A program made the position numbers and the translations under genes. Under the pieces are notes generated by a model. That model was given only the letters and a program-made list of their open reading frames with translations. It searched no databases and was not told the DNA's origin. A DNA stretch of 63,743 bases, counting the filler, from Aduncisulcus paluster (lineage: Eukaryota), in NCBI GenBank assembly GCA_024181965.1. It is 7 parts of 7 records of this genome, joined end to end, with 100 filler letters (N's around TTAATTAATTAA, not from the genome) between each part and the next. Parts side by side here need not be neighbours in the genome. Positions count along the whole stretch, not along the records: positions 36,340 to 46,378 come from BQXS01009714.1; 6 more parts are not named here. One strand, written 5' to 3'. Shown piece by piece: positions 1 through 63,743 of the stretch (position 1 is its first letter; each line of letters begins with the position of its first letter).

Positions 1-318
1 GTAGCATCTTGATGCCTTGTCTTGCTAAATCTTCTCAATATATGTTTGCTGTTGCCTTTTTCAGAAATTTCTATTGATTACCGTACACCTATTCCTCCCT
101 ACTCCTCGGTTCTTTAGTTACACACTATGTGCAACCTTTGTTCACTAGTTTTTTCACTACATTGTTTACTTGGTAGAGTTTGCCTTTCGGTGTCTTCGTC
201 TCTATGCTGAATACACTACAATCAGTATCCTTCTTGTCTGAAACTTTATCGTACTGCAGTCAGTCTGTTACCACCTAATATACCCTTTAATATCCTTCAA
301 TGCCTTTCTTTTCTCTTT

Positions 319-804
319 TTATTTCTGTCTTTTTAGTATCTCCCCTTCCCTAATAAATGCATCCGATGCAAAATATCTGTAACAACCCTCAATCATGCAC
401 CCACCATTTCTAGGAGTTGAGAAAAGATCTGTAGAAGGTGGTTGAAGCCTTCCATATTCCAAAGAGGAAATATACAAACTTCCGAAGTCCTACCCGAGTC
501 GGGTGATACCACTTTCTGCCGAACAGAGGGGAACTGGAACAGGGCAACCACAATATCTAAGGATATAATTTGTCAAAAGTCTTGTTAGACGACCATTGCC
601 ATCCATAAAAGGATGGATACTAACGAAATGGAAATGAAACCAAGCCGCCAAAGAAAATCCATGTTTCGATTTGTCGAATTCTTTCGATAGCAATGTTTTG
701 GAAAGATTTTCAAGCAAATCTGTCAATTGTGGAACGACAGATTTAGAATCAATAAATACATGGCCACCTGCTCGTACAGCCTTTTCCCGAAGTTTTTTTT
801 CAAA
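319..804 (-). pseudogene. Fic-domain (AMPylase-like) gene, interrupted by in-frame stops
   Basis: Canonical Fic motif HPFMDGNGRLTR, preceded by LREKAVRAGGHVF. In-frame TAG at 490-492, after which the frame continues Fic-like (LYISSLEYGR) to TAA 319-321. Further in-frame stops lie upstream (805-807). Confidence 0.65.
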
Positions 805-1202
805 TTAATTATGTCAAACATCATAAAATGTATAAATTCGAAAACTTTCAGAAACATACAATATCTTGGCTACTTTCTGAGGCTCAGAATCTGAGCTTGA
901 CTCAAATAAGTGTAAAAATTTATTTGAACAACATTAAATAAAGACACACCACCACCACCACTCAAGCTCAAAATCGGATTTTGGATCCATTGTGTTCTAT
1001 GATGAGAACACGAACGAGTTCTTTTTGTTTTCAAAATCCCAATCTGGACTTAAGTCTTGTATAGTATTAAACAAAAACTTCCTTTTGATGATTAATTTTT
1101 TGAGGTCAATGATTGGCCGCCAATCATTCCTGGGCCCCGGGAAGGGTGACCCTGTTCTTTCCTTCTGCACGAATTTTGTCTTTATTTACAATAAACTTCT
1201 TC

Positions 1203-4200
1203 TTATTTACAGATCCCACTTCCATAACTCCGTGAAGGATCATCTTCATCAACCATACTTGAGATGAAACGGAAAGCCCGTTCAAGTTCGCCAGCCTTGA
1301 GGTCGGCTTGCCGTTTCAAAATAGTATTTTCATCTTTAAGTCTCGAATTTTCCTCAATCAGGGCAATTCGTTCAACGGAATCTGATCTTTTCATTGATTC
1401 ACTCATGTGTCTCAAACTGTCTCTCTCTTTTTCGATTTTTGGTAATCTTTCCCGCATACTTCTATATTCAATAAGCATGGTACGAAGTGCCGAGACTGAT
1501 TCAGAGCAAAGTGAGAATGTATATTCACCAGACCTAACGGGAGATCCACTTCCAAAACTACCCCCTAGACCAGAGCTTGAGGAAGAAGAAGAATCTGAGT
1601 CAAGACCAATATAGCGATCGCGAACACGTCTTCTTAGAGCAGAGTTTGATTCCTGCACTTGGTCAACAACACGCATACATAATCTCACCCATGAAGTGCG
1701 ATCCTCAATCAAATCGTTGAGTTTACGTGAAGCTTCCCTGTTCAACGAACGGAGCTCTTCATTCTTCTCTTTTGTTTCTCTCAAATCAGACATTGCCGTT
1801 TGCAATTCATTCGTTAGGACACGGGTCTCACTTGATAAGGTGGAGAGTTTTCTCTCATACTGGGGAACTTTTGCCTGCACGAATCCTTCAACTTGCTGAG
1901 TTAATTGCTCACTTTTTTCAACTTGAGCCTCACGTTCCTTCAATAGTCGAGTATTCTCATGGGATAATGTTGCAATCTTATCTCTTAAATCGGCATTAAT
2001 TGAAGCCAAATGCTGGTATTCTTCGACAGAGCCACGTAATTCCTGGATGGATTCGAGAGTGGCGTTGTATTTGGCTTCCCATTGGTCAACAGAGACCATT
2101 CCAAGCCGACTTAGAGCATCTTCAACACGCTTCTCGCAACGCTCAGCCTTGAACATCTTATCACGCAGCTGAGCAAGACTGGTGTTGAGTTCAGCAATCT
2201 TTCCAGTCTGTGTACGAATCGTATCACGAAGTTCAGCGCCAGAGCCAGAGTCACGAGAGCTGGCGAGACGAGCACTCTTGTCCTGTTGTTCTTTGAGCAT
2301 TTGAGTCATTCTTTCTTGTTCATCGGCCAATTTAGAGTATGATTCATGGAGTTTATCGCGTTCGTGTCGAAGTTCTTCACATTCTTCCTTCATATGTTCA
2401 AATTTCTCACGAAGAGTAAACAACTTCTCCTTGGTCACTTCATGTGCTCTACTTTCTGCTTCAAATGACACGAATTGTCTCGCTATGGTTGGCATATCCT
2501 TCGCTTCCTCTTCACTTGTTGCACCCATCAAGGATTCAATGGTCATCTTTTCTTGATGAGGAGAAGATCTTGAAAGTTGTGTTGTTCGGTGATCAATTTC
2601 ACCATTCTTGGTATCCCTCGCTGAAGCTAAAGTGAGTTTCTGAGCCAATTCCCTGTTCAACGAACGGAGCTCTTCATTCTTCTCTTTTGTTTCTCTCAAA
2701 TCAGACATTGCCATTTGCAATTGATGGTCTTTTTCAGCAAGATGGTCTTTTTCAGCCGCCAATTCACGCCTAAGTATCTTAATTCGTTCAATTTGTTTAT
2801 CAAGGTCACCATATGATAATTTTTCCCTGTACTCTTCAAGAATTCGTTTTTGTTGCTCAATTTGCAATTCAAGCTCATGTTGTTTTGGGGTGGTTTGGGT
2901 TGAGTGCATGTCATATTCACTGCCTTTTCGTACAGTTTGAGTGGTACTTGGTAAGATATCTACAGATTTTAGAGGAGATGTACGATTATTGTGATGTAAG
3001 CTGTCTGATTCTTCCTTCTCTCTCTCTCCTTGTCTGTCTTCCCTTCTCTCAACACTACCATCTGTGGGAGAACTATGGGTGCTGTGAGTGCTGTGAGTGC
3101 TGTGTGAAGAGTGAGAATGAATAGAATCACTGGGACTTGAATGATGGTCATCAAGATCATCCATGGACACGGTTGCTGTTTGTTTGGGCTGTCTCAATGA
3201 ATGATTGGACTCAGATGGTTTCATACCCTTACTTTGGAGTTCTTGGACAGATCTCAACATTTCTTCAGCCTCCATTCGTTTCGTCTCTTCGTCTTTTCTC
3301 TTCATTTGTTCTTCTCTCTGTCTATTTTCAGCATATTCCCGTCCTTCTCTCTCTTCTTCAATCTTTTCCTCAAGCAAACGAATGCGTTCCTCATATTCGG
3401 CCTTGATAATGTGATCCCCATTTGATGTAGAACCATTGTTCTGCCCATGGAACTGAGTTGAAGAAGTGGAAATGGGTTGGGTCCGAGAAATCATACTACC
3501 ATCTGGATGATCCTCAAACATTACACTCAGAGACTCAAGCTCCTCAATGGTCTTGGGTGCGCCTGCATGTTGTGAGTGTGAGTGTGGGAAAGATACACCA
3601 GGTCCCTGCGGCACAGTTGCTTGATGGTGAGGAACACCACCAGTCATGGAAGAGGATTGGAGAGATCTATGAGCCATTGATGTCTCTGAGGATGAGGGGT
3701 GGATTGGAGTAATAGGAACAGTGGAAGTGGACACAGAGGAAGACGACACAGGAACAGTGGATGTGGAGGATTCACTGGTCATGGGGAGAGGGAGAGATCC
3801 ATGTGGAGCTGTGGACTGGAGATATTTAGAGTGCAAAAGATGTGATTGGGTATGGAGTTTGGATTCACGAGTAAGTAAAAGTTCTTTTTCTTCCACCAAT
3901 TGTTGGCGTTCACGGGAAATCTCCTCCCTCTGTCTTTCAACAACTCTCATTTCCTCTTCCATTCGTTTTCTATGTTTCTCAATTTCTAATTTGGTCAGAG
4001 TATCCCTCTCAAGAACGGATTCACTGAGTTTACGAGCAGCGGTTCTCTGTTGTTCCAATCTGATCAATTCTTCTCTTCTCTCTTCACGAAGCTCCTCTTC
4101 TTCTTCCCTTCTCCTCTCTGTTTCTTCCCTTCTCCTCTCCTTTTCTTCTCTTATACATGACTTGAGTCCATCGATTATGGATATACACTCAGTGAGAGAA

Positions 4201-6399
4201 GCAGAGAGAGGCTTTATAGTAAAGGAAGTACCCATAGAGGCTGAGGGAGAGGCAGAGGAAGAGGAGGAAGAAGGAGAAGATGGAGACATGAGTCTATCTA
4301 TATCATCAAAGGAAACGGAAGGGAAGGAAGAATATCTCCCGAGCATCCACTTAGATTCCTCACAGAGACGCTCACAGGCACCACGGATATGGCTGCCATC
4401 TTCAAGCAGAGAGTTAATATGCTCACGATGACGGTCAACTTTCTCAGAACTATTTTTAGATATCTTATTCAGAGATTCCTTCAGATCACGGATCTCTTCT
4501 TCTGTTGAGCGCATCAAAGATGCCTTGCTCCGTTTCTCTTCTTCCAATTGCCGTTTGAGATTGGAGACAGTGTCTTGCATCTTTTGCATTTGCTCCAGAC
4601 TAAGTTCAAACTTGCTGGTTGTAGAAGAAAATAGCTTGGAAACCATTGAATTAGCGTGGGCCACGGAAGAGACGAGATCAGCAAGTAAACTATTGAGAGA
4701 AACGTCTTTCATTTTGCCACTGCCTGTAAAAGAATCACGCAGTGAAGAGAGAGAGAATTCACCACCAGCATTCTCAGCTGTGTCAACATAAGAACCAGAA
4801 TGAGACTCTTCCTCAGATCTGATCTTTGAGCCTGAGACAAAAGCGGATGCGAGAGAGGCTGCAGAATCAAGGGAAACACTCTCGGGGACAGAAGAAAGGC
4901 TGGATGAATCGATTCTTTCAGATATCTCTTTAATACGGCGCAGACAGAGACGAAGTTGGTCCTTCTCAGAAGTGCCACAGACGTCATGGGAGAGAATGTG
5001 GGTACTTGTTCCGGCATTGTGTTTATCGGGACGCTCAATCATTAGTTTAGAACGCTGCTCCTTAAGCTGAGCTNNNNNNNNNNNNNNNNNNNNTCTCAGC
5101 TGTGTCAACATAAGAACCAGAATGAGACTCTTCCTCAGATCTGATCTTTGAGCCTGAGACAAAAGCGGATGCGAGAGAGGCTGCAGAATCAAGGGAAACA
5201 CTCTCGGGGACAGAAGAAAGGCTGGATGAATCGATTCTTTCAGATATCTCTTTAATACGGCGCAGACAGAGACGAAGTTGGTCCTTCTCAGAAGTGCCAC
5301 AGACGTCATGGGAGAGAATGTGGGTACTTGTTCCGGCATTGTGTTTATCGGGACGCTCAATCATTAGTTTAGAACGCTGCTCCTTAAGCTGAGCTATTTC
5401 GCGTTCGAGAAGCTCACGTTGGTCTCGAGCATGACGTTCACGTTCACTTTTTTCGGCACGTAGAGCTCCAATTTCACCTTCTTGTGTCCGATTGGTGCTT
5501 TCACAACTGGAGAGAAGTTCTTTACAATCTTGGAGACTAACACGAAGCTCTTCTATTGTTAAATTGGCTTCATCACGTTGTTTTTTCAATTCTTCAACTG
5601 TTGTTTCATGTGATTTGCTTGAATGTTCCAGAGTAATTATTAAGTCATTTTGGGAACGAAGTTCAAGGGATTTTCTTTTGAGTTCTTCTTCTAAAAGTTC
5701 AATTTTAGTGCGTAACCGTGAAGATTCATTGAATAATTCACGAACTTTAATCTCATTGTCTTTCTTTTCACCATCAAGTTTCGAAATAACATCGTTCAGC
5801 CTAGTGACTTCCATATTGAAATGTTGGCGCGTTTCACCAAGCATACGAGTCTGGATTTCAAGCTCCCGCTGAGTTGCATGGTGCCGATCCTGCTCTGATT
5901 CTAATTTCTGACGAAATTCGATTGTTAATGATTCTTTGGATGATTTGGTGGAAGATATTTGCTTTCTAAGCTCTTCTATGAGTGATAAATTCTTTTCATT
6001 GCGGTATCTCAGCTCTCCAATCTCTCTTTGTAATTCTACATCATCATGAGTGCTGGCTCGCACATATGTCATACGTGAATCCATATCTTTCTTCATATCT
6101 TCAACTCGTGACGCAATCGTGGAGGCAACATTATGAAAGAATGCTACTTCATCGTGCTCACGACTAGTTCTGCGCAATTCACCTTGGGCAATCATTCCAA
6201 GATCCATTTCTTTCAAAGGGGGGGTATCTCCGCGCATTGGGCCTGATGAATCATCATCATGGTACCCGTACCCTTTTACAAGTGGGGAAGATTGAATTTG
6301 TGATAAAGATGCGTGCATATCAGGACGATATTGATGAGATCGAATCGGAGAGACACTATCCTCCCGATCAAATGGTTGTCCACTACTACCGTGTTCCAT
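1203..6399 (-). CDS. Large coiled-coil, Ser/Glu-rich protein (~1600 aa), function unknown
   Basis: ORFs 5062-6399 and 1203-5073 join across the 20-N gap (5074-5093), whose flanks are a ~300-bp duplication. Heptad-rich E/K/R/L sequence. Confidence 0.8.
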
Positions 6400-7110
6400 T
6401 TGATAAGGATTTGGTGAAGAATATAATTGATGCTAAGAAAAAATGAAGAATAAATAAAATAACGGCCAAAGCGAAAAGGTTTTGGGAATAAGGGGAAATA
6501 TTCGAATAAGTGGCGAAACAATATAGAATATAATATAATAAATGGCTGATTAGGAAAATTAAAGTGCAAAACATACTTGATAGGACATCAAAACGGAACA
6601 TTTTGATGGAAAATTTGGCATTTCATCGTTGTTGGATCTGATTGGCTAATAGTACTAATAAAATACAATATTAGTGAAATTATTATCGTATTCTACTTGT
6701 ACAAATTGATAATAATTACCACAGCAAGATTTAGCAAAATTCGTGTAGGAATGGCATTAAAACGATTCGTATTTTATTGAATAAATTACTTACATGTGAA
6801 TAAATAAAATCCGCCCAACAATTAAGTCGAGAACTTCCTGACTTGACGACAAAAAATTGGAAAAGATAAACAGATGAAATTCTCGAAATATGAGGCAATA
6901 TTAGAAAGAATCTGAGATTGATAAGCACGAATATTGCTATACGGGAAGTATTATGATTGATTTTTGCTGTATGATGTCCCGTACTCCACATTCCAATCTT
7001 CAAGCCAAGTTGTGTGTATTATATCAACTTATTCGTTACAATAGATTGTGTAACACAAACAAAGATAGAAATATTTTATATGTGAAACATGATAAAACCC
7101 AAAGATGAGA

Positions 7111-8629
7111 TTATATTCCATCAAATCCATCTCCAAGCATACCAAGTTCACCACGTAGGCTATCTAATTCTCGTTTGAGCTGAGCAATGACCATATCTTT
7201 CTTCTTTAACACTTCTGTGACCTTTTTGGTTGTGAATTCAAATTTCTTTTCATATTCTTGAACGAGAGAATCGTATCTTTTTTTGCTATTTTCAGATTCC
7301 ACGGAATGTTCCCTTTTCACCCGATCTATTTCTCGATCAAACAACAAAGCTTTTTCATCACATTCAGATTGAATTCGAATATATTTATCTTCAATCTTCT
7401 TTTTCACAGAGGCAAATTTTCGTTGTTCTTCACCAACCATGCGTGATAACTTTAGAACTTCTTGAGAAAGTTCCGCGTTTCTACTCTCGGTATTCGATAA
7501 AGACTCTCGTAAACTCTGAATCGTTGCTTCTTCTCTATGCATGGATCTTGCATTCATTTCTTTCTCGGTTCTCAATTGTCGTTTCAAACCACTAATTTCT
7601 TCATTTGCATGTTGTAAAGCGATTGAATAATCATCTTTCTCTCCTTTCATTGCCTTAAGTTCAGATTCTTGTTCCCTTTTAACTTTAATCATCATTTCTT
7701 TCACGCACATCTCAAATACAGATCTCTTGATGTTAAGGGCTTCGGTGGTAATTTGTTTTTTATATTGTTCCACTTTTGATGCTGCTTTTTTAGCAATGAT
7801 ATCTTTCCAACGGGCAGCTTGGGCCTCAAATCGACGCATTTCTTGAGCAAATTCTTCGTTTTTTCGCGTCTCCAAGGCATCGAGTTTCCCTTTCCATCTT
7901 TCGATTTCAAACGTTATTCTTCGTTCATATTCTCGTTCTGAAGTCTCCTTTTGCTTCGATTGACTTTCTTTTCTTTCAGATTCTTGCTCTCTCCACCGGA
8001 TTTTTTCCTTTTGGAGTTCGGCTTCACTTTCAAGCTTGACTCTCATCAAATCTTCTTTCGTTTGGTCCAATAACCGTTCCAAATTCCTTATCTTCTCTCC
8101 CTCACGTTCACTGACTTCTGCTGCTGCCCGTGTCGACGAATCTCTCCTTGCTTCATCGATTTGCAAAGAATATTGATCCTTCAGTTCCTCTTTCAGATGA
8201 AATATTTCTTCTGCATATTTTGTGTCTTTCGCCAATAATTCTTTTTTATGGTCACGAACAATCTCTTCAATTTTATCTTTATAAGTTTGGGCAATACTAA
8301 TTCGTAATTCTTTTGTTTTGGATTCCACCCATCGTTTTCTTCTTGCAGTTTCATTTTTTTTGAATGTATCTCGTTCTTTCTGAAGCGTAATATGAATCCT
8401 GCTCTTCTCTTGGCTTTTATATGTCTCAAACAAGCTCTGTTCATCTGCTAACTGTCTCTCAAGTATTGAAATACGCTTGGAAATAGTTCCGAGCTCTTCT
8501 TTATGCTGGGATGCAGAAATATTACATTCTTTTATCTTTTCTTTAAGCTTTTCCTGGAGTATTTTGATATCAGATTTATATTTTTCAGTCATTTTTGTTG
8601 AATTATCTTCATATTGTGCCTTCTTGGAT
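7111..8629 (-). CDS. CEP131: CEP131/AZI1-like centriolar coiled-coil protein, 5'-truncated at contig end
   Basis: RRKRWVESKTKELR...IEEIVRDHKKE and C-terminal KVTEVLKKKDMVIAQLK resemble conserved CEP131 blocks, recognised by eye. Confidence 0.6.
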
Positions 8630-8729
8630 NNNNNNNNNNNNNNNNNNNNNNNNNNNNNNNNNNNNNNNNNNNNTTAATTAATTAANNNNNNNNNNNNNNN
8701 NNNNNNNNNNNNNNNNNNNNNNNNNNNNN
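8630..8729. other. Artificial contig linker (N44-TTAATTAATTAA-N44); also at 20125-20224, 28266-28365, 36240-36339, 46379-46478 and 60277-60376
   Basis: Identical 100-nt spacer with stops in all six frames, present six times. Confidence 0.97.
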
Positions 8730-8966
8730 GGATTATCTGCAGAGGGTTTGCCACCACGCTCTGCCTCGGCTATTTATAGATTACGAGCTCTTGTTACTCA
8801 CCGTGGACCCTCAGCTAACAGTGGTCATTATGTTGCGCATGTGTTGAAAAAGATTGCCGGAGAAGAGAAATGGATCATTTATAACGATGTTAAGGTCGGG
8901 ATAGCAGCTGAAGTACCCGTTCCATTGGCTTATATGTACTTCTATGAATTAGTGGAGGAGGAATAA
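8730..8966 (+). CDS. Ubiquitin-specific protease C-terminus (USP5/13/Ubp14-like), partial
   Basis: His box HRGPSANSGHYVAH, then WIIYNDVKV and AYMYFY. Confidence 0.85.
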   Translation, partial: GLSAEGLPPRSASAIYRLRALVTHRGPSANSGHYVAHVLKKIAGEEKWIIYNDVKVGIAAEVPVPLAYMYFYELVEEE

Positions 8967-9067
8967 GTTTTTTAGTATTCAATTCAGACTCTGAATAATA
9001 TTTATTGACAATAAATCAAAAATTGGCAAGGAAATTCAGCCAGCAATCTTGGTCATATCACCTGAAC

Positions 9068-10384
9068 TTACTCATGATTGATGAACTCATGAAAAACAGA
9101 AGGATCCTTAAAATAGACAAAACCAGCAGCAACTAGGAGGAAAAGAATGGCAATAATAATGATCACACCAACAAAATTAAAACTCGGATTTGGGATTTCT
9201 TCGCGTGGAATTGGCTCAATCTTGGAAAGCCTCCAGTAGCTCAAGAATTGATCAGGAACTTCTGCGAGGATCTCTGCAGGTAATTTACCCAATACTTTCA
9301 TGAATTTTCCAAATGGCACGAATTGTACATTGTCAATAGCAGCCTTTACACCTCTTGATGAAGTCAATCCACCAGCCTTATCAGCATCCAACATTTCCAT
9401 CTTTTTGAATGGACCTTTTCCCAAACCCACAATGACGACTGCCATTGGGAAAGAAGAATATTCCACAAGAGCGTCAATGGTCTCTTTCATATCATCACAG
9501 GCCCCACCAGTAAGAATCACAAGGATTTCATACTTACGTCCAGCCTTACCCCTTTTGAGACTGGAAATGACTTGTGACTTGGATCTAGTGTTCAAAATAT
9601 GGTTTTTCTTGCTTTGCTCACCAACAGCGCGGATAACTTCGACAAATTTTGCAGACGAACCGAAGACAAAATTGGGGTCACTTGTTACTTTTTGATAAGA
9701 GTCACAAATTCCGTCTAAATCCCTTGCTTCATCCATCTTAATGCAATGAGAATGGACTCCTTCCTTGGAGGATGCTCCAAAACCATAGAGTTGGAAAACA
9801 CCATCTGCATCATAGGGACACAAAACCTTTGAAACGTATTGCATGGCAGTCTCATAGAGGGCAATACCTTTTTTGGCTTGATGCAGAGAAGGATTTGTGA
9901 AATCAATAGCGAATGAAAGACCTATTTCACAGGCTCCACAATCAACGAAATCAAGAAAAGTTGGCACTCCCGATTTTACATCGGCCCTTACGGTTTCTAA
10001 AACGATAGTCCCGTGCTTCATTACCTCAAAATCTTCAGTCATCAATGCCATCTCCAACTTTCCTCCTTTCGAAACCACAAGATTTGCCAGGGGAAATAAC
10101 ACTTGACCAATAAATACATTGGATTTCGGGTCTTTAGCAAAGTCGGCAGAAGTTGCTTTGTACAAACAAATATCAAGCTCTGTACCACTTTTAAGATCGT
10201 ATGGAATTCTCGTTGACACGTATCCCCAATCTGGTTTTGGACCCTTTACACTTTTGGATGTGAAGGAGATACTTTTGGGGTTGGCAAAAGGTTTCACGGT
10301 AACAAGGGCAAAAACATCATCATCCTTGGAAATTCCGGGAAGATTACGAGCTTTAAGCAATAATTTCAACTGTTCAACAACCAT
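9068..10384 (-). CDS. Copine-like protein (C2 + vWA) with C-terminal transmembrane helix
   Basis: TFLDFV, AIDFT, PYDADG..LYGFGA, YEILVILTGG, PMAVVIVGLG and DNVQFVPF are copine vWA motifs. One N-terminal C2-like region. Hydrophobic tail VGVIIIIAILFLLVAAGFVYF. Confidence 0.85.
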   Translation of the reverse strand: MVVEQLKLLLKARNLPGISKDDDVFALVTVKPFANPKSISFTSKSVKGPKPDWGYVSTRIPYDLKSGTELDICLYKATSADFAKDPKSNVFIGQVLFPLANLVVSKGGKLEMALMTEDFEVMKHGTIVLETVRADVKSGVPTFLDFVDCGACEIGLSFAIDFTNPSLHQAKKGIALYETAMQYVSKVLCPYDADGVFQLYGFGASSKEGVHSHCIKMDEARDLDGICDSYQKVTSDPNFVFGSSAKFVEVIRAVGEQSKKNHILNTRSKSQVISSLKRGKAGRKYEILVILTGGACDDMKETIDALVEYSSFPMAVVIVGLGKGPFKKMEMLDADKAGGLTSSRGVKAAIDNVQFVPFGKFMKVLGKLPAEILAEVPDQFLSYWRLSKIEPIPREEIPNPSFNFVGVIIIIAILFLLVAAGFVYFKDPSVFHEFINHE

Positions 10385-11055
10385 GGTAAACAAATTTGAA
10401 AAACAAAATGTGTCACAAATGCAGTAGGTAAATTGAAATATTTCTTCATGTATTGTAGTTATATTAAGAGAAAATATTTATGTGTGATTTTAATTTTCAG
10501 TTATTATCCTTTATCAATGTTTTCTACAAAAATTCGTGTAGCATATTGTCTGAGAAAATGGCATTTTCTGATTTCATTTTTGGGAAATTAATTTGTTTTT
10601 AATCTCCTTAAACGTTTCTTTTTTCAGTGTTAAATGTTTTTTTGAGAAAGATTGATCCTCAATTTATCATTAATTGTGTGTGTGTGTACCCCCCCGAGTC
10701 AATTTATCATTAATGATTAATTTCGAATAGATCTCGAATATGCTTCCCTTCAATATCCGTGGTAACGCCGACTGTGGCCGTCAAACAAAACTATTGTACT
10801 TGAAGTTGCTGATTTATCGCTCATCTTGAGGTTATGAGCCTTCTTCTTACGTCAACTTAGTTGACAACTATGTGTTCGCTATCTCCCAAACTCCTCGAGA
10901 AAAATAGAGTTTTGTAGATCTACATTTTACTCTGGTCATGTTTTCACAGAAAATAATAATTCATAAACACAATATTTTCTTGTTTCTGCTCATAAATTAG
11001 TCTCTCAAAAGGAGGCTCCGATGCTCCTTAAAAACCTTCTAGAAGAAATTCTATT

Positions 11056-12582
11056 TCATTTTTTATGCATATCTTTATCAATTCTATCGGATATTCCACC
11101 AACCATTCCACACATATAATTCTGTCCGAATGATGTTTTCACAGGATTGTCAGTGTTATGGGCAGCCCTTTCCCTTGCAGGTGATCTGGCCATAATACCG
11201 AATATGTCAGGCCTGCGAATGATGGTGGACACAAACCCAGAAGAGGAGGAAGAAGAAGAACCTGGAACCGGTACCATGCCCGGCTGCCTTCCATATCCTC
11301 TCCCACAACCTTCCCGAGAAACAAATGCCTCCTTCATGACCGGTGAGGAATAAAGGGAAGCAACGGAAGCAGATGTGTGAGAAGCACCAACAATGGTAGA
11401 AGGTTTGGATGGAGTCGGGGAAGAAAAAGGTTGTTCCGAATGAGAGATTTCACGACTCTTTGACACTCTATCCCTGATAATTGATTCTAACTCCTTCCTT
11501 TCATCTTGAGAAAGTCGTTCAAATATATCTGACCGACGTTTCTCATCAATCTTCCCTCGAAACACTTGTTTGCTTTTTCTGGCTGCAGATTGACCACTGA
11601 TGGCCTCACTTGCAAGCTTATATGGCGAAGATAGACCTCTTGCAGCACGCATTCGAAGGGTATGTTGAACAATACTGGCTTTGGTAACATCACAGATGCC
11701 AGACTTCCTAGAACGGGATGAGAGAGCAAATGACGAATGATCACCAGAAATAAAGTCACTTTGAGATTGAGAGAATGCCGGATTTGAGAAATTTTCATGT
11801 CTCCCGATTACTTTTCTTGCTGGGGAAAAAGGATGATCCTGTGGATAGTTGGAAAACTCATCGCCGAGTATAGCATCATCAACAGCAGCAAGTTGTAAAA
11901 ATGAATCCGAATCAAACTCTTTTCCACGCACTGGATTTGAAGTAGGAGTACCTTCAAGAATAAATCCACTCTCACGGAATATCTCGACGTCACAGGTGGT
12001 ATCAGGTTTCTCAAAAGTTTGCATTTTTGGAGTTTCGAATGATTTCTTAACCACTGGAGAGGAATGAGGGATTGGAGATGAATTTTGGATAATTTGGATG
12101 GGGGTAAATATTGGAGAGCTGAAACCACATGTAGTACTCATAGTCTTTGGAGTAACAAGATATATCGATTCAGCCTTCTTTGATTCAACAATAGAATGAT
12201 GAATTTCCTGAGAATGGAGAGGTGTTTTATGAAGTATGGGATATTGAGGAGATATTTTTGGAGAAGATGGAAGAATTACACCTAATTCAGATTCTTTAAT
12301 GACAGATGGTGAAATTTTTGTTGGATTTTTAATAAATTTAAGTGATTTGGAGCTGTCTCCCAATATACGTTTAAGATCGTCATAAAATTCAGTAGATGTG
12401 CTAGAATCATGATATTTCCGTCTTAAATGGGCAATTTCTATCATTTTATCCATTGTTATTGCAGGATCATCCTTAAAGGGGGCATCGGGATTTTCCCGAT
12501 GATATTGCCTATAATTACCACATAACAGCCGCAAATTTGTAATATTAACCGTGTATACTGTATATTGATCTGATGTATCCAT
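11056..12582 (-). CDS. Hypothetical Ser/Pro-rich protein
   Basis: ~508-codon ORF from ATG 12582. No recognised domain. Confidence 0.65.
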   Translation of the reverse strand: MDTSDQYTVYTVNITNLRLLCGNYRQYHRENPDAPFKDDPAITMDKMIEIAHLRRKYHDSSTSTEFYDDLKRILGDSSKSLKFIKNPTKISPSVIKESELGVILPSSPKISPQYPILHKTPLHSQEIHHSIVESKKAESIYLVTPKTMSTTCGFSSPIFTPIQIIQNSSPIPHSSPVVKKSFETPKMQTFEKPDTTCDVEIFRESGFILEGTPTSNPVRGKEFDSDSFLQLAAVDDAILGDEFSNYPQDHPFSPARKVIGRHENFSNPAFSQSQSDFISGDHSSFALSSRSRKSGICDVTKASIVQHTLRMRAARGLSSPYKLASEAISGQSAARKSKQVFRGKIDEKRRSDIFERLSQDERKELESIIRDRVSKSREISHSEQPFSSPTPSKPSTIVGASHTSASVASLYSSPVMKEAFVSREGCGRGYGRQPGMVPVPGSSSSSSSGFVSTIIRRPDIFGIMARSPARERAAHNTDNPVKTSFGQNYMCGMVGGISDRIDKDMHKK

Positions 12583-12894
12583 TTCGAAAATGTCTTTTTT
12601 TATACAAATGATCGAAATTCCAAAAAGATCTTTCACTTGAGTCAAGTGTGACACTATAATACAAGCGTTGTAATAGAGTGGCATTCGAAACATCAAATAG
12701 AGTCAAAGTTGCAGTGAAATTATCAAAAAATGAGTTCTATTGTATTGAATATTTTATTAACTGTTGTCGATTTTCAGTGAAAATTTTTCACGGAATAAAG
12801 AACATACTCCAGAAGTTCCAAGACATATTTTTAAGTCAATAAAGATAATAAAAATAACCAGTGTATAAATTTTAAATCAGTTTACCTTCTCAAA

Positions 12895-13275
12895 TCACTC
12901 AGGAAGTTCTTCTGTGCATATTGGTATTCCTTCCATTTCACAAGCCCTAACAACACTTGTTTTCGTAATAATTTTTTCTTCATCTGTATATTTAAAGGCA
13001 CTTTCGATTATTCCCAACATTTTTTGTTCCGCAATGAATGCGATAGATTTCAAAACAGTACTATCAATAACGGAGACACCTTCACGTCGTAAAAACGCAT
13101 CTAAAACCGTTGAAGGTAATGTTGAATCAGATTTCGCCATATTAGAAAAGAATTTCATGTAGGCAATAGCCTTTTCCTGTTTTTGAGTAATTCCTTGGGC
13201 TTCCTTTTCATCATACACATGTGTTACTGAAGGATCAGTTTGATAAACCACTTTAATATCTGTTGGCTCTGACAT
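12895..13275 (-). CDS. TAF10: TAF10-like histone-fold TFIID/SAGA subunit
   Basis: TLPSTVLDAFLRREGV..DSTVLKSIAFIAEQK..IIESA and ITKTSVVRACEMEGI fit the TAF10 pattern. Size is appropriate. Confidence 0.65.
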   Translation of the reverse strand: MSEPTDIKVVYQTDPSVTHVYDEKEAQGITQKQEKAIAYMKFFSNMAKSDSTLPSTVLDAFLRREGVSVIDSTVLKSIAFIAEQKMLGIIESAFKYTDEEKIITKTSVVRACEMEGIPICTEELPE

Positions 13276-13475
13276 TTGATAATTTGTTGTTTTTTAGAGC
13301 CCAATATAAAAAAAAGAACTCTATCATCATAGAAATTGACATATTCCAAAATAAAGGGATATTAATTAGCTATATTTTTAATACTATTACGATGAGTCAA
13401 TTTCAAAATGAGACTACTTTATGATTAAGTGATTTTGTAAAAAATCGAAAATAACTCCTTGTTTTGTCGGATCTA

Positions 13476-14480
13476 ATGAGTTTTGCTTCCTTCAATCCAG
13501 AAAAAAATCCATATGCCGAGTTTATTCCGGAAGAATTACCCCCCACCAGCTTTAAAGCATTTGAAGCAGCTGTTTGTATGTTATCTCTCGTAAATATACT
13601 AATATAGATTTAGTATCGGTTAATTATTTAACAAAATAACTTTTAAAATTCAATCTCGGCTTTTATTTTTCTTTGTATTAATGATACAGTACATACTCAT
13701 ATTTGGGAGTTAGAACAGAAACTTCAAACACATTCTGTCGGATCAGAATGCTCCACCAAACCTCCTGAAGTTATTCTCCAAGAAAAAATTGCTTCTATTA
13801 TTATTGAAGCTGCTGATTTCAAGACAGCTCTTATTGAAGATTCTCTTGAGTATAATCCTATTTTCCAACCACCTCCCAACTATATTGTCCATGAAAATTA
13901 TATTATTCCAAAAGATCAGTATCCTGATATTGGATTTGTTGGTCTTTTGCTCGGACCACGTGGAGAAACCATGAAGCAGTTTTCTCGCACCCATTCCGTT
14001 ACTGTTTCTCTTCGAGGTGAAGGATCTACTCAAGAGGGACAGATTCAACGTGATCATGAACTTATGAAGGGACCTTTAAGAGCTTTTGTATGTGGAAAAA
14101 CAAAATCACTCGTGAAGGCTGCAGTAGCCGCCCTAGATGAATTATGTCAATCGTTCGCTAATCCAGATGATGAAACAAAACAACAACAGCTCCAGATACT
14201 TGAAGATATGAAGGGAACCGGCGGATCGTCGCGAACTTTCAAATCGGCTGCATCAAGATTTTCTGGAATTGCAGAATCATCAAAAAAACAGGGATTTGGA
14301 TATGGATTTGAAGAAAATAGTGATATGGATGATGAAATACCACCCTGGAGACAATCTAAAGACGAAAGGATGTCAAAACGTCATGATAGTATGCCTTTTC
14401 GTTCATCATCAGCATCACATCATGATCAACAAGATGAAACAAGCGAAATGGATGGGGAAATACCACCTTGGAGGCACTAA
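13476..14480 (+). CDS. SF1: Splicing factor 1 / branchpoint-binding protein (KH-QUA2); exons 13476-13575 and 13690-14480
   Basis: YPDIGFVGLLLGPRGETMK, LRGEGS, KQQQLQIL and NPIFQPPPNY. A GTATGT...CAG phase-1 intron at 13576-13689 restores the frame. Confidence 0.8.
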
Positions 14481-14796
14481 TTTCAATATTGCAGTGAAAA
14501 TCATAACGATTGAATTATTTTACATGATATTTGTGATATTATTGCGTATTAATAATGAATTTTATCATAGTATTATGAAATATCTGTGAATTAACTCAAT
14601 TTCAACTTTGGTTTATGAATTGAGTGATTCACCCTGTTATAGCTCTCTCTTTTTCATTTCAAAAGAGACAATAAATATAAAAGTTGTATTAACAAGTTTT
14701 TCTTGATAGTTCACCGAGATTTTCTGAGTTAATAGTTTCTTTCTTCCATTTTCGATGTTTTGACCACCTTTGAGTGAGTTAATAATATATAATCCA

Positions 14797-16288
14797 ATGA
14801 GTTTAAGTTATCCTTCTATCATAAAGTCTCTTCCTAAGTTTTCAAAACCTATTTACCTTGATTACCAAGCTACAACTCCTACTGATCCTCGTGTCGTGGA
14901 GGAGATGATGCCATTCCTTACTGAACATTTCGGAAATCCCCATTCAATTACTCACGAATATGGATTGTTCTCAAAGAAAGCCATTGATCTTTCTAGGGAA
15001 CGTGTTGCTGATTTGATTGGAGCCAGATCTCCCAAAGATGTATTGTTCACCAGTGGGGCAACAGAGAGTAATAATACCGCTATAAAAGGTTTATCATGGT
15101 ACTTTGGCAAAGATAAAAAACCATATATCATTACTCAAAGAACCGAACATAAGTGTGTTTTGGAATCATGTCGTTTTCTCGAGATGCAAGGATGGAAGGT
15201 CATATACCTCGATGTTGACAAATATGGTCGCGTTGACCCTGCCCAATTAGATGCCACAATACGTGAGGTTGGTCCTGACAAGGTTTCTGTTGTTTCCATT
15301 ATGATGGTCAATAATGAGATTGGAACTCTTCAACCCGTCCATGAAATTGGAGAAATATGCTCATCGCATGGTGTCATGTTCCATTGTGACGCTGCCCAAG
15401 CTGTTGGAAAGATGCCAGTCGATGTGCAAAAGGATCATATCAATCTATTGAGTATCAGCGGGCATAAAATGTATGGACCAAAGGGAATTGGAGCCCTGTA
15501 TATATCTAGAAAGCCCCGTGTGAGGTTAATCCCACTTATGAGCGGAGGAGGACAAGAGAGGGGAATAAGGAGTGGTACTCTTGCTCCTGCTCTTGTCGTT
15601 GGAATGGGTTCAGCTGCAGAGATTGCCGGAAAAGAAATGGCTCAAGATCTTGCTCACGTCACTCGTCTTGGAAAGAAATTACGTGATGGATTCACATCTA
15701 AGCTTGAAGATGTTGTTTTGAATGGACATCCGACAGAAAGGTATCCTGGCTCTGTGAATATGTCCTTTTCATGTGTCGAAGGGGAAGCCTTATTGGCTGG
15801 ATTACATGACCTGGCCGTTTCTTCTGGAAGTGCTTGCACAAGTGCCTCCCTTGAACCTAGTTATGTTTTGCATGCATTAGGAGTGTCTCCAGAACTCGCA
15901 CATACATCTATTCGCTTTAGCGTTGGTAGATTTACAACAGACGAGGAAATTGATAAAGCTATTGGAGACGTCACAACATCTGTGAAGAGATTGAGAGNNN
16001 NNNNNNNNNNNNNNNNNTGGATTACATGACCTGGCCGTTTCTTCTGGAAGTGCTTGCACAAGTGCCTCCCTTGAACCTAGTTATGTTTTGCATGCATTAG
16101 GAGTGTCTCCAGAACTCGCACATACATCTATTCGCTTTAGCGTTGGTAGATTTACAACAGACGAGGAAATTGATAAAGCTATTGGAGACGTCACAACATC
16201 TGTGAAGAGATTGAGAGAGCTCAGCCCATTATGGGAAATGAAGCAAGAGGGAATCGATATTTCCAAGATCAACTGGACTATGCACTAG
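14797..16288 (+). CDS. NFS1: Cysteine desulfurase (ISC pathway)
   Basis: [30 protein letters not shown] (PLP Lys) and [17 protein letters not shown] (catalytic Cys). The split at gap 15998-16017 is a duplication artefact. Confidence 0.95.
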
Positions 16289-16522
16289 TTCTATTTTTCT
16301 ACGCAAACAGAATATTCACGATCCACTGATTTTTAGGTGAACTCACGATTTTTTTCCATAGTTATTTTCACGCTAATTCTGAATAAGAATTATATTTTTT
16401 TTATTCTTATCCTCATTTTATTTCTTTATTTTTATCATTTCTTATAATAAATCAACATTTCTTGATTTTTTTTTCTGATTTTTTTCCAATCTGCTTTTGT
16501 GGCTACTATCACCAATATCAGA

Positions 16523-19103
16523 ATGAATATTAGAACTCAAGGTGGAGCCCGTACCAAAATAGAGACATTAAAGGACAGAAAATCTGCAGAAAAAGAGTTT
16601 TTGTCGATACAAGGTGATCTCGTTGGTCTAGCCAAAGATAGGTATGCAATCCATGTAGTTCGGAAGATATTCACACTTCTTTCAACCGAATCTTATAAGA
16701 AAGGAGTTGAAATTTTGTTATCTAAGGATTATCACAGGTTAGTTGGACATCGTACTGCGTCAAAGCTTCTCGACGATTTATACAAGCATGCTCCAAACAA
16801 AGGAATTCAAACTGCTCTAGTAGAAGGTTTATATGGTCCAAAATATGCTGCCAATCTCCAATTCAAATCAAGGAGTCTTCCTGAAGTATTGAAGGCATAT
16901 CCTGGTTCTGCTCCTTCAATAGCCTCAGTTTTGAGGAGAAATGTTGAAAATATTTTTGGCGGAAAAGGTATTATTATGAATAGAATTGCCTTGAGAGCAG
17001 CTTCTGAGTTGCTTTCATGCTATAATGATCCCGCTTTCTCTGGTGATTTTTGTAAGACATATCACGATAAAGTGATTGAATTCATTGATTATGATAAAGA
17101 AGGAATGCAATTAGCTCTCTGGATGGTTGGTCTTGCCAGTGCCAAGACAAGACAGAAGATTTGTAAGCTTATATCACGTTCCAAAACTGCTACCATCGAG
17201 GAAGATGCCCCTCGCACACGTATTGTTGATGTTATCGACCTTATTACCGATAAATACCCCGTTACAGTAATTGCTAAGCTTGTCCAATGTACAGATGATC
17301 TCAAGATTCTGAAGAAGTGTTTATTTGGTAGTGTTGACAAAAAAACTGAGAAATTGATAACTTCTTTCCTTTCCANNNNNNNNNNNNNNNNNNNNTATAT
17401 CACGTTCCAAAACTGCTACCATCGAGGAAGATGCCCCTCGCACACGTATTGTTGATGTTATCGACCTTATTACCGATAAATACCCCGTTACAGTAATTGC
17501 TAAGCTTGTCCAATGTACAGATGATCTCAAGATTCTGAAGAAGTGTTTATTTGGTAGTGTTGACAAAAAAACTGAGAAATTGATAACTTCTTTCCTTTCC
17601 AACGAGAAAGATAATGCCTGGAAGAAGTGTTTCCTCCAAACCCCTGGTACTCCTCTCCCCCTCCCTCCTTCTCTTCCTGCCGCCTCTGAGCCTTCCTCCT
17701 CTTTCATTACCTCCAACCTTGAGACCATTCTGATGGATAGAGAGGCCACGTTCTTCCTCTTCTCCCTCCTGTTTCCTTGGTTGGTCTATAGATTCGACAC
17801 TCAGAAGGCAGATATGCTATCACTGTCGAAATTCACTTGGACTGAGGTTCTTGATCGTAAGCGTGAGATGAAATCCATTGCTGGCACTGATTCCGATGCT
17901 GATGCTGACGACGCCCTTCACCCAGGTGTTACCAAGAAAGATCGTTTTAGGAAGCAATGTGAGATGAACGATGAGCTCTTGCCAAGTATCTGCTCATTTG
18001 TCCTCTCTCACTCCTTCTACGGCTGTGAGGACGAAGGATTCCTTCATATCGAATGCCAGAAGTTGTATGGTGATCTCAGTGCGAAAGAATCCCTTGCGGA
18101 TGAGATGAAGCGTATTGTAGGCAAAGACTGGATCAAGCATATGCTTTACTACAGCCCCATGAGTGCCTGTATCATCCTTCTGTGCTCATGCGTCTGCAAG
18201 GAAGTCAGGGATAGGCTCTGTGGTATCCTGCAAGAACCTGCTGTCACTGTCACTGTACGCATTGCAGACATCAAAAAGAAGAACAAGGGCAAGAAAGGCG
18301 GTCGAGCTCCTAAACCCAAGACTAAGACCATCAGTGTTCCTTGGTTGTTCATGAGTCATGTCCGTACAGCCATATATGATATCGTAAAGGCTGCCCAGCC
18401 CCATCGTTCCAAGACAGACACTCAGATTGGCTCAGCTGACGAGGCTATCCTTCTCGAGTATCGTTCTGCTCTCTCTCAATCTCTCTGTTCCTTCCTTGTC
18501 TCTTCCATTCTCCTTCCCCTCGTCTCTGCTGACTGCTCTCTCGAAGCCTTGAGTGCACTTGTCGATGGCCGTGAGGGTGGTTTGTTGAGGGTCTGTGTTG
18601 ATGGATGTCCTATGGATTATGAAGATGCCATGAAGATCAAGGATATGTTGAAAGATGCTGTGACAGCCCTCCTTGAAAGAGGAAGGAGAGGTGGAAAGCA
18701 ATGCAAGAACGCGGGAGTCATGAAGAAATGGTACGAACCATCACAAGCCACTACCGATGAGAAAGATGAAGTGAAAGAAGAAGAAGCTGCCCTGAAGATA
18801 GAAAAGGAAGAAGAGGAAGTGAAGCCAGAAACTATCGTTATGAAGGAAGAAGAAGAATTGAAGGAAGAGGTCTCTGTTGAGGAAGATATGGTTGATATTG
18901 AGCCGATTCATTCACAGTCAGAAGATCCCTCAAAACGTCGTGTGAGTGCAAGACTTAGTGGTGCTGGATATGATCCTGATCTTGTCCAGATGAGTCCAAG
19001 AAAGAGAATGAGGGAGCTCAAACGTCGTGAAAGAGAAAGAAAGAGTCGCTTATCTAGCATGATGGTGACTGAACATGATGAATTTGACAGTGAAAGTGAT
19101 TAA
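16523..19103 (+). CDS. PUF6: Pumilio-homology ribosome-biogenesis protein (PUF6/PUM3-like)
   Basis: LAKDRYAIHVVRK, LVGHRTASKLLDDLY, ASAKTRQKICK and CTDD resemble PUM3/Puf6. Joined across gap 17376-17395. The 5' end is uncertain. Confidence 0.65.
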
Positions 19104-19409
19104 TTTAGCAATTTTGGTAGATGCAAAATAAACGATTCTATTGAACATAATTAGTTTGAGATTCTCGATTATCCCAATTATAGATCAATTGACTATTAAT
19201 AATTAGTTCAATTGATAAGAAATTATTCTCGTGTTCATTCTTGAAATATCTTGTCTTCGCTATAGTGTGATTGACAATAGTTTATTCCAATAAGTTTGTA
19301 TAAAATAATATTATGACCTATTCTAAAGACATTTTAAACAATTAACTTTGACACTTTCTGCCGAACGAAGGTCTTCATCATTCTACACTAATTTTAGGAA
19401 TCCTGTTGA

Positions 19410-20124
<715 letters not shown>

Positions 20125-20224
20125 NNNNNNNNNNNNNNNNNNNNNNNNNNNNNNNNNNNNNNNNNNNNTTAATTAATTAANNNNNNNNNNNNNNNNNNNN
20201 NNNNNNNNNNNNNNNNNNNNNNNN

Positions 20225-20862
20225 ACTCGTATGTCCTTGTGAGACCGAAAAAGAAGCCACCCAAGTTACATCCAAGATGGGCTGGTCCTGTTGAAGTTGT
20301 AAAACTATTCAAAGATAGGAACTCACTGGAGGTGAAGTGGTTATCAGGAAAAGAGGAAAATGAGGTCATATCTCTACGAAGAATTGTGAAGTTCAGAAGT
20401 CAAGACTATTCGCTGGAAGACCTGAAGAAACTCGCTCAGCTTGACGATGAGGCATATGTAGTCGAGGAGATAAGAGGTCATCGAATGGGTGATGATGGAT
20501 TAGAACTTTTAATCAAATGGTTAGGTTACGAAGAGGTCTTTTGGGAGCCAAAAGATGGATTAAAGACAGTTCCATTGGTAATGGAATATTGTCAGGAAAA
20601 GGAGGAAAATGAGGTCATATCTCTACGAAGAATTGTGAAGTTCAGAAGTCAAGACTATTCGCTGGAAGACCTGAAGAAACTCGCTCAGCTTGACGATGAG
20701 GCATATGTAGTCGAGGAGATAAGAGGTCATCGAATGGGTGATGATGGATTAGAACTTTTAATCAAATGGTTAGGTTACGAAGAGGTCTTTTGGGAGCCAA
20801 AAGATGGATTAAAGACAGTTCCATTGGTAATGGAATATTGTCAGGAAAAGGAGCTTGAGTAA
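20225..20862 (+). mobile_element. Ty3/Gypsy pol C-terminus (integrase tail plus two tandem chromodomain copies)
   Basis: KLHPRWAGPVEV (GPY/F-like), then YVVEEIRGHR...LLIKWLGYEEVFWEP present twice as an exact 249-bp duplication. Confidence 0.85.
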
Positions 20863-20883
20863 GCATCCGGTGGGTGCCTCTCT

Positions 20884-20963
20884 AAAGGAGAGAAGGGTGT
20901 AATATAAGTAAATTTGCTAACGGTATAAATAGTATCGGTTTGCTTTATTTTAGAATCATCACA
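20884..20963 (+). mobile_element. Polypurine tract (20884-20897) followed by probable 3' LTR start TGTAAT
   Basis: AAAGGAGAGAAGGG directly before TGT, 21 nt after the pol stop. The LTR 3' end is uncertain. Confidence 0.55.
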
Positions 20964-22141
20964 GCATTTCCATTTTGTTTCGAATCACTTGGTTGGTTCT
21001 ATTTTCTTGTAAAATTAACCAATTTTAATGATAATACTTACTATTCTGTGATATCATTTTGCCATATTAGTGCATATTAAGTGTGACCCATGATGACACT
21101 TCTGGAACAACATCTACCTGCTTTTCGGCAGAAACATCTTTTAGAATTGCATAAACCTTTACAATTACAAAATCATGGATCAAGTCAAAATTCTTATAAA
21201 TGATCAAAGAAATAATATCCGAGCGTTTCTCGATCTTCGTGGATCATAACATGTCTTGCAAAAACTAATGGAAAATGAATCGAAAGTTTCTATGCATTTT
21301 GACTCTGTTGGATCACAATCTCCTGAGATAATTACGTTTGGCCATAGCCGTCTGACGGTTGGCAGCTAATTCCAGCCGTGCACGGCTGCATTGAGAAAAC
21401 CCCAATCTCCTCTTATCGAACAACAAACAATCAAAGGTACCAGTATAAGCAATGTCAAAGAAAATCAAATAATATCACCATCTACACCTCTCTGATACTA
21501 CTGATATATAGTAACAATTATTTGTATACGTAGAAAAAAACTCTGGTAACCAATAGTTCAGTTCGAAAATAGTAGAGATCATCCCATCAAAGTGAATGTA
21601 TCAGCATTTATTGCTAGATAAAGGACAAAACAAATTTATTAAGGGTGATTAATAATCACTGATTATAACAAACAAACAGCACTTTTCAAGTACAAAAAAA
21701 AACCATAACCATAACCACAAAGGTAAAATAAAAACGAAACAAATAAAACATCAATAACTGACCATTACCATGTCATTGAATGTCAACAAATTATTCTTCA
21801 TCGGAATCTGATGACATAGGTTGGGGAGAAAGATAGTTATCAGNNNNNNNNNNNNNNNNNNNNAACAATTATTTGTATACGTAGAAAAAAACTCTGGTAA
21901 CCAATAGTTCAGTTCGAAAATAGTAGAGATCATCCCATCAAAGTGAATGTATCAGCATTTATTGCTAGATAAAGGACAAAACAAATTTATTAAGGGTGAT
22001 TAATAATCACTGATTATAACAAACAAACAGCACTTTTCAAGTACAAAAAAAAACCATAACCATAACCACAAAGGTAAAATAAAAACGAAACAAATAAAAC
22101 ATCAATAACTGACCATTACCATGTCATTGAATGTCAACAAA

Positions 22142-25100
22142 TTATTCTTCATCGGAATCTGATGACATAGGTTGGGGAGAAAGATAGTTATCAGGAATGG
22201 ATATTTCGGATTTTATCAATATTTCATTGTGAAAAGGAGAAGTATAAAAACAACGAACAAAAATCAATAACACAAATCCAGAAATTTTCCATAAATGATT
22301 AAAACCATCAGAAACAAAACTAAATAATAAAATGCCAAACCAAAACACAATTTCACCCAATGCATCTGGTTTTGGTAAGTATTTCCAAAGGCCAAAATCA
22401 CATTTAACCTCAAGTTTCTCTCCAGCATCTTGATGTTCTATTGTAGTAAGAGATCCGATACTTTTCGATCTCCTAAAATAATTAACTTTAAATCTTTGAA
22501 ACTGAATTCGAGCAATCAATTCAAATATTGCTCCACTTAAACATACAATAGCTAAGACAATGTCCGACGTACTGATTAATTGATCATCGTCTATAAAAAC
22601 CCATGTGGGCAATGATAAACTGTAGCATAGAAGACTTGGAATAATATTGAATTCCAAGAGATTCTTCCAGAAATACCCACAAGAACCATGATCAGATCTT
22701 CGCTTGGAAGAGATGATTGGCTGTTTCAAGCATTCCAATGAATTAGAAAATAATCCAGACAACCACCAAACAAGCCAATTAATGGTCAAAATAGCAGATC
22801 TCGCGATAAAAACAAAAAATAAAAACCATAGTCGTCCAAATCCCTGATGGTATGGGTCAAATTCTATAACACCAAGAGGTACAGGGAAAAAATAATAGAA
22901 TACTTCAGAAATGGATGAATCTTTCAAAAGTAAACAACAAAACCAGATAACAAGAGATATAGGATAAAAATACAAAATAGAAGATGCTTGGATAAGAAGA
23001 CATTGTGTACTCATATCAATACGATCACAATGAGCTTCATCAGCACCCAATTCTACTTCAAAACCAACACCGATATAGGTAATAACATATATCGTATAAA
23101 TAACACCAAAAGAAAGCACATAAAGCCATTTTTTATACCATCCAGGCGATAGATGAAAGTCCAAATCAGGGGTTCCATTATTCTTGGCAAGTTCAGTATC
23201 ATATTCCTTTTCCCAGGTTTCATTGTATTTTGCACCCCAAAACCAGATAACAAGAGATATAGGATAAAAATACAAAATAGAAGATGCTTGGATAAGAAGA
23301 CATTGTGTACTCATATCAATACGATCACAATGAGCTTCATCAGCACCCAATTCTACTTCAAAACCAACACCGATATAGGTAATAACATATATCGTATAAA
23401 TAACACCAAAACCATAGTCGTCCAAATCCCTGATGGTATGGGTCAAATTCTATAACACCAAGAGGTACAGGGAAAAAATAATAGAATACTTCAGAAATGG
23501 ATGAATCTTTCAAAAGTAAACAACAAAACCAGATAACAAGAGATATAGGATAAAAATACAAAATAGAAGATGCTTGGATAAGAAGACATTGTGTACTCAT
23601 ATCAATACGATCACAATGAGCTTCATCAGCACCCAATTCTACTTCAAAACCAACACCGATATAGGTAATAACATATATCGTATAAATAACACCAAAAGAA
23701 AGCACATAAAGCCATTTTTTATACCATCCAGGCGATAGATGAAAGTCCAAATCAGGGGTTCCATTATTCTTGGCAAGTTCAGTATCATATTCCTTTTCCC
23801 AGGTTTCATTGTATTTTGCACCCCAAATCCAGATAAAAACGATGAAAAGAGAAAGAACCATGGAAAGAATAAATATTCCCCAATCAAAAGCTGGAATAAA
23901 ATTATTACAAGACTCTACAACGTCTCCATCTGAAAGTTCTCGACATTTTTGGATCATGGCATAAGTATCATTGGCATCCATCGAAACAGACCCACCAGAG
24001 AGACCAATGCGGACAGGATAGGATTCGAAAATAAAGTTTGAAATGTATTCAGGAGTATTCTTAGAACTCCCACGTCCTTCAAGATTGTCAAAGACAAAGG
24101 AGAGAGGGTCATACATCAGATAAGAAGGAGGGGCATCACAAGGAACAGTATCTCCAGGGGTAGCACATCCATCACGTGTGTATTCTCCCTCATAAGGATA
24201 ACCAGCAACAGCGGCTACAGAACTCTGCCCATCGCCAATAAGATGATTATATTCGGTGCCTGGACCAGGACGAACAATCTGACTTTGAGTACCATCATCA
24301 AATGTACAGGCAAAGTGATAATCAGTATTAAACGTAATCGTTTGCATAACATTTGAGCAAGGGTCGGAATCAAACCAATTTGTAAACATTTCTTGACGAA
24401 GCCACCAGGTTCCAAGATTGGTGTATCCAAGTCTCACAGCTAGTAAGAAGTTAGAAATAGTTTCCGCATATATAGACTTTAAATTGGCACCAACAGAGGC
24501 CGTCCTGAATGTCTTATCCTCATTGACAGAAGCCATGTACACCCCAGGGAATCCAGCGACACTAATTGCTTTTCCGGTTGAAATTGGATCACTATAAGGA
24601 TCAGGACTATAAGTTACATCAAAATTGATAAGAAGACGTGCAAAGCTATCATGCGGAATCTTCAAATCAACACCCCAATTTTCTTTGTCAAGATTAATGG
24701 CGTTGTATATATTTGCATGAAGAATATATGTAGAGTCTTGAGCAAGAGCAATGATTTGAGTACTGCAAACAATATCCATTATAGCAGTATACAGACATAA
24801 TATGTTTGTACCATGTTTAGCAGTCACAGAGGGCCAAAGGTATTTAGAAATTTCCATCAATTCATCATAGGCAATGAAACGGTACCAAGATTGAGTTAGT
24901 TCATCAGGGAAAGCAGATGCCAATATGTCAGCAACTTTCATGGCATCATCTTCAAGTGAATTGAGGAAATCCCAATCATACCTGTCAGATAGAGCTCCAG
25001 AAAAATCCATATAACTTGAGGGCATTTCATATGGATATTCTAAACGTTTGGACATGGAATAAACAGTTAAAATAAGAATAATAGCAAAAATTAACTTCAT
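22142..25100 (-). CDS. Signal-peptide membrane protein: luminal Ntn-hydrolase-like (ceramidase/NAAA-like) region plus C-terminal DUF1295 / steroid-reductase-like domain
   Basis: N-terminus MKLIFAIILILTVYS. C-terminal GLWKYLPKPDALGEIVFWFGI resembles DUF1295 GLWxxSRHPNYFGE. Internal scrambled duplicates at ~22820-23820 split it into two ORFs. Confidence 0.6.
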
Positions 25101-25798
25101 AAAGGATGGTGATGCAACGAATAACAAAAAATGGCAAAAACTTTTGTTAATGACTTTCTCAAAGCTAAATATATAGTACAGTATAGCTTATTAATAATAA
25201 GTAAATTTGTATTTACTCACTGAGGCTATTTCAACGGACATTATCCTTGACTTCACACGGAGAATCGTTCAACGATTGCAAGTTGCAACTGGAAACTCTG
25301 CGACTGCTATTGTTGAGCTTGGAAGGGGAATTATTCATGTGTGTCTTGCGAACAAGGAGGCATATAAGCGTGGTGGATACGCACCCCATCCTCCTCCTGG
25401 TAGTGAGATTGAGTTACAATCTTATGAGCTCAGTGGCCATGCCACTTCACTAAATAGTACAGTACCATTTACTCAAGTTTATTAAAGATCAAAGCAAATA
25501 GTTTAAATGGTTACATTATAAGTAACCATGACAACTGGCAATGATTCGAGTGAGGAACATCAATATATGAAACAGTCAATCCAATATTTCCAGACAATTA
25601 TTCGTCTAAATTGAACCAAAAAAAAAACCATAAAACAAACAAAACCAAAAGAAAAAAGGAAACAATAAAACGTCGATTTTCAAAATCACTTCAAAGTTTG
25701 CAAATGTAAAAATCTGACGAGTAAAAAGGATGTATAATACAAACACAGTTGAAACCTTCGCAAAAATGTTGATAGTATCACCACAAAAACAAATAAAT

Positions 25799-27332
25799 CT
25801 ACTCGAGGATATCACATGTGATGTAACACATCTCTTCGAAATAATAGATGGCCACACCATCCGCGGTCATTCCCTCTGGCAATTGGATCTCCATGCCTGA
25901 TTCAAGGGTCTTGTTAATGATGGGAATGAGGACAGACTCGAGGAGAGGATTCAGGATAGAAGCAAAATCATCAAAGAAGTATGTAGAAACGTCAAGATCA
26001 TCTTTCAAAAACTCAATGGAAGGATTGGTAACATCAATGGACGCAATATTACCAGCAATAATAATGCCATCAAGAGACGGGGTATCAGTGGCAGTCATCT
26101 CACCAGAGCCAGAAATATCGAACCGAACAACGGCAATCTCCTCGGCCGAGGTGTCATAGGTACCACTCTGAGCAACATCAATTCGCATGTCAAATGTCAA
26201 CGAGAACGACATTCCATCAGAGTTGAAACCGGCGTAGAGATCAGTGGCCTCTTCATCCTCAGGGACAGAAAAGGAGAGAAAGAGGTTTCGGGAGGGGGAG
26301 AAAAAGTCGTCAAGATTCGGGAACATGAGGGTTCCAAGAGACCCCACAGTGAGTTGAATGGCGAAATCGGGTGATATCTCATCTTCAGTGATCAGGATGG
26401 AAGAGATGAAGCCTGAGTCGTTGTGAGCTGTTAAAAAGGAAGTAGGAACAGAACTGTCAATGGCAATGTGGAGAAAAGCATCGGAGGTGGAGAGATCATC
26501 AAGTGGAGCAATTGGAAGACCAACTACATGAACTTCAGTATCAGCGAGGACATATGAAGGCACAAATTCCATTTTAGAACCGATAGAGATATACGAATTG
26601 TCATCACTTGTGACTATAATAGGATTGTCAATCCACCAGACCATCATCAACGTCAACATAGGTATCGAAAGCAACATAAGTACCAGGCAATGAGTCAAGA
26701 AAGTTGTTAAGAATACGAGTAACTGCGTAGATAGTCCATTGATTGATGAGATCACAAAGACTATTTTCTACCTCTTGATATTTGCCGTCACTCCATTCAT
26801 TTAACTCTGTATTATGCCAATCAAGTTCAAAGTCATAGGCACCAACAATAACATCAGAAATTTCAGCATAAAGTTGCTCTGGATCATCATGATCGGCTTC
26901 AAGGACAATTGAAACGTCACTTAAACCCCTTTGTACGTTGATATCCAAATCACCTTGAGAATAAGGAAAGGTGTCCATATGATATTGCATTGTGCATGAA
27001 AATTCCAAATTTTCAAAGGAAATATCAATAATATTAGGTTCTTCAAAGGATATCACAGGAGTTGATTCTATTGAAATGGGATTTATGCCGGCGTACTCTA
27101 GAGAAAACACTCCAACATCTGATTGAACTTCAATTCCAAACGAAGGAAAAGTATATTCAAAATCGCTGGCAAACAGGGGAAGATAATAGTCGAACATGCT
27201 TTTTCGGATAATTAGCCTTACTCCAGCTTCAGAATCAACGTTTGCATCGGTTGACACGTTTGAGCAAGCACCAAACCTCAAAGCGGCAACAATAAAAAGA
27301 ATCGCACAGATCAAAGAGAAATTAGGCTTCAT
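25799..27332 (-). CDS. BPI/LBP-family (TULIP) secreted lipid-binding protein, frameshift near 26635
   Basis: Signal peptide; GVRLIIRKSMFDY (BPI N-terminal-like); LIPIINKTLESGMEIQLP (BPI C-terminal-like). The two overlapping ORFs total ~510 aa. Confidence 0.65.
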
Positions 27333-27794
27333 TTATATAATGGCCGAAATTGCAACAAAAAATGAAACTATTTTCTCGAAGGAAAAATGACAAATTTTTT
27401 GCCCACCAGTGCACCGCCGCCGTTGGCAAATTGACATTCATAAACTTTATAATATTAAATTAAAAAAAATGGGCATGTATTACATTACCTTTTTCGATAT
27501 TTGATTGCCTAATTTGTATTATACTTGGTATTCAATTTATTGCTGTTTCGGAAAAAAGTGTCGTTTTCTCACTTCAAAATTGGAAAATAAATATAAAATA
27601 AAATAAAAAAAAATTGGTTTGAACAGGCTATTATTGTATTTTTTCAATCAAAACATGTGAATATTTCTTTATGTTGGATGTTAAAAAAATCACATTGGTC
27701 TTTCTTCGGAGTTCATGAACCAATTGTGATGGATGCGGGTTAAAATTAATTTCTTGATAAAGAATAATTCAAGGGATACCGGGGGTCATAGTGA

Positions 27795-28265
27795 AATGAC
27801 TGAATTAATGGTGGCTGATGTTAAAGATTTGCAGAGGGCCATTTTTGTAAAAGCATCCACATATCTAAAGCAATTCCACTTTGATCCACCTACTAGTGCT
27901 CCTCCACCAACTATTGAATGGCATCGCGGTGAGGACGATATTATAAAACCTTTACCTCTCACTGACGAGAATGATTATTCTGCAACGATTCCCATTACTA
28001 CCACATCCGTTACTGAATATTTATCGAAACTTAAACCCAATATATTAATGACTCCAACCTCAAGAACAGCCAATACCCGACAGGATTTCAAACATCTTAC
28101 GGCAAGTTCTTGTTTGGCGATGATTATTACTGTTCCACGTCCTCGGCGAGGTCGGCAACGTAGAGGGGGTTCAACTCTAATTGGAGTCGAAGGGCAAACA
28201 TATGACGAGCCATTACGTGTTTTTTTATACAAACATGGAGAAGCTGGAACTGAAGGCGATGAATC
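27795..28265 (+). CDS. Hypothetical protein, 3'-truncated
   Basis: ORF runs into the linker. No recognised domain. Confidence 0.45.
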
Positions 28266-28365
28266 NNNNNNNNNNNNNNNNNNNNNNNNNNNNNNNNNNN
28301 NNNNNNNNNTTAATTAATTAANNNNNNNNNNNNNNNNNNNNNNNNNNNNNNNNNNNNNNNNNNNN

Positions 28366-28876
28366 TAATGGAATTTTGCAGAGATTCACTCTTCTTGGAC
28401 AGCTGACGTTTTGTAGCCCTCTTGTGAATAGTGGGGGTTACAAATAGATGCAACGGAGTAGGAGAGTCTGATGTTTCACCACCAGAGGTTTCTGTAGACA
28501 TGGCAAGGCTATCTAACTCCGAAAATTTTTTATCCTCTTTATCAGAAAGCGATTTAATAAACATAAAAAGGCATTTCCTATTGGAGGCAATAGTGGTGGA
28601 GGTACCATTGGAGATCCCTTGTAGGTTCGAGATACGACCATCAAAGAGTTCTCTAACAAGAGGGTTCTTCTCATAAATATGAACAAGGACTTTTAAAGCA
28701 ACATCCTTGGTCGGAATATTGTAGTTAATATCTCCAACTTGGAACTTCCTTTGGGAACCAAGAGAAACCAAGATCCCAAGATCAGTTAGGAGGTTGGGGA
28801 TATTGCTAGCAGAAAGTGACTCAAAAAGGCGACTAATTTCGCCCGTTTCAATGGAGCTCTGCGCTTCCTCAGTCAT
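28366..28876 (-). CDS. Hypothetical protein, 3'-truncated
   Basis: ATG-started ORF running into the linker. Confidence 0.45.
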
Positions 28877-29351
28877 TTAGAAAAAAGGTGTGCTGAAACC
28901 TAGAAACAAATAAAAATATTATGTAATCAGGTAACTAGAGCTAAAAAGCAATACAAAATCAGTATCAAAAAGGAAACTAAAATTTGTATGGTGAGCTTCC
29001 AAAGGAAGATATTTTCTTGTTTTTGAGTCAGTTATAAATGGTCTTCATAGGTAATTTTATCACTCATCGGGAAAAAATGAGTGCATGCATGTATTTAGCA
29101 ATGTTATGCAACCTCTAGACTTGCCACTAAGAAGAACAAGGAGAACAAAGAGAATAGGGATGTCAAGAAAGAGGAAAGAAGAAGAAGGAAAAGAAGAAGA
29201 AGGAACATAAGAGTAGGTCTACATCTTCTCCTCCTCTTCGAAGGTCTTCTCACCCTCATCGTCATGGTTCACATCCAACAAAACCTTTCCAGCATGTCAT
29301 GCCAGGTTTTTCTGGTACTCCTTTGGATCACGTGGCATTACATTTGAAGAC

Positions 29352-32300
29352 ATGTCATTGTACATTAAATCTGCTTCAAACCCAGCTAATGGTAAGTTCC
29401 ATGTAAACATTTGGGAAAGAGATAGAATAGGCGATGATAATGGAGCCTTCTCTCGTTTTCAGTGGATGCTGTGGTCCCAAGAAAGAGCTCTTGCCAGAGA
29501 TTATAACCATAACAGTCTTGAGAAAGAAGGAGCTTTGAATCCTTTGTTATGTGAGAATGACGGTGGTTATTTGTATTCCTCATTCCCTGCTGTTGGAGAT
29601 AAAGAAGAGAGTTCCGATTGGAATGATTCTGACCTCGATTCTGACCTCGATTCATCTTCTTTCACTTCTTCTTCCCAAGTGTTTTCTACTCATGAACACG
29701 ACCATGTGCTCCATCAACACACAAATGGGATCGCTGGACCCATGCCTCTGCACGCAATTAGAATGATGGGTAATGATGATGTGGATGTGGGCCATCATCA
29801 TGGCTATGGCTGTACTACAAAAACATCATCAAGTGGAATGGGGAATAATAATAATTATAATAACAACACAACAACCAACCACTCTGGTTATCAGAAACAC
29901 CATAAACATCACCGTCATTCTGTTGGTGCTGTTGGTGCTGCTGTTGGTGGTGGTGCTGTTGGTGCTGTTGGTGCTGTTAGTGGTGGTGACACACATCCAC
30001 ACAGACCCAGACCAGGGACAAGAAGTGGAAGAAATGGAAGAGACTACTACTACTACTACTACTGCTGCTGCTGCTCGTGGAGGTACTATTGGAACTGATA
30101 GTAGAAGTAGATATGGAACTGGGAATATGGGTAATAATAATAGCAAAGGAATGTCGATTCTGGCACCATATTATGTGCAGCCAGCTCTTTTGTCAAAATA
30201 TCTATCTTCTCTTTCTTTCTCACTGAACTATTTTTATGCCGCATATGATCAATTCCTTCAAACGAGTACTATTTTGAGAGATCTTGAGAAGAAACAGAAA
30301 GCCAAGAAAATGAACGGAGTTTCTGATGAGAATTTCCCAATGTTCAATATATTCAAAAACCAAGAAGTTACTAGCAAAATTATGTTTGTTACTCGATATA
30401 GTGAACTATCAAATATGGACATTTCGGGGAAACATTGCATCTATGGATTATTATTTGTCTTCTTTGTCGTAGCTTTCTTTATCACTTCATTGTTCTTTGA
30501 TGGAATCCCCATGATTATTACTTCTTCTCAACAGAGTTTATTTGGTCTTCATACAGTAGCTTCTCTTGCTGCTTCTTCATTGTCAATGTCTCTTTCGCAA
30601 CCCTTTGTGGATAACTCACCCAAAATCAGGAGAAATATCCTTTCATTGAAATGGGACTTGGAAGACCCTGAATCAGCTCTTGAGTTCCAAATACCAACAG
30701 AACCTCCTAATTTCTTGTCACACCCTTCAACGATTTTCCCTTCGCTTCCTGACTCACCTTCATATGACTGGCTTAGTGTAGGAATTGATTCTCTTAAGAC
30801 AGCCATACATTCATCACAAAGAATCGGTGGTCTAAAAATGGATTTGTCCCTTGTTAATCCATTATATTCCTCAGGTGACACTGATGATGATGATGACACT
30901 GATTCTGGTGATGACGAATCTAATTATGGAATAATCTTGAATTCCGTTGACTCATTGACATCACAATACTCGTTCCTTGATTTTGACTATGATGACACTT
31001 GGTCCTTTTCACATGGTCATCAACTCCATTTGTTTGAGAATGACATCCATTTCATGACAGATTACTTGACTCCACGTGGCTCTCCATCTTCACATACTTC
31101 GTTTTTGCCATTATCTAACCTAGATTTCACATATCTCACTGTTGACTCGTATGATAAAGAAGAATCGAGGAAGTTTTGGAGTTCTTTCGAGGCTGATGGT
31201 GCCAGATTTAACTCTAGTCGTCTTATTGTGGATAATAATTTATCTACTCTTGATGAATTATCAGCCAAAAAATCCAAATCCAATGTATTTTTATCAAGTT
31301 TTATTACATCCCAATCTGATAGTCCATTGCAAGCGATTGAAAGGGAGCGTGGCGATGCACGTACAATGCAATACTCCTCGTCATCCACACAGGGTAATCG
31401 AACATACTTAAACGATAGTCTCAACAGGAAAGTGAAAGATCGTGTTGATAATTATCTGTTTAAGCCGGATCACGAAGATTTCTTCCTTCGAATGCATAAT
31501 GATCAGGATAAAACAAGTATTTTCCAACTATTTAGAAATACAACCAATTTACAAATGCACAGATCATTGTCTTTGCCAATATTATCATCACTCTTGATCA
31601 TGTCCTCAAAATCATCAACACACCCTTTGCCCATCTCTCTTGCTCGAGGGTATCGCACAATCCTGCACGGCATAGAGACAACTACTACCGATAGTTCTAC
31701 CGATAGTTCTACCGATAGTTCTACCGATAGTGATAATGATGACATGGAGATTATTGAGATATGTATTCCTGCCACAGTAAGTGATCTTTCATCAGAGCTT
31801 TATGACACTTTCTCAACATCATCATTTTCATTTGAATCTCTTTCGGATAAGATCACATCTCTTTCGTCTCTCTCAGTGGCTGAGTTTGACATGAATGCTT
31901 CGATGCTTCGTTTCCAATCGTCTCTAGAATATTCTTCCAAGGCTTATTGGTCTACCATTGGAGCTATATGTCTGATCTTACCAACAGGAATCATTGTACT
32001 GTTCTCCATCTCGATGAAACAAGCGTCTATACACTTGGGATCTGGACTTGTGCCTTCTAAGAAGGAGATGGCTGAGGAATCTGAACGTGATTGTGACTCT
32101 AACAATCAATGGGAAGGTGGAGAGAGGAGACGAGCGAGAGAAAAGAGGAAGAAATACAACAAGCTTATTTCTATTGCAGCTGAAAGCGCTTCTACTCCTC
32201 CTCCTCATTTGCATATCATACAGTCACACTCACACTCACACTCACAGTCACAGTCACAGTCACAGTCACACTCACAGTCGCAGTCTTCACCACACGATAG

Positions 32301-35300
32301 AGTGAATCCCAACTCCAACCCTAGTAATAATAACAATAACAATGCTGGTTCAATCTCCTACATGACAACTTCTCCTTCATCGTCATCTTCCCATAAACGC
32401 AAGAAGAGAACGTCTAAGTTCTTCAGTAGACATTCAGAGATTATATATGCTCTTCGGGTGATCTTTGCAAGGTCAGGATTCCCTTTGATTTCCTCCCTGT
32501 TGGGTATTATATTGTGTATTATTATTACTGTTGTGTGTAAACTTATTATGAATCCTTTCCTTCCCGAAACATCTTTTATTGAGGATAATTCAGGACAATA
32601 TCATTTCTTATCAACAGAGGAGAAAGAGTTATTCTATGAGAGTGAATCGTATAGCGATAGATTTAACCAACTGAGTATGGATTCAATATCAGAAGATAAA
32701 TTCCCCATATACTCCCTTGTCGGAGAGATGGAAAAAGATGTATGCTCCGAATTACCACAGAAAATATCCCAATTTGCTACGTTACATCATCTAATGTTTG
32801 TTTCTTCTGCAAAAGATCGAGCCATTTTGAAAGATAAAATGTTGTCCCTCACTGGTATTTCTATTTATACTCATTTCTTGACTTCATTACCACCGATAAA
32901 TACAGAGTTGTCAGCAATGTTGTTCAAGATGATTCCAAAATTAGATACCCTTGAGAAAGTTCTAATTATGGAAGAGGATTTACTTGAGTTTGCGGCAAAA
33001 CGAGATTCTGTGTCGACTCACCAAACCACAGAATCGATGACTGCGGAGACCTTTTTTGAGCATTTTGTTGATTTTGATTTCAATAATCTCACCGAATCCA
33101 TCATTACCGCTTGCAATGAGTCGTATGAAACCTGTCGTTCCACTCTTGACAGTGTATATATGGACTTTACTGCGACATATCTTGAAGTCGACTCTGCTTT
33201 GTCTCTTGTTTGTTTCTCAGAACCAGCACATATATTGAGTATCGACGATTCCTTCTTCAAACATAAAGCACTCGCTTCAATCTTGATCTTCTGTGGAGTG
33301 TTAAACGTCTTGCATGGTGCATTTTATTTCATGGAACTCGGTCTCTTGCATGCAGGTATTGTAAGAGAAAGACAACGATTCTTGCTGTTTACAAGATTAG
33401 GGATTAACAATACATCAGTGAAAAAGTCCAATATTAGTTTATTATATGCTATTTGGGCCATTCTCAATAATATTCTGATGTTTATTTGGATCTTTGCACT
33501 CATGAAATCACTTTCTACAACAATAGCTGTGTCCAAACCGATCCAGTTCTTTGAGAATACGACTAAAAATAGATTCATATCGGTGTTTGATGTTGCTTCC
33601 GATTCGTATTCTTTCACTTGGACTCTTGCACGTGCAGGCATTGTTTCTCAGTTAATGGATAGATATTATGATCAAACGGACACGGACACTGCTGCGGATC
33701 TCCAAAGCACCCTTGTGAACATTCTGAGTGCATTTTCCTTGACTATTGTTGACGAGTGTGATCCATTTGATCTTCGGTATGGACTCAATGATCATTTCGA
33801 CACGTTCTATGTTAACGATCTTGCCACTTTATTGACTGATGAGACCAATGATACATACAACAGATTCACTACCTTATACAATTTTGACGTTGAAGCTGAG
33901 TTATCAGACATCTTCAATGACGATTCAAGCTCTGACAATTACCCTATTCAACTCTTCCAGACTGCTTTGGATATTGTTTTTTACTCTGTCCCATCATTAG
34001 AATTTTATGATGATGATAGTGCTGATGATAATGCTGATGCCATTGATGGTGAAGACAGCGATTCTATTTCCATCTCCAAGACTGAAGCCATGGATATCGT
34101 TATTGCTTCCATTGAAGATGCTGTTGATACCTTCAAAGAATATCTGAACAATGGTCATGCTTATATGACTGTAAAACGTGCCATTAAGAAGAACAATAGG
34201 TTTTCAAGCTCAGAGTATCCTGAATTACCCGAAGAAGCTGTGAAAGTAGATGAGCTCGAATCTCCTCTTTCTGCTCTCAAAACCATCTCTGAGAGTATTA
34301 TTTCTTCTTCAAATGAACTCTTTATGAAGGCTATGATGGGTATTTTCTTGTATGCATTTTTGTCAACATCGTTCATTCCTTTCCATTTGTATGTATTTAC
34401 AGCTCAGAAAACATGTGGGAACTCTGTGTTCTTGAGTGGATGGAAATTGGTCCAAAAGATTCATGTTGGTAAAATGCTCACGAAACGCCAACGACATGAT
34501 GATCGAGAACAGCGAAGACTTGATCGTATCGTCGATGCTGAGCAGGAGAACAATGAATATGATGGAAGTTACAGTTTCAACAACACTCATCCAGATCTCC
34601 ACCACATGCACCACATGCACCACATGCACCGCACGCACCACATACATCAACAACATCAACACCAACATTCTCAAAGATCTAAATATGGAGATAGAGATCA
34701 TGGCGGAGGGTCGTATTTCGATGAAACGACTGGTGGATCGAGAGTGAGTCAGTCTTCCCCCGTTTCCTTACTTACCTCTCCATTCAATCTCATCTTCTGA
34801 AGCTCCCCCAACTCTGACAGCCAGGACCAATGTTGTGTATGACGGTGACAGGGATATGTTGTTGCATGGTGATGCTCATCATGGTGTTGAGCATGAGCAT
34901 GAGGATAACTCATCTAAAAATAGATTGCAGAATGAGAATGTTCTTATTTCTATTATTGACAATGTGTTCGAGAACCAAGAGGTTCAGCCACGTTCTTCCT
35001 CATATCTGCATCATTTCGTGTACAATATCCATTACGAGGCCCAACGCTTCGCACTAAACATTCCTTGGTCACGGATCAAGGACGGTATGCTGTGTTTCTT
35101 GTTTGCATTTCGGGGCATTGTGTTCCATTTCATCGGAATCTATTTTGGGAATACCGTTTTTGAGAACAATAACCAACCGATCCCCCCCAATGTGCACTCG
35201 TATGTTGTCCGTTTCTTATCTTTCCTTTCCATTGAAGTGAACACTCCATTCGACGAGTCACATTTGATACCACTTGAATACATTCACGATGGCATTGAAG

Positions 35301-35338
35301 ATTCGCTTCAATTCCTGATCAATGAAGCTCTTCACTAG
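29352..35338 (+). CDS. Very large multi-pass membrane protein with low-complexity tracts; frameshifts near 29992 and 34778
   Basis: Three consecutive overlapping ORFs, several hydrophobic helices, poly-S/N/H/D runs. The 5' end is uncertain. Confidence 0.65.
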
Positions 35339-35340
35339 CG

Positions 35341-36218
35341 TTCCGAATAAAAGTATTACCATGGTATTACCATATGGTATTAATCTTATGGGAAGAGGCT
35401 TTACCATTAAATATATAATGGTATTACCATGGTAATACTTTTGGTATTACCTTTAAATTTAATGGTATTACCAAAATTATTACCATGGTATTACTTATGG
35501 TATTATTGTGGTAATAATTTTGGTAATACCATGGTAATACCACTAAATTTAATGGTATTTTATTGGTAATACCTATGGTATTATTGTGGTAATACCAATG
35601 GTATTAATCTGGTAATACCATAGGTAATACCATGGTAATACTACTAAAAATAATGGTATTTTATTGGTAATAATTTTGGTATTACCATGGTAATACTTTT
35701 GGTATTACCTTTAAATTTAATGGTATTACCAAAATTATTACCATGGTATTACTTATGGTATTATTGTGGTAATAATTTTGGTAATACCATGGTAATACCA
35801 CTAAATTTAATGGTATTTTATTGGTAATACCTATGGTATTATTGTGGTAATACCAATGGTATTAATCTGGTAATACCATAGGTAATACCATGGTAATACT
35901 ACTAAAAATAATGGTATTTTATTGGTAATAATTTTGGTATTACCATGGTAATAATTATGGTAATACCATGGTAATACCATTATTTGGAATGGTAATACCA
36001 ATATAATCACTAAATTTAATGGTATTTTATTGGTAATACCTATGGTATTATTGTGGTAATACCAATGGTATTAATCTGGTAATACCATAGGTAATACCAT
36101 GGTAATACTACTAAAAATAATGGTATTTTATTGGTAATAATTTTGGTATTACCATGGTAATAATTATGGTAATACCATGGTAATACCATTATTTGGAATA
36201 CCATATAAAGATTCGGAA
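35341..36218. repeat. Palindromic AT-rich array built from GGTATTA(CC)/GGTAATACC/CCATGG modules, with a 258-bp higher-order unit
   Basis: Dozens of direct and inverted copies. The unit recurs at 35420, 35678 and 35936 (partial). An 8-bp inverted repeat TTCCGAAT/ATTCGGAA lies at the ends. Confidence 0.9.
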
Positions 36219-36339
36219 ATATTTTACTGGGATTATCTTNNNNNNNNNNNNNNNNNNNNNNNNNNNNNNNNNNNNNNNNNNNNTTAATTAATTAANNNNN
36301 NNNNNNNNNNNNNNNNNNNNNNNNNNNNNNNNNNNNNNN

Positions 36340-36842
36340 TCCGAATGGGGGTATAATCAGGTCTCCATGGGTGTTTTTCAGTTCGAAAATCTTCTTTAGG
36401 AAGGTTTTAGCTATTTCCGTGTCCATTACCAATAAACGTTCGATACAAATACCATTCATAGATGTAGCAGCTCTTCCGGGTTCGATTACTGTTAGTTTCA
36501 GTGCCGTAGTAGTCTGTATTTCGCTCGGAGTCATTGTTTTCATCGGGTACTCACTTTGATTTCGGAGCCATTTGAAGTTGATGGATTGATCTCAATTCCA
36601 GATGTTATAGTACCTTTTCCTTTTTCGATTAATAAAGTTTTCTCTTTTGGATCGGGTTTTTCCATGGCTTTGTCTTCTTCCGCAGACAAAACAACATCTT
36701 TTTCTTCAAGTTCTTTTCCATCAGAAATTTCTTCTTCAGAGTTGTTAGAAACTTCATTTTGTTCTTCAAATTGTTCTTCTTCGTCTATATCTTCGACGGG
36801 TTTCTTCGTTTTCTTCGGGTTTTTGGGTTTCCTCGGAGCCAT
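36340..36842 (-). mobile_element. Probable gag of an LTR element: two ORFs coupled by an ATGA overlap at 36540-36543
   Basis: The second ORF has LLVMDTEIAKTFLKKIFELKNTHG, similar to gag LESLDSENWETFLREIEHYNALGG at 44494. It lies just downstream of an LTR-like element. Confidence 0.5.
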
Positions 36843-36912
36843 GTTTTCTAGCAGGGTTTAATAAAAAAATTTTCAGCAATATCTATCAATCGTTATAAAA
36901 TTGATCAATTTA

Positions 36913-37012
36913 TGGTAGACTGCGATAAAGCTTACGTACAATTTATTAATAAACGAACACATCATAGTCGGTTCTATAAATAGATCCTCTGAGAACCTGC
37001 AAGGATACCACA
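36913..37012 (-). mobile_element. Short LTR-like element (L4)
   Basis: TGTGG...TACCA ends. Shares TTCTCA, a TCTAWTTATAGA hairpin and AATAAATTGTA with L1-L3. Confidence 0.55.
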
Positions 37013-37119
37013 ATTTGACGCCAACTCGAAATAATTTTGCAAGTTTTTTTAGAAATAGTATTATTTTTCGTATGTTTTTATTATTATCTTCATTGTTTTG
37101 TTTTCAGATGTTGGATATA

Positions 37120-37983
37120 TCATAATTTTTTATTTTTGTTAAATTTGGTCATGGCATTGAACATCAATGTTTCTTCGGACTGACTGACTCGAAGAGGAGT
37201 GTTTAGATGATGTACAACGCTGAAGAACCGCTCTATTGATGCACCTGATAATGGTATACTTACCATTTGAAGTGAGAGTGCGTGAAGGTGAAAATAGTCG
37301 TTCAAGAAATTAATCGTGCACGGTTCTTTAACTTTTATACAATATTCCTTTAGTTGTCTTTGTTGAATTTTTGTTATTGGTATGTTTGCTGCATCTATTC
37401 CACTTTTTACATTTTCATAACTTAATTTATATTCTTGTGACCATTCATGTGGTTTTAATGCAACAATTGAATAATATATTTTTAAAAGTTTTTTTAAAAT
37501 GCCATGTGCCTCTTTAAATGGTCGGGAAGTGATTCTTGATGCTTGCCAATCTTTTCGAAGTCTTTCTTCAAAACCGGAAATGACTTCATATGCAGCACAA
37601 TTAGGGATTTCAAATTGTGCTGCCTTAATTGATTTAAGTGCGGTTGGAATAAAATCTTCAGAAAGAGCCGAATTAAATATTTTATAATGATCGTTTTCCA
37701 AGAAATCTATACTTGCTTTTCTACAAGCTGTCAGCGGTTGAAGGAGTTTTAATGCTGGTAAATATATCTCCCAATGATCAATAATTTTTAAATATTCTCT
37801 TAACATCGATTCCCATCGGATTTTGGTGTATTTTATGGGGGGGAGTTTTGTCAAGCTCATCAAAGCTCGGGATGCTTGAGATCCCTCTGAAAAAGAAGAT
37901 TTTATGTTCTCTAAAAAGTCAGGAATCACCTCAAAGAAATGATCAAAATATGACTTAATTAACCATCGTCGCTTTTCCCCCAT
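37120..37983 (-). mobile_element. hAT-superfamily transposase C-terminal fragment
   Basis: IRWES (TRWNS-like) and SIPLSGASIERFFS (hAT C-terminal dimerization motif), then LRVS. Confidence 0.7.
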
Positions 37984-38542
37984 TCTTCCGGTTCTTTTTG
38001 TGTTTCCCGGATGTATATCGACTTCCCGTGGTGTTTCCGACTGTATTTGTTTTGTTTTGTTCTTTTATATGAGGAAATAAGGAAATATTTTTGTCATGTG
38101 CTTCTGAGGTCTCTTTGCTGTTTCCCTGTTTCATATATCTGAGATTCCTCGCTACGATGGTTCTTTTGTATGGAATACGTTCCTATCTTCTATGAAACCA
38201 TCTGTTTTACCTTTCTCCTTGTTTTAACTTCGATTTGTATCGCTCTAATTCATACGATGTCTATGGTGCTTGTCTTTTTTGACCGTCCTTTCATGTCTTG
38301 TTTACCTGTTCGCCAACTAGTGGCCTTTTTGTACATTCACACTGGCTAATAAAGTCCCTATGGTGTATATTCTTGTTAATTTCTTTTCTGACGTCTATTT
38401 CTCGACGTTTCGTTTAATTTCGCTCTTTACCAGTGTATTCTTTCTATGTGTTGCTAATTTTTTGTATTCGTTATTTTTCCGTCTTATTATAGTTATTCTA
38501 TTTATATTTCCTTTCCAATGTTATTTTTTTTATTAGATAAGG

Positions 38543-39697
38543 CTATATATTCACTTCCTTTTTATCTAATCTATTTTTCAAGTTCACATTGGCCTCTAGA
38601 TAAATATCCAATGCTTCACAATCTTTTAATTCTTTGAACGATAACCAACTCGCTTCATCTTCACCATAATCTTCCCATTTCACTTTGAAAGATAGTAGAA
38701 TCTTCCTTCCACCTCTGTGGCGGATTATTTTCTCTATTTTCCATTCTTCTTCGTCTTTCGACTGAAATTTTGCAAGATCTTTTTCTGGAGCTTTCCCAGT
38801 GAATTTTCTCAGCCATCTCTGAGCCACTTCTTGTATTTCACCCCCATCAATCGTTTGGATTTCTGCTTTTTTTCCATCCAACAACTTCATAACTCTGAAC
38901 GGTCCTTTATATAAAGGGCTATTCTTTGATGGTATTTTCTTAAAGTGTTCAAGCAAAACTAATTCTCCTTCAGTGAAAACTTCTCTATCTATTTCTTCTG
39001 ATTCATCTTTTCTTTCTAATCGTTCCTTGAATTCTTCTCTCATGGTTCTTAATGATTTCCATTTGTCCTCTTCCTTTAAGCTTTCTGCCGTGTCTAAGGC
39101 TTTCAATTCTGGACATTTTCTGATGAACATGACTTCGAACGGCGAAGCCCCCAGCTTGCTGTGAGGTCTTGCGTTGATCGCCAGCATTGCTGTCGCAGCA
39201 AACTGGTCATAATCAATTTCATCATTTTCCATTAAATAGATCTTATGGAGCTTTCTGATTTCCAGATTGATCCTTTCAACCACACCATTTTCTTGATGAT
39301 TATACGACATTGTCAGCTTCTTCCTGATGCCTAATCGACGACATAGTTCATTCATAAGTGAGCAATCGAATTGTTTCCCCTGATCTGATCTGAGCCATTG
39401 TGGAGGCCCGAAGATTGCGAAGAAATTCAGCAATTTATATGCAGCTTCTTCAGAAGTTTTGAATATCATCAAATCCGGTACATCCGAAATATCCGTGATT
39501 ACAGCCAGTGTACTGGCTTCAACCATTTCAATCCAGTTTTTTGTTCCCCCAAGAGACTTGTAATGTGTAAGTTCTCGTGTGAACTCTCCCCAATTTTTCG
39601 TATCCAGCGATTTCAAAAAGGGTGGTTTTGGAGGGTCCATAGCGGTGGTTCTTTCGGATTTTTCGGTATCCTTGTTGTTCATAACCTTAATGGCCAT
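38543..39697 (-). mobile_element. Internally deleted Ty3/Gypsy ORF: gag N-terminus fused in frame to partial integrase plus chromodomain
   Basis: PPFLKSLDTKNWGEF..HYKSLGG, then FGPPQWLRSDQGKQF, ENGVVERIN, YKGPFRV and WKIEKIIRHR..FKVKWEDYG. Confidence 0.85.
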
Positions 39698-39708
39698 AGT
39701 ATATATAC

Positions 39709-39792
39709 TGTTGACTGGTTACAATTTATTAAATAAAGGAAAAGGCTTGTGTTCTATAATTAGAACATCCTGAGAAGGTGACATCTCCGACG
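39709..39792 (-). mobile_element. Short LTR-like element (L3), 11 nt upstream of the gag ATG
   Basis: (C)GTCGG...CAACA ends, GTTCTAATTATAGAAC hairpin, AATAAATTGTA. Confidence 0.6.
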
Positions 39793-40605
39793 TCTCTTTG
39801 TCACATCGCCTTGGATAATGGCTTCCAGTTCTGAAATTCCTATCTCTTCTAGATTTGAAGTATCGAGTTCCTTGAGTCGAAATTCTAGATAAAAAAAATC
39901 GAATTCACACATTGATATTGGTGGAACATCTGTAAATCTGTTTGGTTTGATCCCTTCAATCTCCTCGAGAAGTTTTTCGGCTTGGTCTATTTTTGGACCA
40001 CATAAATAATTCCAATTTTCAATTTTTCCCCACTAATGGCCCATCGTGGAAGGGGAAATAACAACAAATAATTACAGAGATAACAAATCGTTATGAATGG
40101 GAAATTATGAAAGTATGATATATGGAGGTATCGTCTAGAAAATGTTGAGGCTCTATCGGAGCAAATATGAGGCCTTTTGATCTGATTATACTATATTGTT
40201 TTGAAAATTTTATCCTGGATGTAATTTCTTGGTTTATCGTCTTAGAGTGACATCGTTATTAGATTCAGCTACAAAGGATGCTAAAATAATGTTTCGGACA
40301 GACATCTGTCGTAATAATAGGTTAGAAAATACAATTGACTAATAATATCGTTATTAACGGTTAATATTACATACTGTTTAGAGTCGGAATTTCCATCAAA
40401 TAAAGCAATTCAGAATACATCTCGGCATATAATGTCTCCGAGATCTCTCGCTTCAAATATTTTCTTGCCATTAGCCTAGCAAATCCAGTCATCCCATCGA
40501 ATAAATGATTGAAATTATTTCACTTTAATGAATAAGAAAATGTTGTTATAACAAAATCAGGCATTGCTTACAAAAAATTCCTCTTCGCCGGCTTCTTCTA
40601 AGTAT

Positions 40606-42478
40606 TCAAGTGAAAAGCTGTCTAATATGTTGGATGAAATCACTTCTTCTCCTATTGGTTGAATAAGAAGGATCACTTCTCGATAAGAAGATACATCCAA
40701 TATCCCAGAGGATATCCTGAAAAGTATCAAGAGTTATGGCTGGAGTTGTATTCCACGTCACTGGTTTTAGTAATGACAATATAAGGGCCCTCCCAGGCAA
40801 ATTCGAGTTTCTTGGGTGGAGGGAACTTCCTGATTAATACGTAAGTACCTGTGGCAATGATATGGCTTACTTTGTGTTCCCTCTCACGCTTTTCAAAGAA
40901 GAGAGCACGTTCTTTACACATTTTAATGTTCTCCGTGAGCTCTTTGACGAATTCATCAACATCTTGTTTGTTCTGAGGAAGTTCGGCTTTGGATTCTTCA
41001 CGAGCTGCAGTGTAGTCAGCTATGAGAGAATTTTCACTTCGTTTGCCCATAATCAGATCAATTGGTTTACATTTTGTTGCAGAATGAGGTGTGTGATTGA
41101 TGATGTTCTGGATGATTGGGATACCCATGTCCCAATCTTCTCTATCAAGAGTGTCATGGATTAATGCTAACAAGTGACGTTTTATCTCTCTGTTGACTCT
41201 TTCAACAGCACCGTTACTCTGTGGATGGTTCGGTGAAGTGACGTGATGGACAATTCCGAAAGTGTCCCAAAGATGATCCATCAGGTAATTGACGTACTGA
41301 AGTTGATTTCGCCGGACATAATTCCGTCCATCGTGAGAAACGGTCAGTCATAACGATGATGTACTCATATCCAGATTTGCTCTGAGGAAATGGACCAACA
41401 GAATCAACACAAATTGTTTGAAATGGGCTTTCAAAGTTAGATCTGAGTCGAGAAACATTTTTGGGCTTGCCAGCTTTTAGCTTCGCACATGTAGGGCACT
41501 CTTTGATCCAGTCACGGATATCAGATGCAATTGATGGCCAGGATATATCTGCAGCCTGGATTTTAAATTGAGTAAGAGAAGACCCATGATGTCCAACCGT
41601 GGCACAGTGAAATTTTTCAAACACCTTTTTCTTCAGATCAACTCTAGCTTGGGGAATGACCTTACGACCCATTTTGTCGACCAAGAAGCCTTCCTCTACT
41701 GTGTACGCTTCTTTCTCTTCGCTTTTGAAGTGCTTTTGCATATTGATGAAGTCATCGGATAGATCTGAAAGAGATACACATAGATGTTTTGAAGATATTT
41801 CACAACCAACACGTAAAAGACCATCTGCCACGACATTTGATTTTCCCTTGACATGAAGAATGTTGAAATCAAAGTCTGCAAGGTATGTCCACCATCTTTG
41901 GACTTTTGATGATTTCGCTTTGTGCATATACAACAGATTGGCATGATCAGTTCTTAGCTCAAATTTGGTTCCTCGCAGGTAATGTTCGCACCTCTCAATG
42001 CAGTATTTGATGGCAAAGGCCTCTTTTTCATTGGTGGACCAACGTTGTTCTCTTGAAGATAAAGCCTTGCTCATGAACATGACAACTCTGGGATTTCCTT
42101 CAGATCCAGGTTGATAAAGAATTCCTCCAATTGCTTTGTCACTTTCATCTGTTTGCAAAATAATTTTTTCTTCAAAGTTAATAAAACTCAGTAATGTCCT
42201 CTTACATATGGCACGTTTGATCTCATCAAATGATTTCTGATGATGAGTGGTCCATGAGAAAACAGCCTTTTTGCTCGTCAGTTCCTGAAGAGGTGCTGCG
42301 TGAGTTGAATAGTCTTTTACAAAATTGCGAAAGAAGTTAAAGAGACCTAAAACACTCCTGACCTGGCTTTTGCTCTTGGGGGGTTGAAGTTCTTTGAGGT
42401 CTTGTATTCTCGATTCTGCCGGACGAATACCTTCTTCAGAAACTTCCCTTCCCAAAAATTCCAATGATGACACGGAGA
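40606..42478 (-). mobile_element. Degenerate Ty3/Gypsy pol: RT C-terminus, RNase H and integrase (frameshifted)
   Basis: EFLGREVS, LGLFNFFR, LQTDES, EKEAFAI, LRTDHANL, GKSNVVADGL, HHCC motif, ICVDSVGPFP, SNGAVERVN and WEGPY. Confidence 0.9.
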
Positions 42479-42546
42479 AAACAGTCTACCGAACCTAAGC
42501 AACCGTTGAAGTTCAGCAAGGGAATCATTTGTAGGATCTGTAATGT

Positions 42547-42620
42547 TTGCCGGACACCGGTGCAGATAGGTCTGTGATAAGTTCGTCTTTGGTCACGGAA
42601 CTGGAAGCTCAAGTCAAGAC
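42547..42620 (+). mobile_element. Retroviral-type aspartic protease remnant
   Basis: LPDTGADRSVIS motif. Confidence 0.5.
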
Positions 42621-42898
42621 CTCGTACAGTATAGTAAAAGTTTATTTAGATGTTATGTGTAAATCGTACATAAACCACCTAGGGACATGTCCCTTGTGGT
42701 GGGCTTGGTCCTACCTGGACATAATGTTGTGGCTGCCACTTCCTCATGCACCACCTTCATCGCCTTAATTCACCGTCACTCACCAGAGTTCCTAGGACAA
42801 TAAGGGTTCATATCGGGCAGTAGAGGGTTCAGCCTTGGATTGTTCTGTGCCTAAAAATGAGTTTCTTGGAAGGATATAATATCTGAAGTCTAAATTTC

Positions 42899-44388
42899 TT
42901 AAAGTTGCACGCGCCACTGTACTACTGAAGTCCAGAGATCTCCTTCTTTTTCGTGAGTCAACGGATCTGGAGGGGCTTTCTCTTCCGTTGCAATGCCGAA
43001 TGGCATTACTGTGTACTTGAAAGTCCCAAAAGGTGTGGTGAAAGCCGTTAGTTTCCTTGCTTTCTTTGCTAAGCTCACCTGGTGAAAACCGGATCTGAAG
43101 TCCAGTGTTCCAAAGACCGTATTTCCTTTTAGTTCTTTTAGTGCCATTTCCATGTTTGGATCAATGTGGGATGGCTTTCTGATGACCCTGTTGAGTCTTC
43201 TGTAATCGACACAAAGCCTCAATGACGTGTTTTTCTTCCTTACTAGCACTATTGGGCTAGCCCAGTCGCTTTCTGATCGTGTAATGAGTCCATCTTCGAG
43301 CAGTTTGTCCAGAGTTTCCTTGGTTATCTTCATGAGGGTGGTGAGAGGAAGCGTGTCTTGCTCTTAATTGGGATCTGATCCTCGTCGATGAGTGAGATTT
43401 CGTATGGTCTCAATCTGGATCCGTCCTTAGGCATCACCGGATTGAAGACCCTTTGGTGCCTCTTCACGATGGCCATGATGGTGTCTCTATGCTCTTCCGG
43501 GGTGCTTATTTCTTGAATTTCCTCGTGAATGTTGACCTTCCTTGGTGGGGTTAGTTCAGGCACGTCAAGTTCGTCGTCCCCGCCATTATCTTTGATCGGA
43601 TTGTCTCCCAGTGCGGATTTCATTATACCGGTGTCGAATAACCAGCGATCTCCTGCCGTAAGATCGTAGTCGTTGATTATATCGCTTACGAAGAATGTGA
43701 AGTCTGCTGTGAGTGGGTGAGTAGTGTTTCTTATCGTGAGCTGTAGTGTATGTTCCTCATCGATGGATACTGTTCTTCCGTCTCTTTGGATGTGTTTGGG
43801 TAAACAGAGTTTTTTCGTTGTTGCATAATCGCGAATCCTTTCGAATAATCGAGGGTGTATCAGATTACAATCTGTACCTGTGTCGGCCAGACCGACTACC
43901 CCGATCCCGTTGATCATACACTCCAGTTCCCTCTCTGGGATTGAACTTCCACTTTTCTTGACGGCTCTGATCTCTTCAGACTCGTCGTCTGCTTTCATTC
44001 TTCGAACTTGATTCTTATCGTCTCTCTGCTTCTTCCTACATTCTTTGATATCGTGTCCTTTCTTCTTACAGTATGAACAATATTTTCCTCTTCTCCTTGA
44101 TGACTGATTCTTTTCCTCCCTGAGGTATCGGGGATCCTTTATCTCCTCGAGAGAAGTGAGTGCCACTTCGAGTGCATCCTCGACTGATCTTATGCTTTGG
44201 ATTCGGATGTCTGCCTCTACAGCTCTTTTGACTGACTTTATCGGAATCATTGTGCTGTAGAGTTACATGGCTTCGGCAATTTGCAATTTGGTGGCTCCAG
44301 TATCATCTAAGATTTCTTTGAACTCGACTGAGAATCTCATTAATTCTTCTGGGGACAGCACTTCTTTGATCCAATTTCCTAAGCCTTG
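42899..44388 (-). mobile_element. Ty3/Gypsy gag-protease-RT fragment, frameshift near 43335, cut at the 5' side by L1
   Basis: Zinc knuckle CSYCKKKGHDIKEC; protease LADTGTD; RT motifs WASPIVLV, LRLCVDYRRLN, LDFRSGFHQ and MPFGI. Confidence 0.9.
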
Positions 44389-44480
44389 TGTTGGGAGTGA
44401 GAAGGTCTATTTTTAGAACCATCACCTCTCTCTGTTTTATTTCAATAAATGTACCAACCTTAAGCTTAGAGGTAGCAACA
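44389..44480 (+). mobile_element. Short 5' LTR-like element (L1, 92 bp)
   Basis: TGTTG...CAACA terminal inverted repeat, AATAAA, and a gag ATG 13 nt downstream. It interrupts another element's gag. Confidence 0.65.
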
Positions 44481-44493
44481 ATAATATTATTGA

Positions 44494-45735
44494 ATGCCTA
44501 AGAATGGTAAAATTGTCAAAATTGGCGTTGCCAAGTTGAAAGAAAAGGAGATCCCAGCACCTTACCTTGAGTCCCTTGATTCCGAGAACTGGGAAACTTT
44601 TCTGCGAGAGATCGAACACTACAATGCACTGGGAGGATGTCGAACGTGGCCTTTTTTATGTTCGTCAAAGGCTTTACGACTTATATCCATCATCGCAGAT
44701 ATCACGGATTTCACCTGTAGAAAGAACCGAGTTTTGGCTAAGAAGATGGTCAGCCAAGTTTATCGGGGTGCCTCACCTCAGAATCTCTCAGATGCACTTA
44801 AAAGAACAAGGATGGAGCATACACTCTCAATGAAAGCCCTATCAGACTACATTTCGGAGTTCGATACGAGTCGAAGCCTCGACCCTGACGCTTTAGAGGG
44901 GAAATCCTTTGTAAACCTCTTCATCGGAGGTCTATTCCCTTCCAGACTGAGAGTCCGCGTCCGTACGGTTATCGGCCCGGACAGCGAAGACGTCGACGAG
45001 GCGATACGACAATCCTTAATTCATGGGAGCGATTTGGTCCGATGTGTGGAAGAGGGTCGCGTTGTGCTGAAGCAACTGGACATCAAGGACCCTCCAAAAG
45101 ATCCAAAACCTTCCCAGCCGGGTCGTGACTCGAAACCCCACTTTAAGGGGAAACCGGAACCTTCAAAAGGTGCTTTTGGTGGGAAAATGAGGAACTTTCA
45201 CACTAAATTTAAGCCGAATGCCTCAAGGAAACACATTTCTGCTGGAAAACCACAAGATAATCCATCTGGCAGGAAGCCCAAGTTTGTGAAGGGAGTCTTC
45301 TGCAAGAGCTGCGATGCCGAGGGTCACTACATCTATAACTGCCCAACCCGCAGTAAAACCGACAGTAAGTATCTCTTTAATATTAACGAAACGGGTAATC
45401 CTTTTAAGACAGCATTTATTTCGAACTCGCCGGATAAGGAACACAAAGTTTCCTATTTGTTAGACACAGGAGCATCCCAGTCAGTTATTACTAGCAAAGC
45501 CGTTTCTTGTTGCGATTTGCCATCGAAATCAACACCAGTTAAAGAAGTATTCCTTGCAAACGGGAGTTCCATCCCTGTCTTAGGTTCCGTGCAGCTCAAC
45601 ATCCGCTTGTTGGGGCCTGATGGAGCGAGTATCTCTTTTCCGGATGAGTGCCTCATCATAAAAGAAGTTTCGGATAAAGCTCCCAACTTGTTAATCGGTA
45701 AGGAAAAAATCGTCTCCCATTCTTGTAGTTTATAG
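44494..45735 (+). mobile_element. Ty3/Gypsy gag-protease ORF, truncated after the protease
   Basis: Zinc knuckle CKSCDAEGHYIYNC; LLDTGASQSVI; LANGS; LLIG. Confidence 0.9.
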
Positions 45736-45742
45736 TAAGAAT

Positions 45743-45836
45743 TGTTTGATACAATTTATTAAGTAAACACAATGGATCCAGAGTCTATAATTAGACCTTG
45801 AGAATCTAAGGATTCCCAACACTACCCCCTCAGAGG
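45743..45836 (-). mobile_element. Short 3' LTR-like element (L2, 45743-45821) preceded by a PPT-like tract
   Basis: Minus strand reads GAGGGGGTAG then TGTTGGG...AAACA, with the same internal motifs as L1, L3 and L4. Confidence 0.65.
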
Positions 45837-45900
45837 CTGGTTCCACGTTGTGTCTTAGAGAGAAAACCTTGAGTAAGGGAAAAGAACTTTAAGTGCTTAC

Positions 45901-46147
45901 AGTATCACGCAGATACTCTCCTGAAATCGCGCAGATTCCAATTGGACAATAAGGGACATCACGCAGATGTTGTACAGGGATCACGCAGATCTCCTTCAGA
46001 CATTCCATCAATATCACGCAGATATTGTATCATAATCACGCAGATTAGTATGTCTTTTATGGTAGCCATATCACGCAGATATTCGGCAAGATATCCCGCA
46101 GATATCATATGGATTATATGCACTTTTTTCGCGCAGAAGGTGTGCAT
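45901..46147 (+). ncRNA. Array of nine stem-loops with a conserved C-NCGCA-G loop (putative structured RNA or ssDNA)
   Basis: Stems differ between copies but stay complementary (AGTATC/GATACT, CAATATC/GATATTG, TAATC/GATTA, GATATC/GATATC and others). Function unknown. Confidence 0.55.
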
Positions 46148-46158
46148 TTTCCATCCAT

Positions 46159-46266
46159 ATTTCATGGATATTTCATGCATGTTTCCTGAATATTTCATGG
46201 ATGTTTCATGAATATTTCATGCATGTTTCATGCATGTTTCATGCATGTTTCATGGATGTTTCATGA
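46159..46266. repeat. 11-bp tandem repeat RTTTCATGVAT, ~10 copies
   Basis: Directly readable units, for example ATTTCATGGAT, ATTTCATGCAT and GTTTCATGCAT. Confidence 0.9.
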
Positions 46267-46478
46267 CTTGAGCTATTGGACATAAAGATGCAGGATCGAG
46301 GGTTAACGCACTTAATCTATCATTAAAATTGCTTTATAACGCTTTCATTATCCTTCCTTCCCCCCTCAGAGGGAGCCTNNNNNNNNNNNNNNNNNNNNNN
46401 NNNNNNNNNNNNNNNNNNNNNNTTAATTAATTAANNNNNNNNNNNNNNNNNNNNNNNNNNNNNNNNNNNNNNNNNNNN

Positions 46479-49400
46479 GAAGATACTGTACCAAAGAACA
46501 AGAATCACAAGAAGCAAGTGAAGAGGAAGAAGAGGAAGAAGAGGAAGAAGAGGAAGAAGAGAGAGAAGAGAGAGGAGAGAGAGACCAAGATATTGTGAAT
46601 GATATTTGTTTCCATTCCCTTCCTCCATTTGAATGTGGAATAGAGTCTCTTGGTGTTAGTGAGAGTGTATCAGAATGTATCAATACTAAGGATTCTGAAC
46701 AAATATGTTTGATTTATGAAGCTATTGCGCAAAAAATACAAGAATTACAGAGAAAGGAAGAAGAGGAAGAAGAGGAAGAAGAGAGAGAAGAGAGAGGAGA
46801 GAGAGACCAAGATATTGTGAATGATATTTGTTTCCATTCCCTTCCTCCATTTGAATGTGGAATAGAGTCTCTTGGTGTTAGTGAGAGTGTATCAGAATGT
46901 ATCAATACTAAGGATTCTGAACAAATATGTTTGATTTATGAAGCTATTGCGCAAAAAATACAAGAATTACAGAGAAAGGAAGAGGAGGAAGAAGAGGAGG
47001 AGGAAGAAGAAGAGGAAGGAAAGAAGGATCAAACTGAGGAAACTTCTGTTCTTTCTCAGAAATCCAAGAGTTCCAAATTTATATCAATTTCTCACCTACC
47101 CTTTTCGGATCTTCTCAAGAACTTACCAACATTTTCTCCCTCAAAAATACTTTCCAATCTCAATGATGTTTTCACTGAGTGTTCATTTGTCACTAAATAT
47201 TGGAAAATGAACGAATCGATAAAAATAGATCACATTGAGAAAGTCCAGAATGGTCTTGAAGATCTTATTGATGTCTTGAATGAATGTGTGACAAAACGAA
47301 ACAAGAAGGAGCCATCGGATGATGATTCCACACAAGTTATTGGTCAAAGTAATAATTATGAAACCCTCGATGATTCAAATCCTAAACTTGACAAACTCAC
47401 CGCTTCCCTCTCGCTTTTCTCCTCCACTCTTGCTTCTCATGATCTATTTTTAGACTCTGACCCGAGCACTACCATTGAAGGCGTTGATAAAGATTCTCAA
47501 GGCCAACATTTGGACAAACAAACTCTATTTTTGTATTCCAAATCCACAGATATTCTTGCCAATTCCTTCATTTCCTCACTTTTTCAGTCTATAATCTCCG
47601 ATTTTAAAGAGGCTGCGAATACTCAGACTGCGTATGCATGTGTTTTGAGGAGCAATGAACAGAAAGAAGCGATTAGAATTAAATATTTGGAGAATTGGGA
47701 ACATAACGTTGAGTGGATAGTGGATGCTCTTCGAAACTGTGAACGCAGACTTGAAAATATCAAAAAATATGGAAATGCAAGTGGAATTGAAGAAGTGAAG
47801 AAGGAAGGAAGAGAAGGAAGAGAAAACAAGGGAATTGATATTTCCGATGAAGATTCTCTATTTCTACCTTCTCGATCTGTATGTTCTCACCAAATCTCCA
47901 AGCAAATTGAGGAAGTGAAGATAATCCAGAATGAAATGGCTGCAATTGCTAGGAATATTGCAACCTTGTTTTGTGATTGGGTGCTATGTGATGAGCCTCT
48001 ATTGAATTTTACTCACGTTGACGGAGTATTCACAGGCCCTACCATTCTCAAACGATTTGTTTCCCTCTCTGAGACACTCATTTCAACCCTTAATACTCTC
48101 TCAGAGATATATTTAGAACGTGAGAAAAGAGCCATTGCTGGAATTATATGTGAACACTACCTTAAACAGATTCAAATGGCCAATGCACGATTCTTTGCCT
48201 GTTTACTGGCCCTATGTGAAATGTTTGAAGATGCAAAACACAAGTTCCATTCGCTTGATCAATGCATTGAGATTCTAAATCGATTGGAAAAGTTGAAAAT
48301 CAGCGTTGAAAAGAAGGAACAAATGCTTTCTCTGATTGAAAACCTTGCTTTCCTCACTGAAGGAGTTGTTGAAGAAGATCTACGTGTTCCATTGGACGGA
48401 GATATTGATATTCTATTGCGAGATATCGGTATTAGTCCAAAAATAGATCAACTTTTGGAAGATTCTGAACAAGGAAAAGATTCCGAGCAACAACAATGTA
48501 TGGTTACGTATAATTCTCCCGTACTTTCTCATTCTATTCTTATCCAACGTTTATCTGCTTCCTCAGCCCTCTCTTTCTCCCTCTCTTCCGCACTCTCCCA
48601 GGTCCATTCCCAAGTCCAAGAAACCATCCATATGATGTCAAATCCTTCCTGTATTAAGGCTTTCAAAGTATGGGCTATAAATATACTCACAGTTTCTCAA
48701 TCTCTTGAGAAAGAATGGAATGATGTTGTAAAGAAGCAATATTTGGACATTGAGAAGAGCAAGAAGAAAAATGAATATATGATGATAGGAGCAAAAAGTG
48801 AAGGCGCGGAAGAAGAAGAAGAAGAAGAAGAAGAATCAGAAGGAGGAGAAGAAGAAGAAGCAAAAAGAGAGGATTCTTTAAGTATTCAAGAGCAAGAGGA
48901 AATGTTGTTTGGTCATACAACACGGTTGATTGCTGTATGTTCAAACATTCTCTCGAAAACAGATCAAGTTATACAAGGAATGAGTTTAGAGAACATTGTG
49001 AAGTCTCCAATCGTTGTTTTGGCTCTTAGCAGTGTATTTTCCTTGATCTCCTTGAAGCAACAAATGAAAAGCTTTTCATCTCAACAATCTGATCGGAAAG
49101 ATCAAGAAAAAGCGTGGCTCCACGCAAGAATTGTTCATTTCAAAAATATTGTCTTCTCATTGTTCGATGTTTGTAAGAAAATTACAACATTAACTTCTCT
49201 GGATGAATGCTATTCCCTTAAATTGTATGTTGAGAGTATCAGTGTCGATATCATTCAACACGACCAGTCTAAAAATAGATTAGTTGAGAAAGATAGAAGA
49301 AGAAGAAGAAGAAGGTGAAGAAAAAGAAGAGATGGGAGAAAGAGAGGAAAGAGTTCAAGCTACGAGTTTTGACTATTTATACCAACACGATAAGACACTA

Positions 49401-52016
49401 GTGTTAATGTTATCCAAGATTAATGATTTAATTGCGCATTGTCACCTTCAAATTGATACGAGAATGAAGATTATCGAATCACATCTTTCAAGTTATCACA
49501 TTTACAAGGACAAAATACACCTTTCATTGCCGATTATTCGTAATTTGGTCGAAATTAACACAAAAATCCAGAATAAGTTGGTAAAAATTACCAAATTCAC
49601 CAAAAAATTGCTTTCTCTCAGTGGTAAACAGCGTAAACTTATCAAGAAAGCTTTGTTGGATATGCCTCCTGTCCCCCCACTCTGTGCCTGTGAGACCAAT
49701 TGTGAAGTGGAAGGTGGTATTGAAGTTGTACGGGAAGTGGAATGGGTTGAACGTCAATTCTCCCTTATATCTATAAGAGATTCACACTCACACGATGCTC
49801 ATGGTGACTCTAGGCTTGGTATTGGATCTTCCACGATGTCTGTTCGGGACAGATCTCTCGATTCGAGCGGAATAGATCCTTTCCATTCTTTCTCTCCATC
49901 CCACGCCTTCTCAATAACCATGTCTCCTTCATCCGCTTCAGTTTCTTCCCAATATGCTGTGTCTCTCCCCAATTCAAAGAAATACAATGAATATGACACT
50001 CAGATACGGAGTTACATGTGTAAAATCATGGAAAATGTTATTTCTGGCGAACGTATGATTGGAAATGTGACCACTGAGATTGAAAAGGCCAAGGATATCC
50101 TCGTTCAGTGCATTCAATACATGTTTCCAATTCCATCATTGTCCTTGGAAGCAACACAATCGGATGAATCTTCCTCAAATCAACCAAAATATATCCCCAA
50201 AATACCCCAAGTTAGTCTAAATATAGAATTTGATTCCATTTATAAGTTTACTCTTGCTCAGTGTGATGATTTAGTTCCCAATTCTTTCCCTAACTTCTGC
50301 TGTGCGCTGTTTGGTTCCTTCACTGGTTGTCTTTCTGTGCTTTTCAAGGCAAGAGAATGCGTGACTAAAATTGGAAACAGTATCGGTGTGAAAAGTGTTG
50401 ATATAATGGGAGTATTGGACCAAAACACACAATCTGAAGGGATATCAAGACGAGGCGTGATTAGAGGAGGTCCGGTTTCAGTTGCAATTTCTCCTTCTTC
50501 CTTTATATCCTCTTCTGTTATTGATAATTCAGCTATTCCTCCATCTCTTCCTCCTTCTCTTCCTCCTTCTCTTCCTCCTTCTCTTCCTCCATCCAAACCT
50601 CCAAGGTCAAGAGTTCTCATCAAACCTCAGAGAGAATCTATGGTACATTCATCAGATATTTCTTGCATGTGCCAAACCTCCTCTCTTCTTCCGCTCTTAC
50701 AGTCCTTCGTATCTTATTTCTCATCTTCAATGGAATACTCTATTTCGATATCAGATTCTGTTTTGGCCCACATTCACTCAATTCTAAATTTATCGCATTC
50801 AGAAATGAGTCTTGTAAGGGGTGGATTAAGAGTGCAAGATATGGAGGAATCAAGAGAAGGATTACGCTCTTTGCCTTCAACCCAATCCTCAGCAAGTAGA
50901 AGAACATTACCATCTTCCTCACCGTTTCTAAATATAGAATCAAAATCAGAGGCTGAACAACTTTTGATTGATATGAATAATGTTCACCTTCGTTTGAGAG
51001 ATACCGGAAATATTTTGACCGTTGTCGACCGGTTCTTGACGGCAGTTATCGGCTGGGAACAGCACCAACAGGACAAACGTCCAAAACAACATGATAGACC
51101 AGAAAACAAATTCCTCTTGCAAGACAAGCCCAAGAAATCCACTCCATTTTCCGAAGATTTGAAGACAATTTTATACTGTCTTGAATTCTTCATTCAAAAA
51201 CTCCCCCAACATGGAGAAATAGAGAAAGATATTGTACAAGATGAGAAAGAATCTGAAGAAGGACGAGAAGAGAGAAGGGAAATGGGTTCTCTTTCAACCA
51301 AGGATCTCAAACCATCCTCTTTCTCATATTCTTGTATTTCACAGCTCAAAGATATTATAATATTGGACTCTCCCCTTCCTCCTTTTGTCATTTATTTTGC
51401 TTGCCACCTTCAATATATTGTTCTGTCTTTCCGTCCAACATTTGTTCATAATTCATTGGCCGTTCGTCTTTTCTTCCCAAGCTCATCGTGTATTGAGAAA
51501 GAAATCAGACTCTTGGAAGATATTGAAGAGAAAAAGAAAGAAAAACTCAAGAAAGAAAGGAGAGATCGACTTCAGCGAATGCACGGAATTGATGGAGAAG
51601 TCTGTGAGCGTTTATATATGGTGTTTGTTGCCAGAACCAAAAGATCTGTTACCAAACCAACAAAACCTATTCTTTCAATTTCAAATGCAAGAGGCAATGC
51701 ATTGAATTCGAGTGATTTATTTGTTTCTTCTGATCTAATTCCCCTCTCGTCATCCCCAAGAGCACTCACAATCACCTCTAAGCTGTCTATTGAGGAATGT
51801 GTCGACATGCTTCGTGGAATGACAAACACAGAAACCTTGGAAGCCCTGGCTTCAGTGGTTTGTGATGGATCATTCATGACTTTTGAGCAGTTTGTGTCTT
51901 TCTATCGTCTTGCATTCAGTGTTGGGGACAATATTCCTGATTGTTTGAAAGATTACTACACTCCTGCTTCGAAATTGGACGAGGACGAGGAATTTTACTC
52001 AGTCGGAGAAGTATAA
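46479..52016 (+). CDS. Very large acidic/Ser-rich hypothetical protein, 5'-truncated, frameshift near 49287
   Basis: ORFs of 907 aa and 910 aa overlap. An exact 222-bp duplication lies near the 5' end. Confidence 0.7.
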
Positions 52017-52250
52017 AATTATGAAGGGAACTGATTGATCCAATAGATGTCTATTTTTGAAGCCATTTTTAGATTGAGAAGAGGTGAATTTGTTAAAATT
52101 CTAAAAACCATTCCATTATTGTGAATTAGACTTCAGATAATTTGTTCAATCGCAAGAGATTTTGTACAATTTGTGTATAACTATAACGATCTAACTTAAC
52201 TCTTATTTTGGACAGTAAATCTTATCATATTATTTTCACTGAAAAGAGAA

Positions 52251-55200
52251 TCAAATGTCGAACCTTTCCAAAGTCTTTAGATTCCTATATACTTCATTCT
52301 TCTTCTTTCCCTTGCTTGGAGGTTTCAGCCTTTCTGGAATCAAACATATAAATGTAAAACAAATCACAAAAATACCAATAGTTAATGTGTAGAAAACAAT
52401 TTGATTCCCCACGTAAGATCTAACATTCTTTATAAATTCAATAGTTTGGTTAATTTTCATGTAATACACGAGACTTACGGCACTTACTGGAGAAAATCCA
52501 ACTCTTTTGGCCGTTTTGGTCCAGATATCTTTCGTTTCCCATGGTTTTAAGTGCTTCATTGATGGTTCATGGAATTGTACGGATGAATTATTATCATTAG
52601 CTTGTGAATTTGACTCTGAACTAACAATATCATCCAATAAAAGATCTTTAAAAGTTGAATAAATGGCACATTCACGTGTGTTATGTCGCAGAATGAAACA
52701 ATGCTTTGTCCAATCGATCAACAGATCCATGATATATACTGATATCATCACACACAATGCAGCAACATGACACGTGACAGACTCAGGCTCAATCCAAGAA
52801 AACTTATCACAGAACCGAGTGATAAGCAAGAGCAAAAACTCTGGAATTATATCAACCCAGGTCTCAGAGGCGAATGACATCAAAACAATATACAAAAGAG
52901 TTGTAAATCGACTATGGGCATCTGCAAGGAATGTTTGAAATATTGTCCGATCCCCCTGACGTCTCAAGACAACCTTTTTGAGAACCNNNNNNNNNNNNNN
53001 NNNNNNGAATGAAACAATGCTTTGTCCAATCGATCAACAGATCCATGATATATACTGATATCATCACACACAATGCAGCAACATGACACGTGACAGACTC
53101 AGGCTCAATCCAAGAAAACTTATCACAGAACCGAGTGATAAGCAAGAGCAAAAACTCTGGAATTATATCAACCCAGGTCTCAGAGGCGAATGACATCAAA
53201 ACAATATACAAAAGAGTTGTAAATCGACTATGGGCATCTGCAAGGAATGTTTGAAATATTGTCCGATCCCCCTGACGTCTCAAGACAACCTTTTTGAGAA
53301 CCTTGAAGCGTGTAGATATCATCAAACTTACCAAACTGACACTCTTGCTTGATATAGCGATCAATAACGTCGTCATTTGGCATTGCATGAGGATAGTATG
53401 GATGACAGAATGTAATAACAGGAATGTTGTTGACACAACGATGGAAAACGGAGAGGATTGGATGGAATCCAGAGACATGGAGGTCAATTGTGAGTGTGTA
53501 GCATCAATATTGGACTGTTTCTCAAACTTATATGACGATTTAAGCTTCAAATGATGAACATGACCCGAAGAAACACCACGGAAAGAACCAGGAACACTCA
53601 GAACACGGTCAGCACCCTGGTCACTACTTGGCTGTGGAATTCTCAGAGTTGGTATAGATTCTTTGGAACGATGGCTATTATCATGACCGCCAATAGACGG
53701 ATACGATGACCGGTTAATACCGGTTTGTCGAGAAGAATCTCGTGGACCCAACTTTAATTTATCCTTTTCCTTTTCGATCTCGATGTTTCTCTTAATGTTT
53801 GAAGCCATTGAAGATAATAAAGGGAGTGTATCAACTGATTTAATATTCTGATAGGGAGATAGATCACCAAACTCACTCTGACTCTCCGAATGGAAACCAG
53901 TACTGTAATTGTGATCATATCCCCGGTTTCTACCGAAGCGAGGAGACGATCTCCCGGAGCCAGACGGCGAGTGTGGTGTGGAAATAGACATAGATAACCT
54001 TGGAGCAGTGAGAGAGAGAGCTAGGCAAGGGAATGGATGAAAATGAAACAACGCTTGTTGGAGATGAAACAGTGCGAGCTGGAAGAGTAGAAGTGGATGT
54101 GGAAGTGGAAGTTCCAAGTAACTCACCAGCAGTATCATCAGCATCGGTGTGGATATTAATAGACACAGATGAATCAGAGTCGGATACACAAGCGGTTGGA
54201 ATTGGTCGAAACGGTTCAAGAGGATCATCCTTTCCTCTTCTGGGAGAGTGTTGTAATGAAGGGTCACTTTTAGAGTCAACCATGCAACCTTGACCACGTG
54301 ATTGGTATAAGAATTTTGAATTAGAATCGGTAGATGCGATGGATACGATCTCATGTTCTTCAATATAGGATGGCACATCAAGTTTCCTGAAAAGATAATG
54401 TGAGACTCTTCTTTTATCCACCTCTTCAGAGTCTTCACCTTGGGAACAAGGATATTCACGCGGCTCTTCCTCTTCGTCTGCCTCTGCCTCTTCTTCTTGT
54501 TCCAAAGATTCTTCCGAGGATTTTTCCCTCGCTTCTCGGTCTTTTCGATCACAACTAAACTCGAGCATCGAATTTTTGAACCGATTGTCATCGTTCGGAA
54601 CAATTTCATGAGAAAATAGATTTGGGGACGAAGAAGAAGAATAGGCACTCTTCTCTTCCTCTGATTCAGATTCTTCACTGGTTCTTGGTTCCTCAGACTC
54701 TTTCTCACTTTCAACGAGGTCTATTTTTGTATTACTGAATAATGATCTACTCATTTGTTTTGCATTAAGAGATTGTCTTCTTGACGGAGTTCTTGGCGGA
54801 GTTTTGATGATTGAATCTTTTCGATCGAAGGAAACACGAGATGAGCAGCGAGGAACACTCTTGGAACTTTGGGGACTTTCTATCACAAGAGATGGAATAG
54901 TCTCTTCTATATTTGTAACATCAGTGATATTTTCTTCTTGAATAGGCTGCGTATCTTCGGTTTCTGTTTCTATTTGCTGTTTTTTCGCCATAGACATGAA
55001 AAAATCAGTCAGAGTTTGACAATCATGTTCGACACTGTCAGATAGGTCTGCAGCGAGACTATTCAATAATCTATCAATAATCACAATAATATTGTAAATT
55101 GTATAGACTTTTAGATATGACTGAGACCTTAGAAAATGATACATCACTGACATATCAAATAACTGATGAAGAATATAAGCTGTCATAATACAAACAGAAA

Positions 55201-55420
55201 CCATAATAATTCTTTTGAATTTATAGCGAGTTGGTCTTATAAAAACCGTGAATAAATCATAAATAGCATAAAATGGATCAAGGAGCAAAAATTTAATCAA
55301 CACCCGTATTGAACAGCAAAGTGAGGCAAACATGGCATTTTCAAAATAAAATCCCGTTAATAAAAAATTATTAATGCGAAAAGCTCCTCGTCTAATACGG
55401 TCCCGCCTTGGATTATTCAT
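52251..55420 (-). CDS. TAPT1: TAPT1/EMP65 (DUF747) ER membrane protein with a long low-complexity insertion; frameshift near 54015
   Basis: MYHFLRSQSYLKVYTIYNII.IIDRLL, RFKVLKKVVLRR and LIDWTKHCFILRHN. The split at gap 52987-53006 is a duplication artefact. Confidence 0.8.
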
Positions 55421-55864
55421 AGGGGAAAAATATCAAGCCAGCCGATCAATAATCTGGAAATATAAATAATAAATAATAAATAATATAAATTATGAAAATA
55501 AATACAAGAAAAATGGTTAGATCATACCAATACCTTGCCCAAAACAGTCAATAATACGAAGTTCATGATTAAAAAGTCAAATCCTTTATTAAAGTAGTAA
55601 TTAGATTTCAAACTAATCTTACGAAGAACCATTTCTGTTGAATATCCTGACATATTCCCGTGATTCTCTATTTATGACAAGATAATCTTGCAAAAATTTT
55701 CACAAGTAATCTAGAAATAATTCTAGAGGTTGGTTGTTTAAATTTTGTCTATCCATTCTTAAACATCAATAAACTGTTTTAATTACCTTTGTTTATTTAC
55801 CAGTTGCCAAGACAAAATAAAACGTTGATTTTCTGCCAAATCATATTTGTTTCTATATTAATTT

Positions 55865-58800
55865 ATGCTTCAACCTGTCCCACCATCATCCAAAGGTCAG
55901 AGTCGTGGGTCTACAGGGCAAAATAGAGGTTCGATGGGCCATAGAAGTGTAAAACGGCCAAATCTCACTACCTCAGGGAGTGTAGGATCCATAAAACAGA
56001 AATTAACAGTTGACCGAATTAAAAAAATGCATAATCAAAAACAAAAAGAAGAAGAAGCGATTCGGGAGAAGGAAAGATTAGAAAAAGAAGCAAAAGCTAG
56101 AGAGAGAGCTGAACTTGTGGCCAAAGAAGAAAGAATATTACAAGCAGCTCGAGATCAACCCAAAGTTAATGTTAATGATGCCCNNNNNNNNNNNNNNNNN
56201 NNNTCACTACCTCAGGGAGTGTAGGATCCATAAAACAGAAATTAACAGTTGACCGAATTAAAAAAATGCATAATCAAAAACAAAAAGAAGAAGAAGCGAT
56301 TCGGGAGAAGGAAAGATTAGAAAAAGAAGCAAAAGCTAGAGAGAGAGCTGAACTTGTGGCCAAAGAAGAAAGAATATTACAAGCAGCTCGAGATCAACCC
56401 AAAGTTAATGTTAATGATGCCCCTCCTAAGAAGTTACAGAGTGCAGATTCAGAATATCAACAACAACTGGCGGAAATCCAGGAAAGAATTAGCCGAACTT
56501 TATATGCCTATGATAAAAGTAATACTAAAGCTAGATTAATGGAAGAACAGATGGCCCGTGAACAGACAGTTGCTGCCATTGAAGAAGAAACTCGCTTAGA
56601 AGCTCTTGCCAAACAGTCTTCTAGTGCATCAACCGCTTCGATTAAAGGCCCCAAATCATCAAATCCATCTGCTTTACTCATGTCAGAAGGAATATCACGA
56701 GACCTTTCACAACTAACTGTCACCAAGAAAGAAGTGACTGATTTGTTAGATACTGGATTCGGAGCCCTGTCATCTCACCTTGCAAAGAAGCGTATTTCCA
56801 TGCTCATGAAGGATCACGAACTTTTATCGCAACGCCGGGACCTTTATTTGTCCTTACTTGAAGATTGGGTTGTTAACGAGAAGAAATCGACGGAAGAAGA
56901 GCAGAAGTTATGGATGGATGATATGACACGTGTTGTATCACAGCTTAAATCACAGAGAGAGAAGCAGAAAGAGCGTCGTAAGAGACGTGCTGGAGCAGCC
57001 AGTCAAAATCCCTCATCCGCCCTCTCCAGGACCAAAAGTCATACCAGTTCCACGTTATCCCTTGTCAATGGTCCTTCTTCCTCCTCTTCTCGTCCCTCAA
57101 CTTCAGCATCTTTAGCTTCCTCTCCCTCTTCCCAGACATTATCTCATCATCCGAGTGGTGAAATTGATGTTATTCTGGATATGTTTAAACAATTGGAAAA
57201 AGATCGAGAGATTAGAGAATCATCGCCAAATCCTTTATCCCAATTCTCTGAATCTGCAGATGTTGACGGGAATGGAGTGATTTCTCCTGAAGAACTATTT
57301 GCAACACTGCTATCTTTATCCGATCAAGGAGTGATCCCCCAATCTGCTCTATCTTTAGAATCATATGAGAAAGTTCTTGTTCCAACCACCACTCGGCGGG
57401 ACATTGAGAAAATGGAACGAACTGTCCAATCTGTTACAGACCAATTAAACGAGTCCCAGCATTTATGGGTTCATAACAAGGAGCGTCTTGAGAAAATGCG
57501 AGAGTTCTTTCGTTGGCTAATGCAGCAATGGGAGTTGGAAGACCAGGAACAACAAGCTTTTGAAGAAGGCATTCTTGACGCTGAAAGTGGAGCACATCTC
57601 TCTTCAGACGGAGTGTATGATGGCAGTTCTAAGGGTTCAGATTCCTCTTCATCTGCCCGTTCTATTGAAGAAATGAAGAGAAAAATCTCATCGAGACTAC
57701 TTTCAAGGTCAAAATCCTCAGGAAATTCAGCTTTGGTGAGCAAACTTCAGTCTCAATTGCAGCAACAGCAAAACAGCACTCAGCAAGCCCTCCGACGTGT
57801 CCAACTTCTCCTTGCTGCCATTATCCACGTTGCCTCACACACGACAGAAGATTGGGAGACTGATCTTGTGTCCGTTGTTGGGGAGAGAGTGGCTGGTTTA
57901 ATTATCGGTGCTACTAAATCGTCGAAACAAAGGGACGATTCATCAGATATTAAACGAGATGATTATTCTTCTGGTGGAATCTCTGCCAACCTTTTGATGG
58001 ATGATCTTATTGTGAACATGGCTGAAATTAGCACACAAACTGACATTACACACGTTGACGAAAGTTCTCCTCCAAGCATTATTAAGCAATCTGATACTGT
58101 GGGTGGCGTTGAGCAACAAGGGCAAATTGTATATCCTGTCGTAAATGTTTCTTCAGGTGTTGGTAGTAGCGCCCCAAGTAATACTGTGAATAATATTGGG
58201 CATGGTGGGGTTCGATCCCAAGGCTCCATTCCAACACTCATGTCCCCGTATGGAATGGGCTTTGGAAGTGATATTGTAACGGATCCTGCCGAACCAGGCC
58301 GTTCTTTACAAGAGCATCTTAAACAAGTTGAAATTAGTCTCGGTCAGTGGAAAAAGAAGAGAGACGAATTTGACTCTGAAGACCTTGGCCATGTTGATGA
58401 GGAAGGAAACACTGTATTCCCTCCCACACCGATTCTCCCAGCCCTCGACCTCTCAAAAGTTATTCTTATGACACAAAGACCCACCCAAGGATTTGGAGTT
58501 CCGGAGACCACCCACCACCAACAATCATCTTTGGCCCCAGATAAGACTCAAAAGGGAGAAGAATCTGGTACCAATTCCGATGGGATACAAGCTCGTCTCG
58601 ATAAAGCCGAACAAGAGAACAAAGATCTACGCCAAGGAATGTATTCACTCCTCCTGGCAGTTCAGTCTCTTCAACAGGGAGTCAGAGCGAGAGATAGTGA
58701 GATTTTGTTGTACAAAAATGCTCTTAGTTCTTGTGATCAGACCAAAGAGAGGGATATTGTTGTGAAACAGACCATAGATGTGTGCAAGAATGTATTTTTA

Positions 58801-60276
58801 CAAGGAGTCGAGGGAAAAGATGATGAAACTGAAGAATTCGAAGAAAAACAAGAGACGTCACGTGATAAATCTGAGAATATACCCTCGAAATCAGAAGGTA
58901 TCATTGTTAAGGATTCACAAGATAGTGTTGTTAAAACTCAAGCCCAAAGTCCGAACACTGCATCCAATGAACAGGATATCACTACGCTTCCCCCTATTGT
59001 GCCCAAGCTTGAACACATCCAATCTGCCTCTTCTCTGTCCAATGAATCGGATAAGGATATATCACAACGGACATCCCAGACGTCCAGACCGACTCCTTCT
59101 AGAGATCTCACACAGGACAAAGACGTATCCTCAGTGCCCATTCTCCCGAATCCTCTGCTCTGTGAACGTGTGATTGAGCACGTCGCCCAGGAGGTCTCTT
59201 CAGCAAGACAGACCTGGGCCGATGAGAATGCCAAACAACTTCACAGAATTGAAATGCAGCATCAAATACGACTCAATGAGGCTCTGAGAAAGTCAGTAGA
59301 GGAAAAGGCTATGTTATTCCAACGTCTTGAGGCTTTGGAACATGAAAATGCCAGTCTCAAGAAGCTTAGGCAAAAGAAATCTTCCCCTTCGAGCTCTGCT
59401 CCTACTGTTGGCGACTCCAAAGAAGGACCCAAGGAAGGACCCAAGGAAGGAGATGTGATCATTAAACGTTCTGATTCAATTAACCCCCCAACTCATGTTG
59501 AAGATGGTGAAGATGGAAAGGTTGATCCCGATCGGTTACCTTCTTCTTCTCCCAATAATGAAATTGATGATACAACGATAGATGAACAAGAAGGACAAGA
59601 TGGACATATGTCAGGAAAAGATATCCTAATTCCTTCCCTGGCCACCCAACTATTTTTAGCCACTGCAATGGATGAAGCTGATGATAATAGTCGTAGGGAT
59701 ATCATTTCAATGCGTGAACAAAACGTCCAGATTGCAGAGGCTAAAATTGAATCAATGCAGCGAATTATTCAACAAAAGAGTTCAAAAATAGCCGAGATTG
59801 AGAAACAAGTCGCAAGTATTGTATCTGTGATGGAGGAGAAAGAAAAAGAGCTTGAAGAGGAAAAGAACAGGAGAGATAAGTTGCATAAACTCGAAATGGA
59901 TATGAGAGAACATGCAGAAAAGGCCAGAGAACTTGAATATGAGAAGGAGAAAGAACTTACTCAAGAGGAAATGCGAATGGTGGAACAAGAAGTTGAGGCG
60001 AGAGAAAGAGAAATTGATTTACTTGAGAAGGCTTTGGCTGATCTTGAAGGGAAAAACCAAGAATTACGGGATGCCATATTGGATTTGGAGAAGAAAGCCG
60101 AAGAGTTCGAACAATTGGTCCCGGCGGAAACCGATGATTCTGCCGAAAAGGAACGAAAAGATCTTGAACGCCAGGCTGTTATTAAGGCCCGTGAAGAACG
60201 TCAAAAACGAAGAGAAAAAGAGCGTGAGAGAGAAGAAGCTGCTAAAAAATTGAGAGAGGAAGAGAAGAAGAAGAGG
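55865..60276 (+). CDS. Giant coiled-coil protein with an EF-hand-like motif, 3'-truncated
   Basis: >1400 codons joined across gap 56184-56203. DVDGNGVISPEEL fits an EF-hand loop. Confidence 0.75.
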
Positions 60277-60376
60277 NNNNNNNNNNNNNNNNNNNNNNNN
60301 NNNNNNNNNNNNNNNNNNNNTTAATTAATTAANNNNNNNNNNNNNNNNNNNNNNNNNNNNNNNNNNNNNNNNNNNN

Positions 60377-61700
60377 CATCAACATCAGTATCATCATTTT
60401 CCACCAAAGCATCACTACCACCACTGAGTTCCTCGTAATCAGTCCCTCCACTTCTGTGCAGATCTTTCATAATCTCAGCTTGGTCACGATGGTCCTTCCC
60501 CACCACCGCTCTCTCCCTCTCTTCGATGACACATATCTCACCTTCATCCGATAAAGGAAGGTGAGAAAGTACGATCACATCATCGAATAAACTCTCACAT
60601 CCTTGCTCATACCCATACCAATACACGACACACCCTTTCCCATTCTTCTCTGTGAAACGAGAGTACTGGCGAACATATTGCTTTCTATGGTATGAGATTG
60701 ATCCGAATATGGCTTTGCTATCAATCCAGTTGACGAGATGGCCTTTTACGACAATCGGAACGTCAAGCAGGATATCTGGAACGCCTGTGACTCCACCACA
60801 GACATAGAGCATCTCTTCGGTAATAAAGTGTGTTTTATACTGAAGTAGCTGCTGTTGTAATATATACTCATACTCTGCACCGATCGAACACCCACTGCCA
60901 CCCCAGAAAGAGGCTGAACCTAGCTGACCACTGCAATCAATGGCAAAAGAACACGCATTGGAGGGAGGGGTGGGGAAAGTCATGCTCAAAGATTCTTTTT
61001 TAGCCTTTCTATCATCTTTAAGCCACATGTCAGCAGCTTTCTCAGTCGATGGAGCAGTTGGTAAGGCAGATAATAGAGGGAAGGTCTCACGTTCAAGCGC
61101 TTCCCTGTTGAAAAGAGGAGTATCTGACTCTAATAGAGCATTTAATGATGGAATATCACCTTCTTCCTCATCTTTACCAGTCTCTTCTTCAAATATTGAT
61201 CGAGAAGGAGTATGATGAGAGATGGAATCAAGACGTTGAAATATTTGAATATAATCCCTAAACGGCGGGGATATTGTACGTATAAGAGAAGGGGAAAGAA
61301 AGATATGGGATGGAATTCTTGAGAATGACACGAATTTCTGAGAACGGGCATGAATGATTTTATGGTCATGAAGAAGGAGTTTCTTCCTGACATCATATCC
61401 TTGTTGGGCACGAATCACAGCAATGATGGGAATAGAAGGTTCTAGAAGCACTTCTGAAGGGAAAGTGAACTTCACATTATGTTTTGATGTGGAACCATGG
61501 TGGCTTTCCATGTGTCTTGAAATGGTCTTAATCATAGTAATAGTTGGTTCTATTGCAATATGTAAATTTGAATGTTTCTCAAATACTCGATTTCTCGAGA
61601 TAATTGAATCTATTGTTAAATGTGGTTTGTCAAGACATAACTGTCTATCTTTTTTATATTCTTGATTTTGAAGTTCTAATAAATTAGATAGTACACTCAT
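60377..61700 (-). CDS. CDIN1: CDIN1/C15orf41-like (TPD domain, PD-(D/E)XK nuclease-like), 3'-truncated
   Basis: GAEYEYIL, FITEEML, VPDILLDVPIVVKGHLVNWIDSKAIFG and GKGCVVYWYGY. Confidence 0.8.
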
Positions 61701-62070
61701 TATTTCATTTTAAATTCTCTATAGCGAGAAAAAGGAGATTCATGGGAAAAGACAAAAACTTATTGTGGAGTCTACATTTGATTGCATATGGAAATTCAAA
61801 GATATATTTAATGAAGCAAGTTTAACATTTTTTTGAATTTTTGATTCTAAATGTTATTAAAATGGTCATATTTGGAGGTAGTGAATCTGCCTGTTTTAAA
61901 AAGCCATTGTTTAAATCTTGGAATCAATCAAATCAGATTTTCCATATCAACGTCTAAATTAACCAGGTTTAAGAATTATTTTGGTATTATAACTATTATA
62001 TCATTCTCCGGCATTCTTATCTTTCATCCAGGTATAATATGTTGATATTCTCTGTATTTCTGCCAAATAC

Positions 62071-63244
62071 ATGCCAAGTCCAAAATTTTATTGTAATATA
62101 TGTTGGAGAAGTCTTCTATTTGATCAACCAAATGCCTTTACTAGTTGTGGTCATTTCATATGTGCTGAATGTCAACAATTTTCGCCAGGACAAGATATAA
62201 TATGCCCATTTTGCAGTTCAAATTGTAGTACAATACCTATTTCGCATGATGTATGTATTCTTTTTTCGTTTTTTTTCTCTTTCGCTTTCTGCTATCAATT
62301 CTAATATAACCCCTCATATCATATTTTATTGGAAGTTGAGTCGTATTCCTGGGAGTGTTAGGAGGTTTTTCATGGATCCTCAGGATTTATTATCACAAGC
62401 TATTGAAGTTTACAAATTTCAAGTATCTCATAGAAATGCACGTGATTCAAGTGTTAAAGAACAATTACTTAAATTTTCTGCTGTTTCTGCTGATTTGAAG
62501 CATGCAAAACGAGAACTGCAGGACCCAAATGGGATTGTATCAAAACTAAAAGGTGAGATTAGTAGTCTTCGGTCGTCAATCGAGAGAATGAGAATGGAAC
62601 GAAAAAGAATGGTTAATTCTTCTCGAACTATGCATAAATCAAGTGAAAAGGTTGTATTTTCTCGTCAAAGACCACCTGAAGGTCGTGGAATGTCTGTTGC
62701 TCGTCATGGTGGAAATGAGACATTTCGATTACAAAGAATGGAACTGTCAAAATCGGCAAGGACTTTCAAACCGCCCAAAGATATGGCTATTCGTCGTGAA
62801 GGTAGTGTAAGTTTACTTCTTTCCACTCCCTTATTGTCTTCTCGGCCTGCTCCTCCCCCTGGTCGTCAATCCTCTCGATATCCACCTTCAAAATATTCTG
62901 AATCGTCACGAAAACATCGTTCAAATTCTAAATTAGCCATATGTATGTTACTTTATTATTATCTATCAATTTTATTCAAAATTTATCTAATATCTAATTG
63001 GAATCTTTATTTCTTTAATTTCTTTATATTCCTTTGTATTGGATTCTCCTTTTTGTATTTTTTTGCATTATACGTTATTTTTTTAGATCGAACTCCTGCT
63101 CTTGGGCATCAAGCAACTCCAGAACCTACACGTCTTTCTGTGCCTCGTCTTCTCCATTCCAGCCATAGAAAGAGTGTCAGCGTTGGAAGAGTGGATGAAA
63201 CACATGAGTCCTCGTTATCTAGGTTTGATTTACTTGCAAAATAA
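62071..63244 (+). CDS. RNF212: RNF212/Zip3-like meiotic RING E3 ligase; exons 62071-62250, 62336-62942 and 63087-63244
   Basis: CNIC..TSCGHFICAEC..CPFC RING, then RFFMDP..EVYKFQ, a coiled coil and an S/R/P-rich tail. Two GTATGT...AG introns keep the frame. Confidence 0.7.
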
Positions 63245-63536
63245 ACATGATTACGCAATATTTTCCTGAATAATCATCTGCCATTCCCAGAAGATATTGA
63301 ACCTCAGATTGCATATATTACACAGTTAAAAAAAAATGCAATTCACGGCTATATTAGAATTTATTTTATAAAAATTTTCGATGACAGAATAATCTTCAAG
63401 AAAAAAAAATATGCTCAGAATTGTGCTCCTTTCCCCTCTGTCTGCTTCCTTTTTTGCTGATTTTGATTTCTTTGATTCTTTGTCTATCTTTTATTTAAAA
63501 ATATAAGCTAAATCCCAATATAATAGATAGTATTCA

Positions 63537-63743
63537 ATGGAGTTTCATTTTGCTTCGGAATCAACGATTCCAACAGAAATACATCAATATTCAAGAGATC
63601 CTAGAGCTTATTTTGGTGATCTTGGGATTGCTGAAGGGGATAGTTATCCTGGTCAGTTATCATCTCCTTCCTTATTTTCTCCGACAAGTTCTAAACAGCA
63701 AGTTTTTATAAAAAATCAATCTTTTGATGAAAAAATGCATTTT
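63537..63743 (+). CDS. Start of a hypothetical protein running off the window
   Basis: ATG at 63537, open for 69 codons (MEFHFASEST...). Confidence 0.45.
   Translation, partial: MEFHFASESTIPTEIHQYSRDPRAYFGDLGIAEGDSYPGQLSSPSLFSPTSSKQQVFIKNQSFDEKMHF

Follow-up and report, generated by a model that had tools for sequence, protein, structure and literature searches.

Nine tandem hairpins with a conserved loop and covarying stems beside an LTR-like block in Aduncisulcus paluster

Introduction

Plant Ty3/gypsy elements of the Tat/Ogre group carry hypervariable tandem repeats in their 3' untranslated region (Macas et al. 2009, as cited in PMC7004042). The array of nine hairpins that we describe from the protist Aduncisulcus paluster resembles the repeats of these elements, which are short, separate the last coding region from the 3' LTR, vary in copy number and can seed satellites (PMC7004042). 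A comparable variation in copy number is seen here, where one paralogous copy of the array lacks two units; the position of the array, next to a purine run and an LTR-like block, would fit the Tat/Ogre type, with pol beyond the contig. Unlike in Tat/Ogre, the host is a fornicate protist and not a plant, the element is known without its pol lineage, and the units have largely diverged except for a conserved hairpin with a covarying stem; in PMC7004042, the terms 'hairpin' and 'palindrom' do not occur. Our tentative classification is that the array is a cis-acting repeat in the 3' tail of a retroelement, which is a known kind of sequence.

Structured RNAs of viruses provide a second set of comparisons. 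Betaretroviruses carry, after their last gene and ahead of the 3' LTR, a constitutive transport element (CTE), which, like related 3'-terminal export or stability elements of retroviruses, recruits a host factor to unspliced RNA; that of Mason-Pfizer monkey virus is one long stem with two internal loops. The array would share with it the character of a cis-acting structured RNA with a repeated protein-binding motif ahead of the 3' LTR, binding being what we propose here, whereas it consists of nine separate hairpins of unrelated sequence and has no Rfam match in the region scanned. Packaging signals of RNA viruses and the hairpins of retroviral Psi have degenerate loop motifs and are dispersed over the genome or lie in the 5' leader. 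Those signals and, on the binding that we propose, the array have in common several small stem-loops that differ in their stems, show a single short loop motif to the capsid or nucleocapsid protein and act through multivalency; in the array, nine near-identical loops are instead packed within 250 nt beside what would be the 3' end. The zinc knuckles of retroviral nucleocapsids recognize unpaired G-x-G when it is exposed in a hairpin loop, and the UGCGN loops described below offer what we take to be exactly this pattern.

Other comparisons involve DNA. The Su(Hw) insulator of Drosophila gypsy comprises about a dozen sites in the 5' untranslated region, works on duplex DNA and is not known to have complementary flanks. 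As in the present array, if this belongs to a Ty3/gypsy element as we propose, a short conserved motif recurs at close intervals in non-coding sequence; the motif is different, and the array would lie toward the 3' end and has complementary flanks. REP/BIME sequences and integron attC sites are prokaryotic hairpin DNA repeats that are read single-stranded and need tyrosine transposases or integrases. They too conserve structure more than sequence in a hairpin-forming repeat; their sizes and motifs differ from those described here, and we saw no sign of tyrosine transposases or integrases.

Retroelements of metamonad protists are almost unstudied. Full-text searches found no literature on Aduncisulcus together with retrotransposons, and nothing relevant on packaging arrays of tandem stem-loops or conserved loops in LTR retrotransposons. 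A. paluster is a free-living fornicate whose draft genome is highly fragmented (25,863 contigs, N50 4.6 kb, GC 39.1%; PMC9933649). The window, by which we mean the whole 63,743-base stretch of DNA analysed, has a GC content of 38.7% and is a chain of small contigs joined by 44 N, TTAATTAATTAA and 44 N. In a contig next to that of the array, one ORF shares 99% identity with a Tapt1-family protein of A. paluster. All of our evidence comes from one locus in this fragmentary draft.

Results

An array of nine hairpin-like dyads

The array spans 45901-46147 of the window, in the contig at 36340-46378, and its nine hairpins have the coordinates and loop sequences that a first-pass annotation of this DNA had given them. 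They are listed below with their + strand sequences (left arm / loop / right arm), together with the tandem repeat that follows.

45901-45917, hairpin 1: AGTATC / ACGCA / GATACT
45925-45937, hairpin 2: AATC / GCGCA / GATT; the weakest, lengthened on the - strand by wobble pairs
45955-45971, hairpin 3: GACATC / ACGCA / GATGTT; one + strand G-T pair
45977-45993, hairpin 4: GGGATC / ACGCA / GATCTC; one + strand G-T pair
46009-46027, hairpin 5: CAATATC / ACGCA / GATATTG
46033-46047, hairpin 6: TAATC / ACGCA / GATTA
46065-46087, hairpin 7: GCC-ATATC / ACGCA / GATAT-tc-GGC
46090-46106, hairpin 8: GATATC / CCGCA / GATATC
46118-46147, hairpin 9: outer helix ATGCAC/GTGCAT around TTTTC / GCGCA / GAAGG; core degenerate, TTCGCGCAGAA
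46143-46265, 11-bp tandem repeat TGCATGTTTCA, 11.2 copies, continuing the array in phase

The core ATCNCGCAGAT has eight exact matches in the window, all on the + strand at 45904-46103, where chance predicts 0.13 and none of 100 shuffles reached eight. The ninth core, TTCGCGCAGAA at 46128, is degenerate with two mismatches. Elsewhere in the window, matches to the core with at most two mismatches are at or below chance frequency (39 found versus 53.3 expected). The nine loops read ACGCA six times, GCGCA twice and CCGCA once, all closed by a C-G pair; in the sense of the element proposed below, which is the - strand, they are UGCGU (six), UGCGC (two) and UGCGG (one). The cores start at 45904, 45926, 45958, 45980, 46013, 46035, 46070, 46093 and 46128, and because the resulting spacings are 22/32/22/33/22/35/23/35, the sites are paired in units of ~55 bp, of which there are about four and a half. 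As coding sequence the array was considered and rejected: none of the ORFs that cross it matches Pfam, and a 22/33/55 spacing does not keep a reading frame, not being divisible by 3.

The unit of the adjoining 11-bp tandem repeat, TTCATGCATGT, has 7 of 11 letters in common with the core and is a source of dyads in its own right, of the form CATG(CATG). Since the array runs in phase into a tandem repeat whose unit is core-like and dyad-symmetric, it is likely to have originated from a short tandem repeat. The same origin underlies an explanation without function, which we consider somewhat unlikely, in which the array is simply a dyad-symmetric tandem repeat and template switching in quasi-palindromes, during replication or by reverse transcriptase, copies one arm from the other, so that no selection is needed for the arms to pair again. 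A single template-switching event can both generate a hairpin stem and repair one (PMC8794818). Units with complementary ends (ATC...GAT) automatically give hairpin-capable junctions, and this explanation is in keeping with core spacings near multiples of 11, with the in-phase tandem sharing 7 of 11 core letters, and with the commonest flanks, GAT|core|ATC, which are the product expected of 11-mers joined head to tail. A second, unrelated dyad-symmetric 11-bp array, TGGTAATACCA, is found at another contig end (~37 copies, ~35340-36200, in a non-retroelement setting), and its presence in the same genome is a hint that such arrays arise from a tendency of mutation and need have no function. What a function-less repeat does not account for is that eight cores are letter-perfect while the inner linker positions are at chance (13/60); to keep eight perfect cores amid units that are otherwise at chance level, either the cores must be under selection or conversion must act on them with great selectivity.

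The layout also bears on the possibility, which we regard as unlikely, that these are duplex-DNA binding sites for a sequence-specific and possibly dimeric protein, forming an enhancer- or insulator-like module on a retroelement, much as the Su(Hw) sites do in Drosophila gypsy. The 11-bp core is perfectly conserved, its asymmetric centre included; ATC-N5-GAT is a dyad of the type read by dimeric proteins; paired sites are 22-23 bp apart, or two helical turns, with the pairs 54-58 bp apart; and TATA-like and AATAAA motifs lie close by. Against such a module, all nine sites point in one direction, and the later spacings (35, 23, 35) slip off helical phase. The flanking sequences, considered next, add a further argument.

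Flanking bases differ between hairpins and still pair

According to the first-pass annotation, the outer stem bases differ from copy to copy and nevertheless pair, and this is confirmed. Beyond the fixed ATC/GAT, the flanks of the eight exact sites form Watson-Crick pairs in 8/8, 6/8 and 5/8 cases at positions 1-3, or 8/8, 7/8 and 6/8 when G-T pairs are counted, and at position 4 pairing is at chance level (2/8). Contiguous Watson-Crick extension sums to 18 over these sites, compared with 4.9 when partners were re-dealt (18 reached in 6 of 100,000 trials) and 2.8 for random flanks of local composition (18 reached in 0 of 100,000). At flank position 1, four sites depart from the commonest pair, T-A, and all four have changed on both sides (A-T twice, C-G and G-C), with no one-sided change.

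An alignment of all nine hairpins over a 6-bp stem gave the same picture. Paired cells amount to 92.6% versus 73.7% in shuffled alignments, cells changed on both sides number 10 versus 3.2, and the covariation score is 0.574 versus 0.163, each value being reached by 0 of 500 shuffles; controls with a slid register did not exceed 0.26. Overall, the observed score was reached by none of the 500 shuffles on 4 of the 5 measures. A natural control came from a scan for a two-core pattern, which returned 50 metagenome and 2 viral loci. These 52 loci were rejected as homologous arrays, since all of them are coding sequence or tandem repeats of a fixed unit and their flanks are unpaired: among their 168 occurrences of the same core, the extension is 0, 1 or 2 in 96, 68 and 4 cases, respectively, and is never 3 or more (0/168).

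The compensatory pattern is thus statistically real and far beyond chance. The rows of the covariation analysis are nine paralogous units of one array, not orthologous copies, and because all of the covariation comes from such units, it could still have a mutational origin such as template switching. The step from compensatory change to selection on secondary structure, which the first-pass annotation had taken, is accordingly upheld as far as the pattern exceeds the shuffled, slid and natural controls, and is qualified by its derivation from a single array. Pairing that ends after three flank positions is what the function-less tandem repeat predicts; the four two-sided and zero one-sided changes at flank position 1 speak against it. 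For a duplex binding site there is no reason why non-conserved flanks should stay complementary, as they do here, and it is disfavored since flanks that the protein does not contact need not remain so. An invariant loop and three invariant top pairs, together with a lower stem whose bases change yet continue to pair, favor instead a hairpin that is read by a protein in single-stranded nucleic acid.

Folding of the hairpins and choice of strand

Each of the nine hairpins, folded alone, adopts the form listed above, both as RNA and as DNA, which bears out the earlier structural description while showing each hairpin to be weak. RNA hairpin energies range from -1.8 to -9.3 kcal/mol each, and DNA hairpin energies, from -1.2 to -4.6 kcal/mol each, are very weak. 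Relative to shuffles, the array as a whole is only modestly stabilized (z = -2.0 for the + strand; z = -0.96 for the - strand, which would be the sense of the RNA). Wobble extension, hairpin energies and z-scores give no consistent preference for either strand as the one that folds: extension totals with wobbles are 21 for the + strand and 22 for the - strand, and the RNA hairpin energies add up to -48.4 (+) and -52.4 (-) kcal/mol. A strand bias in the wobble pairs, which had been noted earlier, is by these same totals uninformative. The C-GCA-G DNA mini-loop that had been suggested drops out as well, because its C-G pair is out of register with the covarying ATC/GAT stem and the mini-loop is absent from the DNA folds.

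These values are also relevant to a role in cDNA, which we judge very unlikely, in which the hairpins would form in single-stranded first (minus) strand cDNA, of + strand sense, and would pause or guide second-strand synthesis or strand transfer. G-T wobbles number four on the + strand versus one or two on the - strand, and the + strand array does slightly better against shuffles; the wobble count is too small for significance, the summed RNA energies favor the - strand, and the DNA hairpins are very weak. We know of no precedent for cDNA hairpins that pause or guide second-strand synthesis in this way.

Linkers and a paralogous copy

The linkers had been described as unrelated to each other. 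This applies to the short ones, which are alike only at chance level (observed similarity reached by 470 of 2000 shuffles), but not entirely to the long ones, which are still faintly alike (25 of 2000). Agreement with the core at inner linker positions is no better than chance (13 of 60 cases versus 14.3 in shuffles). That the linkers are decayed 11-mers was rejected: their in-phase similarity to the core (48/132 versus 34.2) comes from the end positions only. Only the core and the pairing of its flanks have been kept, and the material between the cores has drifted to chance, apart from the faint likeness among long linkers.

A diverged paralogue of the array is present in a contig at single-copy depth that skips from 45919 to 46032 and so lacks two units (112 bp). 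It differs at 19 places, only 1 of them among the 85 letters of hairpins and the remaining 18 among the 142 letters outside hairpins (one-sided Fisher p = 0.0012, a generous value because difference events are clustered). A paralogous copy that is altered in its linkers and not in its hairpins (1 versus 18 differences) argues further against a repeat maintained by mutation alone. The sole hairpin difference, 46067 C>A, turns a mismatch in hairpin 7 into a sixth contiguous pair; with its outer GCC changed, the paralogous hairpin 7 has lost its outer helix.

The array is part of a repeat that abuts an LTR-like block

Read depths were taken from the contigs of the one public DNA run that contains this stretch. 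Depth is 10,199 and 10,903 in the two contigs that cover the array, and 1,098-1,222, taken as the single-copy level, in long contigs over the flanking gag-protease ORF and its paralogues. No public run recorded as RNA contains the stretch, and one run presumed to be RNA has no contig over the array, which speaks neither for nor against transcription. The array is therefore part of a repeat with ~8-9 copies per genome and is not free-standing. The unique contig coming from the left ends at 45751, which places the boundary between unique and repeated sequence near 45722. A BLAST search of 45736-46378 against the window returned only the self-match.

Between the array and the break in the gag-protease ORF lies a block of ~100 bp that resembles an LTR. 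It and the associated features are as follows.

45722-45821, - strand: LTR-like block of ~100 bp, ending 80 nt from the first hairpin, between the gag-protease break and the array
44388-44485, + strand: LTR-like block homologous to it, immediately before the gag-protease ORF of the + strand
39705-39801, - strand: LTR-like block homologous to it, immediately before a minus-strand ORF whose N terminus is gag-like
36909-37004, - strand: fourth homologous block, followed after ~70 nt by a minus-strand ATG (36841)
45822-45836, - strand: purine run CCTCTGAGGGGGTAG, a candidate polypurine tract from its position, abutting the TG start of the LTR-like block
46351-46372, - strand: second candidate polypurine tract, with the 12-mer CCTCTGAGGGGG at 46361-46372 and a purine run at 46351-46367

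On the - strand, the block begins TGTTGGGAATCC, ends ...AACTACA(AG) and contains a TATA-like TCTAATTATAG and an AATAAA. Its termini are TG...CA: it starts TGTTGG, and ...ACTACA ends at 45724, at most 2 nt from the inferred repeat boundary. Local alignment of 45715-45845 (-) with the other three blocks gave scores of 37, 26 and 23; among 1000 shuffles, 0, 2 and 17, respectively, scored as high. There are no further copies in the window beyond these four. Depth summed over the block is ~89 times that of single-copy sequence. At ~100 bp, the block would be unusually short for an LTR, which usually has hundreds of bp and contains promoter and poly(A) signals. In the array copy, the TG of the block is immediately preceded by GAGGGGGTAG. 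The 12-mer CCTCTGAGGGGG of the adjoining purine run recurs once, 536 bp up-sense, and the contig ends 6 nt beyond; by hand arithmetic, the chance of a 12-mer recurring within 650 nt is roughly 0.01.

Judged by these motifs, 45722-45821 would be a 3' LTR with an abutting polypurine tract. The other copies are less complete, in that no purine run precedes the fourth block (36909-37004) and no clear TGG-type primer-binding site was seen after the other LTR-like blocks. In the contig ending at 46378 we found no partner LTR or target-site duplication for the array element, and a sensitive search of the window for an LTR partner matched only the short LTR-like block. The LTR may alternatively be longer and include the array, but block homology starts at TG (TGTTGG or TGTGG) in 3 of the 4 copies, the continuation of one other contig departs from the array copy beyond 45822, and depth falls near 45822. 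At the homologous position of another copy (39800-40760), no array was found. An array lying between two identical purine runs of a minus-oriented element would also suit the cDNA hairpins considered above, for on that explanation the stretch between the two runs stays single-stranded longest.

Neighboring retroelements

The contig carries the remains of two other retroelements beside the array.

38543-44262, - strand: degenerate chromovirus, with the following four parts
43330-44262, - strand: zinc knuckle and protease
42899-43363, - strand: RT
41214-42485, - strand: RNase H and integrase
38543-39718, - strand: integrase with chromodomain
44494-45735, + strand: ORF with gag (CCHC knuckle) and aspartic protease, from another Ty3/gypsy-type copy

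Both neighboring copies encode CCHC knuckles. The only relative of the + strand gag-protease ORF is in the same species (48% identity, 633 residues, continuing into RT), and because the homology to this relative stops at 45714, the gag-protease copy is cut off just where the repeat begins. To judge from this junction, that copy is the apparent insertion target of the array-bearing element.

The chromovirus was rejected as owner of the array: the + strand gag-protease fragment lies between them, their copy numbers differ ~8-fold, and the contig holds no matching LTR copy of the array region. The first-pass annotation had regarded the + strand as the first-strand cDNA of the neighboring minus-strand element. 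That element, for the reasons just given, is not the chromovirus, yet the orientation fits, since the array seems to be part of another minus-oriented retroelement, the one with the block at 45722-45821.

Discussion

Our leading reading, which we hold tentatively, is that the array lies in the 3' non-coding tail of a minus-oriented Ty3/gypsy-type retroelement and that its hairpins are kept as a multivalent docking platform on RNA. We put an RNA platform first because of the UGCGN loops and what zinc knuckles recognize, the CCHC knuckles encoded nearby, and the position ahead of what would be a polypurine tract and 3' LTR. The coding body of the element would lie beyond the contig end at 46378. 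In element sense (- strand), a purine run would be followed by a spacer of ~85 nt, eleven 11-nt repeats and the nine stem-loops, and then by a spacer of ~64 nt, the second, identical purine run serving as polypurine tract, and the terminal repeat of ~100 bp, with the insertion site at the far end, inside the gag-protease/RT junction of the other retroelement. The stem-loops would have stems of 4-7 bp, two-part in hairpins 7 and 9, and a 5-nt UGCGN loop. The array would have started as a short tandem duplication of ~55-bp units with two sites each, in which everything later drifted except the 11-nt core and the pairing ability of three flanking bases. All nine hairpins would then act jointly on the genomic RNA of the element. 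A candidate partner is the element's own zinc-knuckle Gag or nucleocapsid, which could lead to selective packaging; alternatively, a host factor might export or stabilize the unspliced RNA. A multivalent protein-binding scaffold on RNA or single-stranded DNA had already been proposed at first pass and is still the best reading, with pairing beyond the controls, although template switching could yet explain a pattern drawn from the units of one array.

A working signal of this kind would be an unusually clean natural case in which hairpins are recognized multivalently, 250 nt presenting nine like loops, each on a stem of its own, and would show a tandem repeat in a retroelement 3' tail turned into a functional RNA platform. 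If template switching alone produced the pattern, it would be a case of apparent compensatory evolution without function and a warning for RNA discovery based on covariation. We find it doubtful, though worth stating, that the nine tandem UGCG-loop stem-loops between two identical polypurine tracts form an undescribed cis-acting signal, acting as a nucleocapsid platform or as a controller of second-strand synthesis. Such a signal would be a compact, array-type packaging or reverse-transcription signal in a retroelement of a free-living relative of Giardia, and to our knowledge an array-type signal like this has no counterpart among characterized retroviruses and retrotransposons.

Database comparisons agree with the earlier impression that the array belongs to no described family, as neither Rfam nor the metagenome and viral scans yielded a homologous array. 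A covariance model built from the hairpins, a search that had been proposed with the first description, recovered its nine training sites (E 3.5e-06 to 0.11) and nothing further in the window (next best, E = 1.2). When both strands of 40000-50000 were compared with Rfam by cmscan at E up to 1, nothing matched within the array, and the sole hit was an unrelated, weak snoRNA at 47841-47915.

Dyad-symmetric repeats in the window and in metagenomes

A further dense dyad-symmetric array lies at 35340-36200, in the terminal part of the contig that precedes the one carrying the nine-hairpin array. Within it the 11-mer TGGTAATACCA recurs ~37 times, in either orientation, and higher-order periods of 23, 46, 78, 101, 209 and 258 are present. 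The array begins immediately 3' of an ORF stop codon and continues until the contig stops. Taken with the 11-bp tandem repeat at 46143-46265, which continues the hairpin array in phase, this second array suggests a tendency of the A. paluster genome toward 11-bp dyad repeats.

The scan for paired copies of the hairpin array's 11-nt core also matched a family of metagenome contigs with a GC content of 64 to 72% (L004, L008, L011, L016, L019, L021, L027, L028, L030, L031, L039, L044, L045 and L047, with L049 as a variant), which have in common two or three tandem 23-bp units and conserved flanks. Each unit consists of CGCCGCATCGTG plus the same 11-mer as the hairpin-array core, and the tandem units mostly lie near a contig end. 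This repeat looks like the end of an uncharacterized bacterial mobile or repeat element, and the family is unrelated to the A. paluster hairpin array.

ORFs within the retroelement nest

Two minus-strand ORFs of the nest have the following features:

37120-38064, minus strand: ORF of 314 residues, weakly matching (E = 0.056) the C-terminal dimerization domain of hAT transposases
38543-39718, minus strand: chimeric ORF with a gag-like N terminus, then an integrase core and a chromodomain

The first carries an ...SGASIERFFS... motif, which is typical of hAT transposases, and probably represents a piece of such a transposase within the nest. In the second, the first ~70 residues resemble the N terminus of gag in the A. 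paluster relative (residues 4 to 67, 37.5% identity), and the integrase core plus chromodomain make up the part beyond. This chimeric makeup suggests that an element immediately behind an LTR-like block has undergone internal deletion or recombination.

Another minus-strand ORF, from the ATG at 36841, begins just past the fourth LTR-like block (36909-37004). It is broken around 36540-36600 by a short stretch that starts with GTGAGT and ends with CAG and that may be a spliceosomal intron of ~45 nt.

Long ORFs and two-copy repeats

Five ORFs of the window are very long and uninterrupted (907 to 1675 residues):

29773-34800, plus strand: long ORF
56266-60324, plus strand: long ORF
46595-49318, plus strand: long ORF
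49284-52016, plus strand: long ORF
1203-5360, minus strand: long ORF

No Pfam domain was found in these five at E values up to 0.01, and all look like orphan proteins specific to the lineage.

Two-copy direct repeats of 316 to 351 bp with 100% identity, at 21513-22194 and 52691-53302, span 20-N gaps (21844-21863 and 52987-53006, respectively) and appear to be contig ends that overlap but were not merged during scaffolding, rather than biology. Two more two-copy repeats, of 249 bp (20344-20853) and 222 bp (46528-47014), are 97 to 99% identical and span no gap.
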